Of a DNA stretch of 64,000 nucleotides, positions 1-64,000 are shown piece after piece. The stretch lies in the NCBI GenBank assembly GCA_049320885.1, contig JBMORA010000014.1:85612-149611 (forward strand), read 5' to 3'. The notes beneath the pieces were generated by a model that was not told where the DNA came from, ran no database searches, and saw only the letters and a list, made by a program, of their open reading frames with translations. Both the position numbers and the translations under genes were made by a program. The stretch is from Thermodesulfobacteriota bacterium. GTDB lineage: Bacteria > Desulfobacterota > Desulfobacteria > Desulfobacterales > SURF-7. Positions within the stretch are counted from its first letter, which is position 1; each line of letters opens with the position of its first letter.

Positions 1-163
1 CCGGAATGTATAATGGGGTAATATCTGTTTACTATGAAAATAGTTTCTCCGAAACAAATCGGTCCTAATTATTAAAACAATGCTGGAATATAGAAAAATG
101 CAGCGGAATAGTCAAGCCTGGGTGAATCCTGGATGAGGAGAAGATAAATGTTTTTCAAAGGGA

Positions 164-2176
164 TTGATCCGAGGTGTTTCCGTTTCATCCATCTCAAATG
201 AGTTTACAATGGCGGATGCAATGAAAAGGAAACGGCAGGTTCAGATCATACTATTGTTTTTTACTGCAGTTGTCTGTGGAACAGCCGCTGGCGTTTTGTT
301 GGCTTTCTCCCACGACCTGCCGCAGATTCGTTTTCTTGAATCGTATAAGCCCTCCGCGATTACCCGGATCTATTCGGCCGATCACGTGTTGCTGTCGGAA
401 TTGTATGCGGAAAATCGGGATCCGGTGCCTTTTCACATTATCCCCGAGTATTTAAAAAAAGCATTGATTATTACCGAAGACCGCAAATTTTATACGCACA
501 GCGGAATGGATATTAAAGGTATTGTCAGGGCTGTTATAAAGGATGTGCTAGCGTTGGAACCCCTGGAAGGCGCCAGCACCATTACCATGCAGTTGAGTAA
601 AACCCTGTTCCTGGACAGCCGAAAAACAATTAAAAGAAAACTGAAAGAGGCGATTCTGGCGTTTCAACTGGAGCGAAGATACACCAAGGACGAATTACTT
701 GGTCTGTATATGAATCAAATTTATTTCGGCAGCGGTGCATATGGCATCAAAGCAGCAGCCAGGATATATTTCAACAAACCGGTTCAGGAACTCACACTGT
801 CTGAATGTGCTTTGATAGCTGGGATGCCTAAGGCGCCTTCGCAATATTCACCGTTAGTCAATCCAGTTTTGGCCTTGAAAAGAAGAAACATTGTCTTGAA
901 ACAGATGGTAAATACTGGAACCATCAGCCAGGTTCAATTTCAGGCCGCCGCGAACGAGCCGCTTTGTTTAGCTGAAAACAAAAAACAATTGATCAGAGCC
1001 CCCTATTTTGTTGACCATATCGTTAAAGGTCTGGAAACGGAAATCGGTTCCTCGATCTTATATAAAGGGGGCCTTTCAATTTACACCACTCTGGATTTCC
1101 GACTGCAACAAGAAGCGGAGTACACGATTCAAAGCCATATGGCGGCACTGACGGGCCGGATGCTGCATCACAAGATTACCAACCCGGATCCACAGGCAGC
1201 GATGTTGACGCTGGATATTTCGGCCGGATCCATTCTCTGCATGGTTGGTGGAAAATCGTATGACAAGAGTCGACTCAACAGAGCTGTCACTGTCAGGCGT
1301 CAAGCGGGATCGGCTTTCCAACCGATAGTGTATGCCTGTGCCGCGGAAAATGGAATTCCGCAGAATACCTTGATAACGGACATGCCGGCTTCCTTTCCAG
1401 GGAACAGAAAGGGAAGCACTTGGAAGCCGGAAAATTTTTCCGGACGATATGGCGGTGAAATGACGCTGCGGAAAGCACTGGCGCAGTCCAAAAACATCCC
1501 GGCCGTAAAGCTGTTGGAAATGCTTGGTACCGGGACCGTAATGCAATTTGCGAGAGATCTGGGAATAAGTGGACCGCTTTCGCCGGATCTGTCTCTGGCT
1601 CTGGGAACATCGGCTGTTAGTTTGATGGAATTGGTGGCGGCATATGCTGTGTTTCCGAACAGGGGGAACTATATCCGGCCATATGGGATCCAGGAAATCC
1701 AAGATGCATCCGGACGGATTATCTGGCGGGGCAAACCCCATAAACAGGTTGCCATGTCACGGAAAGGTGCGGCGATTATAACCGATATGCTTAAAGGCGC
1801 GGTCGATGAAGGTACCGGTAAAAAAGCAAGAAATCATCTGAATGGCCCCTTGGCCGGCAAATCAGGCACCACCATTGAATATAGGGATTCGTTGTTTATC
1901 GGTTTTTCACCGGCCATTATCACCGGCGTCTGGGTAGGGGATGATGCCTACCGGTCTCTCGGTGAAGGAGAAACAGGGGCACGGACGGCATTGCCCATCT
2001 GGATTGATTTCATGCAGGCCGCCTTGCAACGGGAATCGACACAATATTTTGATTTTCCAGATGATGTTGTAAAAATACGAATTGATCCAGTAACCGGTCT
2101 TCCGGTTTCCGCGGAGAATGTAAAAGGAGTGGACGTGCTGTTTATTAAAGGTACCGAACCCGAAAAAAAGGGATGA
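164..2176 (+). CDS. Class A penicillin-binding protein (PBP1A family, transglycosylase/transpeptidase); true start probably ATG 209 or 221
   Basis: N-terminal TM helix; GT51 motifs EDRKFYTH and GASTITMQ; TP motifs SKN and KSG; SxxK reads SAFQ. Confidence 0.92.
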   Translation: MIRGVSVSSISNEFTMADAMKRKRQVQIILLFFTAVVCGTAAGVLLAFSHDLPQIRFLESYKPSAITRIYSADHVLLSELYAENRDPVPFHIIPEYLKKALIITEDRKFYTHSGMDIKGIVRAVIKDVLALEPLEGASTITMQLSKTLFLDSRKTIKRKLKEAILAFQLERRYTKDELLGLYMNQIYFGSGAYGIKAAARIYFNKPVQELTLSECALIAGMPKAPSQYSPLVNPVLALKRRNIVLKQMVNTGTISQVQFQAAANEPLCLAENKKQLIRAPYFVDHIVKGLETEIGSSILYKGGLSIYTTLDFRLQQEAEYTIQSHMAALTGRMLHHKITNPDPQAAMLTLDISAGSILCMVGGKSYDKSRLNRAVTVRRQAGSAFQPIVYACAAENGIPQNTLITDMPASFPGNRKGSTWKPENFSGRYGGEMTLRKALAQSKNIPAVKLLEMLGTGTVMQFARDLGISGPLSPDLSLALGTSAVSLMELVAAYAVFPNRGNYIRPYGIQEIQDASGRIIWRGKPHKQVAMSRKGAAIITDMLKGAVDEGTGKKARNHLNGPLAGKSGTTIEYRDSLFIGFSPAIITGVWVGDDAYRSLGEGETGARTALPIWIDFMQAALQRESTQYFDFPDDVVKIRIDPVTGLPVSAENVKGVDVLFIKGTEPEKKG

Positions 2177-2197
2177 CATCTGTCGTGACATCTGTCG
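2174..2197 (+). repeat. Tandem 12-bp direct repeat TGACATCTGTCG x2
   Basis: Exact copies at 2174-2185 and 2186-2197. Confidence 0.9.
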
Positions 2198-2226
2198 TTG
2201 ACACCGGGAATCATGTTTTTTATAAT
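2198..2226 (+). promoter_or_regulatory. Consensus sigma70 promoter for the TetR gene
   Basis: TTGACA (2198-2203), 17 nt, TATAAT (2221-2226). Confidence 0.8.
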
Positions 2227-2272
2227 CAGCCATCAATCCCAGGATAGACCGAACCGTTGATCCTATGCAACC

Positions 2273-2905
2273 ATGACCGGGTCCATGAAAATCACAACGC
2301 ACCAGACTCAGGAAGAGAAGAGCAGGGTCATGCGCTTGCGCCTGATGGAGGCGACTCTCGCTTGCCTGCAGGAACGCGGTTATCATGGGACCTCGTTGAC
2401 CCAAATACTGAAGCGAGCGGGTGTTTCAAGAGGTGCCTGGAGACACCATTATAACAGTAAAAAAGAACTTGTCGCCGCATCGGCGGAGCACTTTTTAAAA
2501 GGTCCTGTGAACAGCGCGCGGGATTTGATGATCAAGCGAAAAAACGAAAAAGCCGGATTATCGTATTTAGTGGATTATATATGGGATAACTTTTATCAGG
2601 GGCCATATCGGGATATATGGCTTGAATTCCATGTGGCCTGCAGGACGGATCGAGAACTTCGACAGCGTCTGGTGCCGGTAATCCAGCGGTTTTTTCGGAC
2701 ATTGGATGATCTGTGGAGGGAACACTTCCAAACAACGAAGGCAACCGATGCCGATGTCGATATCCTGTTGAACCTGACCTTGTATGTCTTGCGAGGAATG
2801 GCTATTCAATCCATTATAATAGAAGATGTAAAATACTATCAAGGCCTTCGCACCCAATGGCTGAATATGATCGCGCCGTTGATTGCCATTCGTCATGGCG
2901 GATAA
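2273..2905 (+). CDS. TetR/AcrR family transcriptional regulator
   Basis: N-terminal HTH GYHGTSLTQILKRAGVSRGAWRHHYNSKKEL. Confidence 0.9.
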   Translation: MTGSMKITTHQTQEEKSRVMRLRLMEATLACLQERGYHGTSLTQILKRAGVSRGAWRHHYNSKKELVAASAEHFLKGPVNSARDLMIKRKNEKAGLSYLVDYIWDNFYQGPYRDIWLEFHVACRTDRELRQRLVPVIQRFFRTLDDLWREHFQTTKATDADVDILLNLTLYVLRGMAIQSIIIEDVKYYQGLRTQWLNMIAPLIAIRHGG

Positions 2906-3077
2906 CCATTTGTTCCTTTAATATTTGTTTGTTTTCCAAGCCCAACTCCACGTGCGGGGACGTAAACGGTAATCAACGGCACCGCAGGCCATCCCTCGTT
3001 CAGGGGGTTCGAAAAGGTACCTAAACCGGGAAAAACGATTCTGACAGACGGAAACAGGTTTTTCGGCAATTTTGATG

Positions 3078-3123
3078 CCACTATATATAGTGGTATTAAA
3101 AAAGTGATCACAATATAATGTAA
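3078..3123. promoter_or_regulatory. Palindromic operator pair resembling tandem NrdR boxes
   Basis: Perfect palindrome CCACTATATATAGTGG (3078-3093) and degenerate TCACAATATAATGTAA (3108-3123). Confidence 0.5.
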
Positions 3124-3237
3124 ATAGATTAAAACAGAATTATAGTTATATATAATTTACTTGACTTAGTGTTAATTTAATATAATTAATGCGTATCATC
3201 AATTCCAGAAAAACCAGTTTTTAACAAGGTATGGGCT

Positions 3238-3435
3238 ATGAGAAAAAGTGCTCTCAGCAAAATCAGAGAATCGCTTTTGATGAGTAAATCTGAATTAGCG
3301 AGAAAAGCGAATGTTTCCCCGATAACGATCGCTCGGATCGAACAGGGGAAACCCTGTCGAATGGAAACCAAGCGAAAGATAATCCTGGCTCTCGGGTATA
3401 AGCTTTCTGACCAACATAAGATTTTCAGCGAATAA
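3238..3435 (+). CDS. XRE-family HTH regulator, first gene of the pil operon
   Basis: 65 aa HTH_3 pattern SKSELARKANVSPITIARIEQG; 9 nt gap to pilM. Confidence 0.85.
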   Translation: MRKSALSKIRESLLMSKSELARKANVSPITIARIEQGKPCRMETKRKIILALGYKLSDQHKIFSE

Positions 3436-3444
3436 GAGCGCGTT

Positions 3445-4500
3445 ATGATTTTTGGAAAAAAAGACCACCTTGTAGGATTGGATATCGGTTCCCGGACCAT
3501 TAAGGTCGGCGAAGTTGAAAAAACTGCATCCGGCTATACGGTTACAAAATTCGGCGCTCTTGACATTGCGCCCGGGATTATCGAAGAGGACGGAATCAAG
3601 AACCCGGAGGGCGCGGCTGATTCCATACGACAGTTATTTAAACTGTATAATGTAAAAGAGCAGAACGTCGCCATATCCGTAAGCGGTTATTCCGTAATCG
3701 TGAAAAAAATCAATGTGCAGACCATGAACGAAACTCAGCTTCAGGAGATCATCCATCTCGAGGCTGAACAATACATTCCTTTTGACATCAGCGATGTCAA
3801 TCTCGATTTTCAGATATTGGGCGGCAGTGAGCGAAATCCCAACCAGATGAGTGTTCTGCTGGTGGCTGCTAAAAAAGAAATGATCAACGATTATCTGAAC
3901 GTTCTGGATATCGCCGGCCTGAATCCCTGCATCATCGATGTCGATGCTTTTGCGCTGCAGAATATTTATGAAACAAATTATACCGTTACGGATGAATGTG
4001 TCGCACTTATCGATATCGGCGCCAATAAGACATCATTGAATATCCTAAAGGGTACCGCTTCGGTTTTCATGCGCGATGTGTCATTGGGATGCAGCCAGAT
4101 TAATCACAAAATCGTTTCCCAGATAGATTGTTCCGCTCAAGAGGCCGAAGAAATTAAAAGCAGCGAGAATCAGGACCGGATGCCTCAGGAGGATTTAAAT
4201 GAAATCGTATCTTCTGTGGTATCCGACTGGACGACCGAAATCAGAAGAGCCCTCGATTTCTTTTATTCCACCTATCCCGATGACCAGATCAAAAGGATAG
4301 TGTTGAGTGGCGGCGGGGCTAATATCAAAGAATTTCGGTCCCTTTTGGCATCACAAACATCCACGGAAGTGGCTATTATTAACCCTTTTGAAAAATTGAA
4401 TATTGATGAAAAAAATCTGGATAGCACATATCTGAATAAAATGGCTCCACAGGCAGCAATTTGCATGGGCTTGGCTATCAGAAGGGTGAATGATAAATGA
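3445..4500 (+). CDS. pilM: Type IV pilus assembly protein PilM
   Basis: VGLDIGS, EAEQYIPF, IDIGA, LSGGGA actin-like motifs; operon order. Confidence 0.95.
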   Translation: MIFGKKDHLVGLDIGSRTIKVGEVEKTASGYTVTKFGALDIAPGIIEEDGIKNPEGAADSIRQLFKLYNVKEQNVAISVSGYSVIVKKINVQTMNETQLQEIIHLEAEQYIPFDISDVNLDFQILGGSERNPNQMSVLLVAAKKEMINDYLNVLDIAGLNPCIIDVDAFALQNIYETNYTVTDECVALIDIGANKTSLNILKGTASVFMRDVSLGCSQINHKIVSQIDCSAQEAEEIKSSENQDRMPQEDLNEIVSSVVSDWTTEIRRALDFFYSTYPDDQIKRIVLSGGGANIKEFRSLLASQTSTEVAIINPFEKLNIDEKNLDSTYLNKMAPQAAICMGLAIRRVNDK

Positions 4501-5081
4501 TCAGGATCAATCTACTGCCTTTTCGCGCGGCACGGAAAAGCGAAAATATCCGGCGACAAGTTTCTCTTTTCTTGCTTTCACTGGTATTGATTTTTCTGGT
4601 GATGGGTTATTTCCAGATATATTTGGCAACCGAAATCAGCTCGATGAAACGAAAGGTCGACAATGCCACTCAAGACCTGCAGCGTTATCAAAAGCAGGCG
4701 TCTGAAGTGGATTCCATCAAGAATAAACTGGATAATCTCCAGAAGCGAACGGATGTCATGAAAGAGCTGGATAAAAACCGAAAAGAACCGGTTCAATTGC
4801 TCGACGTCATGACTCAAGTCGTCATACCCAATCGAATGTGGATTAACAGCCTTTCCATTTCGGACGCGAATGTCGCCATCTCCGGTATTGCCCTGGACAC
4901 GAAGACCACGGCGGATTTCATGGTCAGACTGGAAGAATCAGCGCTGTTCTCGGCTGTTAATTTGGAATCCGTCAAGCATGAAATAATCAACAAGCAGAAA
5001 ATGCAAAGCTTCCAAATTACCTGTGTTAGACCGGTAAAAACAACAGAGAAAGTGAAAACAACAGAGAAAGCCAAGAAGTAG
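4497..5081 (+). CDS. pilN: Type IV pilus assembly protein PilN
   Basis: MIRINLLP motif, TM helix, coiled coil. Confidence 0.93.
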   Translation: MIRINLLPFRAARKSENIRRQVSLFLLSLVLIFLVMGYFQIYLATEISSMKRKVDNATQDLQRYQKQASEVDSIKNKLDNLQKRTDVMKELDKNRKEPVQLLDVMTQVVIPNRMWINSLSISDANVAISGIALDTKTTADFMVRLEESALFSAVNLESVKHEIINKQKMQSFQITCVRPVKTTEKVKTTEKAKK

Positions 5082-5088
5082 GGAAAAG

Positions 5089-5724
5089 ATGGAAAAGATT
5101 AAAAATGCGTTTTCTGAGAAATTGGAGCCGCTTGTCAGCAAAATCGGCGAACTGACAAAACTCCAGCGTTATCTGATTTATGGCGGGACCCTGGTCCTGA
5201 TCACCGTGGTCTATGTCTACGCATTGTATTTGCCGAAATATGAAGAAAAAAGCCGACTGGAAGAGAATCTGACCAAGGTCGAGGAACAGCTAAAAACGAC
5301 CAAGGGCAAGGCAATGCAATTGGAATCATTGCAAAAAAAGATGGAAGAGGCCAGGGTTCAATTTGAAATAGTGAAAAAAACACTTCCGGAAAAAAAGGAT
5401 ATTCCTTCTCTTTTGTCAAGCATTTCCCAGTCGGGCCGGGATTCAGGATTGGAATTTTTTCTTTTTCAGCCGAAAAAGGAGCTCAGCAAAGGCTTTTATG
5501 CCGAAATTCCGGTTGCAATGAAAATGCAGGGAAATTATCATAATCTTGCGATTTTTTTTGCAAGAGTGGCAGATATGTCGAGGATTGTAAATGTTAGGGA
5601 TATCAAAATTACCGGTGGCGCGTCAACTCTCGATACCGCATGCACGGCCGTCACCTATCGGTTTATCGATGCTGAAAGCGCCCCGAAACAAGCACCAACA
5701 AAAAAAGGCAGAAGACGGAAATAA
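5089..5724 (+). CDS. pilO: Type IV pilus assembly protein PilO
   Basis: TM plus coiled coil; FYAEIP, GNYHNLAIFF, SRIV. Confidence 0.93.
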   Translation: MEKIKNAFSEKLEPLVSKIGELTKLQRYLIYGGTLVLITVVYVYALYLPKYEEKSRLEENLTKVEEQLKTTKGKAMQLESLQKKMEEARVQFEIVKKTLPEKKDIPSLLSSISQSGRDSGLEFFLFQPKKELSKGFYAEIPVAMKMQGNYHNLAIFFARVADMSRIVNVRDIKITGGASTLDTACTAVTYRFIDAESAPKQAPTKKGRRRK

Positions 5725-5727
5725 ACC

Positions 5728-6462
5728 ATGCATCGACAATTGCTCATAGCGACGATGATCTTTCTTTTTGCCCTGTGGTTCGGACCCGCGGGGTGCGGAA
5801 AACAGCCGGACGACTCCTCCAGACAATCGACCCCGGTGGCCAAAAAAATTATTCCACAACAAACAAAAGCCGATCAGGGCACCGAGGCAAAGACGGTTCA
5901 GACCGGCGCCAAACCGCCGGCATCAGCCACACCGGCCTCAACCACACTAGGCTCAACCACACCGGAATCAGCTGCACCGACGGCAATGAATTCATCAGCA
6001 GCGGAACAGCCCCCCGGCCAAGCCCCTCCGGCGGATGGACAGAAACAAAAAGCGGCCGTGGCTTCAGCAGACAACCGTCCACCGCTGGAACTATACAATC
6101 CGGCTGGAAAGCTCGATCCTTTTGCTCCCCTGTTTAAGGAGGAGCAGGTCGTTACAGAGGACAAATCCCAAAATAAAAAGAAAAAACGACGGGGCCATTT
6201 GACACCGCTTGAAAAGGTTGATCTGAGCCAGCTGGTTTTATTGGGCACCATACTCGCACCTAGCGGAAATCGGGCCATGGTGGCCGATACCAGTGGGAAA
6301 GGATATGTCATTACTAATGGCACCTATATAGGTATGTCCTCGGGGAGAGTGGTTGATATATTAAAGGATCGAATCGTCGTGGAAGAAGAGGTAGAGAATA
6401 TTTTAGGAAAAATATCCCTCCGGAAGAGAGAGCTTAAAATTCAGAAACCTCTTGGAGAGTGA
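5728..6462 (+). CDS. pilP: Pilus assembly lipoprotein PilP
   Basis: Lipobox PAGC; DPF and TPLEKVDLSQL motifs. Confidence 0.9.
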   Translation: MHRQLLIATMIFLFALWFGPAGCGKQPDDSSRQSTPVAKKIIPQQTKADQGTEAKTVQTGAKPPASATPASTTLGSTTPESAAPTAMNSSAAEQPPGQAPPADGQKQKAAVASADNRPPLELYNPAGKLDPFAPLFKEEQVVTEDKSQNKKKKRRGHLTPLEKVDLSQLVLLGTILAPSGNRAMVADTSGKGYVITNGTYIGMSSGRVVDILKDRIVVEEEVENILGKISLRKRELKIQKPLGE

Positions 6463-6466
6463 TCAA

Positions 6467-9400
6467 ATGGCATATTTCGAGGGTAGAAAAAAGATGGCAA
6501 ATAACATTTCAAAAGGCTTCATTTGGGTATGCGTCTTCGTTCTGGCCGCTTGTGCCTCAAACATGACCACAAAGCAGGAAGATGCCGGGGCGAATGCCCC
6601 GCCGGAGGAGATGCAGGGCAAGCTCATCACGGACATTCGGATTGCCGATACACCGGAATCGATCAACGTTTCCATCGTGGGGAATCGCTCGCTCACGTAT
6701 ACTTCCGTGAAACAGCCGTTACCCTTGGGGATCGTTTTCTATTTTCCGGAAACATCGCTTGGTATCGCCAAGACAGAATATCAGGTCGATAACAGTATCA
6801 TCGGCACCATAAAAGCCGCCGAGCTGGTTGAAAATGGTCCCTCCAAAGTCACCATCGCGTTGAAAGCGGATTCTCCCTATGAGATCACCCGGGAGGGGGA
6901 AGCGCTGAAAATTGCATTCAAGAAAACAGCGGATTCAGCATCGGCTGGTGAAACATCACCACCCACAGTAACCGTCGCAGCGGCAAGTGAAAATGAAACG
7001 CCTGGGAGCAATACCGTTGCCGAAGAAGCGATCCCCGCGAATGAACCGCCGGAATCGGCCGAGGGCGACGGAACTGCAGTGGCGCCTGCGGTCGATCAAC
7101 AGACATCTTCTTCTGCACCTGTCGCCGCCGCCATACCTGTCACCGTCGAGGGGGAAGCAGGATCCACGGGAGCGGAAGCCTCTTCCGGTAATAACCTTCG
7201 CACCATATCCGCAAGTGAAATACAGAACGGCATAATGGTTTCGGTGATAACCGACCGGTCCGTGACGGATTACAAGTCGTTTACGTTAAGCGATCCACCC
7301 CGAATCGTTTTTGATTTATACGGTGTTAAAAGCCCGTTTACCAAGCCCCAAGTCGTTCCGGTCAACACCCAATGGGTGAAGGGCATCCGTCATTTCGGTT
7401 ATCCGGAGCGGGTTCGTATGGTTATTGACACCAAGAATGAATATCTTTCCGCGTTCAAGGCCGAATCCACCGGCAATGGCCTTGCCGTCAGGCTCGGGGA
7501 AGACATCACAGGCGAATCCGCTACGGAACCGGTGATGGCGGAGCCCAAAACGGAAACAGTAGCGACTCCGGCTCCGGCTGTCATCGCCATGAAACCACCG
7601 GAGGAATATAAGGAAAAATCCGAGTCACCGGTTGTCACATCCAGCGGCCAGGCCCTGGTTAACCGGATTGATTTTATCAGCAGGGATCAGGGGGAATCCA
7701 GTGTCATCATCGGAACAACAAGACCTGTTTCCTATGATGTCACCAAGATCGATGAAAAGAAAATTCAACTGGAGCTGATGGATGCTAAAATATTGAGTTT
7801 CCGCCAGCGACCGCTTATAACCACTCGTTTTGAAAGTGCTGTGGATCGCATTTCGCCGATCCAGACAGGGGCGATGAAAAACCCCCTGATTATCATCGAA
7901 CTCCGTGAAGGGGTTCCCTATACCGTCAACCAGAGCGACAATCAAATTCAGCTGGATTTTTCCGCTTCGACCGTGGCCCCGAAACCACTTGAGGAGGCCG
8001 GTCTGCCGTCCTGGAAAAAGATGTTGGAACAACATGCGGAGGAACCTTCTTTGGAAGCGCAAGGAACAGTTCCTTCAACAGAGGAAGAAGGTGCATCGTC
8101 CACCATAGCAGCAATTCCGATGCCAGCCGAAACGGATAAGGAAACCACCATGGCCCCATTGAAGGATGATGTGGCGGCAGAGGTGGAAGAGGAAAGTGAG
8201 ATCACGGAAGACGCTGCGCTGAAACCAAAGCCGGCAAAAAAACGGTATACCGGTGAAAAAATCGCCCTCGATTTTTATCAGACCGATATCAAGAATGTCC
8301 TTCGTATTTTACGGGATGTCAGCGGGAAAAACTTTGCCGTTGATCAGGATGTGAACGGAAAAGTGACCCTTACGCTGGTTAAACCGGTTCCCTGGGATCA
8401 AGTTCTGGATTTGATATTAAAGATGAACCAGCTAGGTCAAATCAGTGAGGGAGAAATCGTCAGAATCGTAACCCTGAAAACCCTCATGGAAGAAGAGCGG
8501 CAAAAAGCGGAGGCCCTGAAGGCGGAAGCCACATTAAAAGAACAGAAAAAAGCATTGGAACCGCTGTATACGGAATACATACCCATCAGTTATGCAAGCG
8601 CCAGTGCCGATATCAAACCCCGCCTTGATGAAATCAAGTCCCCGGAAAGAGGCAAGGTGGGGGTTGATGCACGCAACAATCAGATCATCATGACCGATAC
8701 GGCTGAAATCTTGGCCAAGGCGAAAAACATTGTCAGACAAATCGACAAAGTGACGCCCCAGGTGATTATTGAAGCCAGGATTGTCGAGGTCAGCGAAAAC
8801 TTTTCTCAAAGTTTCGGAACACGATGGGACCTTTCCGGCCAGCGAACAGCCACCAGCAATCCCGGAGCGGCTACTGCCTCTGAATTTGAGGTTTCCATGA
8901 ATCATCCGTCCACCGGGTCCTCCGGTTCCATTGGCGCAAATTTCTCCCGCATTGTTGGCACACCGTTTTCATTGAACGCGGAACTGGAGGCAATTGAAGC
9001 TTCGGGTGACGGCAAAATCATTTCCGCACCGAAAATCGTTACCTTGGATAACAAGGAAGCGCTTATCAAGCAGGGTCTTGAATATCCCTACACCGAACGC
9101 GATTCCTCGGGTCTGGCCACCAATAAGTTCAAAAAAATTGACCTGGAACTGAAGGTTACCCCCCATGTGACGCCGGACAACCGGATTTCTATGAAAATGC
9201 AGGTCACCAAAAACGACGTGGACGATCTGATCAACGGCGTTCCGTCCCTTGCCACCAATGAAGCAAATACGGAATTGTTGGTCAATGACGGTGATACCAT
9301 CGTTATCGGCGGGATCATCAAATCCTCCAAAAGTGACGGGGAAACACGTTGGCCGATTCTATCCAAAATTCCCTTGTTCGGTTGGTTGTTTAAAAGCAAA

Positions 9401-9475
9401 ACCACATCGGAAAAAAAGAATGAATTGCTGATCTTCATAACACCGCGAATCGTTCAGCTGGAACACCGTATGTAA
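6467..9475 (+). CDS. pilQ: Type IV pilus secretin PilQ with multiple AMIN domains (start 6467 or 6494)
   Basis: Lipobox LAAC; PPRIVFDL AMIN motif; VPWDQVLD, QVIIEARIV and ELLIFITPRI secretin motifs. Confidence 0.95.
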   Translation: MAYFEGRKKMANNISKGFIWVCVFVLAACASNMTTKQEDAGANAPPEEMQGKLITDIRIADTPESINVSIVGNRSLTYTSVKQPLPLGIVFYFPETSLGIAKTEYQVDNSIIGTIKAAELVENGPSKVTIALKADSPYEITREGEALKIAFKKTADSASAGETSPPTVTVAAASENETPGSNTVAEEAIPANEPPESAEGDGTAVAPAVDQQTSSSAPVAAAIPVTVEGEAGSTGAEASSGNNLRTISASEIQNGIMVSVITDRSVTDYKSFTLSDPPRIVFDLYGVKSPFTKPQVVPVNTQWVKGIRHFGYPERVRMVIDTKNEYLSAFKAESTGNGLAVRLGEDITGESATEPVMAEPKTETVATPAPAVIAMKPPEEYKEKSESPVVTSSGQALVNRIDFISRDQGESSVIIGTTRPVSYDVTKIDEKKIQLELMDAKILSFRQRPLITTRFESAVDRISPIQTGAMKNPLIIIELREGVPYTVNQSDNQIQLDFSASTVAPKPLEEAGLPSWKKMLEQHAEEPSLEAQGTVPSTEEEGASSTIAAIPMPAETDKETTMAPLKDDVAAEVEEESEITEDAALKPKPAKKRYTGEKIALDFYQTDIKNVLRILRDVSGKNFAVDQDVNGKVTLTLVKPVPWDQVLDLILKMNQLGQISEGEIVRIVTLKTLMEEERQKAEALKAEATLKEQKKALEPLYTEYIPISYASASADIKPRLDEIKSPERGKVGVDARNNQIIMTDTAEILAKAKNIVRQIDKVTPQVIIEARIVEVSENFSQSFGTRWDLSGQRTATSNPGAATASEFEVSMNHPSTGSSGSIGANFSRIVGTPFSLNAELEAIEASGDGKIISAPKIVTLDNKEALIKQGLEYPYTERDSSGLATNKFKKIDLELKVTPHVTPDNRISMKMQVTKNDVDDLINGVPSLATNEANTELLVNDGDTIVIGGIIKSSKSDGETRWPILSKIPLFGWLFKSKTTSEKKNELLIFITPRIVQLEHRM

Positions 9476-9496
9476 CTGCGAAAACATCCGATAATG

Positions 9497-9540
9497 AGAG
9501 GCAGAGGGATGTGGAGGATATCCTGACTGCCTCTTTTTAT
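9497..9540 (+). terminator. Probable intrinsic terminator after pilQ
   Basis: AGAGGCAG...CTGCCTCT stem followed by a T tract. Confidence 0.55.
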
Positions 9541-9575
9541 TGGTGAGCAGGCCAAACCATCAGCTTTGGGTGTTC

Positions 9576-10391
9576 ATGAATCTCAAAGAGCGACTTTTAC
9601 AGAAAATGGAGATCGACCGGCTTGCTCGTCAAGTCATCGATTCCCTTCGTCCATTGGGCAATGGCCCGTCCCGGATCGAAAAACAGGCGATGAAGAGACT
9701 TCTTGAGCTGGGAGACTACCGGCATGAACGCAAGAGGGATCTGGATGTATTTTATCGAGGGAATGTCCAAAATGCGCTTCGGGCGCAATTCATCGTGCTG
9801 GATAACGATTTGGCCGTATATGAAACGACAATGGAAGACGTCGTGCTGCGGAAAAGCCCATATGTAAAGGAAATGGTCAGTATCCGGAATATCATCAAAA
9901 TTTTAAATGATGGGGATGTAATTCGCTGCAAAAAAGCCGATACCGTCAGGCTTGTTCATGGAGAATGTCTTTCCTTGCTTGATCTGAGTGTCAACCCCTC
10001 GGACCTTTCCGACATGCGGAACGAAGCAATTAAGGCCGTTACTTCAGGCGATACGGAAAAGGTGCTGACCTGCATTTCTCTTTTTGCTGAATTGCTGGAA
10101 TATGTTTTCCCACCCCCGTTTCTGGCTTTTCAAGCACACCATATTCGTTGCGGAATTACCATTGACCCGGTTGGAGTTCATTACTACGGCCCCCACGTCA
10201 TATATGATTCCGCCACCAATCGACTGGCTCTATCCATTTTACAAATCAAGAATGGAGATAAGGATAAGATCGAAACAATTCAGCAGGTTATGCATCATAC
10301 GGTGAAACCGGACAAGGCGGGAGCAGATGTTTTCACATTTTTATTTGAAGCCGCCAGCGGCATCACATCCATACCGGCAACCACTTTATAG
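9576..10391 (+). CDS. Hypothetical protein
   Basis: Long ORF filling the gap; no family recognised. Confidence 0.7.
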   Translation: MNLKERLLQKMEIDRLARQVIDSLRPLGNGPSRIEKQAMKRLLELGDYRHERKRDLDVFYRGNVQNALRAQFIVLDNDLAVYETTMEDVVLRKSPYVKEMVSIRNIIKILNDGDVIRCKKADTVRLVHGECLSLLDLSVNPSDLSDMRNEAIKAVTSGDTEKVLTCISLFAELLEYVFPPPFLAFQAHHIRCGITIDPVGVHYYGPHVIYDSATNRLALSILQIKNGDKDKIETIQQVMHHTVKPDKAGADVFTFLFEAASGITSIPATTL

Positions 10392-10451
10392 TCATTGCCG
10401 CCTTTTGGTAAACCATGGAGCACGGTTTGAGGTGGCAGAAGGGATCCTGAC

Positions 10452-11249
10452 ATGAAAAAGACACTGTTTCTTTTTGGATTTTTTTTCACAATCCTGATCA
10501 GTACTGTTTCAGGCTTTGCCCTTCCACTAGTGGACATTGAAGCGGCTTTAGGGTGCTGGCTGCAATCTCCATCGGGAGATTTTTCTTACGTTACAACAGA
10601 AACGAATTCACTACCTTCCACGCTTGATCTGGAAAAGGAGCTGAAATACGATGATGAGAAAGGTATATTGGGAAGAGTAAAGGTTGATTTGCCGATTATA
10701 CCAACTGTCTATGTGATGGCCGCCCCCATGATGTTTGAAGGAAACGGCCTGAAGAACGCCGACTTTCAATTCGGTGATCAAACCATCAGAAGCAATACCG
10801 CATTTTATTCCAAGATAACCTTGAATCAGTATGATGCGACTTTATATTATCCAATTCCCTTTCTGAAATCCGCAACCGGAGAAAAATTGAATGTTGATAT
10901 CGGGATCAATGCCAGAATTATCGATACCAAAGCGGAAATCCACCAGGATGCCGCTCAAGACACCCCGGCGGTCAATGATTCCGAAAGCGCCATTCTGGCT
11001 GTTCCCACGCTTTTTGTTGCCGCGCAGTTTGTGCCCCATGAACGGTTGGCTCTGGAAGTGGAGGGAAAGGGCTTGCAGGCCGGAGACAACAGTGTTTACA
11101 GCTTCATCGGACGATTGCGGGTAAACATCATTGGTCCGGCGTTCATTGCAGGTGGTTACCGCCATGATGTCATTGATGTTGATGAAAGCGATGTGCGCAT
11201 TGACGCCCAGTTCGCCGGACCGTTTCTGGAAGTGGGGCTGAAATTCTGA
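10452..11249 (+). CDS. Outer-membrane beta-barrel protein (TIGR04219-like)
   Basis: Signal peptide, alternating beta strands, C-terminal Phe (GPFLEVGLKF). Confidence 0.75.
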   Translation: MKKTLFLFGFFFTILISTVSGFALPLVDIEAALGCWLQSPSGDFSYVTTETNSLPSTLDLEKELKYDDEKGILGRVKVDLPIIPTVYVMAAPMMFEGNGLKNADFQFGDQTIRSNTAFYSKITLNQYDATLYYPIPFLKSATGEKLNVDIGINARIIDTKAEIHQDAAQDTPAVNDSESAILAVPTLFVAAQFVPHERLALEVEGKGLQAGDNSVYSFIGRLRVNIIGPAFIAGGYRHDVIDVDESDVRIDAQFAGPFLEVGLKF

Positions 11250-11273
11250 CGATGCGCCTTCGGCAATCCGGTT

Positions 11274-11528
11274 TCAAGCCGGACCGGGTATGTCATACGT
11301 AGTACAGGAGCCCCCGGAGCAGGTTCGTGTCTGTGCCGAAGGTCCGGAGCCACCAGGGGCACAACCTTTCGAAGAACCAGACATGCTATAACTGGCAGTA
11401 CTCATTATCCTTTCGAATTCATCGGATTGGCATTTGGGGCATTTCATTTCCACCGGTTCGTCAGGCTTCAATACAATAATCTCAAATATATCAGAACATT
11501 TTAAGCATCGAAATTCATATATCGGCAT
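11274..11528 (-). CDS. FmdB-family zinc-ribbon protein
   Basis: MPIYEFRCLKC...CPKC; SD GAGGAG. Confidence 0.85.
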   Translation of the reverse strand: MPIYEFRCLKCSDIFEIIVLKPDEPVEMKCPKCQSDEFERIMSTASYSMSGSSKGCAPGGSGPSAQTRTCSGGSCTTYDIPGPA

Positions 11529-11579
11529 ATCTGTCTCCTCATGTTTCAGGCAATTCATACTATTGAAAGATCGGTTTTG

Positions 11580-13304
11580 TCAAGATTTTGGCCGGTTGCT
11601 GCTCCCCAACAATTCCCGGGCATGGGCCAGGGTGGTGGAAGTCAGGGTTTCGCCGCCCAGCATCCGGGCGATTTCCGTTACACGCTGGTCTTTGTCGAGC
11701 GGGATGATTTCCGTGCTGGTTCTTCCAGCGGCCGTTTTTTTGGATATGCGAAAATGGTGATCCCCAAATTTGGCGATTTGAGGCAGGTGGGTAATACAAA
11801 TTACTTGATGGTGCTCGGCCAGCGAGGCGAGCTTTTTCCCCACAACTTCCGCTGTCGCTCCACCGATTCCTGCATCCACTTCATCAAAGACAATGGTCTC
11901 AACAGAATCGGTTTTGGATAGAATGGCTTTAACTGCCAGAACGACCCGGGAAAGCTCCCCACCGGACGCTATTGCGGCAAGCGGCTTGAGATCTTCGCCC
12001 TGATTGGGCGCGATCATGAAAGTCACCCGATCGAATCCTGTCTCATCAAGAGTTTTCCCGTCAACACACAGATGGGTGCCTGCATTTCCCGGCTGCGATT
12101 CGGATGCCGTATGCTCCACCGCCACATGAAACCGTGTGTGGGGCATTTTCAGATCGCTCAACTCCTGCTCCACTTTGGATGAAAGCATTTTCGCGCAAGC
12201 CGTGCGCTTAAGGGATATCTCCTTTGCCAGCAGGCAGAGTTGTTCGTGAAGCGAGTCTATTTCCTTGCGAGTGTGAACCATCTGTTCGCCCAGGGAATCA
12301 TAACCTGTCAAGGATGAATTGATTTCCTTGAGTTTATCGGCGATGGACGCTAACGTCCCACCGTATTTCCTTTTCAACTGTTGCAGGGTATTCAGTCTGT
12401 TTTCCACTTCCTCCAACCGATTTCCATCCGTTTCCAGCGAATGAAGATATTGTCTCAATCGGTCGACAAGGTCCTCCAGGCCAAAGCGGTGGTTTTCGAT
12501 ATCGGCAATGGTCGGTTTCAAGGTTTGATCCAGCCTGGCGGCCTTGTCGAGGTCGCTTGCAACTGCCGCCAGGCGCTCTAAAATGGATTCAGGGGAATCG
12601 TACAGGGTTTCGATGCTGTTGAAAGCGGTTTGATATAATTGGGCTGAATGTTTCAGTTTGGTGCGTTCTTGCTCGAGTAATACATCTTCGTTTTCCAGGA
12701 TTGCTGCGGATTCGATTTCATTTTTTTGAAATCCCAACAGTTCTGCCTCCTCCTTATGGCGGCGTTGCCTCGCTTCAAGGTCTTTCAGAAGGCGCAGAAG
12801 TGGCACCAGGGCATGGTAGCATGTACCGATGCGGTTTCGAAGGGGCATGAGCCCTCCGAATTGATCCAGAATAAGAAGATGCTGGTCCGAAACCAGCAGG
12901 CCCTGGTTGGCGTGCTGGCCGGATATGCTGGCGAGATGCTGGGTGATCGGGGTTAATTGCTGAATAGTGGCCTGTCGGCCGTTAATGTAGATGCGATGAC
13001 GATCAGCCGATGAAATGACACGGCGGATGATCAGTTCATTATTATGACCTAGGTCATTTTCAAAAAGGCCATGGGCGATGCCGCCTTGGGGATCGATGAT
13101 AAAATGTGCTTCCAGTTCCGCCTTGTCGGCTCCCTTGCGGACCAGTCCCGATGTCGCCCGGTTCCCCAAAAGCAGATTCACGGCGTTGATGATGATGGAC
13201 TTGCCGGCGCCTGTCTCACCGCTTAAAACGGTCAACCCTTCTGAAAAGACAATCCGCAAATCGTCGATGATCGCGAAATTTCGGATACTCAATTCTTGGA
13301 GCAT
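11580..13304 (-). CDS. recN: DNA repair protein RecN
   Basis: GETGAGKS, ASGGELSR, FDEVDAG, ITHLPQIA. Confidence 0.96.
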   Translation of the reverse strand: MLQELSIRNFAIIDDLRIVFSEGLTVLSGETGAGKSIIINAVNLLLGNRATSGLVRKGADKAELEAHFIIDPQGGIAHGLFENDLGHNNELIIRRVISSADRHRIYINGRQATIQQLTPITQHLASISGQHANQGLLVSDQHLLILDQFGGLMPLRNRIGTCYHALVPLLRLLKDLEARQRRHKEEAELLGFQKNEIESAAILENEDVLLEQERTKLKHSAQLYQTAFNSIETLYDSPESILERLAAVASDLDKAARLDQTLKPTIADIENHRFGLEDLVDRLRQYLHSLETDGNRLEEVENRLNTLQQLKRKYGGTLASIADKLKEINSSLTGYDSLGEQMVHTRKEIDSLHEQLCLLAKEISLKRTACAKMLSSKVEQELSDLKMPHTRFHVAVEHTASESQPGNAGTHLCVDGKTLDETGFDRVTFMIAPNQGEDLKPLAAIASGGELSRVVLAVKAILSKTDSVETIVFDEVDAGIGGATAEVVGKKLASLAEHHQVICITHLPQIAKFGDHHFRISKKTAAGRTSTEIIPLDKDQRVTEIARMLGGETLTSTTLAHARELLGSSNRPKS

Positions 13305-13340
13305 ATGGAATTACCGACTTCAAGCGATTGGTATAGTCTA

Positions 13341-14360
13341 TCAGACATTGAACCGGAAATTGATGATATCTCCGTTTTGGACCAGATAATCGCGGCCCTC
13401 CAGTCTGACGGTTCCGTTTTTTTTAGCTTCAGCAAACGAGCCGGCGGTCATGAGATCGTCATAGGCCAGAACTTCGGCGCGGATGAACCCCTTTTGGATG
13501 TCCGTGTGTATTCCTCCCGCGGCCTCCACAGCGGGAGTTCCGGCCGCGATGGTCCACGCGCGGACCTCGTCTTCACCGACGGTGAAAAAAGAAATCAAGC
13601 CCAGAAGCTGATAGGACTTCTGAATAACGCGGTCCATGGCCGAGGAGGATATATGAAATTCCTCCAAAAAGGATTCGACTTCATCATCCGCCATTTGGGA
13701 AAGCTCCTGTTCCAGCTTGCCCCGGATAACCATGGACTCGGCCCACAATGATTCGGATCCTTCCGGAACGGTTTCGTCATTGTCATTGTTGTTGAATAAG
13801 ACCAGCTGGGGTTTTGCTGATATAAAGGCATACCCCCGCAGGCATCTTGCAAACGACAATTTCGGTTCACTCCGCAGCGGAATTCCGTTTTCCAGTTTTT
13901 GATGACAGTCCAGCAACAGCAACTGTTCTTCGGCGGAGATATCCCTTCCCCTTTGTTTGTCTTTTTCAAGTCGTTCCAGACGTGTTTCGGTGACAACCAG
14001 GTCGGAAACGATCATTTCGAGATTTATCTGTTGAAGATCCGTGAAAGGATTCGGCGGTTCCAGACCGAACTGCTGGAAATTTCGGACCACATGGATCAAC
14101 GCATCACAATCCCTGACAGCGTTGAACTGGTTTTTATCCTTTTTTGACCCCGCGATCCCCGGCAGAAGATATTCCACCTTGGCGTAAATGGTTTTACGGG
14201 GGTTGTACATCCGGCTTAGCCGGTCAACCCGGACATCCGGGACATCAATGGTTCCAATCCTGTTGTCAATAATGGTTCCGGGTTCGGAAAACTGGTGCGT
14301 AATGGCTGAAAATATAGTTGATTTGCCTGCTCCCGCCAGCCCAATGATACCAAGTTTCAT
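13341..14360 (-). CDS. YchF-like ATPase (short DUF933/TGS paralog)
   Basis: GLAGAGKST P-loop; FFTVGEDEVRAW and IHTDIQKGFIRAEV TGS domain. Confidence 0.85.
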   Translation of the reverse strand: MKLGIIGLAGAGKSTIFSAITHQFSEPGTIIDNRIGTIDVPDVRVDRLSRMYNPRKTIYAKVEYLLPGIAGSKKDKNQFNAVRDCDALIHVVRNFQQFGLEPPNPFTDLQQINLEMIVSDLVVTETRLERLEKDKQRGRDISAEEQLLLLDCHQKLENGIPLRSEPKLSFARCLRGYAFISAKPQLVLFNNNDNDETVPEGSESLWAESMVIRGKLEQELSQMADDEVESFLEEFHISSSAMDRVIQKSYQLLGLISFFTVGEDEVRAWTIAAGTPAVEAAGGIHTDIQKGFIRAEVLAYDDLMTAGSFAEAKKNGTVRLEGRDYLVQNGDIINFRFNV

Positions 14361-14580
14361 TCCGAACACCTCCAACGGTTTTTACATTTACATACAATTA
14401 TCGCGCATACAGGTCGACGGTAATGAAAATACGCCGACAAACGCGAATAAGGTATACTCGGAAGCACGGTAAGGCAATTCTTTTTTTCTGCCGGATGGAT
14501 TCCTGTTGTCAAGCGGGCTTGTGATGATTGAATAACAGCTTGTTTTTTTTGAAAATGAACCAGGTGTGGGTAGAATTCCT

Positions 14581-14609
14581 TTGACACATCAATGGTTTTA
14601 TCCTATAAT
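14581..14609 (+). promoter_or_regulatory. Consensus sigma70 promoter upstream of the dodecin leader
   Basis: TTGACA (14581-14586), 17 nt, TATAAT (14604-14609). Confidence 0.8.
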
Positions 14610-14892
14610 TTTATCTTAAGACAGTGCTTGGCCTTCGCGCACCACATCACTATCATTTACAGCTCATAAACCGACACCCCTTTGGAATCAGCGGACGACG
14701 ATCCATCCGGGCGATTCATCATGATGGATAAGGGCACTCTTTTTTAAAGCGAATTTTTTCATGGTCCATGTTTTTGCCGTTGGCTTTTACTGCGCATGAA
14801 ATCACTTTTACGGGGGAACCAATCCTCGCGGGAAAGTCCTTTCAATGCGCAACGAACATAAGGCTAACCATCACTAATAAAGGAGGGCAAAA

Positions 14893-15109
14893 AATGGCTG
14901 ACAGTATTTACAAAATTATTGAATTGGTCGGTACCAGTGATGTTTCCTGGGAAGCGGCGGCAAAAAATGCAGTTGAAACAGCAGCAAAAAGCCTGAAGGA
15001 CCTTCGGATCGCCGATGTGGTTAAAATGGACATGAAGGTAGAGGACGGCAAAGTGGTCGCCTATCGGACACGAGTAAATCTTTCTTTCAAGTATGGGTCG
15101 GACAAATGA
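14893..15109 (+). CDS. Dodecin-family flavin-binding protein
   Basis: YKIIELVGTS..SWE.A...YRTRVNLSFK; SD AAGGAGG. Confidence 0.9.
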
Positions 15110-15275
15110 TCAAAAGATAGCAGGCGCACACCCGGCAGCCGGAAACGAACAGGCGGGATTGTTTGGAATTCTGCCTGTCCGTTTCCCAAAATGTGCCGGA
15201 GGGCCCGGATGCTGAAACCTGTAAGCACCGGAATGAGATGGAAGGAGTGCATCATACCGGTGGAGATGAGGATCT

Positions 15276-15806
15276 ATGGGAATCAATAACGTATCCATGA
15301 TAAAAACCAAAAAATATGTGCAACGTCGACAACATGTCCGCTTCCGTGTTGATGGCGCTACCATCGGCGTTTCCAGGGATCAATACACAAAAATGGGGCA
15401 GGTTGTGGATATCAGCATGGGCGGCCTTTCGTTTCGGTATTTTGACGGCGGAATGGAAAGCGCCGAATTTCCTGAAAGCGCCAAAATGGCCATCCTGCTG
15501 GCTCCCAAGGATTTTCATTTGGAAAATATTCCTTTTCGAACCATCCTGGATTTTCCCGTTCAGCCGACATTTCTTGAAATGCGACAAAGGTGCGTCCAGT
15601 TCGGGAATTTGACACCTGCGCAGTTGCTTCATCTGGAGTATTTTATATCCAACCTGTCTGGAGGCCCGATTATAGACAGCAGGCGACAACCAGAAAGGCG
15701 CCTGGTCGGTTGGCGCAGGGATGATAGTAGCGGCCGGGCGGAAGGTGGCAGATGGGATATTATCGACCGCAGAAGTGGAAACGATCGTCGTTCCTTTTAT
15801 CATTAA
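15276..15806 (+). CDS. PilZ-domain (c-di-GMP-binding) protein with DRR-rich tail
   Basis: RRQHVR (RxxxR) and DISMGG (DxSxxG). Confidence 0.82.
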   Translation: MGINNVSMIKTKKYVQRRQHVRFRVDGATIGVSRDQYTKMGQVVDISMGGLSFRYFDGGMESAEFPESAKMAILLAPKDFHLENIPFRTILDFPVQPTFLEMRQRCVQFGNLTPAQLLHLEYFISNLSGGPIIDSRRQPERRLVGWRRDDSSGRAEGGRWDIIDRRSGNDRRSFYH

Positions 15807-15864
15807 AATTCGTCCGGATTCGGTTTGCCGGTTGAAGGTTTTGCATAAGTGCAAGAGCTGAAAG

Positions 15865-17571
15865 ATGATGGACTGTAAACAGGTGCCCGACCGCCAGGAC
15901 CCCATTCTCGTCGTGGCGCATTTTTTTCTGGAGATATACCGGCAGCAACTGAAAGCCTCCCGCAACAATCCCGCCGAGTGTCATTTTTTAGAGGAAGCAG
16001 CCGACCGTGATGGCAGCAGCATATTTGAACTGCGAATTCTCCAGGGAAATGCGTGGAAATCCAGAAGGATGATGATTGCTCGGCTGGGAGATGGAAGCGG
16101 CAGCAAAAGCCGTTGCTATTATGTTATTTACGACGATCATCTGGTCGTAAAAATCCCCCCTGCCCCCATTGTCGATTTTTCAGTTTACACCAACAGTATC
16201 CTTGCAGAACAAAAAATTGCCGCCGGCCTCAAACCGCGGGTTTGCATCACTCCTGGCGTTTCCGTGATCCTGAAGCGGGTTTGCCCGTCCTGCGGTTTCG
16301 GTGTGGACACAGCGCACGAAGAAATAGAAGCGCGCTATTTCAAGTGGTTGAATGACAACCCTCCATTTCAGGAATACCTTAAAATCCAGGGTGGTTTTGT
16401 TTTTTTTATGGATCTGTCCAAATATTTCATCCTGGCGGATGTGCTGAAGGCCATGCATGCAGGCCGCGATGCGGAGCTGACCGGCGAAATGATCAACAAT
16501 GGGGAGTTGTTGTGGAAACCCAACGAATTCGGAGGCCGCTATGGGAGGGGCGCGGTGGATGTGGCGGAAGAACTCCAGCAGTTGTATCGGGAATTTGAAA
16601 CAGGCCTGGAGAACATATTCCATCGGGAAAACATTTCCATCGCCGCCAACCAGTACAGATTTCATGATTGGTTTGTTCACGAGCTGGCCGGAAAAAAAGC
16701 CAGAAAAGAGCAGGCCGTTTACCCCGCCTCGACCCGCGAGGAAATGGAGCAGCTTTTCCACGCCATCGTGAAAAAAAATGTTTCGGCGGTGGAACGATAT
16801 TATCAAACCATCCGATCGTTTCTGCAGCGAAAAACATTTCTCCAAAATAAAGGAAAAATGTCTGGAATCATATATAATATTTTGGACTTGCTGGCGTTTT
16901 TGAACCGCAGGGGAATCGCCTTGAGGGATTTTAAACCCGATAATATTTTGGTGGCGGGCGACCCGGGAAAATATCCCCATTTTCTTTCGGATACCCAGGC
17001 GTTTTCCCTGGGGTTGATCGATATGGAAACTGCCATCGTGATGGAAGCCGATTCTGTGGAGGGTTTCGGACAACCCATGCTGGGGGGAACACCCCTGTAC
17101 GCCACTCCCTCCCAACTGGTTTCCAATGAAATCTTGGCGCAATCGCTGGGAGATATCCGCCAGATCTTTTTTCTTCAGGATTGGCATGCCGCCATGGCGA
17201 TGATGTACCATGTTGTTACTGATGAGTATTTGTTTAAGGATACGGCGAAAATCCTGCCGGTGATCATCCAGACCATTCAAGAGGCGTCGCGTGCGAATGA
17301 TTGTTCAGTCGACGTATTTATAACTGTCAGTCGATCTTATTGGCAGAATGCGTATTCCGAGTTTGCATATAATACCAACAGGCGGGAGCATATCCTGAAA
17401 GCAGTATCCATCCCTGTCGTCGGATCCGTAAAGGAGTTTTTCAAGGAGGTTTTTCAGAAAGAGATCGCATGGCTGAGCGCTTTCGATATTTTGAATCTCT
17501 TTTTTACGCGCATTTTTCAGTCGATGTATCCGGAAACGTGGCGTACGGATGGCCCTATCCGGGAGGGCTGA
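15865..17571 (+). CDS. Protein-kinase-like (Ser/Thr kinase fold) protein
   Basis: GSGSKS loop, VVKIP, RDFKPDN, LIDME, GGTPLY. Confidence 0.75.
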   Translation: MMDCKQVPDRQDPILVVAHFFLEIYRQQLKASRNNPAECHFLEEAADRDGSSIFELRILQGNAWKSRRMMIARLGDGSGSKSRCYYVIYDDHLVVKIPPAPIVDFSVYTNSILAEQKIAAGLKPRVCITPGVSVILKRVCPSCGFGVDTAHEEIEARYFKWLNDNPPFQEYLKIQGGFVFFMDLSKYFILADVLKAMHAGRDAELTGEMINNGELLWKPNEFGGRYGRGAVDVAEELQQLYREFETGLENIFHRENISIAANQYRFHDWFVHELAGKKARKEQAVYPASTREEMEQLFHAIVKKNVSAVERYYQTIRSFLQRKTFLQNKGKMSGIIYNILDLLAFLNRRGIALRDFKPDNILVAGDPGKYPHFLSDTQAFSLGLIDMETAIVMEADSVEGFGQPMLGGTPLYATPSQLVSNEILAQSLGDIRQIFFLQDWHAAMAMMYHVVTDEYLFKDTAKILPVIIQTIQEASRANDCSVDVFITVSRSYWQNAYSEFAYNTNRREHILKAVSIPVVGSVKEFFKEVFQKEIAWLSAFDILNLFFTRIFQSMYPETWRTDGPIREG

Positions 17572-17780
17572 GGCTTTGGAACCACGCGCATGTCGGTGCT
17601 GGAAAAAACCAGTGATGCCTCATCGGCAGCCCCGGCCAGCAACATTTGTCTTTTTTCTTGACAAAACCCGGGGTTTCCTTCACGATATCGCAGCATCACA
17701 AAATTATCATATCTGTGTCGACCCCGTATCTGTATCGCATCTTGATTGTTTCCAATCCACAATTGTCGTTGTTAAACAAT

Positions 17781-19340
17781 ATGAGCCGAGCCTCCATTCA
17801 TCATCGTTCAACGGATCATGAGAATGACCGGTTAATAACTCACCACTTACCGGTTATTCTGGAGAGTATGTCCGAGGGAATCATCGGCATCGCGTCCGGC
17901 CGGATTGTGTTCTCCAGTTCCTTCGCCGCCGCTCTATTGGGAAAGTCTCCTGCGGACTTATGTGGTCTGATGCTTCCGGATTTTTTTGAACCAAGATTTC
18001 GAACTCAATTGGCCGCTTTCATCAACGATCCTGATTCGGGTCCGGCTGAATTGGGCCAGGATGAGCCGATTGAACTGCATGAAAGACAAATTACGTTAAA
18101 GCGTGTTCTGATAAAAGATGAAACGGACACCATGCTGCTGTTCATCGGTGACGTCACCAAACAGAAACAGATGGAGCGGCAATTGCGCCAATCCCAAAAA
18201 ATGGAGGCCATCGGCACGTTGGCGGGAGGCATTGCGCATGATTTCAACAATATTCTCGCCGCCATCATGGGATATGCCGAAATCGTGAAATTCGACATCA
18301 AGGCTTCGAATCCGGCCCACCAGAAAATCGATCAGATTCTGATCGCCAGCAAACGGGCCCGGGATTTGATCCATCAAATCCTGGCATTCAGCCGGCAGAG
18401 CGAATTGCATCGCAAGCCGATCCAGATGCATCTGATCGTGAAGGAGGCCTTGAAATTGCTGCGCGCATCCCTTCCTTCCAGCATCGAAATTCGACAAAAA
18501 ATCCGAACCGGAGCCAGTCATGTCATGGCGGATGCGACCCAAATTCATCAACTCCTGATGAATCTGTGTACCAATGCCCATCATGCCATGCGGGAGCGGG
18601 GTGGTGTTCTGGATATTGCGCTTGAGCCAGTTGATTCCAAAGACATGAATGCCGATATCGGCGGAGAATTTCAACAGGAAGCCTTCCTGAAGCTGACCGT
18701 GGCGGATACCGGCGTCGGGATGGCGCCGGATGTCATGGAACGAATCTTTGAGCCGTATTTTACGACCAAGCGGAAAGGAGAAGGCACCGGCATGGGCCTT
18801 GCCGTTGTGCACGGTATTGTCAAAAGCCACGGCGGCACCATCACGGTCAGAAGTACTCCAGGGCAAGGTACGATTTTTTCGGTATATTTTCCCATGGTGG
18901 TCATTGACGAAAAGTTATCCGAAAATCCATGCGAATCGCTGCCGCGGGGGAACGAAAGAATTCTGTTGGTCGACGATGAAGAGGTCCTGGTGAGTCTGGG
19001 GAGGCAAATGCTGGCGCTGCTGGGATATCAAGTGGAAACCCGCACCAGTTCCATTGAGGCTCTTGAGGCCTTCCGATCCCATCCGCATGAGTTCGATTTA
19101 TTGATAACGGATATGACCATGCCGAACATGACCGGAGAGCGACTCGCGCAAAAGGTCATGATGATCCGCCCGGATATGCCGGTATTGCTGTGCACCGGTT
19201 TCAGTGAGAGCATTTCACCGGAAAAAGCGCTTTCCGTCGGCATCAAGGACTTGCTGATGAAGCCCATCGCCCTTTTCGACCTCGCCCGGACCGTACGGCA
19301 AGTGCTGGATCAAGCTAAAAACCAAGATAGGCCTTCTTGA
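17781..19340 (+). CDS. PAS hybrid sensor histidine kinase/receiver (start uncertain)
   Basis: AHDFNNIL H-box, GTGMGL G2 box, receiver ITDMTMP. Confidence 0.9.
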
Positions 19341-20022
19341 CCGCTTCATTGGCCAGGAGATTGGCCGCGGTATCCGCTAAAATGATGCGACCGTTTTCCA
19401 GCACATAACCGCGATGCGCCACCCGCAAAGCAAGATTGGCATTTTGCTCCACCAGAAAAATGGTGGTTTGGCTTTCCGTATTGATTTTCCGGATGATGTT
19501 GAAAATTTGTTTGATCACCAGGGGCGCCAGCCCCAGAGAAGGTTCGTCCAGCAGCAACAATTTGGGGCGCGCCATCAGCGCCCGGCAGATGGCCAGCATC
19601 TGCTGCTCCCCTCCGCTCAGGGTTCCGCCGGCCTGATTCCGTCTTTCCGCGAGAATGGGAAACAAACAATAAAGATACTCGATGTCTTTTTTAATCGCCT
19701 GTCTGTCCTTACGCAGGAAAGCGCCCATGTCAAGATTTTCCGATACGGAAAGATAGGGAAAAATCCTGCGTCCTTCCGGGACCTGTGAAATGCCCAGGGT
19801 GACGATTTCATTGGGGCTCAACGCTCCTATGGACCGACCCATGAACAGGATATCGCCGGCCCGGGCCGGCACGATACCGCAGATCGTCATCAAGGTCGTC
19901 GACTTGCCGGCGCCGTTGGCGCCGATCAGGGTGATAATTTCACCGGCTTCAACATCGATGGAGATGCCCTTCAATGCCTGGATATTGCCGTAATATGCCT
20001 GAACGTTTCTCAGTTTAAGCAT
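19315..20022 (-). CDS. livF: Branched-chain amino acid ABC ATPase LivF
   Basis: GANGAGKST, LSGGEQQM, LLDEPSLGL. Confidence 0.93.
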   Translation of the reverse strand: MLKLRNVQAYYGNIQALKGISIDVEAGEIITLIGANGAGKSTTLMTICGIVPARAGDILFMGRSIGALSPNEIVTLGISQVPEGRRIFPYLSVSENLDMGAFLRKDRQAIKKDIEYLYCLFPILAERRNQAGGTLSGGEQQMLAICRALMARPKLLLLDEPSLGLAPLVIKQIFNIIRKINTESQTTIFLVEQNANLALRVAHRGYVLENGRIILADTAANLLANEAVKKAYLGF

Positions 20023-20806
20023 CGAAGTCTTCCCCGAGATAGGCTTTGATCACCACCGGATTCGATTTGATTTCCGCAGGTGTTCCCTGGGCGATTTTTT
20101 TCCCGTAGTCCATGACGAAAATCCGGTCGGAGATTTTCATGACCAGCTTCATGTCATGCTCGATCAAGAGAATGGACAGTTTTTCCGTATTCCGAATTCG
20201 AACGATCAGTTCATCCAGCTCCCTGGTCTCCTGGGGGTTCATTCCGGCCGCCGGTTCATCCAGCAGCAGGAGAAAGGGCTCCGTCGCCATGGCCCGGGCA
20301 ATTTCCAGCCGGCGCTGGGCTCCATACGGAAGGTTGGCCGCCAGTTCGTTGACAAACCTGCTCAGGCCCATTTTTTCCAGGATGATATAGCTTTCCGCCA
20401 CCACCCGCTTTTCTTCCATCCGGGTGGCCCGACCCCGGAAAACGGCGCCGGCAATGCCGGCGGACATCCGGCAGTGGCGGCCGATCATGACGTTCTCCAG
20501 CACGGTCATGTTCTGGAACAGGCGGATGTTCTGGAAGGTTCGCGCCAGCCCCTGTTCCGTAATTTTGTTGGGCTTTAATCCATTGATGCGCTGCGTGTTT
20601 TTTTGAGGTGGTGTGATCAGTATATCCCCTTCGGTGGGAGAATAAATTCCGGTAATGCAATTGAAAAAGGTGGTTTTGCCTGCTCCGTTGGGACCGATAA
20701 GGGCGACGATTTCACCTTGCCGGATATCCAGATCCAGGCGGGAAAGGGCCTGAAGCCCTCCGAAAGACATGCTCAACTGGTTAACAGCCAGTACCGGCGA
20801 GGTCAT
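20015..20806 (-). CDS. livG: Branched-chain amino acid ABC ATPase LivG
   Basis: GPNGAGKTT, LPYGAQRRLEIARA, DEPAAGMN. Confidence 0.93.
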   Translation of the reverse strand: MTSPVLAVNQLSMSFGGLQALSRLDLDIRQGEIVALIGPNGAGKTTFFNCITGIYSPTEGDILITPPQKNTQRINGLKPNKITEQGLARTFQNIRLFQNMTVLENVMIGRHCRMSAGIAGAVFRGRATRMEEKRVVAESYIILEKMGLSRFVNELAANLPYGAQRRLEIARAMATEPFLLLLDEPAAGMNPQETRELDELIVRIRNTEKLSILLIEHDMKLVMKISDRIFVMDYGKKIAQGTPAEIKSNPVVIKAYLGEDFDA

Positions 20807-22005
20807 GATTCCGTTTCCTGTTTGAACCGATAGGCCCGCCTTACGCCCGGAATCAGCCCGCCGGGTCTGAAGATCATCATCATAACGAGCATCACGCCGA
20901 AAACCAGCATGCGGAATTCCGAAAAGGCCCTCAGGTATTCCGGCAGCAGAATGAGGACAAGCGCGCCGCAGATCACGCCGATGATGGAGCCCATGCCGCC
21001 CAGAACAACAATACAGAGAATGATGATGGATTCCCAGATGGTGAAGCTGACCGGATTGATGAAAGTGGTTTTCGCCGCGAAGACGACTCCTCCCATCCCA
21101 GCCCAGGTGGCGCCCAAAGCAAAAGCGGTGAGCTTGGTTTTGGTTTTATCGATTCCCATGGCCTGACAGGCGATTTCATCTTCCCGAAGCGCGATCCAGG
21201 CCCGGCCGATTCGCGAGTTCTGCAGCCGGCCGACGACAAAAATCGTTCCCAGCACCAGAAAGATCATGAGGAAGTACATATATCTGGTATGGGTTTCAAG
21301 GGACATCTCTAGACCGAGCAGCGCCGGTCGTGGAATATTGTTGATGCCGCTGGGGCCGAATGAAAATTCATTCCAATTTTCGAGGATCAGCCGGATAATT
21401 TCCCCGAATCCCAGGGTGACGATGGCGAGATAATCGCCCCGCAGCCGCAGGACCGGATAACCCAGGAGGATGCCGAAAATGGCGCCCAAAGCAGCGCCGA
21501 TGGGGAGCGCCGACCAGAAGCCGATCCCGAAGTGATGGTTCAACAGCGCGTAGGCGTAGGCGCCCACGGCATAAAATGCCACATACCCCAAATCCAATAA
21601 ACCGGCCAGACCCACGACGATATTCAGCCCCAGGCCCAGCATGACGTAAATGAGGGCGGATATCATGATATTGGTCTGATACAGGGAAAAGAGAAAGGGA
21701 AACAGGATAATAAAGACCCCGATCCCGGCTACTGCCGGCAGATACAGACGGCGGTCATCGCCGATTTTTTGGATCACCGCGGCGATTGTCGATGAACCCG
21801 GGCCGGCTTTTTCTTTCTTTTTAAAGAGATGCCGCCAAAAAAAGGAAAGGACGAAGCTGCCGGTCCCCACCAGGAGCATGTTTTTCCAGCGCCATTCAAT
21901 GAGGTTGTGCACGGTGTTCACGCGGATCACCATGATGGGAAAGGTCAAGAAAATGAACCAGATGGAAATCAGGAGGGATTTTTTTATCTCCGCAAGAGAC
22001 AGCAT
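20803..22005 (-). CDS. livM: Branched-chain amino acid ABC permease LivM
   Basis: GLAGLLDLGYVAFYAVGAY, LRGDYLAIVTLGFGEI. Confidence 0.93.
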   Translation of the reverse strand: MLSLAEIKKSLLISIWFIFLTFPIMVIRVNTVHNLIEWRWKNMLLVGTGSFVLSFFWRHLFKKKEKAGPGSSTIAAVIQKIGDDRRLYLPAVAGIGVFIILFPFLFSLYQTNIMISALIYVMLGLGLNIVVGLAGLLDLGYVAFYAVGAYAYALLNHHFGIGFWSALPIGAALGAIFGILLGYPVLRLRGDYLAIVTLGFGEIIRLILENWNEFSFGPSGINNIPRPALLGLEMSLETHTRYMYFLMIFLVLGTIFVVGRLQNSRIGRAWIALREDEIACQAMGIDKTKTKLTAFALGATWAGMGGVVFAAKTTFINPVSFTIWESIIILCIVVLGGMGSIIGVICGALVLILLPEYLRAFSEFRMLVFGVMLVMMMIFRPGGLIPGVRRAYRFKQETES

Positions 22006-22017
22006 GCGCGCCGGATC

Positions 22018-22926
22018 CTAGACTTTTTGGGTTTCGGACCGTCCCAATATACCGGCCGGCCGGAAAATCAGAATGAACACCAGAAACAGAAAGGCGAAAA
22101 CATCTTCATAATCGCTGGAAATATAGCCGGTGAAAAAACTTTCCGTCCATCCCAATACCAGACTGCCCAGCACGGCTCCGGGAATGCTGCCGATGCCGCC
22201 CAGCACGGCCGCCACAAAGGCTTTGATCCCGGCGATGAAGCCGATATAGAAATTGATCTGTCCGATCTGGGAGGCGATCAGCACCCCACCGATGGCGGCG
22301 ATGGCCGACCCCACCAGAAAGGTTACCGAAATGACATGGTTGACATCGATTCCCACCAGGGAAGACATGATTTTGTCCTGGGCCGTGGCCCGCATGGCTT
22401 TGCCGATTTTCGTCATCTTGATCAATATCGTCAGCAGGACCATCACGACGACGGTGGTCAGGATGATGGATACTTCCTGAAAACTGATCAGGTGGGCATA
22501 CGGCTCCCAGAACAAGGCGTCCGGAATCAGGTTGGGGAAAGGCAGAAAATCGGATGTCTGGGCCAGCAGGACATAATTTTGCAGAAACAGGGACATGCCG
22601 ATGGCGCTGATCAGGGCGGACAGTCGCGGTGCTTTGCGCAGCGGTTTGTACGCGATTTTTTCAACGGTGAACCCGTAGGCGCAGGCATACACCACGGCAA
22701 TGACCAGTGACAGGATCAGGATGACCAGGTGATTCATGCCCAGGAGACCCAGCACGCTGGCAACGATCAGGCCCGTGAAGGCGCCGATCATGTAAATTTC
22801 GCCATGGGCGAAGTTGATGAGCTCGATGATGCCGTACACCATGGTGTACCCCAGGGCGATCAGGGCATATTTACTGCCGCGGGTGAGACCTCCCAGAAAC
22901 AGCTCGAAAAAAAATCCAAAATCCAC
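22018..22926 (-). CDS. livH: Branched-chain amino acid ABC permease LivH
   Basis: ALGYTMVYGIIELINFAHGE, AVLGGIGSIPGA. Confidence 0.93.
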   Translation of the reverse strand: MDFGFFFELFLGGLTRGSKYALIALGYTMVYGIIELINFAHGEIYMIGAFTGLIVASVLGLLGMNHLVILILSLVIAVVYACAYGFTVEKIAYKPLRKAPRLSALISAIGMSLFLQNYVLLAQTSDFLPFPNLIPDALFWEPYAHLISFQEVSIILTTVVVMVLLTILIKMTKIGKAMRATAQDKIMSSLVGIDVNHVISVTFLVGSAIAAIGGVLIASQIGQINFYIGFIAGIKAFVAAVLGGIGSIPGAVLGSLVLGWTESFFTGYISSDYEDVFAFLFLVFILIFRPAGILGRSETQKV

Positions 22927-22980
22927 AGTTTATTTTCCTGGAAAAAACGGCTTTACAAGGGTGTGGATACCGGAAGCACC

Positions 22981-23017
22981 ATCAGGGGCAGGCCCTGCTG
23001 GCAGGCCCGCCCCTGAT
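22981..23017. other. GC-rich intergenic hairpin between livK and livH
   Basis: ATCAGGGGC...GCCCCTGAT arms. Confidence 0.55.
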
Positions 23018-23034
23018 TCCATAAACGCCGGATG

Positions 23035-24168
23035 CTATTTCAGCTCGACAAAACGGCCATTTTTGACCTGATAAACGGAAAAGCCCGCCCCAATTGCATC
23101 TCCGCGCTGGTCAAAACTGATTTTTCCGATGGGGGTTTCGACCCATTCGGATTTCAACGCCTTTGACAGGGCCTGATAATCTGTCGATCCTGCCTTTTCA
23201 ATGGCGTTCAGCAGGGCGAGGGTTGCGGAATAGGCATTTTCAAAGAAGGCACCTTTATCTTCACCGAATTTGTCCCGGTGGGCTTTGACAGCTGCGATAT
23301 TCAATGGATTCTGGGAGGTGTCTTTGGGACCGGAGGCATAGACTCCCTCGGCATATTCTTTGGCGACTTTGATGAACGTATCATCTTTGACCCCGTCGTC
23401 GGATATGAAAATTGTATCCATTCTCTTTTTTCGCATTTGACTCACGATTTTTGAGGCTTCGGGGTGATACCCGCCGAAAATGACCGCTTCGGCATTTGCT
23501 CGTTTTACTTTCTGGATTACAGCTGAATAATCCACCGCTCCCGGAGTGATCCCTTCATACAAAACGACTTCCGCCTTGCCGGATTCCTCAATGAATTTTT
23601 TGGCAAATTCGGCAAATCCTTTGCCGTAGTCTCCTTTGTCGTGGATGACGGCGATTTTTTTCAGCTTGAGCACGGTTAGGGCAAAATCCACATCCAATTT
23701 TGCCTGGGCGTCGTCGGAGGCGATGGTTCGATAAAAATTGGGATAATCTCCGCTCTGGGTCAAATCAGGATTTGTTGCCGAAGGAGATATGACGACGATG
23801 TTGGCGTCTTTGTAAATACCGAGCGCGGCCTTGGTGGCGCCGCTGCAGATATGACCGAGAACGACATCGACTTTTTGGGAGACCAGCTTGGTGGCGGTGT
23901 TGGTGGCCACTTCCGGTTTGCAGACATCGTCTTCCGTCAGGATTTCCACTTTTTTCCCTAAAACGCCCCCTTTGGCGTTGACGTCGTCCACGACCAATTG
24001 GGCGGCCCGGATGGAGGGGATGCCATAGGATGCCAGATCACCGCTGTGGGCGCCGGCCACTCCCAGCTTAATCGTATCACCGGCCAAGGCCATGCCGGCC
24101 GTCAGGCCCAGAAACAAGACACCGCAAAGCAGCGAAACAGCACTCTTCACCAAACATTTTTTCCTCAT
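23035..24168 (-). CDS. livK: Branched-chain amino acid-binding periplasmic protein (LivJ/LivK)
   Basis: Signal peptide; GHICSGAT, ISPSATNPDLT. Confidence 0.88.
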   Translation of the reverse strand: MRKKCLVKSAVSLLCGVLFLGLTAGMALAGDTIKLGVAGAHSGDLASYGIPSIRAAQLVVDDVNAKGGVLGKKVEILTEDDVCKPEVATNTATKLVSQKVDVVLGHICSGATKAALGIYKDANIVVISPSATNPDLTQSGDYPNFYRTIASDDAQAKLDVDFALTVLKLKKIAVIHDKGDYGKGFAEFAKKFIEESGKAEVVLYEGITPGAVDYSAVIQKVKRANAEAVIFGGYHPEASKIVSQMRKKRMDTIFISDDGVKDDTFIKVAKEYAEGVYASGPKDTSQNPLNIAAVKAHRDKFGEDKGAFFENAYSATLALLNAIEKAGSTDYQALSKALKSEWVETPIGKISFDQRGDAIGAGFSVYQVKNGRFVELK

Positions 24169-24407
24169 TGCCGCCTCCTCGCGCAATAAAATTGTTTAGG
24201 GATAACAGGAATCTTTCTCGGTTTGATTGGGTCCACTATAATGATATGGCCGGTGTGAGTCAAGCTGAAAACAAGCCTTTCCCGAGGCCCTGAAAATATC
24301 CTTGCCGTTTGAGCAAATCCTTATTACCATTGTCGATCAATCCGGTTGGTCCCGATGAATCCCGATCATCTGGAAGGCGCATGAACAAATCAGGAGGGAT
24401 GGTATCC

Positions 24408-25262
24408 ATGAAACGTGTTGGGTTGGTCATCAAACCGGATCAAAAAGCCAGCCGCAAGGCCGAAGAACTGGAACAGCGATTGGCGGAAAGCGGAGTCGCG
24501 GTGGTGCGCATGGAATATGCCCAACCGACCCAGATGTCGAACCCGGCCTTTGCGGAACCGGCGCCTGCGGATCTGATATGTGTTTTCGTTCTGGGCGGCG
24601 ATGGCACCTTTTTAAGCGCCGCGCGTTGGATCGGTGATCAGGAACTGCCGATGATCGGAGTCAAATTCGGGGATGTCGGCTTTCTGGCGGACACGGCGGA
24701 AGACAGTCTGCTGTCCGTTGCCGAAAGAATTCTGAACGGCGCTTTCCAGACGGAAAGGCGCATGCGCCTGTTGGCCCGGGTGATCCGGGATGGCGAAGAA
24801 ATCGACCGGGAGACGGTTCTGAACGACATCGTCATCAACAAGGGCGCCCTGGCCAGGCTGGCGCACATCGATGCCTATGTCGACGACCACGAGCTGACTT
24901 CCTTCAAAAGCGACGGGTTGATCGTGGCGACCCCCACCGGGTCCACCGCCTATTCCCTGGCGGCGGGAGGGCCGATTATCCACCCGGCCCTTTCCGCCAT
25001 CCTGCTGACGCCCATCTGCCCCTTCACCTTGACCAACCGTCCGCTCATCATTCCGGATACAGCTGAAATCAAACTGCGTCTGGCAAAAAAATCAACCGAT
25101 ATCATGCTGACCTTCGACGGCCAGAAAGGGCTGCGGATCGATCACCGGGATACGATCGTTGTGACCAAAAGTCCCCATCCCATCCACATGATCACCGTGC
25201 CCAACCAGACCTATTTTGACGTCCTCAAGACCAAACTGCGCTGGAGCGGCAGCCGGATTTGA
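24408..25262 (+). CDS. nadK: NAD kinase
   Basis: [25 protein letters not shown]. Confidence 0.93.
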
Positions 25263-25315
25263 CATGCGGCGCCAGTTACACCACCCGGAGGCCTTCCTTT
25301 TTCGCTTCGTATACT

Positions 25316-26485
25316 TCATGGGATTTCGCAGGCGATGACACGCCTGAAAAACTCCCGGCGGCAGTCGTTTTCGATTTCAAGAAGGCGCTTGAAAGGCTGG
25401 TTGAAATCCATCCGACCGATGGTGAACAGGCCGTGACCGTGGACAATGGCACCGTTTTCTTCGCTGATGACCTTGGGCACCGTATGGCAGAGGCCGTGGG
25501 GTCCGGTTCCGACCTCGCCGCTAACCACGGGGGTTCCACAGACGAATCGATGATGCGGGCATTTCAGGTGGCAGGTTTCCCTGCCGTTACAGTCCCTATG
25601 CTCGCAGTCCATGGAAAGGATGACGGCAAACGGCGGGTGACCATGGAGGATGGTCCGGCACCCGGTTTTCTCGATGATGCCCATGTGGGCCGATAGTTCA
25701 CTGGAGGCGGTGAGACCGGTGCAGGATGAACCGTCCAGGGGGCAGGGATCGATGCAGCCGTCAAGGTTGTCCAGGGAACTGCCGGTCTGGCTGATATACA
25801 GGGTTCCATCCAGTCGGCAGGAAATATTCCCGAAATACGAGTCCACCAAGCGATGGGTTACCACCTGTTTTCCGGCTTCCGACATGGCTGCCAGGACTTC
25901 CGTTTCAGACCCGAAAGGGCCTTTTTTCAAGGAAGGGGCCTCGGTTGCGGGAGGGTAAAGGGTCGCCACCGCTTTTTCAAAGGCGGCTTTCTGCCGCGGG
26001 CTTATGTTTCCATCGCGGCGATTGTTGAGAAAATCGCAAAAAAATTTGACAAAGCAGGCAAAGCAGATGGAAGAAAAGGTGATATAGGCCTGCTCCAGGC
26101 TGACGCTGCCGGTGGTGATGATGCCGTAACCGGGGATGACAACCCCCTTGCGCTTTTTGAGAAAGGCTTGCAGTGTCCGGATCTCCGGTGTTTCCGCGAT
26201 GGGCAGATCGTGCAGGAATGTTCTGGTCTCGCAATCCCGGGGTGTAATGGCGGTTTCACCGGACTCCGCCAGGTAATCGATGATGGTGCGGTAGGGTTCG
26301 GCGGGCGGGGAGAACAAGAGCGAGTTGATATGGAGGATGGTAAACAGCTCTTCCAATCCATGCGGTTCTGAATTCCGGCGATTCCATTCCAGCCGGGCGT
26401 CCAGGAATCCGAACAGGGGGGCGCCGCTTTCCACCAGGCCGCTTTCCACCATTTTTTTCTCGAAAAAATCAAACATCGGGTTCAT
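25316..26485 (-). CDS. Class II aldolase/adducin-family protein (two-domain)
   Basis: GNIS, ASSELSAH, LHGHP, HGHG metal motifs; overlaps the AOR stop. Confidence 0.8.
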   Translation of the reverse strand: MNPMFDFFEKKMVESGLVESGAPLFGFLDARLEWNRRNSEPHGLEELFTILHINSLLFSPPAEPYRTIIDYLAESGETAITPRDCETRTFLHDLPIAETPEIRTLQAFLKKRKGVVIPGYGIITTGSVSLEQAYITFSSICFACFVKFFCDFLNNRRDGNISPRQKAAFEKAVATLYPPATEAPSLKKGPFGSETEVLAAMSEAGKQVVTHRLVDSYFGNISCRLDGTLYISQTGSSLDNLDGCIDPCPLDGSSCTGLTASSELSAHMGIIEKTGCRTILHGHPPFAVILSMDCEHRDCNGRETCHLKCPHHRFVCGTPVVSGEVGTGPHGLCHTVPKVISEENGAIVHGHGLFTIGRMDFNQPFKRLLEIENDCRREFFRRVIACEIP

Positions 26486-28256
26486 TGCTGGAAGTGTCCT
26501 GTTTTCTGCGATCGATGAGAGCGGTAAAAAGCCGGTCAAGACCCAACTCGGCGGCTTTATCACGCGTTGGCCGGCCTTTTGGATCAAGTCCCCGGACAAG
26601 GTAATAATTGGCCCTGGCGGTGAGAAAAGCACGGCGATCGATGGGCGGACGGTCTCCGTCAGCTTCAAAAAAACGACCCGGCAGATCATCGTCCTTGTCG
26701 TCAAATCCATTGGCCGCATTCATTATCCGTTCCTGGTATACAATTCTTTCCCCCGTTTTCAAAAGGTCATGGGCCGACGTTTCCATGCCGGTTACCGCTT
26801 CGAAAACTTTGGCGTATTCTTCCAGGGAAGCGGCAAAAAAAATGAATTTGCAGGCAGTGAGGGAGTCCACGACGGCATTTAGGTCTTCGCTGATTTTGAT
26901 GATGCGGGCCTTTCCTTCAAAGGAAAGACGGTTGGTGGCAACGGGTTTTCGCAGGATCTCATGGCTGATCGGATAGGCCCGCAGATGACAGGCGCCGCGG
27001 TTGGAGACGGCGAAAGCCAGGGCCATGCCGTATGCCCCGCGGGGATCATAGGCCGAAAGTTCCAGATTCTTGACCGTCATGGCGGCTTCCGGTCGGCGGC
27101 AGGCGCGGGCATACCGGGCCGATCCTTGGCCCAGCAGGCGACCCGGCGTTCTTCCATAACCGATGTCTGCCAGCAAGGCCGGAATGAGATCCGGGGAAAG
27201 CCTTTTGTCAAGGATTTCCGAATGGCAGGCAAGGGTTGCCGCCGCCGAAATCGTATCCATACCGAGATCGTTGCAGATTCGATTCGCTTCCATCACCGTT
27301 TCCAGCCGTTCGTTTTCCAGAAGCGCGCTGAAATGGGACATGGTTTCGAATTCGGGCAGCGGCAGCCCCTTTTCCGAACGCTGTTTGCAGCGGATATGGC
27401 AGCCGCGGCAGCCCGTCCGCACGGGGTTGTATTGTCGATGATAGGCATGGGCGTTCATCGCCGGCGCATGGGAGAATCTCGTTTTACGGAAATTCCGCGT
27501 GGGCATCATATGGCGGGAATCCATGAGATCATAAAGTGCGGCGGTGCCGAAATTCGAAATCCCGAATCGGCCGGACAGGGCCGGCGATGCGGACACCAGG
27601 CGGTATATGTCCTGGCTGGCCGTCCGCAGCAATGCGGCATCCTTTACGGCTGTTCGGCCGTGGCCGCTCACGGTGATGTATTTCAGGTTTTTTTCCGCAA
27701 AGACCAGTCCGAGACCGTTGCGTCCGACCGCAAAATGACCGTCCACCATGATATTGGCGAATAAGACCCGATTTTCAGCCGCCGGCCCGACTGCAGCCAG
27801 GGAACCTTTGGTTTTCAGGATTTGAAAAACAGCCGTCGTGCCCTGTCCGGCGAGGGCGGATGCATCCGTGATGACCAGGCGGTTGTCGGTGATTTCGATG
27901 CCACAGAGGCGCGGGGCTTTGCCGGTGATCATCAGGCCGTCAAACCCGGCGTTTTTCATGGCCGTGCCGAAAGTTCCACCCACCGATGCATCGGTGACGG
28001 TTCCGGTGAGCGGCGAGCGTGACATGAAGACCATGCGTCCGGATGTGGGGGATGCGGTTCCCACCAGGGGGCCGGTGAGCAGAATCACCGGCATGGCCGG
28101 ATCATCCCAGGTGCGGGTGATGAAGGGGGCCAGTAAATGACCGCCGAGGCCCCGTCCGCCGATGAAACGATGCAACAGGGACGGCGGCGGTTCCTCGACT
28201 TCCCATTTTCCGGTTGTCAGATCGATCCGGGCGATCCGCCCTTGCCAGCCAAACAT
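26469..28256 (-). CDS. Aldehyde:ferredoxin oxidoreductase family (W/Mo-pterin)
   Basis: GGRGLG, CRGCHIRC, PEFET, GMDTIS, NRGACH, DSLTACKF. Confidence 0.92.
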   Translation of the reverse strand: MFGWQGRIARIDLTTGKWEVEEPPPSLLHRFIGGRGLGGHLLAPFITRTWDDPAMPVILLTGPLVGTASPTSGRMVFMSRSPLTGTVTDASVGGTFGTAMKNAGFDGLMITGKAPRLCGIEITDNRLVITDASALAGQGTTAVFQILKTKGSLAAVGPAAENRVLFANIMVDGHFAVGRNGLGLVFAEKNLKYITVSGHGRTAVKDAALLRTASQDIYRLVSASPALSGRFGISNFGTAALYDLMDSRHMMPTRNFRKTRFSHAPAMNAHAYHRQYNPVRTGCRGCHIRCKQRSEKGLPLPEFETMSHFSALLENERLETVMEANRICNDLGMDTISAAATLACHSEILDKRLSPDLIPALLADIGYGRTPGRLLGQGSARYARACRRPEAAMTVKNLELSAYDPRGAYGMALAFAVSNRGACHLRAYPISHEILRKPVATNRLSFEGKARIIKISEDLNAVVDSLTACKFIFFAASLEEYAKVFEAVTGMETSAHDLLKTGERIVYQERIMNAANGFDDKDDDLPGRFFEADGDRPPIDRRAFLTARANYYLVRGLDPKGRPTRDKAAELGLDRLFTALIDRRKQDTSSNEPDV

Positions 28257-28260
28257 CCGG

Positions 28261-29826
28261 CTATCCCTCCCGCTTTCCCGGAAGTTCGGAGGACCGTTGG
28301 GGCCGGCCGATGCCGAGTCTTTTCATCCGGGATACGAAGGTGGAACGGTTCAGACCGGCGTCGGATGCCGAACGGGCGACATTCCAGTTGTTTTTGTTGA
28401 GCAGATGCAGCGCAAACTCCCTTTCGACCTCCGCCCATGTCCGGTTGGTGAACGGGAGATCCTTGCATGCAGGAGAAACCGCTGTCGGACTCAGGCCGGA
28501 AGATTTCGGCCGTATGTCCCCATGACCCCGAATATACGACGGCAGATCGGATTGCAGAATCCGCTCATTATCCGTCACGACCAGCAAGTATCGGATCAGA
28601 TTTTCCAGCTCCCGGATATTGCCCGGCCAATCATATTCCAGCAATGCCTGCAGGGCTTCATTGCTTATTCGTTTTTCAGCCACGCCGATGGACAAGGCTT
28701 CTCTTTGTAAAAAATGTTTCAACAGCAGGGGGATATCCTCTTTTCTGTTTCTCAGGGGAGGGATATGCAATGGCAATACCGATAGCCGATAGAAGAGATC
28801 TTTCCGGAAGGTCCCGGCCTCCACCATATCCGGGAGATTCTGGTTGGTGGCGGATATGATTTTAATATCCACCTTCTTGACCCTGGTTTCTCCAAGCGGT
28901 TTCACTTCGGAGTTTTGGATCACCCGTAAAATTCTAGCCTGGAGATTGAGGGGCATGTCGCCGATTTCATCTAAAAAAACGGTGCCGCCGTCCGCGGCTT
29001 CGAACAAACCGAGTTTGTCCTTGGCGGCTCCTGAAAAGGCGCCTTTCTTATAACCGAACAATTCACTTTCCAGAAGTGTTTCCGGGATCGCACTGCAGTT
29101 TTGAATCCAGAGCGGTTTTTCGCTGCGGGGGCTCAGTTGATGGATGTTTCGGGCGATCAGCTCCTTTCCGGTGCCGCTTTCACCGGAAATCAGGATCGGG
29201 TAGTCGGTTCGCGCATAGCTGCGGATCATCCCCATGCAGGTTTGAAAAGAGGGGCTCTGGCCGATCAGCCGGTCTTCCTGCCGAATCTGTTCCAGCGCCT
29301 GGCGCAGGGATTGCGTTTCTCGGCGCTGCTCGTCGAAAAGAATCGCGTTGCTGAGCGCGATGGAACCGATGTTCACCAGGTCCTGAATATGTCGAAGGTG
29401 ACCGTGATCGAGATTGATGCTGGTTTTTCCAGGAGTGGTGTCGATAATTTGGACGGCACCGTATACTTTATCGTTTTTTAAAAACAACGGAAAGCATAAT
29501 ATCAGGCTGCTTTTGACCGCCAGTTTTTCTTCCAGCTCACGATAATGCCGTGGGTCCACCCTGGGATCGGAGATGGTCATCTTGCCGTTTTCAATCACCC
29601 AGCCCACAATACTCGACTGGCTGGCGTTGATCACCGTTCCTTTGATGTTTTCACTTTGCAGGCCGGCTGATTCGATGCAGACATATGCGTCGTTCTGTTT
29701 GATCCAGATGGAGCCCCGCTCCACGTTTTGCAGTTTCAGCAGGGCTGTCAGAAATTTGTGCCGCAGTTTGGCCGGGTCCAGTTCATCGGAAAAGGATTTC
29801 AATAGGTGAATGGGTTGGGATTCCAT
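28261..29826 (-). CDS. GAF-domain sigma54-dependent transcriptional activator
   Basis: GESGTGKE, ESELFG, GAFSGA, FLDEIG, WPGNIREL, Fis-type HTH. Confidence 0.93.
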   Translation of the reverse strand: MESQPIHLLKSFSDELDPAKLRHKFLTALLKLQNVERGSIWIKQNDAYVCIESAGLQSENIKGTVINASQSSIVGWVIENGKMTISDPRVDPRHYRELEEKLAVKSSLILCFPLFLKNDKVYGAVQIIDTTPGKTSINLDHGHLRHIQDLVNIGSIALSNAILFDEQRRETQSLRQALEQIRQEDRLIGQSPSFQTCMGMIRSYARTDYPILISGESGTGKELIARNIHQLSPRSEKPLWIQNCSAIPETLLESELFGYKKGAFSGAAKDKLGLFEAADGGTVFLDEIGDMPLNLQARILRVIQNSEVKPLGETRVKKVDIKIISATNQNLPDMVEAGTFRKDLFYRLSVLPLHIPPLRNRKEDIPLLLKHFLQREALSIGVAEKRISNEALQALLEYDWPGNIRELENLIRYLLVVTDNERILQSDLPSYIRGHGDIRPKSSGLSPTAVSPACKDLPFTNRTWAEVEREFALHLLNKNNWNVARSASDAGLNRSTFVSRMKRLGIGRPQRSSELPGKREG

Positions 29827-30047
29827 GAAAATGGCGACATATAACCGATATGTTGAAATATAAACAATTGTGTTGATAAAGAATGATCCGCTTTCATCCA
29901 ATACAACACCTGCTTTGATTATTCATTTTTATATATATAATAAATTCCGTTAGATCAATCATTTTATTATCGACTGGCACAATCCATGAATTATTCGTAA
30001 CCAGTATGGCCGGCGAAAACAAACCGCAAGCATGTAAGGAGGAGGGT

Positions 30048-30620
30048 ATGCAGAATCTGAATCTGGATGAGGGAAAAATCAAATTCGGTGATGAATGGTG
30101 TTCGGCGGAGATGCTGAGCAACCGTATTCAGGAAAAAATGAAATCCGGAGACTACCGGTTCGCCGAGCTTGCCGCGGCCCTGGAGCGGCTCAAAATCGCC
30201 CTGGAAAATTCCCGGCGTTTGGAGGTTAGCATCGTGATTTCAAAAGAAGAATACGAAGAATTGATGGCTGTCGGCGGCTTGAATGAGCGGGAATGTCTGC
30301 GCAAAGCCATCATGGCGTTCATCGGCTATGATGTGGGAACCGGACAAAACGAAAAAAAAGCCGCTGTGTCGGGGAAAAAAAACGTGGCGGATGATCAGCC
30401 GGCGCCGAATCCGCAACCGGTCCAACAGGGGGAGGCGCCGAATTCGGGAAAACATGAAACGGAAACGAATGCCGTGCGCTGTTTTAGATGCAAATCGCCG
30501 ATGGCGATATCCAATAACGGAGCGGTCCACGAAATTTTTTGCCCCATTTGCGATACCATGCCGGAAAGCAATCCGTTTTATGACAGCGCCACCCGATACA
30601 AGGACCATTATCTGGGTTGA
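30048..30620 (+). CDS. Hypothetical protein with C-terminal zinc ribbon
   Basis: SD AGGAGG; CFRC...CPIC. Confidence 0.7.
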   Translation: MQNLNLDEGKIKFGDEWCSAEMLSNRIQEKMKSGDYRFAELAAALERLKIALENSRRLEVSIVISKEEYEELMAVGGLNERECLRKAIMAFIGYDVGTGQNEKKAAVSGKKNVADDQPAPNPQPVQQGEAPNSGKHETETNAVRCFRCKSPMAISNNGAVHEIFCPICDTMPESNPFYDSATRYKDHYLG

Positions 30621-30692
30621 TGATCATCGCGACCGCTCAGCAGGAGAAGGGGCGTGCTATTGAAAGATCAACAGATGAAAAGGGAGGCGGAT

Positions 30693-31088
30693 ATGGAAGC
30701 CTGCGCGGACAGAAGAAAGAGCCGACGTTTTCCGGTGGAAGGCACGGCAATCGCCGTTTTCCAACCATATCCGATTTTGATGGGCCAGGTAATCGATATC
30801 AGCATGGGCGGCCTCGCTTTTCATTATCTTCAAGAGAAAAAATGCACGGATCACCCCCCGCAGGCCGAGCTGACCATTATTTGTTCGGATGGTACAAAAC
30901 TGGAGCGAATACCGTATCGAATCGTATCGGATATCGATTTAAGCCCGATGCTGTCTTTTGTATCAAAACCGTTGCGGCGGGCGAGTCTGCAGTTCGGCGA
31001 TCTGACGGATTCCCAGGCAGCTTCCCTGAGTCTTTTTATCGAGGGGTGCAGCGATGTCAAAAAGGATTCCGGGATTCAATTCCACTGA
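30693..31088 (+). CDS. PilZ-domain protein
   Basis: DRRKSRR and DISMGG; paralog of 15276-15806. Confidence 0.8.
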   Translation: MEACADRRKSRRFPVEGTAIAVFQPYPILMGQVIDISMGGLAFHYLQEKKCTDHPPQAELTIICSDGTKLERIPYRIVSDIDLSPMLSFVSKPLRRASLQFGDLTDSQAASLSLFIEGCSDVKKDSGIQFH

Positions 31089-31166
31089 CCATCCGGAGGA
31101 TGATATTTCGGCATCCAGTCCGCTTCTTCCAAGCCGTTCAGGCCCCAATGAGGGCTGACGGGTTGA

Positions 31167-33254
31167 TCAGGAATTCGGCAGGGAAGGCGAAATATCCAGT
31201 ACCCGGCGAATGACGGCGGCAATTTCTTTCCGGGCGGACGGTTTCATGATAAACTCCCTGATACCCAAAGCATTTGCCTGCTCGATGGTCATGAATTGAC
31301 TATATCCAGTGCACAGGATGACCGGTATCGATGGTTTGATGCGGATCATTTTTCCCGCCAGCTCGATTCCGGTCATGGACGGCATGGTCATATCGGTGAT
31401 GACCAGGTCAAACGCATCGGGTGCTTTCCGAAACAGATCCAGTGCTTCCTGCCCGTTGGTAGCGGCGGTGACGTGATAGCCGAGTCGCTCCAGAATCCGC
31501 TTGTTCGCATCCACGACGACCTCTTCATCATCGACAAACAGAATCCGTTCCATCCCCAAAGGCGGTTCCGCCGATGCTCCGGGAGACTCGTGCTCGTCTT
31601 TTTCCTGGAAGACCGGTAACAGCACTTCGATCGTTGTTCCTTCGCCGGGTTTACTGCTGACGGTGATCCCGCCTTTATGATTGATGACGATTCCGTGAAC
31701 GACGGAAAGTCCCAGTCCCGCCCCCTCGCCCGGTTGCTTGGTGGTGAAAAAGGGATCGAAGATGCGGTCCTTGATATCCTGCTGGATGCCGCAGCCCCCA
31801 TCCTTGACGGCGATTCGGACATACCGGCCGGGCATAAGGTCCGATCCGGAAGGCGGTTCATGAAGCATGGTATTAGTTAGGGACACGTTCAAGGTGCCGC
31901 CCCCGGCATGCATCGACTGGGCGGCATTATTGCACAGGTTGATCACCAGTTGTTGAATTTGGTCGGGATCGGCCATCACCGGATCGATTCGTTCCTCGAT
32001 TTCCTGGTGGATAACGATGGTGGAAGGAAACATGGCCCGGAGCATCTTCAATGTCTCTTTCATCAGGGTGTTGATTTTAAGGGGCTTGGATTCCACGTCC
32101 GATCTGCGGCTGAAGGTCAGGATTTGTTCGATGAGATCCTTGGCCCGATGACTTCCCCTGATGACCTGTTCAAGAGAATAGGCGGTTTCCGAGCCTTCTT
32201 CCACATCGTCCAGGGCGAGTTCGGTATTTAAGAGGATGGAGCCGAGAATATTGTTGAAATCGTGCGCAATTCCCCCGGCGAGGGTTCCGATGGCCTCCAT
32301 TTTATGAGCATAGCGCAGCCGGCTTTCCAGTTTTTCTTTTTCTTCCTCGGCCCGGAGTTGATTCGTAATATCGGTGATGACGCCGGTAAACCCGATGACC
32401 TTGCCGGATGGATTGCATTTGTAGTTCCAATCCGCCTTGATGTCCACGTCGGCGCCGTTTGGTTTGCGGCACTTGAGAAAATAGGGGATCGGCAGGGATT
32501 CGTCTTCGGCCATTTTTTTGAGAAGCCGGAGCATTTCCCCACGTTTCATGGGGACGGCCATGACATCGAGGATCGATCTGCCGATCAGGGCGTTCTTGCG
32601 GTAGCCGAGTATTTTTTCAAGGGCGGAATTGGCGAAGGTGATCCTTCCTTCCAGATCGATTTCCTGAATCCCGTGGGGAATGGTTTCCACAAGGTCGCGG
32701 TAGCGTTTTTCGCTTTCCCGCAGAGCTTCTTCCACTTTCTTACGATCGGTGATATCGATGCTGGTGATGATCGCCCCTCCGGATATCGGGGAGATCCGGA
32801 TATGAAGAAATGTGTCGTTATACTGGAGCTCCGGGAATTCTTTTGGAATTCCGGAGCGGATACAGTCTTTCAGTTCCGCAAGCATGTCGATGCGATGCTT
32901 GCCGGCATAATCCTGATACATGATGTCGCCGATTTTCGGCACCCGGCTATCGGTTTCGCTTTTGGCCAGATTATAACCGATAACCCTGGCGTTTTGATCG
33001 ACAATGATGGCGCCGATGGGGTTGTGTTCGAAAAGCGCGCGGTACCTCTCTTCGCTTTTTCGCAACGCTTCTTCAACCCGCCTGCGGTCCCTGATCTCCA
33101 GTTTGAGCTGCCGATTGGTTCTGATCAGTTCGGCGGTCCGCGCCATCACACGGAGCGCCCTTTCTTCCTTGTCTTTTTTTGAATGGCTTAGCGGAGACCG
33201 GGCAAAAAATTTTGATGCATGCTTCGGTATGAGACGGCTGCTTCTCTTTTTCAT
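31167..33254 (-). CDS. PAS hybrid sensor histidine kinase/receiver
   Basis: Two PAS-like segments, [21 protein letters not shown]. Confidence 0.92.
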   Translation of the reverse strand: MKKRSSRLIPKHASKFFARSPLSHSKKDKEERALRVMARTAELIRTNRQLKLEIRDRRRVEEALRKSEERYRALFEHNPIGAIIVDQNARVIGYNLAKSETDSRVPKIGDIMYQDYAGKHRIDMLAELKDCIRSGIPKEFPELQYNDTFLHIRISPISGGAIITSIDITDRKKVEEALRESEKRYRDLVETIPHGIQEIDLEGRITFANSALEKILGYRKNALIGRSILDVMAVPMKRGEMLRLLKKMAEDESLPIPYFLKCRKPNGADVDIKADWNYKCNPSGKVIGFTGVITDITNQLRAEEEKEKLESRLRYAHKMEAIGTLAGGIAHDFNNILGSILLNTELALDDVEEGSETAYSLEQVIRGSHRAKDLIEQILTFSRRSDVESKPLKINTLMKETLKMLRAMFPSTIVIHQEIEERIDPVMADPDQIQQLVINLCNNAAQSMHAGGGTLNVSLTNTMLHEPPSGSDLMPGRYVRIAVKDGGCGIQQDIKDRIFDPFFTTKQPGEGAGLGLSVVHGIVINHKGGITVSSKPGEGTTIEVLLPVFQEKDEHESPGASAEPPLGMERILFVDDEEVVVDANKRILERLGYHVTAATNGQEALDLFRKAPDAFDLVITDMTMPSMTGIELAGKMIRIKPSIPVILCTGYSQFMTIEQANALGIREFIMKPSARKEIAAVIRRVLDISPSLPNS

Positions 33255-33565
33255 GGCACCTCGAATGGCTGGTTCTGTTTGACGATCTTGTGTCGAACGC
33301 TTTTCCGGGCGCGGCCGATTCGGTCAGGCAATAGCCTGGAAAGGCGTTTGCAGGAAGAAAACGCGGCAAACTCTGGATCCTTGGTGTATTCTCCGTGAAC
33401 AGAAGCAGATATAAGGGAAAAAAAGTTGTTTCGGTTTCCGTGCCAAATCTGATGACAAACTACCACAGAAACGACCGAATTTCAAGTCTCGTCACAAAAG
33501 GCTTGACATCATTTGCGAATATCCCGACACTAGCCATGTCTCTCATCCTGACAGCAAGGAGGGCC

Positions 33566-36538
33566 ATGTCGCAAAACCGTTACGGCGATCGATACGACGA
33601 GTCTTTCAAGACCTTCCACGAGCTGATGGCTTGGCGCGTGCGGGAAATCCTTCTTATTTCAAGCCCTTATGATGCATTTATCATGGAGGAGGACGGCCGG
33701 ATCGCCGGCCGGATCATACACGAATACCGGGGCTTGAACCTGACCCGCCCGCCCCGGATCAGTTGGGTGTCAACGGGCCAGGATGCGCTCCGGATGCTGA
33801 CGGAAAAGCAATTCGACCTGGTCATCACCATGCCGAGGATTGATGACATGGAGCCCGCCCTTCTGTGCCGGGAAATCAAGACACGCCGGAGGGATCTGTC
33901 GATTTATTTTCTGGCGCATGATACCAGCCGCTTTCTGGACGGAATGGAGGATCCGCTGTGTACGCATATCGACCGTCGTTTTGTGTGGCTGGGCAATACC
34001 GATCTGCTGCTGGCGATGATCAAGAGTACCGAGGATCGGCTGAACGTTTCTTCCGATACGGAAAAAGCGCGAGTCCGGGTGATCATTCTGGTGGAAGATT
34101 CCCCGGTCTACTTGTCATCCCTGCTCCCGTTTCTCTATAAAGAAATTGTCCGGCAGACCCAATCGGCCATGGACGAGTCCATCAACGAGGAGCACCGAAT
34201 CCTGCGCATGCGGGCCAGACCCAAGATTCTCATCGCTGAAACTTTTGAAGATGCGCAACGGCTTGTCCGGCAGTTCAGCCCCTACTTGCTGAGCGTGCTC
34301 AGCGATGCCCGTTTCCCCAACAAGGGAAAGCTCGACCAGGAAGCCGGAATGAAACTCCTTACGGAAATAAAGCAGGAATTACCGGATTTGCCGCTTCTGC
34401 TGTTCAGCTCCGAGCCGGCCAATCAGGAAAAGGCGATCCGTATCCAGGCACATTTCATCAACAAGAATTCACCAAACCTGCACCGGGACATCCGCGAATT
34501 TTTCACCCGCAACCTGGGCTTTGACGATTTCATTTTTCGACTTCCGGGAGGGGAAGAAGTCGGCCGGGCCGCCAATCTGAAGGAAATGGAAAAAATATTA
34601 CCGGAAATTCCGGAAGCGTCCATCCTTTTTCATGCCGGCCGCGAGGATTTTTCCACCTGGATGATGGCCCGGTCGGAAATTGAGCTGGCATCCCGTCTTC
34701 GCCAGGTCAAGGTGAATGATTTTGAGGATATTCGGAATGTAAAGCAATACCTGCTCGCTTCGATCCGGAAGCAGCGCAGGGAACGGCAGCGGGGCGTCAT
34801 CATCGAATTCAGCGAAAGCGGATATGATCCTTCCGCCGAATTCGTGAAGATCGGCAACGGTTCGCTGGGCGGCAAGGCAAGAGGGCTGGCTTTTCTGGCC
34901 GTCTTGTTGAAAAACAACCAGGCGCTTTTCTCGAAATATCCCGGAATGACGGTTCGAATTCCTAGTACATTGGTCATCAGCACCGAAGGCTTCGAGTCCT
35001 TTCTGAATGAGAACGATCTGGCATTCGGTTCAATGAAGGACCTGGATGACGCCCGCATCGAGGAATTGTTCCTGAAGGCCCGGGTTCCGGATCAGTTGCG
35101 GCGGGAACTGGAGCTATTCCTGTCGTTCGCGGACTATCCGCTGGCTGTGCGTTCCTCCGGGCTTTTGGAGGATGTCCCCTCCCAACCCAGCGCCGGTATT
35201 TATAAGACCTATATGATACCCAACAATCACCCGGATCGCAGCCGTCGGCTTTTCCATCTGGAGAACGCCGTCAAGCGCGTATATGCCTCGACCTATTCGG
35301 CTTCGTCCCAGGCTTTTGTCCGGCAATCCCAGTATCGCGCGGAAGAAGACCGCATGGCCGTGATCATCCAGCAGATCATCGGCAGTGAAACGAACGGCTT
35401 GTATTATCCGGCGATTTCCGGGGTGGCGCAGTCCATCAACTTCTATCCGATGGGACATATGAAAGCGGAAGAGGGCGTGGCCCATATCGCCCTGGGGTTC
35501 GGCCGAATCGTGATGGACGGCGGCGTCTGTCTTCGCTTTTCACCGCTCTACCCCCAGTTGCTGCCGCAGTTCACCAGCGTGGAGGCCACCCTGAAAAACG
35601 CCCAGCGGTCTTTTTACGCCCTGCGACTTCCGGACGCGCATGAGCCCGATCCTCAGTCCCCGGATGAATTCATGCGGCTGCTTTCCGTTGAGGAGGTGGC
35701 GGATCATCCGGTGGTGAATCGGATGGCCAGCACGTATGTGTTCGAGGATCACCGCATCCGCGATGCAACCGGTCTGGCGGGACAAAAGTTGGTGACCTTC
35801 GCTGCTGTGCTGAAATATAATCTCTTTCCCCTGGCGGAGATCCTGCGGGACATTCTGGAACTGGGCCGGCGGGGCATGGGATGCCCGGTGGAAATCGAAT
35901 TCGCCGTCAATGCCGGGATGAAAAAGCCGGAAACGGTTGAATTCGCCCTGTTGCAGATCCGCCCCATGATCAAAGGCGGTCAACGCCTTGTCGTGGAAAT
36001 CGATGAGCGGGACCGGAAGACCGCGTTCTGTTTTTCCCGGCATGCGCTGGGAAACGGCCAGAAAACGGATGTCAGGGACATTCTGTACGTCAGACCCGAC
36101 ACCTTTGATCCGGCCCGCACCATGGAGATGGTTGCCCCGATCGCCGGGATGAACCGGACGCTGACGGAGCTGCAAAGGCCTTATCTGTTGATCGGCCCCG
36201 GCCGCTGGGGATCGGCCGATCGCTGGCTGGGAATTCCCGTTGACTGGAGAGATATCGCGGGCGTCGGTGCGATTGTGGAAACAATAGCCCCCAATATGCC
36301 GGCGGAGCCTTCCCAGGGTAGTCATTTTTTTCATAATATCACGGCCCTTGGAATCAGTTATATCACCGTAAAGGAAGATGGACAGGATTTTCTGGATTGG
36401 AACTGGCTGTTGTCGCAGCCGGCGGAAAGCGAAACCGAATTTATCCGCCACGTTCATCTGCGGAACGGCATGCGCGTCAAAGTGGATGGAAGACGATCGA
36501 TGGCGGCCGTGATCGCGGACGCCGAACCCACAATCTGA
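33566..36538 (+). CDS. Receiver-domain plus PEP/pyruvate-binding (PPDK_N) protein
   Basis: GSLGGKARGL, AVRSSGLLED, IEFA..LLQIRP; N-terminal receiver-like domains; SD AAGGAGG. Confidence 0.85.
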   Translation: MSQNRYGDRYDESFKTFHELMAWRVREILLISSPYDAFIMEEDGRIAGRIIHEYRGLNLTRPPRISWVSTGQDALRMLTEKQFDLVITMPRIDDMEPALLCREIKTRRRDLSIYFLAHDTSRFLDGMEDPLCTHIDRRFVWLGNTDLLLAMIKSTEDRLNVSSDTEKARVRVIILVEDSPVYLSSLLPFLYKEIVRQTQSAMDESINEEHRILRMRARPKILIAETFEDAQRLVRQFSPYLLSVLSDARFPNKGKLDQEAGMKLLTEIKQELPDLPLLLFSSEPANQEKAIRIQAHFINKNSPNLHRDIREFFTRNLGFDDFIFRLPGGEEVGRAANLKEMEKILPEIPEASILFHAGREDFSTWMMARSEIELASRLRQVKVNDFEDIRNVKQYLLASIRKQRRERQRGVIIEFSESGYDPSAEFVKIGNGSLGGKARGLAFLAVLLKNNQALFSKYPGMTVRIPSTLVISTEGFESFLNENDLAFGSMKDLDDARIEELFLKARVPDQLRRELELFLSFADYPLAVRSSGLLEDVPSQPSAGIYKTYMIPNNHPDRSRRLFHLENAVKRVYASTYSASSQAFVRQSQYRAEEDRMAVIIQQIIGSETNGLYYPAISGVAQSINFYPMGHMKAEEGVAHIALGFGRIVMDGGVCLRFSPLYPQLLPQFTSVEATLKNAQRSFYALRLPDAHEPDPQSPDEFMRLLSVEEVADHPVVNRMASTYVFEDHRIRDATGLAGQKLVTFAAVLKYNLFPLAEILRDILELGRRGMGCPVEIEFAVNAGMKKPETVEFALLQIRPMIKGGQRLVVEIDERDRKTAFCFSRHALGNGQKTDVRDILYVRPDTFDPARTMEMVAPIAGMNRTLTELQRPYLLIGPGRWGSADRWLGIPVDWRDIAGVGAIVETIAPNMPAEPSQGSHFFHNITALGISYITVKEDGQDFLDWNWLLSQPAESETEFIRHVHLRNGMRVKVDGRRSMAAVIADAEPTI

Positions 36539-36553
36539 TAACGGAGGTCAGGA

Positions 36554-37903
36554 ATGGAAGACATACTGGACAAGATCAAGGCCAAGGATCCGGGGGAAAA
36601 AGCCTTCCACCAGGCGATCAGCGAAGTATTCTTATCCGTCAGACCCGTCCTGGATCGGCATCCGGAATACCGCCACCAAAAAATTCTGGAACGAATCGCG
36701 GAACCGGAGCGCGTGATCCTTTTCCGGGTGCCATGGATGGACGATCGCGGCGTACCCCAGGTCAACCGGGGTTTTCGGATTGAAATGAACAGCGCCATCG
36801 GACCGTACAAAGGCGGACTTCGATTTCATCCGTCCGTGAATCTGTCGATTCTCAAATTCCTGGCGTTCGAACAGGTTTTCAAGAATGCGCTGACCTCCCT
36901 GCCGCTGGGAGGGGGAAAGGGCGGCTCCGATTTCGACCCAAAAGGAAAATCCGACAACGAGGTCATGCGGTTCTGCCAGAGTTTCATGGCGGAACTGTAC
37001 CGGCATATCGGACCCGACACGGATGTTCCGGCCGGAGATATCGGCGTGGGCGCGCGGGAAATCGGCTTCCTGTTCGGCATGTATAAGAAACTCCGCAATG
37101 AGTTTACCGGCGTGTTGACCGGTAAAAGCCTCAACTGGGGGGGCAGCCTGATCCGGCCGGAGGCCACCGGTTACGGATGCGTCTATTTCGCGGCGGAAAT
37201 GCTCGCGACCCGCAATGAGAACATGAAGGACAAGATTTGTCTGGTATCCGGATCGGGAAATGTCGCCCAGTTCACGGCTGAAAAAATTTTGGCGTTGGGC
37301 GGCAGGGTGATCACGCTTTCCGATTCATCCGGCTGCATTGTCGACGAGGCCGGCATCGACGCGGAAAAACTGGCCTTTGTCAAATCCTTGAAGAATGTGC
37401 GGCGCGGCCGTATCAAGGAATACGCGGACAGTTATCCAAACGCGATTTACATTCCCCGGGATCCGACGGAGGAATGCAATCCCATCTGGAATCAACCGGC
37501 GGATTGCGCGTTTCCCTGCGCAACGGAAAATGAGATCAACGGCCGGGATGCGGAGCATCTTGTGGATAATGGCGTAATCCTGGTTGCCGAAGGCGCCAAC
37601 ATGCCGACAACGCCCGAAGGAGTGGATGTCTTCCTGGACCGGGGGATTCTCTATGCGCCTGGAAAGGCGGCCAACGCCGGCGGGGTGGCTGTTTCCGGCC
37701 TGGAGATGTCCCAGAACAGCATGCGGCTGCATTGGCCCAAGGCGGAAGTGGAGGACCGGCTCCGGATGATCATGAAGAACATCCACAAAAGCTGCCTGGA
37801 GGCGGCTGAAAAGTACGGGTCGCCGCGGAACTATGTCATCGGCGCCAACATCGCCGGGTTTGTGAAAGTGGTTGAGGCCATGCTTGATCAGGGACTTGTC
37901 TGA
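36554..37903 (+). CDS. gdhA: NADP-type glutamate dehydrogenase
   Basis: GPYKGGLRFH, GGGKGG, DVPAGDIG, RPEATGYG, EGANMP. Confidence 0.96.
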   Translation: MEDILDKIKAKDPGEKAFHQAISEVFLSVRPVLDRHPEYRHQKILERIAEPERVILFRVPWMDDRGVPQVNRGFRIEMNSAIGPYKGGLRFHPSVNLSILKFLAFEQVFKNALTSLPLGGGKGGSDFDPKGKSDNEVMRFCQSFMAELYRHIGPDTDVPAGDIGVGAREIGFLFGMYKKLRNEFTGVLTGKSLNWGGSLIRPEATGYGCVYFAAEMLATRNENMKDKICLVSGSGNVAQFTAEKILALGGRVITLSDSSGCIVDEAGIDAEKLAFVKSLKNVRRGRIKEYADSYPNAIYIPRDPTEECNPIWNQPADCAFPCATENEINGRDAEHLVDNGVILVAEGANMPTTPEGVDVFLDRGILYAPGKAANAGGVAVSGLEMSQNSMRLHWPKAEVEDRLRMIMKNIHKSCLEAAEKYGSPRNYVIGANIAGFVKVVEAMLDQGLV

Positions 37904-37983
37904 CCCCCACGGTTTGTTCATGTGTCTGGTATGGAAATTCAGGAGGCCTTTGTTCGTACGCCATCATTCTCCAGGAGGTTGGT

Positions 37984-39306
37984 ATGAAAATGCCCGTCAT
38001 CAAGACCCCGTTACCGGGTCCCAACGCCAAAAAACGCATCAAGGTCGACCAGAAATACGTATCGCCTTCCTATACCCGGGTTTATCCGCTGGTGGTGGAT
38101 AAGGCCAAGGGGGTCTGGATCCATGATGTGGACGGCAACATGTTTTTGGATTTCACTTCCGGCATCGCGGTCTGCGCCACCGGTCATTGCCATCCCAAGG
38201 TGGTGGACAGCATCGTCAAGCAGGCGAAACGGCTGCTGCATATGTCCGGGACCGATTTTTACTATACGCCACAGATCGATCTGGCGCAAAAACTGTCGGC
38301 CATCGCCCCCGGGAAAGGGGTAAAAAAGGTGTATTTCGGCAATTCCGGTGCGGAAGCCGTTGAGGCAGCCTTCAAGCTTGCCAGGTGGCATACCCGCCGG
38401 GAGCTGAATATCGCGTTTTTCGGCGCGTTCCACGGCCGGACCATGGGCGCCCTTTCCCTGACCGCCAGTAAAACCGTGCAGAAACGGCATTATAACCCGC
38501 TGGTTCCGGGTATCACCCATATTCCTTATGCCTATTGCTACCGCTGCCCCTATAATCTGACCTATCCGAAATGCGATATCGCCTGCGTGGACTGGGTGGA
38601 GAACACCCTGTTCCGGACAACCATCCCGCCGGAAGAAGTCGCCGCCATTTTCGTCGAACCCATCCAGGGCGAGGGGGGTTATATTGTTCCGCCGCCGGAA
38701 TTTCATCAGAAACTTCATCGCCTGGCCCAGCGTTACGGGATCCTCTACATCGCCGATGAGGTCCAATCCGGAATGGGCCGGACCGGCAGAATGTTTGCCA
38801 TGGAGCACTTCGGCGTGGATCCGGACATCATGTCCCTGGCCAAGGGGATCGCCTCCGGCCTTCCCCTGGGGGCCATGGTGGCGCGTTCCGAAATCATGAC
38901 CTGGGAAGCCGGCTCCCATGCCTCCACCTTCGGCGGCAACCCCCTTTCCTGCCAGGCGGCGCTGCAAACCATCGAACTGCTAGAACAGAATTTGATCGAA
39001 AACGCCCGTCGGCAGGGCGAGCGGCTGATGGCCGGGCTCCGCGAAATCCAGAAGGAGCATGAATGCATCGGCGATGTCCGCGGCAAGGGACTGATGATCG
39101 GCGTCGAATTGGTGGCGGACCGTGAAACCAAAAAGCCGGCCGGCGACCAGCGCGGACGGATCATCCGCGGGGCTTTCGAGAAGGGGCTGCTCCTGCTGGG
39201 CTGCGGCATCAACAGCCTGCGGTTTTGCCCGGCGCTTTCCGTTTCATCGCCGGAAATCGATGCCTGTTTGTCCATTTTTCATGATGTCATCCGCCAGACC
39301 CGTTGA
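37984..39306 (+). CDS. Class III PLP aminotransferase (ornithine/lysine/GABA omega-aminotransferase type)
   Basis: NSGAEA, FHGRT, EPIQGEGG, DEVQSG, AKG. Confidence 0.9.
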   Translation: MKMPVIKTPLPGPNAKKRIKVDQKYVSPSYTRVYPLVVDKAKGVWIHDVDGNMFLDFTSGIAVCATGHCHPKVVDSIVKQAKRLLHMSGTDFYYTPQIDLAQKLSAIAPGKGVKKVYFGNSGAEAVEAAFKLARWHTRRELNIAFFGAFHGRTMGALSLTASKTVQKRHYNPLVPGITHIPYAYCYRCPYNLTYPKCDIACVDWVENTLFRTTIPPEEVAAIFVEPIQGEGGYIVPPPEFHQKLHRLAQRYGILYIADEVQSGMGRTGRMFAMEHFGVDPDIMSLAKGIASGLPLGAMVARSEIMTWEAGSHASTFGGNPLSCQAALQTIELLEQNLIENARRQGERLMAGLREIQKEHECIGDVRGKGLMIGVELVADRETKKPAGDQRGRIIRGAFEKGLLLLGCGINSLRFCPALSVSSPEIDACLSIFHDVIRQTR

Positions 39307-39319
39307 AAGGAGATACCTG

Positions 39320-40846
39320 ATGAAATCCATTCTGGATCGGCTGGGGTTTTCCGGACCGCTTTCCGGGGCGGGCGCCGGGACATGGCTGGATTGCCGCGGG
39401 AAATCCGTTGCCTCCGTTTCCCCCATTCACGGAAAGACCGTTGGCGAGATCCGGTGCGCGGGGAAAAAAGAATATGAACGGGTCATACGCCAGGCGGTGA
39501 GCGGTTTCATGGAATGGCGGCGGATTCCGGCGCCGAAACGAGGGGAAGTGGTGCGCCAGATCGCGCAAGCCCTGAGGGAGCATAAAAGGGAACTCGGCGC
39601 CTTGGTCAGTCTGGAGGTCGGGAAAATCCTGACGGAAGGCGAAGGGGAAGTACAGGAGATGATCGATATCGCCGATTTTGCTGTCGGGCAGTCTCGGATG
39701 CTGTATGGACTCAGCATGCACAGCGAGCGCCCGGACCACCGGATGTACGAACAGTGGCACCCCCTGGGACCTGTCGGCGTGATCACCGCTTTCAATTTTC
39801 CGGTGGCGGTATGGGCATGGAACGCCATGCTCGCCATGATCGCCGGAGACACGGTGATCTGGAAGCCTTCGTCGAAAGCGCCTTTGTGCGCCATAGCCGT
39901 ATCGGAAATCGCCTGGAGGGTTCTCCGGGCAAATCGGTTGCCGGAGGGGATCCTCTGTCTGCTTATCGGCGACCGCCAACATATCGGTGAGCCGTTGGTC
40001 GCGGACACCCGGATTCCGCTGATCTCCGCCACCGGAAGCGTGCGCATGGGAAAGGCGGTCGCCGCAACAGTCGCCGGGCGCCTGGGCAGGACTCTCCTGG
40101 AACTGGGCGGCAACAATGCCGTGATCGTCACGCCCCAGGCCGATCTAGGAATGGCCGTGCGCGCCATTGTTTTCGGCGCCGTGGGAACCGCCGGGCAAAG
40201 GTGCACCAGCACGCGCCGGGTGATCGCCCATCGGGCGATTTATGAGGAACTGAAGGAGGCGCTTCTATCAGCCTACCGGCAGGTTACCATCGGCAATCCC
40301 TTGGAGGAAGGCGTGTTGATGGGGCCGCTCATCGACCGCCAGGCGGTGGACAACATGCGGAAGGCGCTTGGAACCATCGAGGGCCAGGGCGGCAGGGTTC
40401 TGTACGGCGGAGAGGTGCTGAAGGGCGGCAAATACAGAGCCGGTACCTATGTGACACCCTGTATATGTGAGGTCCCCCGGGAGCTGCCCATCATCCGCGA
40501 GGAAATATTCGCGCCGATCCTTTATCTGATTTCCTGTGATTCCCTGGAGGAAGCCATTGCCATCCAGAATGACGTGCCCCAGGGGCTGTCGTCGGCGATC
40601 TTCACCCGGCATCTCCAGGAGGCTGAAAAATTTCTTTGCTGCGCCGGCAGCGATTGCGGGATCGCCAATGTCAATATCGGCACTTCCGGAGCCGAAATCG
40701 GCGGCGCCTTCGGCGGTGAGAAGGAAACCGGCGGCGGCCGGGAGGCCGGATCAGACGCTTGGCGCGCTTACATGCGTCGGCAGACCAATACCATCAACTG
40801 GTCCGCGGATTTGCCGCTGGCCCAGGGAATACGGTTCGAACTCTGA
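39320..40846 (+). CDS. Aldehyde dehydrogenase, ALDH7/antiquitin (aminoadipate-semialdehyde DH) type
   Basis: AFNFPVAVW, LELGGNN, GTAGQRCT, GAEIGGAFGGEKETGGGRE. Confidence 0.9.
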   Translation: MKSILDRLGFSGPLSGAGAGTWLDCRGKSVASVSPIHGKTVGEIRCAGKKEYERVIRQAVSGFMEWRRIPAPKRGEVVRQIAQALREHKRELGALVSLEVGKILTEGEGEVQEMIDIADFAVGQSRMLYGLSMHSERPDHRMYEQWHPLGPVGVITAFNFPVAVWAWNAMLAMIAGDTVIWKPSSKAPLCAIAVSEIAWRVLRANRLPEGILCLLIGDRQHIGEPLVADTRIPLISATGSVRMGKAVAATVAGRLGRTLLELGGNNAVIVTPQADLGMAVRAIVFGAVGTAGQRCTSTRRVIAHRAIYEELKEALLSAYRQVTIGNPLEEGVLMGPLIDRQAVDNMRKALGTIEGQGGRVLYGGEVLKGGKYRAGTYVTPCICEVPRELPIIREEIFAPILYLISCDSLEEAIAIQNDVPQGLSSAIFTRHLQEAEKFLCCAGSDCGIANVNIGTSGAEIGGAFGGEKETGGGREAGSDAWRAYMRRQTNTINWSADLPLAQGIRFEL

Positions 40847-40860
40847 CAAGGAATGGATCA

Positions 40861-41376
40861 ATGAAAGGATATGTGCAGGTGTATACCGGCGACGGCAAGG
40901 GGAAAACAACCGCGGCCTTAGGGCTGGCGTTGCGGGCTTACGGCGCCGGCTTGAACGTCTATATCGCCCAGTTCGTCAAAGGCATGCAATATAGTGAACT
41001 CGACGCCGTTGCAAAACTGGCGGATCACATCACCATCAAACAATACGGCCGGGGATGCTTCATCAGAAATGTCCCGCAACCGGAGGATTTCGCGGCAGCC
41101 AGGGAAGCTCTCGAAGAGGTGCGACGGATCATGGGTTCGGGAAGATATCAGGTGGTGATCCTGGACGAGGCCAATATCGCCACTTTCTACAATCTGTTCA
41201 GCGTCGATGAGCTCCTGGAAGTCATCCGTGAGAAACCGGAGTCCGTGGAGCTGGTCATTACGGGGAGAAGAGCGGATGCGCGCATCATCGAGGCGGCGGA
41301 TCTGGTGACGGAAATGAGGGAAATCAAGCATTACTACCAGAGAGGCATCCAGGCCAGGGAGGGTATCGAGAAGTGA
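40861..41376 (+). CDS. cobO: Cob(I)alamin adenosyltransferase CobO/BtuR
   Basis: YTGDGKGKTTAA, QFVKG, LDEA, TGR. Confidence 0.9.
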   Translation: MKGYVQVYTGDGKGKTTAALGLALRAYGAGLNVYIAQFVKGMQYSELDAVAKLADHITIKQYGRGCFIRNVPQPEDFAAAREALEEVRRIMGSGRYQVVILDEANIATFYNLFSVDELLEVIREKPESVELVITGRRADARIIEAADLVTEMREIKHYYQRGIQAREGIEK

Positions 41377-42155
41377 TTTTCGTATTTGATGACAGCCGTC
41401 TGCTGGTCGTCCGGCATGCACAGGAGATCCGCATCCCCGAAGAAGGCGATCTGGAACGCTGCGGAATCGCCGTGATCCGCAGGCAGCAGATCGGCTCCCT
41501 TGGCGAGCGCCCCTGTTTCGCGGCTGAAATGGCCGACGCCGGCGGTTTTCTGCCGGAGAACTACGAATTGAGAGAGCTGCGGTCTTTATTTTCGGAAATG
41601 GATGAAGAGATCTTCTGGGCGGCGGGTCGGGCCAATCAGCTGGTCCATTGGCAGCAGACCCATCTTTATTGCGGGGCCTGCGGCCGTCCGACCCAGGACA
41701 AGTCCGACGAACGCGCCAAAATTTGCACCGCCTGCGGATTGGTAAACTATCCGCGATTATCGCCGGCCATGATCGTCGCCGTATTGAAGGACGACAAAAT
41801 CCTCCTGGCGCGCAATAAGCGCTTTCAGATACCGATTTACAGCGTGCTAGCCGGCTTTGTGGAACCGGGAGAAACTCTGGAGGCCTGTGTCGAGCGTGAG
41901 GTTGAGGAGGAAGTCGGTATCCGGGTCCGGAATATCCGATATTTCGGCAGTCAGCCGTGGCCGTTTCCCAATTCTCTGATGATTGCCTTCACTGCGGAGT
42001 ATGCCGGAGGAGAAATTGCCCCCGACCCGGCGGAAATCACGGATGCGGGCTGGTACCCGGCGGACGACCTGCCGCGGATTCCCTCAAAAATGAGCATCGC
42101 CGGAAAACTGATTGACTGGTTTTGCCGGCGGAAACCGTCTTCCCCTGAACAATAG
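41373..42155 (+). CDS. nudC: NADH pyrophosphatase (Nudix)
   Basis: Zn ribbon CGAC/CTAC, Nudix box, SQPWPFPNS. Confidence 0.93.
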   Translation: MIFVFDDSRLLVVRHAQEIRIPEEGDLERCGIAVIRRQQIGSLGERPCFAAEMADAGGFLPENYELRELRSLFSEMDEEIFWAAGRANQLVHWQQTHLYCGACGRPTQDKSDERAKICTACGLVNYPRLSPAMIVAVLKDDKILLARNKRFQIPIYSVLAGFVEPGETLEACVEREVEEEVGIRVRNIRYFGSQPWPFPNSLMIAFTAEYAGGEIAPDPAEITDAGWYPADDLPRIPSKMSIAGKLIDWFCRRKPSSPEQ

Positions 42156-42192
42156 GCCACTATCCACACAACATGCTGTATTCACAAATTTA

Positions 42193-42221
42193 TTGACACT
42201 GGGTAGCGCTTGGCATATGCT
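42193..42221 (+). promoter_or_regulatory. Probable sigma70 promoter
   Basis: TTGACA, 17 nt, TATGCT. Confidence 0.55.
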
Positions 42222-42345
42222 CGTTTCCCGAAACCGCCGGGACGGCTCCCTGTGAAAAACGAAATGAGACGTTCACGGCCCGTTGATTGCAAGCGCTTTT
42301 CGACTCCCAACATGAATGCGCTCCGACTGCCGGCAATGTGATGAA

Positions 42346-44772
42346 ATGATATCCGAAGAAGAAAAATCCGAAGAACGCAGGCAACAGACAGGCAGCCGTT
42401 TCTGGGTGGGATTGAATCTGCTCTTGTTTCCCATCCCCTCCCATTTCGCCCTGTTACGGGCCAGGGATTTCTCGCTGAAAAAGAGCTTTCTGCATCTCGG
42501 CATGACCGCCGTGTTGCTGGCTGTCCTCGCGGGGGCCGCCCTGCTGCAGATCCTGTTTCCGACGATCGGCCGCCTGTGGATGATCCTGCCGATTCTTTCG
42601 GGAATACTCGTGGCGGTGCTGAACCGCCGAACCATCGCGCAGTTTCAGCCCATGCAGTCTGTTTCCCTGGATCGACGCCAGGCGGTGGCGCTATTGCTGT
42701 TCCTGATCGTATTGACTGTCATCCACATCCTGCCGGAGGTGGATTTGATCGAATTGCAGCACGGCCAGGCGGAGACATCCACCGAGTGGATGCGGGAGCT
42801 TCCGCTGTGGCAAAGCGCCGTCATTCTCGCCATCGGAACGCTTATCGTGCTGGCGGGGTATGTCACCGGCACGACAGCCGTTTTTTCTCTCAACCGGATC
42901 ATCATTCTGTACGCCTGCTTTATCGTGATCGCCTCACAGATCGGCATCATCCTGTTGTTTGCCTGTCGATGGCTTCATCTCACGGGTGGGTTTCCGATGG
43001 AGCTTACGGCGGTTTCACTGGCCGCGGTTTTGGCGTTGGACTACCGGGATGCGACGACCTTCGGGCAGTTCACGAGGCGGTATGCGCTTTTGACCTGCAC
43101 CAAGGGGCTGTCGTTCCTTTTTTTGTGGCTCTGCTTTTTGGGCCTGCCGCAAAAAACCGCTTCCGCCTACCTGTCGTATTATCATAACCAGGCAAAATTC
43201 CTGCCCATGGAGATACCCTATGACAGCCTGATTTTCACGGACCGGGATCGGTTTGAGAACGGCCACAAGGCACTTTCCCGATTACGAAAGTTGTTCGCCG
43301 AATCCCTGCTGGGTAACCGCCCGGAAATGGCCGGCCGGATCATCCGGATCATGCAGGGGCAGGAAGCGCAATTGCTTCCCGCTGGTGACGATGTCTGGCG
43401 TTTGAAAGAACTGCTGGAAGCCGGGACATTTCCCAACACCGCTTTGTCAACCGGGGAGATTCCCTTTTTCCGTCCGGTGGCGGGCGCATGGGATGTTTTC
43501 ATGACCGCCCTGATCCGGCAGGGCGATCTTTCGGCCGCCGATGTTTCCGAAATCATCGCGGGATTTAAAGCTCTTCTGCCCAAATCCTCCGAAGGGCATC
43601 TGCCGGAGCTGGATTCGACCTACGATATTCATTATGTGGCCATGGCCACCGGCGCCGCTCTTGATTTTCTGCCCCCAACCATGCCGAACATCGAATGGCT
43701 TCTGGCAAGAAAGCGGATTCCCGTTCTGGCGCTGCCCTTCAGCGGCGAGACCCGCTGGGGCGCGCTGTTGGTGATCGACAAACCGGCCGGCATCGCCTGG
43801 TTCCGGGTGGCAACGGATAATGCCATGGAAAAAGCGATTCAGGCTCATTTTGATGCAAGTTCATCCGGCCGGCACCGGGAGGTCATCCTCACCCACCTGA
43901 TGGTTCCCATGGCGCTCACCCATCTGGAAGCCATCGTGCCGCATATCGGTGAGCCCATCGCCGTTCTGGGCAAGGAGGGCCTGGGCGCCGACCTGCCGGA
44001 AGGCCTGACTGGCCGAGCCCTCGAGGACATCCGGCAGTCCATGAGTCTGGTTTCCCGCGCCCAGCGTTCCCTGGAAAGCATTTCCGGCCAGACGATTCCC
44101 GAACCGGGTTCGGATTACGCCCGTTATATGCGATCCCTGGTGCGGCTGTATGACCTGATCTCGCCGAAAAACCTGGATTTCAATCTGCTGCCCGATCCGA
44201 AGAGATTCAACTCGGCTGAAAGCTGGCCGTCCAGGCTTCAACAGGCGGAAGATCTGGTACGGGCGATGGGCGGCTTGCGCGATATGGACCGCATCCCCAT
44301 GGTCCGCTACCTGCTGGACAACAAGCTGGCGCAATCGGCGCCGGGGCTGTTCATGCGTCTGGCGGCGCCGGCTCCGGTGTCATCGAACATGGTGGGGTGC
44401 GGTGACGCTTTCGATATCGGCCGCCGGCTCTTTTTGATGGGCCATTATCAGGAGGCCATGGATTACTTTGTCATTGCCCATAACCGGCATCCCTATGATT
44501 CCGCGTACGAAATCTGGTATCATTTGGCTCGATTGAAACTGCAGCGGGACCTGCCCGATTTCCGGTCCCTGCCGGAGAGACAGCCGGGGCCCTGGCTCTA
44601 TTACCGCACGCTCCTGGATATCCGGGAAGGCAAATCCGCGACGGCGCGGAAACGCCTGGAGAAGGCCGTGGAAAGGGACAGTCACGACTGCATGGCCAAT
44701 CATCTCCTGGAAACGTATTTTCAAAAACCGTTGGATGAAAGGTATTTTTTTCCTTCACCGGAGGGATTATAG
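42346..44772 (+). CDS. Multi-TM membrane protein with soluble domain and C-terminal TPR-like region
   Basis: About 8 hydrophobic helices at the N-terminus; TPR-like C-terminus. Confidence 0.7.
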   Translation: MISEEEKSEERRQQTGSRFWVGLNLLLFPIPSHFALLRARDFSLKKSFLHLGMTAVLLAVLAGAALLQILFPTIGRLWMILPILSGILVAVLNRRTIAQFQPMQSVSLDRRQAVALLLFLIVLTVIHILPEVDLIELQHGQAETSTEWMRELPLWQSAVILAIGTLIVLAGYVTGTTAVFSLNRIIILYACFIVIASQIGIILLFACRWLHLTGGFPMELTAVSLAAVLALDYRDATTFGQFTRRYALLTCTKGLSFLFLWLCFLGLPQKTASAYLSYYHNQAKFLPMEIPYDSLIFTDRDRFENGHKALSRLRKLFAESLLGNRPEMAGRIIRIMQGQEAQLLPAGDDVWRLKELLEAGTFPNTALSTGEIPFFRPVAGAWDVFMTALIRQGDLSAADVSEIIAGFKALLPKSSEGHLPELDSTYDIHYVAMATGAALDFLPPTMPNIEWLLARKRIPVLALPFSGETRWGALLVIDKPAGIAWFRVATDNAMEKAIQAHFDASSSGRHREVILTHLMVPMALTHLEAIVPHIGEPIAVLGKEGLGADLPEGLTGRALEDIRQSMSLVSRAQRSLESISGQTIPEPGSDYARYMRSLVRLYDLISPKNLDFNLLPDPKRFNSAESWPSRLQQAEDLVRAMGGLRDMDRIPMVRYLLDNKLAQSAPGLFMRLAAPAPVSSNMVGCGDAFDIGRRLFLMGHYQEAMDYFVIAHNRHPYDSAYEIWYHLARLKLQRDLPDFRSLPERQPGPWLYYRTLLDIREGKSATARKRLEKAVERDSHDCMANHLLETYFQKPLDERYFFPSPEGL

Positions 44773-47048
44773 TGAAACCGGGCAATCCACTGAGCGGATG
44801 GAAACTCACCGTTTATACTTTGTTTCTCGGACCGATCTTTCTCTGCCTGCACCTCTGGCAATATCGGAAAACCTATCCGCTGATCCGATTCCTGGTGACG
44901 TTGCCGCCCGCGGTTCTGCTGCTCTGCGCCTGGCTCGCCGTCTCTCTTTCCGCCAGCCCCAATTGGATCATCCTCCTGTATATTTTTTTGCTGGCGGTCA
45001 TTTTCGCTGCGGTGTTTATCTTCTCTTGGACCGTGGCGTCGGCGAACAAATCCCGGGAATCCTCGCCCCGTCCGAAAATTCTTTTCTCCAGGGGCATCGC
45101 CTGGATGACGTTCATGGGAACCGTATTTTTCAGCCTTGCCCAGGCCGTCCAGATCATCAATTACTGGGTTTTCGGCGAATACGTCATGGTGTATTTCTCG
45201 TCGACCGGTGGACCATTCAGCTCATGGGTTCTGGTAGGTCTGATATTCGGTTTTATCTACGGAATAGATGCAACCAACCAGTACTTCAACCGGGATATGA
45301 AAACCTTCGGGATTTCATTGGCGCTGGTTTTCCTGCTGATCCTGGTTTTCAGCATCGTTACGCTTTTTCTGGTGGTGTATCCGCTGCAGCGGCTGGCGCC
45401 GATTTCATATACGCCGCAAACCGCCGATGTCGCGTTTTACATTATCAACGGGTTGTCGATACTGCTGGCCGTTTTGTTTTTCCTGCCCGGAGGCGTGCAC
45501 ACCGGCATGCGGAAAACCGTCCTCGTAGTCATGGCCGCCGTGCCTATGATCATGCTGCACGCCATTGTTTTGTCGGGGTACGCCACCACCCTGAACCTGA
45601 TTGCGGCCTCGATCCTGGAGGAACGGGGACAACTGAATGCCGCGAAGGAACGGTACGCGAAAACCATCCCGTACATCGATTACGATCCGTTGCTGGCTTC
45701 CTTGCACCACCGGCAGGGAGTATTGAATGTCCTCAACGAAAACTACGACGCGGCGGAGGCTTCGTTCAAAAAGGTGATTGCGGACTATTCCGAGGGGTTC
45801 GATGTTTACAGCAAGGCAAGCCGGTATGTGGAAAGCTACCGGAAAAACAGATCGATGCCGGAAGGCGGCAGAAAGATTCTTTCGGTCCGTCACCGGACCT
45901 TCGAACAAGCGGCATCCTGTTTCCCCAATTCCCTGTCGGTGATTCTGAATTTTTATGAAACCACCCCCATCAGCACCCGCAAGTTGAGTTATGCCATCAA
46001 GGAGGGTTTCAGCCAGGGGACGTTCATCTGGAAGGTGGAGGCTTTTTTGCACCAGCGGGATTACCGGCTGATGACCACCTTTTGGGAAAGAAAGGAAACC
46101 CTGATAGACCTGTTGGAGGCCGGTTTTCCGGTCTTGATCTATGTTCCCGGGCATGTCTATACGCTGTACGGATATGATGCGCGGATGGAAATATTCTTCT
46201 GCTACAATACGGCGAAACGCAATCGCTGGGATGATGCGCCGTTTTTCGAGTTTCAGCGTGACTGGATGGAGGGTGGATTTCTGATGAGCGTGGTGGTGAA
46301 AAAGGGAGAAGAACAAAAACTGGCGGCCATCGTCCCCGGGATGATTCGGCATTCCGCTTCTCACCAGCTGTATCAAAAAGCCATGATCAGCGATTACTAT
46401 GCGCAAAAGGACAACTATTGGGAAGACGGCGACCGGCATCAAATCGCGGAAGGGCTCGGTGTGGACGCGCTGAAGCTCAATCAGGAGGAGCTGCATGCGA
46501 ACGGATTTCGATATTTGCCGTGGAATGAACAACAATGGCGGGAAGAACTGGCCCCGGACCTGACCGAAAAATGGTCCATTCAATGGGACCAGATCGAACG
46601 TCACGCGATCTATCTTCTCTTTCACCGACAGGTGGAAACGGCCCGGCGGCTGGTTCAGCAATACCAGAACCATTCCAATGAAGATGGCTATCGGAATGAC
46701 GACCGTCTCCTGGAATTGAGTCTGGCCGTGGAAATAGCGGACGGGAATCACGACGAGGCCCTGTCGCTTTCCGACAAGATCATCGGTAAAACGGGCCGCC
46801 ATGAGGATGGCATCAGCTGGGGACACTACTTCAAGGCGGCCAATCTGCTGGAAAAAGGCGAACTGAAGCGCGCCGCCGATCTGTTGCTGCCCCTGCTCGA
46901 TAAAATCGATCTCGGATATACCTCATCCGAGGCGAACGCCCGCAGCATCCTGGTGCTTCTCGCCAAAATACAGCAACGCCAGCCTTCCCTGATCGAACCG
47001 GATAAAGCCCGTTTGCTGGATATTTACCGGATCAGGTTCGCCATGTAA
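44772..47048 (+). CDS. Multi-TM protein with TPR and C39-like cysteine peptidase domain
   Basis: TM helices; QAASCFPNSL...GHVYTLYGYD...YN papain-like motifs. Confidence 0.7.
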   Translation: MKPGNPLSGWKLTVYTLFLGPIFLCLHLWQYRKTYPLIRFLVTLPPAVLLLCAWLAVSLSASPNWIILLYIFLLAVIFAAVFIFSWTVASANKSRESSPRPKILFSRGIAWMTFMGTVFFSLAQAVQIINYWVFGEYVMVYFSSTGGPFSSWVLVGLIFGFIYGIDATNQYFNRDMKTFGISLALVFLLILVFSIVTLFLVVYPLQRLAPISYTPQTADVAFYIINGLSILLAVLFFLPGGVHTGMRKTVLVVMAAVPMIMLHAIVLSGYATTLNLIAASILEERGQLNAAKERYAKTIPYIDYDPLLASLHHRQGVLNVLNENYDAAEASFKKVIADYSEGFDVYSKASRYVESYRKNRSMPEGGRKILSVRHRTFEQAASCFPNSLSVILNFYETTPISTRKLSYAIKEGFSQGTFIWKVEAFLHQRDYRLMTTFWERKETLIDLLEAGFPVLIYVPGHVYTLYGYDARMEIFFCYNTAKRNRWDDAPFFEFQRDWMEGGFLMSVVVKKGEEQKLAAIVPGMIRHSASHQLYQKAMISDYYAQKDNYWEDGDRHQIAEGLGVDALKLNQEELHANGFRYLPWNEQQWREELAPDLTEKWSIQWDQIERHAIYLLFHRQVETARRLVQQYQNHSNEDGYRNDDRLLELSLAVEIADGNHDEALSLSDKIIGKTGRHEDGISWGHYFKAANLLEKGELKRAADLLLPLLDKIDLGYTSSEANARSILVLLAKIQQRQPSLIEPDKARLLDIYRIRFAM

Positions 47049-47132
47049 CCGGCGTAGCCGCGCCGGCAACGGGAGAAGCACCTCCTGGATAAGAACGGCC
47101 GGTTATCCGTCTGTTCTCCCGCGGATTCCGGG

Positions 47133-48269
47133 TCATTTGCTCTGCCACCACCGGAAAAGCCGGAAATCCTCCACCATCCGCGGCTCTTTTTTCAGAAAGG
47201 CCAGGGGGGGAACCACGTTCAGTTCCTTGATATCCCGCGGGGAAGAGGAGCGCGCCAGGGCGTTCAGGTTGGCGAGCATGGTGGCGGACATTCGTGCGCG
47301 CGTATCGGCATCCGCGGTGGCGCTGTGGGGCGTGAAAATAAAACGCAGCTCCGGTCTGTCCATCGCAATCCTGCGGAATTCTTCCAGCGTGGCAGCCGGC
47401 AGGGGTTCGTCCTCGTAAACATCCAACGCCAGATGGATGGCGATATCCCTGTTTTTCAAGAGCCGGATCAGGGCGGAAGTGTCGACGATCCCGCCCCTTG
47501 CGGTATTGACCAGCAGGGCGTGGGGCCGCATGAGCTGGAGCAGATGTTCGCCGACATAATGATGGGTGTTTTCATCCAGGGGGATGTGGATGGAAATGAT
47601 GTCGGCGCTCTTGAAGAGCTGTTCGACATCCTCGTAATAGGTCAGATTCGGATAGGTTTCCTCCATTTCAGGGCTTTGGAAAATATCGCTGTAGGCGATG
47701 TGGATGCCCCAGGGAGCCACCCGGCGCACCACTTCCCTTCCGATTTCACCGAGACCGAGGATGCCGTAGGTAAGGTTTTCGGTGTTCTTGCCGATATGGC
47801 GGTCGAGCTCCCATTTTTCACCGGGCGCCCATTGACCGTTCCAGACATGGTTGTTGAGGCCGACGATATTGCGCAGATTGGCGAGGATCAGCGAAACGGT
47901 GTAGTCGGCGATGGTGCCGGCAAGAACACCGGGTGTGTTGGTGACGATGACTCCCGGATGGAGATGGATGTGGTTCCAGCCGACATTGCTGGTGCTGACC
48001 GCCTTGACGCTGGGAATGGAAAGGATTTCCTCGGTGATCTGGTGTCCCAGGTGGCAGCCGATGAAATCAGCCTCCATTTGCGTAACCGTTCGAATGATTT
48101 CCTCCTCGGAAGGAAAGCGGCTTCCGGCCACGACCACCTCGGCGGCGGTATTGAGATTGCTCCAGGCTTTATTGATCATGTATTTATACTTCACCGAAAC
48201 CTTCGGGTTGTCGGCGATCTCCCGGAAGACGGGGGATGCCAGATACACTACGGGTGTTTTTCCGCCCAT
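47133..48269 (-). CDS. D-isomer-specific 2-hydroxyacid dehydrogenase (glyoxylate/hydroxypyruvate reductase-like)
   Basis: NTPGVL, GLGEIG, NTARGG, DVYEDEP, TPHSA. Confidence 0.9.
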   Translation of the reverse strand: MGGKTPVVYLASPVFREIADNPKVSVKYKYMINKAWSNLNTAAEVVVAGSRFPSEEEIIRTVTQMEADFIGCHLGHQITEEILSIPSVKAVSTSNVGWNHIHLHPGVIVTNTPGVLAGTIADYTVSLILANLRNIVGLNNHVWNGQWAPGEKWELDRHIGKNTENLTYGILGLGEIGREVVRRVAPWGIHIAYSDIFQSPEMEETYPNLTYYEDVEQLFKSADIISIHIPLDENTHHYVGEHLLQLMRPHALLVNTARGGIVDTSALIRLLKNRDIAIHLALDVYEDEPLPAATLEEFRRIAMDRPELRFIFTPHSATADADTRARMSATMLANLNALARSSSPRDIKELNVVPPLAFLKKEPRMVEDFRLFRWWQSK

Positions 48270-48287
48270 GATGATCCTCCCTGCTCT

Positions 48288-49739
48288 TTATTTTGGTTCA
48301 GGCCAGTTTTTGATGACCCGGTTGCGGGCGTCCATGATGGAGATGGATACGATGTGATCGCCGTCCAGGCGATGCGTCGCACAGCTGATTCAGGGGTCGT
48401 AGGCGCGCACCGCCATTTCGATCCGGTTCAGGATCCCCTCCGTTACGTTACCGTCATGAATCAAGGCCCGCGCCGCCTGCTTGACGCTCAGATTCATGGG
48501 CCCTAGATTGTGGGTGGTGCCGACAATCATGTTTGCGCGGGTGATCAGGCCGTTCCGGTCGGTGGAATAGTCATGGATCAGGGTTCCACGGGGGGCCTCC
48601 ACGCATCCGACCCCGCGGCCGGCGCCGGGTTCATAGGGTGCCCGGATATCGGGATCGGTGATGTCCGGATCACTCAGAATTTCAATGGCGCGTTCACCGG
48701 CGGCGACCCCCTCGATCAGCCGGGCGTAGTGATAGAGCAGCGTGGCCTGGGCCGGCCGGCCGAAGAGGGAACGGAATTCCTCCAGCTCGGCCTGGGCCTT
48801 CGGGGTGGCCATGCGATCGCAGACATTGATGCGCGCCAGGGTGTTGGAACGGTAGATTCCTTTCGGCTTATCCACATCCAGGTCGAAGCCCTCATTCCAG
48901 CAGCGGGCGTAGGGAAACTTGCCGTAAGAGTAAGGTTCCACATGCTCGCCCAGGTAGTCGGCATAGTCCCGGGCTTCGAAATCCGTATAGGTGCCATCGG
49001 GTTTCATCAGGCGCAGTTTGCCGTCATACAGATTGTGAGCGCCGTTCGCATCCACCGTGCCGATGAAACCGGTGGTGATGACCCCCAGGGTCTTGATGGT
49101 GTCCATGTACTTCGGAAAAACGTTTTTCTTGGCGAAGTCCAGGGAAAACATTGAAAATTCCAGAACCTGCTTCATTTTATCCAGAATTTCCCGGCGTTCT
49201 TCCTCCAGCATGGGCTTGGAAAATCCTCCGGGCACTCCGGCAACGGGGTGTATGGTTTTACGCGAAAACCGGTCCAGAATCATTTTGACCAGATATCGTG
49301 TCTTGATGACCTGCTGGGCCAGTTCCGGGTTCGCCTTGGCGATGCCGACCACGTTGCGCACGGAGTAATCGGCATCCGGGCCGATGACGAAATCGGGGGC
49401 GGCGAGAAAATAGAAGTTCAACAGCTTGTCTTCCACATGTGCGATGGACTGCATCAGTTCGCGCAACTTGTGACCGGCCGGAGGCGGCGTGACTCCGAAG
49501 CAGCTGTCCACGGCCTTGTTGGAGGCCAGATGGTGCATCCAGGGACAGATGCCGCAAATCCGGCAGACGATGTCCGGGAGTTCCTCGGCCGGTTTGCCTT
49601 CGACAAATTTTTCGAAACCCCGGAGGGACATGTAGTTCACCCGGGCATCCTGATAGTTGCCCGCGTCGTCCAGCCAGATGTTGATGGACGCATGCCCCTC
49701 GATACGGGTGATCGGTTGAATGGTGATGGCCTTGGTCAT
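48288..49739 (-). CDS. mvhA: [NiFeSe] hydrogenase large subunit, MvhA/VhuA type; Sec at UGA 48390-48392 (483 aa)
   Basis: RIEGH, L1 RICGIC; readthrough gives L2 RAYDP-U-ISCATH plus tail to TAA 48288-48290. Confidence 0.92.
48357..48373 (-). promoter_or_regulatory. SECIS hairpin of mvhA
   Basis: ATCGCC-TGGAC-GGCGAT after a 16-nt spacer from the UGA. Confidence 0.8.
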
Positions 49740-49740
49740 G

Positions 49741-50685
49741 TCAGCTCGATCTCCTTTCGCGGCTAACCGGTGATTTCAGCAAGCCATGGGCTCCTGAAAA
49801 ACGGAGCAGCAGGGGGTTGTTGGGAATGGATTTCATATCAATGCCGTTGGAGGCCAGGGCGTTCAGCATGTCCAGAAGTTGATTGCCCTCATGGCGCACC
49901 GGGCCGTAACATCCGCGACAGGGAACCCTGGCTGAAATACAACGCGGAGTGACGGCGTCGCCGCCGCATCCCGCGCGGGTAACCGGTCCCATGCACAGGA
50001 AGCCCTGTTCCAGCAGGCAGCGCATGTTTTCGAGGGGCTCACCCGGAGCGCCGTACTGGGGGGCCGTCAGGAAACGCCTGACTTTTTTCAAATCGCCCTT
50101 GCCCTGGCGCACGGTGGGACAAGTGTCGCATACGCTTTTGGTAGGCACCGCAAGGGGCTTTCCCTGCACGAGGGCGACCAGCGCGGAAAAGATATGATCC
50201 GGGTGGGGGGGGCAGCCGGGCAGATGGATGTCCACCTTGATTTTTTCATCCAGGGCGTAGCAGGCGTCGAGGAGCGGTGGAATGCCGTCGGACGGATATG
50301 CATCCGGCCGGTCGGTGGTTTCGGTGGAATAAACGCGTTCCATGATCTCGTCCACCGCATAGGTGTTGGCCAGGGAAGGGATGCCGCCGTGGGTGGCGCA
50401 GGTTCCCAGGGCGATGATGAGGCCGCATTTTTTGCGCATTTCCAGCGCCACTTCCAGATGCTCCTCATTGCGAATGCCGCCGCTGATGATCCCCACATCC
50501 GCCTCCGGCAGGGATAGATGTTGCTGGTCTCCGCGTTGCCCGTAATATTTGCTGTCCACCAGCGCAGGAAGGTGGACGATGTCCGCCACGGCCAGAATGT
50601 CGAGCAATCGCTCGCCGGTGTCGATGATGGAGATTTCGCATCCGGAGCATGAATTCAACCATTCACTTGAAACTCGGACTCCCAT
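49741..50685 (-). CDS. mvhG: F420-non-reducing hydrogenase small subunit MvhG
   Basis: CSGCEIS, GTCATHGG, PGCPP, CMGPVTRAGC, VPCRGC. Confidence 0.9.
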   Translation of the reverse strand: MGVRVSSEWLNSCSGCEISIIDTGERLLDILAVADIVHLPALVDSKYYGQRGDQQHLSLPEADVGIISGGIRNEEHLEVALEMRKKCGLIIALGTCATHGGIPSLANTYAVDEIMERVYSTETTDRPDAYPSDGIPPLLDACYALDEKIKVDIHLPGCPPHPDHIFSALVALVQGKPLAVPTKSVCDTCPTVRQGKGDLKKVRRFLTAPQYGAPGEPLENMRCLLEQGFLCMGPVTRAGCGGDAVTPRCISARVPCRGCYGPVRHEGNQLLDMLNALASNGIDMKSIPNNPLLLRFSGAHGLLKSPVSRERRSS

Positions 50686-50718
50686 GGTTGTTGCCTCCTG
50701 TTACCAATGAAGTATCGT

Positions 50719-51837
50719 TTATCCCTTTACCCGTACTCCCTTTTTGCCGAGTTTCCGTCTGGCCTGCTGGGCGTTCCGGCGCTTGCGGGCTGATGAAGTC
50801 CGGACCAGGGTCAAGGCCCGGGTGGCGAATTCGGCATTGTCTCTAGCGCTGTGTTCCTCGATGGCGCCCGCGCCCCGGGCATCGGCGAAAGCAGCTCTTC
50901 CCAGGGGCGAACGGGTGATGACGGTGGTCCAGCCTTCCTCGGCGCCGAGACCGCCGAAGGAAATGTCGGCGAATTCCGAGGAGTAGTCCGGACAGAAGCT
51001 GCAGGCGAAACGCCGGATTCCCAGCAATTCAGACATGGCGATATGCCGGATTTCGCCGTTTTTGAGATGCACCATCAAATCGTCTTTGATATTGATTTTG
51101 CGCACTTCATTCCAGTCAAACCCGCCGGAATTCGACAGGGCGCGGCGTTCGGTCTCCCCGAAAAGGAAGTTGCCCGAACAGAACAGACCGAGGCAGAATT
51201 TGATGTTTTCCGAGGGAACCAGGCCCAGGGTCTGCATGCGGCGCACGGATTTGATCTGGCAGGGAGTACCCACCAGGGCGACCCGCTTCAGTCCTTTCTT
51301 CATGACCGGATCAAATTCCTCAATGGTGGAAAACGTCTGGTACTGGTCGCTGAAATTTTTCATCCCATGGGAGGTGTCGAAAAAAAAGCCGGCGGCCTCC
51401 TTGATCTCCTCGGTGGAGGTAGCCAGGAAGGGCCGGCGCTGAAAGGACCCGGATTGTTTGGTGACGATGGCGCCGTCGATGCGGCCGCGCTCGAAAAGAT
51501 GCAAAAGGAGGGCCGTCACGACGCCCCCGTCGGTGGCGTTCTTGCGAACCGCCGCATCCCCGGAACGGGCCACGGTGGTTTCGATGATCCGGCCCATGGG
51601 CGCGGTCCAGCCTGCCCGCTCGATGGTTTCGGCTTCCAGTTCGTCGACTTCCGGGCAGATGGCATGGCAGAGGCCGCACTCGATGCATTTCTCGATTTCG
51701 CCGTAGCGCGGTTTGCCGTCTTTATCCAGGTCGAGGGCGCCGTAATTCACGGCGCTGCAGAAGGTGACGCAGCCGCCGCAACGGTGACACAGGCCCGGTT
51801 TCTGTACATCCTGAATCAGGTCGAAAAAGGTTTTCAT
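50719..51837 (-). CDS. FrhB/FdhB-like flavo-Fe-S protein with N-terminal ferredoxin
   Basis: CHRCGGC, CIECGLC, DGGVVTALL, VGTPCQ, GLFC. Confidence 0.85.
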   Translation of the reverse strand: MKTFFDLIQDVQKPGLCHRCGGCVTFCSAVNYGALDLDKDGKPRYGEIEKCIECGLCHAICPEVDELEAETIERAGWTAPMGRIIETTVARSGDAAVRKNATDGGVVTALLLHLFERGRIDGAIVTKQSGSFQRRPFLATSTEEIKEAAGFFFDTSHGMKNFSDQYQTFSTIEEFDPVMKKGLKRVALVGTPCQIKSVRRMQTLGLVPSENIKFCLGLFCSGNFLFGETERRALSNSGGFDWNEVRKINIKDDLMVHLKNGEIRHIAMSELLGIRRFACSFCPDYSSEFADISFGGLGAEEGWTTVITRSPLGRAAFADARGAGAIEEHSARDNAEFATRALTLVRTSSARKRRNAQQARRKLGKKGVRVKG

Positions 51838-51874
51838 ACCCGCTCCTTTTCGAAAATGTCCGCGCAAGCAGGGT

Positions 51875-53173
51875 TTACAGGCCGACCGTCATCAAATCCG
51901 GCCCGAGGTAAGCCCTTTCGTTTTCACCCAGGATCCCCATGGCAAGACAGATGATGGTCCACAGGTGAACCGTATGGTATTTACCGTTAAAGTGCTCGTT
52001 CAGATCATGAATCTGGGAGTGACAATTGTGGCAGGGCGCGATGCAATACTCCGCCCCGGTGGCCTCGATCTGGTCGAACTTGATTTTGCCGAAGGTTCGG
52101 CGGGACTCCGCATATCCTGCCTGCAAGGCCCCGCCGCCACCGCCACAGCAGTAGTTGTTGGAGCGGTTGGGGGTCATGTCCACGAAGTTTTCCTCGCCCA
52201 CCGTTTTCTTGATGACGAAGCGCAGATCCTCGGCATAGGCGTCGCCGTATGTCTTGCGCACCTGATTGCAGGGATCCTGGGCCGTGAATTTGACCTTCAG
52301 GTTCCGATTCCAGTCGGAGTCGACCCTCAGGCGGCCTTCGCGGATCCATTGAGCGTAGAGCTGCACGATGGTGGTGATTTCGAATTTGTGGGGGATGTTG
52401 AATTTTTTCAGTCCGGCCCGGACTGCAAAGAGTTCATGCCCTCACTCCGTGTTGACCCAGTATTTGCACCCCAGGTCGTCCACGGCCTTGGCCTTGATGC
52501 GTACGATACGCTCCCAGTTTTCATCGTCGGCCAGGAACATGCAGTAGTTTTCGGCGGCCCAGCCTTTGGTGGAGTAAGTCCAGTCCGCGCCCACGAAGTG
52601 CATGATCTTCCAGAGGGGCACCATCTCATCGGGCTCGGTGACCGGTTCCCGGGAGTTCTGGTTCAGAAAGAACTCGGCTCCGGCCTTGTTGATGGGCGCC
52701 GTCAGGTTTTCCCAGCCGGGCTGGCTGGAGCGGACCTCCTCGAGGACATCTTCCACCACCATGCGGAAATCGTCTTGCTTGGCGCCCATGGCGCTGCAAC
52801 CCTCGTCGAGGAGCGCCATATCGCAGGAGGAGCGGATTCCCTTGGGGCGGGTATCCCTGGGCCAGCTCTTGCGGGCGTGATAAACGAGCTGGGGGATGTC
52901 GATTTTCATCGGGCAGACATAAATGCAGCGCCAGCAGAGGGTGCAGTTCCAGACCCACTCGCTTTTCAAAATTTGTTCATCCAGGCCCATGACGGCCATG
53001 CGCAGGAACCTGCGGGGATCCATGTCCGCCAGGCCGGTGGCCGGGCAGCCGGAGGCGCAGGCGCCGCAGGTCAGGCAGGCGTTGAGATTCCCGCCGTCGG
53101 GCAGGAGCTGCATGACCTTATCCTTGAAGATGCTTTTGTTTTCTTTTCCGATTTTGACGGGTTGGACGGTCAT
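51875..53173 (-). CDS. HdrD/DsrK-like Fe-S/CCG-domain protein; Sec at UGA 52442-52444 (432 aa)
   Basis: Two CxxCxxCxxxCP motifs; NTE-U-GHE (ECGH equivalent) joins two ORFs in frame; CCGGGG, PCHNC. Confidence 0.88.
52409..52425 (-). promoter_or_regulatory. SECIS hairpin of the HdrD-like gene
   Basis: CAGTCC-GGGCC-GGACTG after a 16-nt spacer from the UGA. Confidence 0.8.
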
Positions 53174-53179
53174 GGTCCC

Positions 53180-53638
53180 TCACCTCCCTTCGGCTTCGGC
53201 ACGCACTTCCGGCGCGGCCGTTTTTCGGCGGCCCATGGGGTTGGGCCCCAGGGCGCGGATCTTTTCGGTGAAACGGGTGACGATTTCGGCGAATCTGGGC
53301 GCTTCGGCGGACGAGACCCATTCGACGGCAAAGCGTTCCGGGTCCACGCCCTGGATTTCAAGCACGATTTTGGCGGCTTCACTGCGGTTCAAGGCTTTGT
53401 GATTACCCTCCAGGTAATGACATTCGCCGAGATGTCAGCCCATAATGATGACGCCGTCGGCCCCGCGGTTGAAGGCCTCCAGCACGATATCGGGGTGGAC
53501 CATGCCGGAGCACATGACCCGCACGGCGCGCATGTTGGACGGGTATTGCAGCCTGCCGACACCCGCCAGATCCCCACCGGCATAGGCGCACCAGTTGCAG
53601 AGAAATCCCAGGATGACCGGTTCGAATTTTTCAGCCAT
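53180..53638 (-). CDS. mvhD: MvhD [2Fe-2S] subunit; Sec at UGA 53435-53437 (152 aa)
   Basis: FLCNWCAY, VMCSG, G-U-HLGECHY, EWVSSAE. Confidence 0.92.
53402..53418 (-). promoter_or_regulatory. SECIS hairpin of mvhD
   Basis: ATTACC-TGGAG-GGTAAT after a 16-nt spacer from the UGA. Confidence 0.8.
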
Positions 53639-53676
53639 GATAGCGTTCTCCTTCATTAGTGAATTATGCCCGTAAT

Positions 53677-56600
53677 TCAGGCGGCATCTTCCAGGGCCGC
53701 AATGACCTGGGCCCGCAATTGATCCATCGTGAACCCGTGGACATAAACCCCGCCCTTGGGGCAGGTGGCCGAGCATAGACCGCAGCCCTTGCACAGGGCT
53801 TTTTCAGTGGCGATCCGCGCGCGGGTCCGGCCGTCATCGGTCTGGTATTCCGTCAGGGCGATGGCATTGTACGGGCAGACATCCAGGCACAGGGCGCATC
53901 CGTCGCATTTGTCGGTGACAAAGGATTTGATGGCGTCCAGGGTCATTTCCGTCTGGCACAGAACCACCGCCGCCCTGGCTGCCGCCGCCTTGGCCTGGGC
54001 GATGGTTTCATTCATCGGTTTCGGGTAGTTGCAAAGACCCGCGACAAAGAGTCCGTCCACGGACATATCCACCGGACGCAGTTTCGGGTGGGCCTCGTTG
54101 AGAAAACCGTCTGCATTGGCGGCGCACTTATAGAGCTCCACCAGCTCGTGGGTCTCGTTCGCCTCCATGGCCGCGGCCAGCACCACGCGGTCGGCCGCGA
54201 TGCTCATCGGCATGCGCAGGATGGGATCATAAATGTCCACGGCAAGTTCATCGCCGTCCCGGCGGACCACCGGTTTCCCTTCGGTTTCGTAGCGGATAAA
54301 GATCACGCCCAGATCCCTGGCCTGGCGATAGAGATCCTCGCGCTCACCGTAGGTGCGGATGTCGCGGAAAAGGACGTAGATGTTCATCTGCGGATTCAAG
54401 CCCTTGAGCTGAATGGCGGATTTGATGGAGTGGGTGCAGCAGATACGGCTGCAGTAGGGCCGGCGTTCGTCCCGGGAGCCGACGCACTGGATGAACACCA
54501 GACTGGGGATTTTCTTGATTGCCGCGGGATTGTCGCGCAGCAAGGCGTCCAGTTCCAAATGGGTTATGACGCGTTCATCCTGGCCGAAGAGGTATTCCTC
54601 CGGGCGGGATTCCCGGCCGCCCACCGCCAGCACGGCAACGCCGTAGGAAATTTCGCTTTGCCCGCCGTTTACCCGGATGTCGCTGGTGAAATTTCCCACG
54701 GACCCCTTGGCGGAAGCGAGGGCGGCGTTTGTGAACACCTGGATGCCGGGATGGGTTTCCACCTTACGGATGAGGTCTTCCAGGAAGGGGCGGACGGCCA
54801 GCCCCTGGTCGGTGGTGTTTATTTTCCAGGCGTTGCCGCCGAGCCGGTCGGACTTTTCCAGCAGAACGGCTGGAAAATTCTGCTCGGCCAGGCTCAGGGC
54901 CGCCTGCATGCCGGCCACTCCGCCGCCGATGACCAGGGCCTTGGGGACGACGCTGATCCTGGTTCTCTCGATGGGCAGGCTCAGGGCGGCCTTGGCCGCC
55001 GCGATCCGCACCTGATCCTTGGCCTTGGCCGTGGCCATTTCCGGCTCCCGTTGGTGGACCCAGGCGTTTTGATTGCGGATATTGGCCATTTCCACCAGAT
55101 ACGGGTTCAGGCCCGTCTCCTGGAGGGTTTCCTGGAACAGGGACTCATGGGTGCGCGGCGTGCAGGCGGCGATGACGATCCGGTTCAGGGAGTTTTCCTG
55201 AATCTTTTTGGCCATCATTTCCTGGGTGTCGGCCGAGCAGCTGAAAAGGTTGTTTTCCACAAGCACCACATGGGGCAGGCTTCGGGCGTATTCGGCAACT
55301 TCATCCACGTTGATGATTCCCGCGATGTTGATGCCGCAGGAGCAGATGAACACGCCGATGCGGACTTCCTCGCCGGCGATGTCCCGCTCGGCGGGATAGG
55401 TTTTGCGGCTGGTCAGATCCCCCCGCGAGCGAATCAGGGCCGTGGCCGCCTCCAGGGCGGCGGTGGAGGCTTCGGTCACCGCCCGCGGAATCGCCTTGGG
55501 GGTCTGGAAGGCGCCGGCCACATAGATCCCCTGCCGGTTGGTGCAGGCCGGGGAGAAATCCGAGGTTTTGGCGAAACGATACTGGTTCAGATCCAGGCGG
55601 AACAAATCCGCCAGTTGCTTGCCGTCTGCCGTGGCCTCCAGCCCCACGGACAGCACCACCATGTCGAATTCGTCGATCCGGATGCTCCCGTCCTCGTCGG
55701 CATAGCGCATGGTTACGCCGCAGTTGTCCGCTCCCGCCTCGATGGAGTGGGGCCGGGCCCTGACAAAGCGGACTCCCTTGGCTTTGGCGCTTTCGTAAAA
55801 GCGATCGAAATCCTTGCCGTGACTGCGGATATCCATGTAGAAAATGCTTTGCCGCAGTCCGTCGCCTTGGACATGTTCGGCGGTGACCAGGGCCTCCTTG
55901 ATGGCGTACATGCAGCAGACGCTGGAGCAGTAACCGTTGTCGCAGCGGTTGGTGTTGCGTGAACCCACGCACTGGATCCAGGCGATGCTGCGGGGTTCCT
56001 TGTGATCGGAGGGCCGCACCAGGTGGCCCATGCAGGGGCCGCCGGAGGACAGCAGGCGCTCATATTCCATGCTGGTGACCACGTCCGGAATTTTGCCGTA
56101 CCCGTAAAAGTCGAATCCGGACGGATCGAAAGGTTTGAAGCCCGGCGACAGGATGACGGCGCCGACATTCAGATCGGTGATTTCCTCCCGGTCCTCAAAA
56201 TTGATGGCGGAAGTGGGGCAGAATTTCTCGCAGGCCTTGCATTTTCCCCGGGTGAGATAGATGCAGGTTTCACCATCGATGGCGTATTTCAAGGGCACGG
56301 CCTGGCCGTAGCGGATGTAGGCGGCGGTGCGCTGGTTCAACCCCATGTTGAATTCGTCTTTCACCTTGCGGGGGCATTTCTGGGCGCACAGCCCGCAGGC
56401 GATGCATTTTTCCATGTCGATATAGCGGGGATTTTTTTTGACCTTGACGACGAAGTTTCCGATTTCTCCCGATACAGCCACTACTTCCGACAGCGTCAGG
56501 AGGTTCACATTGGAATGCCGGCCGACCTCGACCAGTTTGGGGGAGATGATTCACATGGCGCAGTCGTTGGTCGGGAAGGTTTTGTCCAGCTGGGCCATGG

Positions 56601-57000
56601 CACCGCCGATGCCGGCGGTTTTTTCCACCAGGTGAACGAAATAGCCGGAGTTGGCCAGATCCAGCGTCGCCTGAATACCGGCGATGCCGCCACCCACTAC
56701 CAATACCGATCCGATGGGCTTTGCTGACATAGGCACCTCTTTGGGATTGTGGTGAAGAGTTGGGGCGATTGCGGAATCACCCATGGCAGGGGATGCTTCA
56801 CTGTCGGTGATCTCCCGCAGGATATTCTCGGAAATGCCGTGTTCCCGGCAAAAGTCCAGGAACAGGTGTTGATCGATCAGGTATTTCTTGCCCACCGTGG
56901 CGGAGGCCTTCAGTTTTCCGGACTGGATCCAGTTCGTCACGGTATTGCGATGCACGCCCAGTTTTCGGGCGAGTCTGCCGACACGGAATGCCATCTGCAT
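53677..57000 (-). CDS. hdrA: Large heterodisulfide reductase subunit A with N-terminal HTH; Sec at UGA 56551-56553; alternative start 56730
   Basis: [27 protein letters not shown], two IQCVGSR repeats, [10 protein letters not shown]-terminal ferredoxin; in-frame HTH at 57000-56731. Confidence 0.9.
56518..56535 (-). promoter_or_regulatory. SECIS hairpin of hdrA
   Basis: CTGGTCG-AGGT-CGGCCGG (with G-U pairs), loop at +23. Confidence 0.72.
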
Positions 57001-57023
57001 AGACAACTCCTTCCGCTCGTTGT

Positions 57024-57509
57024 TCAGCCGATCTCCCGCATGATCCGCGCGCACATGCGCGGCACGGCCGATTGGACCGGCTCTGAAAGTCCGACCGTGA
57101 CCTCGTCGGGCAGGTTTGGGGCCTGGACCACCAATACTTTCACCTCCACCGGACATTCTTCCTTCAGTTCCTTGAGCATGTTCGTGGTGGGAAACTGGTG
57201 CGGGGAGAAGTCGCCGATTTTTTCCGGCTGGATTTCCCCGATGTCGATTTCCCGGATATCGCCGGCGTTGTAGCCCGCGGCGGTGGCGGCGTCGATAATG
57301 ATGATTTTCCGCGGTTTCCGGGGTGACAGCAGAATGTCGAAGAGGAGATCCCGGATGGAAGTGCCGCAGTCGATGGCCGTAACGGAGTCCGGCAGTTGGT
57401 GGTGTTCTTCCAGATGCTGAATCACCGCCGGTCCAAAGCCGTCATCCCCGATCAGGGGATTGCCGCAACCCAGAACCAGACAATCATAGTCGTAAATCGG
57501 CTTCAGCAT
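57024..57509 (-). CDS. Hydrogenase maturation endopeptidase (HycI/FrhD type)
   Basis: [23 protein letters not shown]. Confidence 0.9.
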
Positions 57510-57613
57510 ATTGTGCCATTTATGCCAAGTCAATAAGGCTTGTCAAGAAAAATGTGCAATTTGTGCAAAGGGCTTGCAAGGGTGGGTCGGCGGATGGTTT
57601 TCGGTTTCACGGA

Positions 57614-57650
57614 CGCTGGCCGTTGCGCCTGGCAGGCGCCACGGCCAGCG
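57614..57650. terminator. Strong GC hairpin downstream of the caspase gene
   Basis: CGCTGGCCGT...ACGGCCAGCG arms with inner GCGCCT/AGGCGC. Confidence 0.45.
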
Positions 57651-57704
57651 CCGTTTCAAATCATAAACGGGGACAACCAGCCTTCTTTGGCTTGGTTCCC
57701 ATCG

Positions 57705-58559
57705 TTATGTGAACACTTTTTCCGCTACCGACCGTTTGGTTCCTTCGAGCTGGGGAACCTGGCTGTAGCCCATGCGTCGGATATCCGCACAGACGAGAGC
57801 GTCGAGCTTGCCGCGGGTGACGCCGATGCCGGCCCGCCGCAGGGCCTTGCAGAAGGCGTAGCTGAAGATGCCCCGGTGGACACCGCCGATGGCGGCCTCC
57901 GCTGAGGTTTGATAGTCACGGCAGCCGGCCCACAACACATGGTTTAATCCATCAACGATGACCAGTTCCCGTTCCCCCGGTTGCGGTTTCAGGATCCGCC
58001 GGGACGGAATGGTCGGATCCGAATCCAGGAAAAAGCCGTAATCCGGCGGCGGCTCGATATACCGGCAGGTCACCCGTTGCTCCTCGGGCGCGCCGGAGCG
58101 GGTGTCGAGTTCCCGGGTACCGGTGCCCGAATGGCAGGAATCCAGGATCACATCCAGGTTCACCCCGGCTGCCAGACCGCCGAAGATTTTCCGGAAATCA
58201 TCGTCCCGGATCATGCCGGCGGCGGCGTAATCATGCGGGCAGATGGTTTCATCCTTGGCGTCGATTTCATCGCCGCCGGTATCCGCGACCTGGGAGCCGT
58301 GGCCCGAGTAATGAAAAATCAGGGTGTCGCCTTTTTGGGCGCCCTTGATCAGCCATTTGAGACCTTCCAGGATGGCCGCCCGGGTGGCCCGGCGGTCCGT
58401 GAGGATGCGCATGGTCCCGGGTGTCGCCGGGACGATGCCGAGGGCGTTCAAGGTATGGGCGATATCTTTCACGTCATTGACACAACCTTGCAAATCCGGG
58501 CCGCCGGCGCCCACCGGCGAATAGTCGTTGATGCCCACCAATAGTGCTTTCTTCTTCAT
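57705..58559 (-). CDS. Caspase-family (metacaspase/C14) cysteine peptidase
   Basis: ALLVGINDY, YSGHG, DSCHSG dyad; SD AAGGAG. Confidence 0.92.
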   Translation of the reverse strand: MKKKALLVGINDYSPVGAGGPDLQGCVNDVKDIAHTLNALGIVPATPGTMRILTDRRATRAAILEGLKWLIKGAQKGDTLIFHYSGHGSQVADTGGDEIDAKDETICPHDYAAAGMIRDDDFRKIFGGLAAGVNLDVILDSCHSGTGTRELDTRSGAPEEQRVTCRYIEPPPDYGFFLDSDPTIPSRRILKPQPGERELVIVDGLNHVLWAGCRDYQTSAEAAIGGVHRGIFSYAFCKALRRAGIGVTRGKLDALVCADIRRMGYSQVPQLEGTKRSVAEKVFT

Positions 58560-58889
58560 GCGATTTCTCCTTTCCGATTGCGGGGTTGGTTTTGCTCGAT
58601 TGCCGACAGATGGTTGCCCAACGAGGAAAGAAAAATGCGCGGCGAACCCACGGGTCATCAGCGGGCTCCCGGTATGTTCCGGGGCGACCGTCGACTCCTG
58701 TTTGTTCCATGGCCCGAATCGCTCCAGGCCGGTGGCTGTTCGCCGGGTGGGAAGAAACTCAATGAATGCAATACGCGAAATGCAAATTCGTGGGGTAGGG
58801 TGTCGGTCTCGATTGTAATAAGGACGTAATGAACCCGTATGGCAAGAAACAAAAAAAATCAAGGGAAATTTCGCACGACCATGCCGATC

Positions 58890-59147
58890 TCACTCAACAG
58901 CTTTTATGTCAGATGGCAACTTCATTTTCTGTCTGGCGGCCCCGATCTCGGCCTGGATCTCGTCACAGGTAACGCGGGACTCGCAGGCCGGGCAGAGATA
59001 ACTGGTTCTGCCTGAAGGTGAAAGCCCACAGGCCACACATATTCCCTTATCCATGCATTCCTTTTCATCCCGGCTCCATTTCAGCGGTTTCAGGGATGGC
59101 GCCGGTTCTTTTCTTCCCGATAGTTGAAGTAATTTTACGTAGTTCAT
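58890..59147 (-). CDS. Small hypothetical zinc-finger protein (start uncertain)
   Basis: CVAC...CPAC. Confidence 0.5.
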   Translation of the reverse strand: MNYVKLLQLSGRKEPAPSLKPLKWSRDEKECMDKGICVACGLSPSGRTSYLCPACESRVTCDEIQAEIGAARQKMKLPSDIKAVE

Positions 59148-59688
59148 TATAATCACTTTCCCGCTTTCAGTCACGCCCGAGGCGGCTGAATGAAACATTC
59201 CGGATTCAGCCTTCCCCTTCCCGGCCACAAACCGTGACCTTGTTGATACTGAAATCTATGAAAACGTCTTTTCCGTGTCAAGAATATTGTGAATACAGAC
59301 CATTAAGAAAGTTCTGGGCCAAAATCGCTTCAGCCCGTTTTTTATTAATAAAGGACCATGGGAACTATGTTGATGAAGGTTGGGCCTTACAGCAGATCAT
59401 GAGCTAAAACCACGCCCAGCAAGGGATCGAAGCCGCTCGCGCGGTTTATCCCGGAAACTGCGCTCTGACATTTTTGATTACATCCGATAGTAACTTTTTT
59501 CTTGATATGCCGTTGTCTTTCTTTTATCATTGAAACCAATTAAAATCAAAAATTGCCCTTCTTGCATAAACAATCGATTGCAAAATCGTCAACTGTACCT
59601 CCCTTTATTCAATTATGTACAGAATTATTTTAAGAATAGGTTCCAATTAGCTGCTTTTATACTATCCTTAACTTATGGAGGTTGATAC

Positions 59689-60429
59689 ATGCGTCTCATT
59701 CAATCCATTCTGGTCATTTCTTTTATTGCATTTTTATCGATTACTTCTGCTAATGCAGAAACAATCACGATCGTCACGGGTGAATGGGCACCATTTATAT
59801 CTGAAAATCTTTCGGCTGGCGGCCCTGTAAATGAAATCATTACAGAAGCTTATAAATTAGAGGGCATTGATGTTACTTTCAAATATTATCCCTGGAAAAG
59901 GGCCGAATTCATGATTGAGAGCGGTACGGCACTAGGGAGTTCATGCTGGTCAGATGCACCCGAACGAAGATCTTTTGCAGTCGTATCCGATCCAATGGTA
60001 TCATCAAGAGAGGTATTTATCTTTATGAAAAAAAACTTTCCTGATTTTGATTATACAAATTTAGAGGATTTGAAAAAATACAAATTGATGTCCCTCGCCG
60101 GGTATTCACATGAAAAAAAGTTTCAAGAGGCTGGATTAAATACAGACTCAACAAAGGACGCTGAAACTGCATTAAGAAAACTTGAAAAAGGCCGTGGCGA
60201 TTTAATGTGTGAAAATGAAGCGGTGATGGCTGGATTAATTAGAGAGCTGTTTCCAGGCCGGGAATCGGAATTTGGTATGTCAAAGACCGCTTTCCAGGAC
60301 AAGCCGCTGCATCTGCTGTTTTCAAAAAAATTTCCTGATATGGACAAGTATCGTAATTCATTCAATGCGGGACTTGCAAAAATTAAGCAAAATGGCACTT
60401 ATGATAAAATTGTTGCAAAATTAAAATAA
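59689..60429 (+). CDS. Family 3 periplasmic solute-binding protein
   Basis: Signal peptide; TGEWAPF, YPWKRA, FNAGLAKIKQNG. Confidence 0.88.
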   Translation: MRLIQSILVISFIAFLSITSANAETITIVTGEWAPFISENLSAGGPVNEIITEAYKLEGIDVTFKYYPWKRAEFMIESGTALGSSCWSDAPERRSFAVVSDPMVSSREVFIFMKKNFPDFDYTNLEDLKKYKLMSLAGYSHEKKFQEAGLNTDSTKDAETALRKLEKGRGDLMCENEAVMAGLIRELFPGRESEFGMSKTAFQDKPLHLLFSKKFPDMDKYRNSFNAGLAKIKQNGTYDKIVAKLK

Positions 60430-60715
60430 TCAGCCAGCTTAACTGGCATTGATCGATCTCCATGGCCCCTATGGCCAGCTCCGGTCATTTGAAACGATGT
60501 TTCTCCAATCGCTTCGGCCACAAACAAAAACCGTTCCGATCCTATTACAGAATTTTCACCATATTCCGCCTGCGATTGGAGAATACAAACAATTGAGCGG
60601 AAAACGGGTCCATCTCAAACCGATCTTCCACCAAAATCGGAAGGTCATTGATGGATTTCCGCATATCGGTTTCGCCGATCGCCAGATAGATTTTGGTATG
60701 AAACGGAATAAACAT
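60430..60715 (-). pseudogene. IS66 accessory gene (TnpB/Orf2) remnant
   Basis: TDMRKSIND..LFVF.NRRR..VKIL**DRNGFCLW.KRLE..RFK*P, with three in-frame stops. Confidence 0.85.
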
Positions 60716-60927
60716 CAGAATCGGCTCAGCGCATAAATCAACCGATGGGCATGCTAGTGCCATTGCCTTGAACCCGATTCCTATGTTTGTTGGATTTGTC
60801 CGAAATTTGTTTGCCGCACGATGAAGGTATGCCCTGAAACGATATTGCATTATAACATTTTCAATTAATAAGGATTTTTAGTCGTCATTTTTTCTTAAAA
60901 CTGGAATATAGAATATCCCAATTTTCC

Positions 60928-61701
60928 TTATTCGTAATATTTTCCATCCAGCGCCTCTTGAAAAAATCGATCGACTTGACCACTGGATTTCAGCTTGCCT
61001 AACCCGCGATTAAAGATCGTCACCCATTCCTGGCTTTTCGGATGTGATTTGGGAAAAATAACATATAACGCATCTTTATTGACTGGCTGTGGGTGATAGG
61101 CAATTTGCACCATTTCTTCTGATGAAAATTGGGTACGTAACAGATAGGTGCCTACCTGCAAGGACATCACCACGACATCGACCCGACCAGCAAGCAATTT
61201 TTTCACATTCTGTTCATCAGTCGCGACTCGCTGCACCTGTAACATCCCCCTTTCTTCCGCTTTTTGAAAGGGATCGCCATAAAAATAGCCAATCGTGGCA
61301 CCGATCTGTTTGCCTTGCAAATCCGCGATGGTGTTCCACTCAAAGGGCTTATTCTTTAAATAAAACACCATCTGCTGTTCGATAAACACCGGATCACTGA
61401 ATAAGAAGCTTTGGTTGCGTTCTTCTGTCCAATACCAAGCCACTGACGCATCCCAATCATCATCCTGGGCAGTCACATACGCTCGTTTCCATGGAAAAAA
61501 CCCATACTCAACCGTCACGTCTTCGAGCTTGAACGCTTCGGTTACGATATGGCTCACCAGACCATGATGGGGTGCCCGTTCTGACAGAAACGGCGGCCAT
61601 TCGCCATTCGTAATTTTGATCACCATTCGTTCCGCCCCAACGGACTGGACACTGAACAACACCGTAATCATCACCGCAGTGAATCTGACCATTGTTTTCA
61701 T
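60928..61701 (-). CDS. Family 3 periplasmic solute-binding protein
   Basis: Signal peptide; NGEWPPF, FPWKRA, FNRGLGKLKSSG. Confidence 0.88.
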   Translation of the reverse strand: MKTMVRFTAVMITVLFSVQSVGAERMVIKITNGEWPPFLSERAPHHGLVSHIVTEAFKLEDVTVEYGFFPWKRAYVTAQDDDWDASVAWYWTEERNQSFLFSDPVFIEQQMVFYLKNKPFEWNTIADLQGKQIGATIGYFYGDPFQKAEERGMLQVQRVATDEQNVKKLLAGRVDVVVMSLQVGTYLLRTQFSSEEMVQIAYHPQPVNKDALYVIFPKSHPKSQEWVTIFNRGLGKLKSSGQVDRFFQEALDGKYYE

Positions 61702-61740
61702 CGCTCTTTTCCATGCGTTTGCCTATATATTAATCCGGCA

Positions 61741-61779
61741 AGTAAAGAATCCACCCCCTATGGGGGTGGATTCTTTACT
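61741..61779 (-). terminator. Perfect 18-bp inverted repeat, probable terminator
   Basis: AGTAAAGAATCCACCCCC-TAT-GGGGGTGGATTCTTTACT. Confidence 0.75.
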
Positions 61780-61796
61780 ATGGTGCCCCCGGTGCG

Positions 61797-61851
61797 TGTC
61801 ACAGCGGTTGTCATAGTAATGTCACAGCTCCGTGTCGCAGCTTGTCATAGC
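61797..61851. repeat. Five TGTC(A/G)(C/T)AG(C/T) direct repeats
   Basis: Copies start at 61797, 61809, 61820, 61833, 61843. Confidence 0.8.
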
Positions 61852-62897
61852 TCCAATAACGCATAGTGACGGGTTGGATCGGTCGGTCCGGCTCCGCTTT
61901 CTTTAATCAGTTCCTTGTCCAACATTCCTTTTAGATCTCGTTGTAGACTGCGTCGATTTACATCAGGGCAAAGGCCCTCAAAATTCTGAATGGTTAATTT
62001 CCCGTGGCCCAGCAAGAATTCAATAGCCTTCCCTTGCCGCTCATTCAGTCCATGCTTCTGAACCAGTAGATCTCGCCGTATGATTTGCTCTCCTCGTTTT
62101 TTGACCTCGATCATTTGGGTTTCCAAACCTGTGATAAAATAATCGAGCCATACGGTCAGATCCATGCCGTTTTCACGCACGCTTTGGATCGATTTATAAA
62201 AGGTCGGCCTGTCTCGGTCATAATATTCACTGATGGTAAAAAGACGTTTAAAGTCGTATCCCGCCATGTAGAGGCAAAGCGTTGACAGCAGGCGGGATGT
62301 GCGACCGTTGCCGTCAAGGAACGGATGAATATGTACTAACTGGAACTGGGCGATACCGCTGATAAAAACAGGATGTATCTCGATGTCAGCGTTGAGCCAC
62401 TTTACCATTTCCGACATCATGATCGGCACATCTACAGCGGATGGCGGTGTATAGATCACTTCACCGGTCGAAGAGTTGGCAACATAGTTCTGAATACGTC
62501 GGTAATTTCCCGGATCAGCTTTCCCGCCACGAACTCCCTCAACCAGTTTCCGATGAATCTCCCGGATCAGTCCTTCCGTGATCGGGTCACCACTGTCCAG
62601 GCATTCGGAAACGAATTCAAAGGCCGAACGATAATTCAGGAGTTCCCGGGTGTCTTCCGGGTCGGCTTCCGGCACTTCCTCTCCATTCCACAAGCGTTCT
62701 GCTTGATCCAGAGTCAACTGAGTACCTTCAATATGGGTCGTATGATGCGCCTCTTTGATAAGGGCTTTGTTACCCATATCCCGAACCCAATCCTCAGAGA
62801 GCCGGGCTGCTTCCAGAAAACCGCGCGCCCGTTCAATCTGCGTGATGGCCGCGGTCATGCGGTTGGTGATGGTGAATTTTGGATTAAATGCTATCAT
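61845..62897 (-). CDS. Fic-domain protein with C-terminal wHTH
   Basis: [13 protein letters not shown]-terminal inhibitory [17 protein letters not shown]. Confidence 0.92.
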
Positions 62898-63503
62898 TTG
62901 TAACTTTTTATCTTTCGTTTGCCCTTCTCTAACTGTCAAAGATTTTATGACAGTTGCCTCCCATTGCATAACCCCATATGCGGCTTGTCTGCATAATGGT
63001 GATTGGGTTCACGCCCTTAAGAGTTTGCTTTTAGCTCTGGAAATCGCAATATTGTCCTGTTTTGAGGGGGTAAATTAGACCTGTTGTCTATATTGATAAC
63101 CAGTTGGCTTGGTCCGACCTAATGCCGTCTGTATTCGTCCAAGTTCATCCTCAGTGCCTAATATATTGTCTTTGCGATTCTAATGGTATTGACTTTACCA
63201 TATATATGGGGATTGTAAAGAGGCTGTTCTGGCGGGTTCATCAGGCGATTTCCGCTTTTTGGGACAGAAATAACGGGGTCCCGGGGCCATATGACCATTT
63301 CACCTCGATGATTGCCGGCAAAAACCATCCGGCTGGCAAAAAAACAGGATCATTCGGCCGTACCTGTCCGGTTGCTCATCTGGAGCATTCAAAAAGACGG
63401 CTTGACATCGGCACAGGGTTTGAGAAATCCCTCAATTCGCGTGTTGGTTGAAACGATATGCGCTGAAGCCGCTTCCTTCAGGGTTTCTTTTTTTGGCCAG
63501 GTG

Positions 63504-64000
63504 TTATGCTTCCGCAAGCCGTTTCAGGGAGTAAATCCCATCAAGGCCTTTGATACGCTTGGGCTTTTTCTCCCGGCTGGTGTGAAAATGATCCTTGAAC
63601 CGCTGGTACAGGCCGGAAACAAAGGCCTTGCTGCCGATGATGCCGGAATCGGAAAAATAGCGGGTGCGGAACAGAAACCGGTCCACCCGCGAGACCTGAT
63701 AGTTTCTTTTTCGTTCCGTTTCGATGGTTTCTTTTTTTATTGCTTTTTGACTTTCGCTCTTCTTGATGCCTCCGGCTTCATACACATATTTCCGGTAGAG
63801 CAGCAGTCGTTCCTCCTTGCCGGCCACGCCGAATTCCGTCAACCCGAACTCCCATGACAGGAAATCATCCGGATTGCCGGTCTGGAAATGATAGCCCATG
63901 GAACTCCAGCGGTATTCTTCCGGCCGGGCCGCGAGACCGGCGCGGATGGGGTTGAGATCGATATAGGCCAGGCAGTTGATCAGGGTTTCGCCGTTTTCCA
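63504..64000 (-). mobile_element. 3' part of a Y1/RAYT-type transposase (runs off the window)
   Basis: Open frame from the window edge: NCLAYIDLNPIRAGL...YRWSS. Confidence 0.82.

Follow-up and report, generated by a model that had tools for sequence, protein, structure and literature searches.

The closest described system is the operon of Syntrophobacter and Desulfotalea (Zhang et al. 2006, PMC1794560), which, in the passages that present it, runs Sec-GlpC (HdrD-like), Sec-HdrA, Sec-FrhD (MvhD), FrhG (MvhG), Sec-FrhA (MvhA), Sec being selenocysteine, and contains a tandem 'hdrA-hdrA' gene. A 2026 review (PMC13188914) calls it, in its lines on the subject, the "four-selenoprotein-gene operon" and describes the roles of Sec-HdrA and Sec-GlpC as unclear. 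The mvhA2DG-hdrA1 locus of Desulfobacterium autotrophicum HRM2 (PMC2702500) likewise combines a maturation gene with genes for a Sec hydrogenase and a Sec-HdrA. Bifurcation from H2 has already been proposed for it, and the text devoted to this locus names no FrhB-like gene or regulator; the operon described here has an FrhB-like gene and a candidate regulator. More distant is the MvhAGD-HdrABC complex of hydrogenotrophic methanogens (PDB 5ODC, 8RVU).

We analysed a stretch of 64,000 nucleotides (the window) from the genome G000 of a Thermodesulfobacteriota bacterium. The eight minus-strand ORFs of the preliminary description are all present at 47133..57509, with intergenic gaps of 1-38 nt (Table 1). 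Their combination had been presented as hidden, but it is already in the literature (PMC1794560, PMC13188914): as far as the published account of the 2006 operon goes, five gene families are common to both, with Sec in the same four and HdrA in tandem. The gene order here is hdrA-mvhD-hdrD-frhB-mvhG-mvhA instead of glpC-hdrA-frhD-frhG-frhA, the FrhB-like gene is an addition, and HdrD belongs to another subfamily, 30-38% identical to the HdrD-first type of the 2006 operon. The passages on the four-selenoprotein operon in PMC1794560 and PMC13188914 make no mention of a fused HTH or of promoter repeats, both present here. The glpC-first order was found in 19/65 related loci, all of them outside the 45-row clade which, in a quick tree, holds this MvhA. 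Among cultured species, Desulfocicer vacuolatum DSM 3385 and Desulfamplus magnetovallimortis carry an HdrA-first operon, Desulfogranum marinum and Desulfocarbo indianensis an HdrD-first one. As far as gene order tells, this copy is a reshuffled variant, with HdrA first and an FrhB-like flavoprotein, which is common in the taxonomic order. Pereira et al. (2011) may describe the FrhB-containing gene arrangement. What is new here is the HTH fusion with its predicted repeat operator, on an otherwise known kind of operon; in the literature searched, we found no description of a regulator of the four-selenoprotein operon or of self-control through a fused HTH. The 2-hydroxyacid dehydrogenase, earlier counted as an operon member, follows MvhA in just 9 of the 65 complete operons and was rejected as a core part. 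The genome also has dsrA and hypD/hypE-like genes.

Table 1. Features of the operon and of its predicted promoter region (window positions)
Feature	Position	Strand	Remarks
Predicted operator, repeat pair 1	57552..57569	-	two GCACA cores, 9 bp apart; 5 nt before TTGACA
Inferred -35 hexamer TTGACA	57541..57546	-	between repeat pairs, kept in close relatives; -10 imperfect
Predicted operator, repeat pair 2	57511..57528	-	over inferred -10/start region; 1 nt before protease ATG
Hydrogenase maturation protease, HycI/FrhD-type, 161 aa	57024..57509	-	PF01750, TIGR00072 above cut-off
HTH_17 (excisionase/BldC-like) domain and linker, in frame with HdrA	56731..57000	-	PF12728 30.5 bits, cut-off 27
Tandem HdrA, 1017 aa (1107 with HTH)	53677..56730	-	permuted match to 5ODC_A; motif conservation
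HdrA Sec codon (fusion codon 150)	56551..56553	-	aligns with Cys197 of 5ODC_A; hairpin ~56518-56535
MvhD, Sec codon 53437-53435	53180..53638	-	PF02662 169.6 bits
HdrD/GlpC-like protein, Sec codon 52444-52442	51875..53173	-	HdrC-like 2x[4Fe-4S] domain, one complete CCG motif
FrhB-family flavoprotein, 372 aa, N-terminal 2x[4Fe-4S] domain	50719..51837	-	PF04422, PF04432; PDB relatives
MvhG small subunit	49741..50685	-	best NCBIfam match VhuG 226.9 bits, below cut-off 450
MvhA [NiFeSe] large subunit, Sec codon 48392-48390	48288..49739	-	RICGIC / DP-U-ISC motifs; C-terminal extension after ATH
D-2-hydroxyacid dehydrogenase, lineage-specific add-on	47133..48269	-	PF02826

The four ORF breaks first noticed in the operon are indeed in-frame TGA codons, in the contexts NDCAM-U-IISP (HdrA), IMG-U-HLGECH (MvhD), NTE-U-GH (HdrD) and YDP-U-ISCATH (MvhA). 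The Cys claimed for these positions was borne out, as the HdrA, MvhD and HdrD paralogs of the same genome have an aligned Cys; Cys-type MvhA homologs were found in loci L027 and L134. The codon is TGA in 55/55 homologs of at least 55% identity for HdrA and in 32/32 close homologs for HdrD. A 6-7 bp hairpin lies 3' of each operon Sec TGA, its loop starting at +25 or +26 and opening with GG, and is kept in relatives. A strict SECIS-like hairpin rule is passed by two of the four operon Sec TGAs, against a background of 6 in 2365 other TGA-ended ORFs; a rule relaxed post hoc, after this result, is passed by 4/4 Sec TGAs, by none of the operon's four genuine TGA stops and by 11/2365 genome-wide. 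In the same genome selA, selB, selD and tRNA-Sec all score above their cut-offs, and translation table 11 breaks up all four genes, as had been predicted of standard gene callers. At the level of the sequence, the predicted recoding of UGA as Sec in these four proteins holds. As a separate observation, the selD gene of this genome has an in-frame TGA itself.

The gene identities first proposed were upheld, with the exception of the DsrK part of "HdrD/DsrK-like": HdrD stays below the DsrK, TmcB and HmcF cut-offs (118/400, 167/735 and 166/750 bits respectively), and membership of these families was rejected. No membrane partner gene for it was found among the eight operon genes, and a PDB search gave no structure of DsrK or HdrD whose alignment was informative at the Sec position. 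Both metal-binding motifs of the Mvh (group 3c) [NiFe(Se)] hydrogenases are found in the large subunit, together with genes for MvhG, MvhD and HdrA; the best matches of MvhA, MvhG and MvhD are VhuA, VhuG and VhuD, all below the archaeal cut-offs. With the methanogen complex the operon has in common MvhA/G/D and the flavin-side residues and cluster ligands of HdrA. It differs in that HdrA is a permuted single-chain tandem (FAD module 1 with an inserted ferredoxin, an N-terminal-type Fe-S domain, FAD module 2 and a C-terminal ferredoxin), in that a one-chain HdrD with only one complete CCG motif stands in place of an HdrB with two and a separate HdrC, and in that the host is a sulfate reducer. 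Residues E224, K278 and U60 of HdrA align with Glu356, Lys409 and Cys197 of 5ODC_A, and E224 and K278 are invariant in 55/55 homologs. Glu356 and Lys409 have a role in the bifurcating MvhAGD-HdrABC. In FAD module 1 the two flavin-side residues and every cluster ligand are conserved throughout. Module 2 has Asp in place of Glu, and its Lys is variable.

Flavin-based bifurcation by the encoded complex is thus plausible. The four UGA-recoded proteins would be parts of a probably cytoplasmic [NiFeSe]-Mvh hydrogenase-HdrA complex, in which electrons would pass from H2 through MvhA(Sec), MvhG, MvhD(Sec) and the C-terminal ferredoxin of HdrA to FAD module 1, the likely site of bifurcation, which retains both flavin-side residues of methanogen HdrA. 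The high-potential branch would lead through the Sec-ligated cluster and HdrD to the disulfide or trisulfide of a protein such as DsrC, and the low-potential branch to ferredoxin. Against this picture count the single complete CCG motif of HdrD and proteomics of Syntrophobacter, which placed the Mvh1 and Mvh2 hydrogenases in the not-detected class for the conditions tested (PMC5947623).

It had been proposed that HdrD replaces HdrBC and that FrhB is added. This holds for this copy but not throughout its relatives: 20 of the 65 complete related operons lack HdrD and keep FrhB, and in 18 of these 20 no HdrB was found within the flanks examined, which means that the disulfide branch is not universal. 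The FrhB-like protein has the FrhB-family Pfam domains above cut-off, and shares with FrhB, FpoF and the F420-reducing modules the FrhB N- and C-terminal domains and an N-terminal ferredoxin; it falls below all equivalog cut-offs (TIGR03289, 147 of 331.5 bits). F420 was rejected as its substrate, the F420 biosynthesis genes looked for not being found in the genome, which is 98.24% complete (no match for cofD and cofE, cofG below cut-off). The protein would be an additional terminal module for two electrons, or an alternative one, working with another carrier, and the FrhB-only operons without HdrD point to a non-F420 role of FrhB-family flavoproteins in bacteria.

The same protein is the basis of a different reading, in which there is no bifurcation, or mainly H2 release: HdrA would be a wire between the hydrogenase and FrhB, the partner of FrhB in hydride exchange would be NAD(P) or some other carrier, and HdrD would be a side input. 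FrhB is more constant than HdrD in the HdrA-first operons (42 against 26 of 46), it stands directly behind HdrA in L016-L018, which have no hydrogenase genes, and the substitutions in FAD module 2 agree with such a wire. However, the residues of module 1 are always kept, and no FrhB was found in the HdrD-first clade among the 65 complete related operons. We hold this reading to be rather doubtful.

The preliminary description had named the HTH of HdrA; it missed that the fusion is conserved, as well as the predicted operator with its repeats and a selC*/selB* pair discussed below. In 59 of 60 HTH-bearing loci the HTH forms one chain with an operon protein, its partners being HdrA(Sec) in 38, HdrD(Sec) in 18, HdrD with Ile in two and the C-terminus of the protease in one; the sole unfused HTH ends after 71 aa. 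HTH-anchored sampling found it in 32/401 genomes of the phylum, in single copy each, and all 30 loci fetched from this sample adjoin Hdr/Mvh genes. The HTH_17 domain is shared with MerR-like wHTH proteins of the BldC/Xis/RacA type (PDB 6AMA, 4J2N, 5I41), with weak matches only (BldC, 6AMA/6AMK, E 0.17-0.2). Like BldC, it has no coiled-coil dimerisation domain; unlike BldC, a free protein of 68 residues, it is fused to a redox subunit or protease and tied to one operon. BldC binds direct repeats AATTXXXX(C) head-to-tail (PMC5859096), and the repeat unit found here, which is 9 nt long and reads AATT-TGTG-C on the opposite strand, resembles them.

This unit forms a direct repeat, GCACAA-N3-GCACAA, with a 9-bp period, on both sides of the predicted promoter. 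Repeat pairs 1 and 2 are the two best PWM sites of the whole genome (28.0 and 23.5 bits; for the scan of pair 1 the window was omitted from the training). Repeat spacing peaks at 9 nt with 75 pairs, any other spacing giving at most 15. The strict tandem is present at 50/57 HTH-positive promoters, the other seven having PWM scores of at least 15.6 bits, against 2/9 HTH-negative ones, a set of nine from genomes 92-96% complete, the compared genomes being related and not independent. The two HTH-negative operons with repeats have an HTH elsewhere in their genomes, while for the seven without repeats, which occupy four separate places in a quick MvhA tree, no HTH match was found anywhere in theirs. 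Sites of at least 15 bits occur in 52/60 metagenome loci with enough upstream DNA and in 9/2000 random windows; 3 of 31 distinct phylum/handle loci are below 15 bits, and metagenome HdrA(Cys) fusions have a site in 4/8 only, within the flank covered. One further site, G000:C22:3304, was rejected as a regulon member: it is single and precedes an ORF judged by eye to be transposase-like.

Our best reading is that HTH-HdrA is a BldC/Xis-like autoregulator, probably a repressor, in a probably bifurcating [NiFeSe]-Mvh-Hdr complex. We consider it fairly probable, from the sequences compared, that the operon encodes a UGA-recoded [NiFeSe]-Mvh-HdrA complex whose HdrA-fused HTH binds the promoter repeats and represses the operon. 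Carried by HdrA, whether full-length or truncated at the UGA, the HTH domains would bind both repeat pairs head-to-tail, and their occupancy around -35 and -10 would exert a negative feedback on operon output. With a candidate regulator-operator pair defined to the base, the control of the cytoplasmic H2-Hdr module of sulfate reducers becomes testable.

Since the inferred promoter escaped a consensus sigma-70 scan, the choice between repression and activation rests on the position of the sites. Repeat pair 1 is found a few nucleotides upstream of the -35, a position used by activators. The HTH could be an activator. It could also be constitutive as a regulator, with a fusion that arose as a neutral accident of where it lies, through loss of a stop codon next to whichever gene adjoins it. 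Three different partners, and even triple protease-HTH-HdrA reading frames, would fit such an accident. So would an internal SD-like GAGGTG with an ATG at 56730, which may yield an HTH-less form of HdrA; most HdrA fusions retain this arrangement. However, the inferred -10/start region lies under repeat pair 2, a free-standing HTH is nearly absent (1/60), which suggests selection for tethering, and the autoregulator is favoured by the 4/38 HdrA fusions whose linker has no Met (only ATG counted, GTG and TTG starts aside). We think it improbable that the HTH activates or is fused by accident.

Negative feedback by the fusion might also take a selenium-gated form. Termination at the Sec UGA would free a 149-aa HTH (about 305 aa in HdrD-first operons) as the true repressor, and low selenium would shut the operon: the Sec codon would act as selenium sensor, a failed insertion stopping the production of a complex that could not be finished, while Cys-type operons would have feedback by the full-length protein. 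Downstream of the HTH, the earliest stop is the Sec TGA of the partner in 56/60 loci and 55/80 metagenome loci, and two unrelated partners both have the HTH on the N-terminal side of Sec. Precisely this truncated product is found in databases, though gene calling alone accounts for that. Were it true, a transcriptional switch would have been made from UGA termination across Desulfobacterota. But the HTH also occurs on Cys or Ile partners and on the protease, and most of these fusions keep the repeats (L108 and L119, 18.9 bits; L155, L157, L161, L162, L167-L169 and L171, 15-26 bits), so that truncation is not needed; a universal need for it was rejected on the Cys-partner fusions. A selC*/selB* pair could moreover read UGA as Cys and blunt the switch. 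We judge a selenium-gated switch of this kind unlikely.

This pair is the basis of the last alternative, that a selC* tRNA-Cys(UCA)/SelB* backup partly reads the four UGAs as Cys and makes the complex a Sec/Cys mosaic: at G000:C1:315730-317772 a second UCA tRNA (8-bp acceptor stem, A1:U72, U73) directly precedes a second SelB that shares 31.6% identity with the main SelB, an arrangement matching the selC* system of PMC5389517. However, A1:U72 tRNAs need an altered synthetase according to that paper, and no cysS* (which lacks the anticodon-binding domain and has a PTVS motif) was found in G000. We think such a mosaic unlikely. The second CysRS was rejected as cysS*: it keeps its full length, lacks PTVS and forms a fusion with a cysteine synthase.

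A query with full-length HTH-HdrA gave no match in protein databases, as expected if gene callers cut the gene at the UGA. The UGA-truncated HTH, by contrast, matched 85 proteins. The fusion thus accounts for an artefact that keeps turning up in databases, the 149-aa 'excisionase family DNA binding protein'.

The preliminary description had proposed a four-selenoprotein [NiFeSe] hydrogenase-heterodisulfide reductase operon hidden from gene callers, and its eight minus-strand genes are indeed present, separated by gaps of 1-38 nt (see the table). Pfam and NCBIfam identify them, in order, as a maturation protease, HTH_17-HdrA, MvhD, an HdrC+CCG protein (HdrD below), an FrhB-family protein, MvhG, MvhA and a 2-hydroxyacid dehydrogenase. 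Translation table 11 splits four of the eight, as had been anticipated, at in-frame TGA codons lying in the motifs already proposed. The genome containing the window (G000, 98.24% complete) has selA, selB, selD and tRNA-Sec, all above cut-offs, and its own paralogs of HdrA, MvhD and HdrD have Cys or TGA at the corresponding sites. Among close homologs, the TGA is conserved in 55/55 for HdrA and in 32/32 for HdrD. Downstream of each of the four codons is a hairpin whose loop carries GG: two of the four pass a strict rule (background 6/2365), and all four pass a looser rule, set only after the outcome of the strict one was seen (real stops 0/4, background 11/2365). On these sequence grounds UGA recoding in the four genes is well supported, the residue being putatively Sec. 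Contigs C1, C16, C18, C27 and C43 of G000 encode additional HdrA, MvhD and HdrD paralogs in which these positions are likewise TGA, alongside Cys paralogs.

Features of the window
Feature	Position	Strand	Remark
Eight-gene operon	57509 to 47133	minus	
In-frame TGA codons of the operon	56553, 53437, 52444, 48392	minus	motifs CAM-U-I, G-U-HLGECH, TE-U-GH, DP-U-ISC
Predicted operator pairs	57569, 57528		
Caspase-family (Peptidase_C14) gene	57705-58862	minus	immediately upstream of operon; position not conserved in relatives
Two long proteins	42316-44772, 44772-47048	plus	hydrophobic N-terminal parts; converge on operon's end; no Pfam match
pilMNOPQ	3445-9475		ordinary
Branched-chain amino acid ABC transporter	19315-24186		ordinary
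Aldehyde ferredoxin oxidoreductase	26469-28256		ordinary

The four-selenoprotein operon itself therefore stands, but it is already known from the literature: PMC13188914 uses the term "four-selenoprotein-gene operon" and describes the interactions as unclear, PMC1976440 lists all four selenoprotein families, PMC2702500 places Sec-mvhA2DG beside Sec-hdrA1 and proposes bifurcation, and PMC5947623 describes HdrD in place of HdrBC in a different cluster and lists Mvh1/Mvh2 among those not detected. What we take to be new is the variant in which HdrA leads, FrhB is included, an HTH is fused on and a predicted operator of defined repeats is present. Nothing relevant on a regulator of the operon was found in the literature, a limited negative since most subscription journals, and RegPrecise, lay outside the search.

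A close MvhG (E <= 1e-100) occurs in 46/401 genomes of the order. Loci were taken in for 49 of the 50 MvhG matches, window included, and together with 80 named loci they gave 131 loci, 108 of them distinct, 10 FrhB loci whose hydrogenase core was missing or distant being left out. Complete operons from protease to MvhA are found at 65 of the 108; 46 are HdrA-first, 45 of which form one clade (SH-aLRT 100) in a quick MvhA tree, and 19 are HdrD-first, all without FrhB. Both HdrD and FrhB, as in the operon of the window, are present in 22 of the 46, while 19 have FrhB without HdrD; four have HdrD without FrhB, and one has neither inside the core, its FrhB lying after MvhA. A search of the flanks of the 16 HTH-bearing HdrD-less operons gave no HdrB, the flanks being as short as 0.4 kb in two of them. 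Hence, HdrD is less consistently present than FrhB in the HdrA-first clade, and at least one of the two is present in every operon. The 2-hydroxyacid dehydrogenase follows in 9/65. Three HTH-less, HdrD-less operons (L023, L024, L049) have a membrane Fe-S protein and an HdrB-like gene upstream.

An HMM search finds the HTH at 60 of the 108 loci. It shares a reading frame with HdrA(Sec) at 38, with HdrD(Sec) at 18 and with an HdrD bearing Ile at the Sec site at two (L108:1824-3038 and L119:4012-5226, both with operator sites); at one it sits at the protease C-terminus and at one it ends after 71 aa. Most HdrA fusions retain an internal SD and ATG, but in 4/38 the linker has no Met. Searched alone, the HTH occurs as one copy each in 32/401 phylum genomes, and all 30 fetched loci adjoin Hdr/Mvh genes. 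The best 80 of 376 metagenome matches are joined to HdrA(Sec) (52), HdrA(Cys) (10), HdrD(Sec) (3) or HdrD(Cys) (1); eight frames reach the contig end and six stop shortly after, four of these six being protease fusions. Among 1.84 billion representatives (60 of 150 matches inspected), the longer top single-domain matches bear HdrA, HdrD or protease sequence, many of the short ones are the HTH alone or fragments, and multi-copy HTH_17 proteins of different types score too. Weak PDB relatives are phage Xis, RacA and BldC. At L222, L223 and L232, protease, HTH and HdrA are encoded by one uninterrupted frame that extends to the Sec codon. At L234, L241, L245, L247, L250-L252, L255, L258 and L260 the fusion partner of the HTH is an all-Cys HdrA subtype (DCASC), with hypD/hypE-like genes or a second, divergent hydrogenase alongside.

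GCACA cores upstream of the protease show a sharp 9-nt spacing, shared by 75 pairs, whereas no other distance has more than 15. The strict tandem repeat is present in 50/57 HTH-positive promoters versus 2/9 HTH-negative ones, at 1.58 per HTH-positive promoter versus 0.08 in shuffles. With a PWM trained without the window, the two window pairs rank first and second across the genome, and the seven HTH-positive promoters lacking a strict tandem score 15.6-22.1 bits. Of the nine HTH-negative operons, two have strong sites, and their genomes contain an HTH at another location; the seven without sites (<=10.7 bits), spread over four places of the MvhA tree, come from genomes 92-96% complete with no HTH match. 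Sites of >=15 bits are found at 28/31 distinct phylum HTH-search loci (six of them in PWM training) and at 52/60 metagenome loci with >=750 nt upstream versus 9/2000 random windows, counts that are not independent trials, the loci being related and partly redundant. On the opposite strand the unit reads AATT-TGTG-C, the same form as the BldC consensus in PMC5859096. The third-best operator-like site of the genome (G000:C22:3304, 19.8 bits) lies directly before TTGACG and precedes an ORF that is transposase-like by eye.

A conserved TTGACA is bracketed by two repeat pairs, the second covering the inferred -10/start region, which favours repression; a promoter scanner made no call for the inferred operon promoter. 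In our view the operon probably encodes a Mvh-Hdr complex that is linked to H2, likely bifurcates and is negatively autoregulated, its fused HTH being predicted to act back on the operon. A selenium switch is conceivable, because UGA termination in Sec-partner operons must leave a short HTH product, but it is unlikely: as a general rule it is at odds with the Cys-, Ile- and protease-fused versions, which mostly retain sites, although of the HdrA(Cys) metagenome loci only 4/8 do. A further caveat for the switch is a selC*/selB*-like pair on a contig other than the operon's, where a UCA tRNA with A1:U72 and U73 stands directly upstream of a second SelB, matching the selC*/selB* of PMC5389517 (see also PMC7609411). 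Although this pair might insert Cys at the UGAs, no cysS* was found in G000. The region G000:C1:310206-317772 (partly L002) comprises the tRNA and selB and, divergent from them, an all-Cys hdrD...hdrA-mvhD cassette; the same contig encodes a 759-aa protein (L007:592-2871) in which a cysteine synthase is joined to a second, full-length cysteinyl-tRNA synthetase.

Returning to the putatively autoregulated complex, its HdrA aligns to 5ODC_A in permuted order: FAD module 1 with an inserted ferredoxin, an N-terminal-type Fe-S domain, FAD module 2 and a C-terminal ferredoxin. Residue counting along this alignment equates U60 with Cys197, which we take to be a cluster ligand donated across the dimer, and E224/K278 with Glu356/Lys409, presumably flavin-side residues. 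These three positions are invariant in 55/55 homologs; FAD module 2 has Asp in 51/55 and a variable Lys (41/55). HdrA would thus form a pseudo-dimer within one chain, with a single flavin that likely bifurcates. In HdrD there are two cubane motifs and one complete CCG motif, its Sec lying within a reduced first CCG region, and it falls below the cut-offs for DsrK, TmcB and HmcF. Because the host has dsrA, and by analogy with work on DsrK, DsrC might be its substrate. Since cofD, cofE and cofG were not found in G000, F420 is an unlikely partner of the FrhB-like protein. A second FrhB-like gene, 54% identical, lies at G000:C9:63738-64835 (L026) with no Hdr or hydrogenase neighbours.

Follow-up and report, generated by a model that had tools for sequence, protein, structure and literature searches.

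Introduction

Why would an electron-bifurcating flavoenzyme carry a DNA-binding domain? Flavin-based electron bifurcation by Hdr-type complexes holds a central place in the energy metabolism of methanogens, syntrophs and sulfate reducers. These complexes are encoded in many paralogous operons, and to our knowledge little has been learned about the control of those. In the DNA analysed here (the window, 64,000 nucleotides of a Thermodesulfobacteriota genome), the gene for a selenocysteine (Sec)-containing HdrA begins with an excisionase-like helix-turn-helix (HTH) domain. An earlier note on this DNA, made from the letters alone, read this as an in-frame fusion that could act as a redox-sensing autoregulator.

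The note knew of no description of such a fusion, and we likewise found none in the open-access literature searched. The genome paper of Desulfobacterium autotrophicum HRM2 (PMC2702500) analyses Hdr domains and, in the part of it used here, makes no mention of an HTH. Public gene calls end at the Sec UGA and label the remaining 148-150-aa stump an 'excisionase family DNA binding protein', which hides the fusion and leaves hundreds of genomes mis-annotated. Taken with a predicted operator, the DNA-binding domain of HdrA (in other orders, of HdrD) makes a concrete hypothesis that is cheap to test.

Loci compared

From the order of the source genome we compared 33 loci, fetched by the HTH alone; seven weaker HTH matches (G107, G024, the second match of G214, G121, G350, G156 and G270) fell outside the locus analysis. 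A species-wide scan, with one genome per species, gave 387 loci encoding a relative, and the best 80 of these were analysed. Outside the order there were 29 matches; loci were fetched for nine and seven were classified (L051 and L055 were left out, and the order locus L054, from G107, stayed unread). Alignments omit L004, L018 and some near-duplicates, and that of HdrA also L020, which has several extra TGAs.

One open frame, two candidate starts

All features described here lie on the minus strand. An ATG at 57000-56998, 6 nt downstream of the Shine-Dalgarno (SD) sequence GGAAGGAG (57014-57007), opens a frame that continues to the stop at 53679-53677. Its sole in-frame TGA (56553-56551, ..TNDCAM-U-IISPK..) is read as selenocysteine and is a TGA in 33/33 order loci. 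The 90-aa extension consists of an HTH_17 winged HTH domain (residues 1-60, 56821-57000), recognised by Pfam and NCBIfam models, AF2 and Foldseek, and of a linker (residues 61-90, 56731-56820) that is hypervariable between loci and predicted by AF2 to be disordered. No stop separates it from a 1017-aa double HdrA (53677-56730). A second ATG (56730-56728), preceded by the SD-like GAGGTG (56739-56734), stands at the canonical HdrA start. From ATG 57000 the product would measure 1107 aa, or 149 aa if it ended at the UGA; the product of ATG 56730 would have 1017 aa. The extension, both starts and all three lengths are as the earlier note had them.

The note had also suggested checking the reads for a stop codon lost in the linker. 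We reject such an assembly error: a 463-nt contig from run X2, which belongs to a study other than that of run X1, spans 56552-57014 and crosses the junction with three substitutions and no gap. Two of its changes are neighbours (56867/56868) and convert His45 to Thr, not to a stop. A 7036-nt contig from run X1, possibly the source sample, is identical over 56557-57700. These sequences are best explained if HdrA really is translated with the extension as its N-terminal module. Enzyme and DNA-binding domain would share one polypeptide, encoded by a single open frame, as in a trigger enzyme.

A doubled seleno-HdrA in a hydrogenase operon

The enzyme part is a double, BamE-like HdrA, as seen from its translation, Pfam and the HdrA2 model. 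Pfam matches to Pyr_redox_2, FAD and Fer4 domains fall in two modules, and the HdrA core is recognisable by its FAD-binding TrxR-like core, its inserted ferredoxin domain and the site ..DC(A/S)M(C/U)... The Sec of this site (CAM-U, residue 60 of the short form and 150 of the long form) is in a position conserved in relatives; the UGA aligns with Cys in L012, L049 and 14 of the best 80 of the 387 scan loci. The HdrA2 model NF040770 gives 946 bits in three stretches (cut-off 1100) and NF041778 gives 703 bits (cut-off 1400), both under their cut-offs. The archaeal HdrA models are matched from about profile position 139-144 onward, which means that the protein lacks the archaeal N-terminal domain. 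Judged by these profiles, the protein is HdrA-like and not an archaeal equivalog.

As for Sec decoding, the genome encodes selB (TIGR00475, 371.7 bits, cut-off 242, on contig C27). A SECIS-like hairpin of seven pairs lies +19 to +36 after the UGA (56518-56535). It is kept in 25 sequences, in which all changes are wobble-compatible and 0/7 pairs are compensatory; the evidence for it is weak, because it falls in conserved coding sequence.

The operon order is frhD, HTH-hdrA, mvhD, hdrD-like, frhB-like and the small and large subunits of a NiFeSe hydrogenase. The first gene (57024-57509, 161 aa from ATG 57509) encodes an FrhD-like hydrogenase maturation protease (PF01750 HycI 75.4 bits; TIGR00072 128 bits) that scores 110 bits against TIGR00130 frhD, under the cut-off of 135. 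In at least 29/33 order loci such a protease gene immediately precedes the HTH. Downstream of HdrA come an MvhD/FlpD-like subunit (53183-53656, PF02662 169 bits) with an in-frame UGA (..IIMG-U-HLGECHY..) and an HdrD-like protein (51875-53173), in which domain models find an HdrC-type di-cluster part and a CCG domain, again with an in-frame UGA (..NTE-U-GHELF..). In other orders, the HTH has a homologue of this HdrD-like protein as its partner. An FrhB/FdhB-like subunit (50719-51837; PF04432 128.7 bits, PF04422 67 bits) precedes the [NiFe] hydrogenase small subunit (49741-50685, PF01058 107.5 bits) and the [NiFeSe] large subunit (48288-49739, PF00374 111.9 bits), whose UGA lies in the C-terminal DP-U-ISCATH. 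In all, the operon encodes four UGA-containing proteins.

The fusion is conserved across orders

Does the fusion recur? HdrA lies in the frame of the HTH, with no stop before the Sec codon, in 32/33 order loci, and the HTH is fused in 79 of the best 80 of the 387 scan loci. The earlier note had accepted that relatives with a stop between HTH and HdrA would speak against it; such a stop occurs in one order locus of the 33, and the fusion stands as real and conserved. In the order the partner of the HTH is HdrA in 32 loci and FrhD only in one; among the best 80 scan loci it is HdrA or HdrD in 79 and FrhD only in one (47 Sec-HdrA, 14 Cys-HdrA, one unclear HdrA, 17 HdrD-like and one split). Within the order, genome G020 has a split state, in which the HTH is joined to the C-terminus of the FrhD protease and a stop precedes HdrA. 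In G108, as in G020, the HTH has no start codon and is in frame with the upstream FrhD protease. Elsewhere in the order the HTH has its own start codon (31/33 loci), which in 25 cases comes with an SD core.

The two parts of the extension evolve very differently. Differences within the HTH fall on the three codon positions at 0.325/0.258/0.584; those of the linker, counted against L002, fall at 8/7/9 and show no coding bias. From the HTH to the GGG the distance takes nine distinct lengths of 85-101 codons, every one in frame, and '(K/R/S)EVxM' is the sole conserved part of the linker. As read from these substitutions, the HTH is under purifying selection, and both the sequence and the length of the linker are free to vary, the frame always being kept. 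We count this as support for a fusion that is translated and selected.

Could the fusion still be an accident, in which an upstream regulator gene lost its stop, HdrA is made from its own start only and the long form is rare and functionless? Such a history might explain why the internal SD and ATG are kept in 31/33 order loci (27 of them with a GAGG, GGAG or AGGA core), why one genome shows a split state and why the linker evolves without codon bias. Yet the frame survives nine linker lengths, in 32/33 order loci and 79 of the best 80 of 387 scan loci, across several orders. In fact, the internal ATG is absent from G338 and G170 and from 14/14 Cys-type loci among the best 80; HdrA can start only at the HTH there, and the fusion is obligatory. 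The same absence is seen in L049 (genome G600), a Cys-type HTH-HdrA fusion without UGA. An accident strikes us as scarcely credible. For the genome studied here, the conserved internal start makes two isoforms likely. The two-isoform proposal of the earlier note is thus plausible for this locus and not universal, given G338, G170 and the 14 Cys-type loci.

The note further proposed a selenium-sensing switch. Here the 149-aa product of termination at UGA 56553 would itself be the working regulator, its output reflecting the selenium available to an operon that has four Sec codons. The UGA stands 59 codons after the HdrA start in 33/33 order loci and in 47 of the best 80 of 387 scan loci, the operon encodes several such proteins, and more than 120 clusters of public gene calls contain the 148-150-aa product. 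In bacterial Sec decoding a UGA is moreover expected to cause some termination. However, the same HTH is found on Cys-type HdrA without UGA or internal start (L049 and 14 of the best 80), on HdrD-like proteins (17 of the best 80), in which the Sec/Cys site follows after about 300 residues, and, in G020, on FrhD with an ordinary stop. Since fusions with Cys-HdrA, HdrD-like proteins and FrhD exist, the fusion is independent of a nearby UGA. Nor can Sec be a constant part of the fusion, a reading that we had considered and gave up, for full-length Cys-type fusions occur in genome contigs. A selenium switch is therefore neither general nor the reason for the fusion and would be at most an extra layer in the Sec clade; that the shortened product is the regulator we find distinctly improbable.

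A predicted BldC/Xis-like winged helix on a tether

What kind of HTH is it? Residues 10-50 match Pfam HTH_17 (PF12728, 34.8 bits, cut-off 27), as do 28/28 relatives, and residues 7-46 match TIGR01764 'excise' (32 bits, cut-off 28.8). The AF2 model of the HTH (pLDDT 91.3) has the b-a-a-b-b-a topology of a winged-helix fold, b1-a1-a2-b2-b3-a3, with secondary structure E2-4 H6-13 H17-26 E31-33 E39-41 H43-52. Its best Foldseek matches are BldC-DNA complexes (6ama, 6amk; TMq 0.63-0.64, TMt 0.67-0.71, probability 0.99-1.00), weak structural matches by their E-values of 0.02-0.09 (the lowest is 0.022, and none is as low as 0.001). Next come RacA, MerR-type regulators and Pukovnik Xis, and a profile search yields the same set. 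The NCBIfam model HTH_BldC (NF033787) scores 16.8 bits against a cut-off of 77, and a free-standing small protein, as in the BldC family, is found neither in the 33 order loci nor in the best 80 of 387 scan loci. Invariant residues of the HTH (H16, R17, N18, T19, N22 and W23) cluster in the recognition helix. In an AF2 model of residues 1-420 the HTH has a pLDDT of 81-90, and residues 69-92 fall below 50. These models are best explained by a BldC/Xis-like winged HTH of the HTH_17 family, carried on a disordered tether of about 30 residues.

Tandem repeats at the operon promoter

The promoter of the operon offers a candidate operator. Two operator-like arrays each hold two tandem 9-nt direct repeats of consensus TKGCAYAAW. 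Array 1 (TTGCACAAA, TTGCACATT; 57551-57568) lies directly upstream of a -35-like TTGACA (57541-57546), and related promoters have the same tandem; array 2 (TGGCATAAA, TGGCACAAT; 57510-57527) abuts the protease start codon. By eye, an A/T-rich CATAAAT (57524-57518) follows TTGACA at 16-17 nt. A consensus promoter scan did not list this pair and gave a weaker TTGACT-17-TATGCT (57533-57505), so the promoter is one that we infer. The arrays (57568-57551 and 57527-57510) fall within the stretch that the earlier note had proposed for EMSA, and its idea of an autoregulator gains support from them.

In the 160 nt upstream of the operon, a count over 29 loci (L017, L020, L023 and L030, in which a regex found no protease motif, were omitted) gave 75 sense and 16 antisense copies of the core NGCA[CT]A[AT], with a regex derived from the counted loci themselves; 500 shuffles of these stretches gave a mean of 12.4 cores (sd 3.5, max 24). 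Neighbouring cores are exactly 9 nt apart in 23/47 pairs. The source genomes are related, so the repeat counts are not independent. Among the best 80 of the 387 scan loci a sense tandem lies upstream in 37/47 Sec-HdrA and 8/17 HdrD loci (10/47 and 9/17 show none by pattern), and downstream coding stretches have it in 0/80. The Cys-type clade of this set has it in 0/14, with antisense matches only, in 7/14.

Some of the relatives' TGGCAY cores coincide, by eye, with sigma-54-like -24 elements, so part of the repeat signal may be promoter and not operator. Well-spaced TGGCAY-N5-TTGCT is seen by eye in some relatives. A sigma-54 promoter in this genome (TGGCAC-N-TGCT, 57517-57504) was rejected, its spacing being 2 nt too short by eye.

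The sites are few and local. The source genome (5.6 Mb) holds three A/T-spaced dimers in all, two of them at this promoter; the third (C22:3306) precedes a transposase-like ORF and was treated as chance, as was a tandem match within a coding region of G259 (C2:396425). In 4/5 other HTH-bearing genomes, one of the 1-4 genome-wide matches lies 530-700 nt upstream of the HTH. G338 has a single core at its own promoter and sites also upstream of a second hydrogenase operon. Few and local sites, together with RacA, which anchors the chromosome, among the nearest folds, might suit an HTH that places the enzyme at the nucleoid or a promoter and does not regulate transcription. Confinement of the sites to the operon's own promoter (in G338 also the second hydrogenase operon) is instead the pattern of a local transcription factor, and we consider mere placement very improbable.

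Do the repeats go with the operon or with the HTH? Outside the order they occur at 7/7 loci examined, HTH-HdrD operons among them. FrhD-protease loci with the HTH (n=7) have 2-4 sense cores upstream; those without it (n=8, four of them protease-HdrA operons) have 0-1 cores and no tandem, and five further controls gave the same outcome (L140 was not parsed and is not part of this comparison). On these sequences, the repeats go with the HTH, across orders, rather than with the operon type. This tandem of 9-nt direct repeats, TKGCAYAAW, at the operon promoter and its co-occurrence with the HTH are what is new here.

The same comparison bears on another use of the HTH, as a protein-docking module that clips HdrA to a hydrogenase or Hdr subunit or to FrhD, the repeats being bound by another factor. 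There is a precedent. In class II benzoyl-CoA reductase, as far as the part of the account used here goes, BamE is a fused HdrA dimer, with Sec in some relatives and an MvhD-type adaptor, and a winged HTH on the MvhD-like BamF makes contact with BamI, a protein, and not with DNA (10.64898/2026.04.10.717634). Our HdrA is of the same fused-dimer kind, and its HTH is invariably flanked by frhD and an hdr gene. But the HTH occurs on three different proteins (the N-terminus of HdrA, the N-terminus of HdrD and the C-terminus of FrhD) through hypervariable, disordered linkers, which is more in keeping with a DNA binder that swings freely than with a fixed interface. Moreover, its invariant residues lie in the recognition helix, and operon-specific repeats track its presence. 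We regard docking as unlikely.

A proposed enzyme-tethered autoregulator

We propose that HTH-HdrA is an enzyme-tethered autoregulator of its own FrhD-HdrA-MvhD-HdrD-FrhB-NiFeSe hydrogenase operon, a reading to which we give a probability of about 0.6. The matching promoter repeats suggest that HdrA helps to control its own production, in a hydrogen-using cluster of sulfate-reducer-type bacteria. The HTH would bind the tandem repeats at its own promoter, probably head-to-tail as BldC does, and HdrA would be a trigger enzyme in the manner of PutA. It would probably act as a repressor, because the repeats flank or overlap the core promoter. Two products are expected here, the long form from ATG 57000 and the short HdrA from the conserved internal start. 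If the tether couples DNA binding to enzyme assembly, redox or selenium state, this would be a new kind of trigger enzyme.

A more specific version is that HdrA represses its own operon according to its own state, the HTH reaching the repeats only if the protein has not been properly completed: through lack of assembly, through wrong reduction or, for members of the Sec clade, through shortening at the UGA when selenium is scarce. We offer it tentatively, as rather doubtful. If true, cofactor supply, selenium supply and complex assembly would feed straight back on transcription, and selenium would act directly on the expression of hydrogenase genes in sulfate reducers.

Comparison with known systems

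The cluster resembles the MvhAGD-HdrABC complex of methanogens in uniting HdrA, MvhD and a [NiFe(Se)] hydrogenase in one operon. It differs in that HdrA is doubled, lacks the archaeal N-terminal domain and carries an HTH, a fused HdrD-like protein replaces HdrB and HdrC, and an FrhB-like subunit is present. With the BamE/BamF complex, as portrayed in the part of the source used, it shares a fused-dimer HdrA, Sec in relatives, an MvhD-type adaptor and a winged HTH (10.64898/2026.04.10.717634). In BamF, however, the HTH sits on the MvhD-like subunit and makes a protein contact; here it sits on HdrA, on a disordered tether, and the promoter has repeats. A transcription factor dedicated to hdr genes recalls HdrR, the regulator of hdrBCA in Methanosarcina barkeri, which by the portion of its description used here is apparently a separate archaeal protein (PMC11218639), whereas ours would be a domain of an Hdr subunit.

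The best structural match to the AF2 model, BldC of Streptomyces (PDB 6AMA, 6AMK), is a small winged HTH of MerR-like fold that lacks a coiled-coil dimerisation region, a description that may fit our HTH too. On DNA it lines up head-to-tail along direct repeats whose unit, AATTXXXX(C), is 9 bp long, by the part of the study drawn on here (PMC5859096), and the repeats of our promoter have a 9-nt period. BldC is a free-standing protein of 68 residues with a wide regulon and an AATT-type repeat; our HTH is instead tied covalently to a redox enzyme, and its candidate sites are TKGCAYAAW and local. Like the excisionases, it scores above the family cut-offs of HTH_17 and TIGR01764, and among PDB sequences it matches mycobacteriophage Pukovnik Xis (PDB 4J2N) best (E 0.001). 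Unlike them, it has no integrase or mobile-element context, its gene lying within a conserved energy-metabolism operon.

PutA, BirA and NadR are trigger enzymes, and PutA is a flavoenzyme with its own DNA-binding domain, a ribbon-helix-helix, and a proven redox-dependent switch. HTH-HdrA is, like PutA, a flavoenzyme that carries a DNA-binding domain and is predicted to act on its own operon promoter. In PutA the switch is proven; in HTH-HdrA the DNA binding and any switch are those that we infer, built on a winged helix.

HTH and HdrA share one reading frame

On the minus strand, a frame opens at ATG 57000, preceded by GGAAGGAG (57014-57007), and continues until a stop at 53679-53677 with a single in-frame TGA (56553-56551), the selenocysteine (Sec) codon. 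Re-reading the window sequence returned the lengths given in the earlier note for the long form, the short form and a product ending at the UGA: 1107, 1017 and 149 aa. Residues 1-60 are an HTH_17/excisionase-type domain (PF12728, 34.8 bits, cut-off 27; TIGR01764, 32 bits, cut-off 28.8). A linker follows (residues 61-90), ending in KEVPM, and Met91 begins a doubled HdrA that comprises two FAD/TrxR-like modules along with ferredoxin inserts. The best NCBIfam model for this part is HdrA2 (946 bits, under the cut-off of 1100), and since the match begins only around profile position 139-144, the archaeal N-terminal domain is missing.

Could the fusion be an assembly error? A contig from a sequencing run of a different study crosses 56552-57014 gap-free with three substitutions, two of which are adjacent and turn His45 into Thr; the fusion is thus real. 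A second run, possibly from the source sample, covers 56557-57700 with zero differences.

Using only the HTH as the query (75 aa, E <= 1e-5) against 401 genomes of the order Desulfobacterales, we found it in 37 genomes and 26 of 174 genera. We then read 33 loci of the order (27 from this search, 5 from another and the window's own), and in 32 the HTH continues into HdrA in frame, stop-free up to the Sec codon, as the earlier note had seen in the window. The exception, in genome G020 (locus L022), carries a stop behind the HTH and then some 25 stop-containing codons ahead of the HdrA ATG; its HTH lacks a separate start codon and shares the frame of the FrhD protease upstream. Protease, HTH and HdrA are even a single open frame in G108 (L031) and G200 (L027), and in G108, too, the HTH is without its own start codon.

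A species-wide scan (one genome for each of 185,579 species) yielded 387 loci encoding an HTH relative. The best 80 of these 387 comprise 47 HTH-HdrA fusions with Sec, 14 with Cys (CASC), 17 HTH-HdrD-like fusions, one unclear HdrA and one split locus, that of G020. Records labelled Desulfobacula or Desulfotignum are among the Cys-type loci. Cultured carriers in the scan include Desulfosarcina widdelii PP31, Desulfocicer vacuolatum DSM 3385, Desulfamplus magnetovallimortis and, for the HdrD type, Desulforhabdus sp. TSK. In a phylum sample of 401 genomes, 33 carry the HTH and 29 of these 33 fall outside the order; they include several HTH-HdrD fusions, some with Sec, and a Cys-type HTH-HdrA without internal Met (G600). 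The Cys-type clade (L079, L093, L105, L115, L134 and others) has long Lys/Glu/Gln-rich linkers of up to about 70 aa, lacks the internal ATG and often lacks the upstream protease gene. At locus L020 (G082), the HdrA copy reads NDWAM-U, and a span of 460 codons holds four additional in-frame TGAs; the stretch is probably frameshifted or of low quality.

Public gene calls end the protein at the UGA. More than 120 clusters contain 148-150-aa proteins, unnamed or called 'excisionase family DNA binding protein', with PF12728 and FAD-binding Pfam matches. The literature that we searched, accessible in part, yielded no description of the HTH-HdrA fusion.

A conserved domain on a free linker

In the HTH (28 sequences), the mean pairwise difference per site is 0.325 at the first codon position, 0.258 at the second and 0.584 at the third, a pattern of purifying selection in the fusion's frame. 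No such bias is seen in the linker, which differs from a same-genus locus by 8, 7 and 9 changes at the three positions. Nine length classes occur (85-101 codons from the HTH motif to GGG), every one in frame; the fusion is thus probably translated. An AF2 model of residues 1-420 gives pLDDT 81-90 for the HTH and below 50 for residues 69-92, which suggests a folded HTH domain on a disordered tether.

The only conserved piece of this otherwise free linker is (K/R/S)EVxM, and its conservation speaks for use of the internal start. The DNA encoding KEVPM (GAGGTG at 56739-56734, then ATG 56730) resembles a second ribosome-binding site. Of the 33 order loci, 31 have an internal ATG, 27 of these with a GAGG, GGAG or AGGA core. 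It is absent from G338 and G170 and, among the best 80 of the 387 scan loci, from 8 of 47 Sec-type and all 14 Cys-type loci; in such lineages the long form alone suffices. The proposal of two isoforms is therefore likely to hold in this genome, where the internal start is conserved, but not in all lineages.

The selenoprotein operon

The fusion gene (57000-53677) belongs to a minus-strand operon that begins with an FrhD-like hydrogenase maturation protease (57509-57024) and continues with MvhD/FlpD (53656-53183), an HdrD-like Fe-S/CCG protein (53173-51875), an FrhB-like protein (51837-50719), the [NiFe] small subunit (50685-49741) and the [NiFeSe] large subunit (49739-48288). In four of its proteins (48288-56553) an in-frame UGA takes the place equivalent to a Cys: HdrA (56553), MvhD (GU-HLGECHY), the HdrD-like protein (TE-U-GHELF) and the large subunit (DP-U-ISCATH). 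The genome encodes selB (371.7 bits, cut-off 242). A second selB-like match (C1:315865-316947, 269 bits) covers model positions 3-345 only; two HdrA paralogues (C1:313375 and C1:309812) are found some 2 kb away. After the HdrA UGA, a 7-bp hairpin at +19 to +36 recurs in 25 relatives; its evidence is weak because the changes are wobble only, none compensatory.

Does the fusion serve as a selenium switch, a possibility raised in the earlier note? Cys-type, HdrD-type and FrhD-type forms exist, so a selenium switch is not required to account for it; within the Sec clade such a switch may operate in addition.

Downstream of the large subunit, on the same strand, lies a D-2-hydroxyacid dehydrogenase gene (47133-48269; PF02826, 152 bits). 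The upstream neighbour (57705-59228, minus) encodes a caspase-like peptidase C14 protein (PF00656, 106 bits) as ORFs of 112 and 385 aa, joined only by reading through a TGA near 58865, which may be a Sec codon, separate two genes or mark a break. Between it and the operon promoter sits a GC-rich inverted repeat, GGCGCTGGCCGT...ACGGCCAGCGTCC (57600-57660, minus), a possible terminator or repeat element.

Candidate operator repeats

Tandem direct repeats resembling TTGCACAA, TGGCACAA or TCGCATAA precede the protease gene at almost every locus. Within 160 nt at each of 29 loci, the sense strand holds 75 copies of the core NGCA[CT]A[AT] and the antisense strand 16, against 12.4 +/- 3.5 (maximum 24) in 500 shuffles. 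Spacing is exactly 9 nt in 23 of 47 successive core pairs. The 45 units from 16 loci give the consensus TKGCAYAAW, with positions 3-5 and 7 fixed by the search pattern and position 8 limited by it to A or T. In the window, one two-unit candidate operator (57568-57551, minus) lies just upstream of TTGACA (57546-57541) and another (57527-57510, minus) reaches the protease ATG. From this position of the sites, the HTH would probably be a repressor.

The repeats are rare elsewhere: the 5.6-Mb genome has only three A/T-spaced dimers, two being the window's promoter pairs. The third (C22:3306, GGCACAATATGCATA) precedes a transposase-like ORF of 341 aa by about 60 nt. In four of five other carrier genomes, one of 1-4 genome-wide matches falls 530-700 nt upstream of the HTH. 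The fifth, G338, has a triple tandem repeat, GCACAATATGCACAAATTGCACA (nt 1968-1990 of locus L044, G338:C2:2473500-2479500), about 280 nt upstream of a periplasmic NiFe hydrogenase operon with genes for a Tat-signal small subunit, a large subunit and a protease; the HTH regulon of that genome may include this operon as its second member.

The array accompanies the HTH outside the order as well, in 7 of 7 classified loci (HTH-HdrD and Cys-type HTH-HdrA), most directly following a TTGACA-17-TAxxxT-like pair by eye. Among the best 80 of the 387 scan loci, a sense-strand tandem lies upstream in 37 of 47 Sec-HdrA and 8 of 17 HdrD loci, and none of the 80 has one in downstream coding stretches; the Cys-type clade has it in antisense, 250-300 nt upstream, in 7 of 14. 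Five HTH-free HdrA loci lack an array, with 1-2 cores in every 1500 nt. FrhD-protease orthologue loci have 2-4 sense cores with the HTH (n=7) and 0-1 cores, no tandem, without it (n=8, four being protease-HdrA operons). Because the genomes are related and the pattern was learned from them, all these counts speak of association, not binding.

Upstream of L007, L022, L024 and L032, the repeats overlap with or lie next to sigma-54-like elements that are well spaced by eye (TGGCAY-N5-TTGCT). The window's own TGGCAC...TGCT was rejected, its spacing being 2 nt too short by eye.

A probable BldC-like domain tethered to an enzyme

An HTH on an enzyme could instead dock onto a protein, for which the winged HTH of BamF (10.64898/2026.04.10.717634) offers a precedent. 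This alternative is weakened by the variety of partners: the HTH sits on HdrA, HdrD or FrhD, always via a free linker, which fits a module that needs only to be present. The best reading is an enzyme-tethered, BldC-like DNA-binding domain predicted to act at the promoter of the hydrogenase/Hdr operon that encodes it.

Modelled with AF2 (pLDDT 91.3, topology b-a-a-b-b-a), the domain is closest to BldC in DNA complexes (6ama, 6amk), then to RacA, MerR-type regulators and Pukovnik Xis, with no structure match at E <= 0.001; a profile search of PDB sequences returned the identical set. The invariant residues H16, R17, N18, T19, N22, W23 and Y39 are in the recognition helix and wing. By sequence the HTH is not a member of the BldC family (16.8 versus 77 bits). 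BldC itself (PMC5859096) binds head-to-tail on direct repeats with a 9-bp unit, and this 9-bp period is shared by the repeats at the window's promoter.
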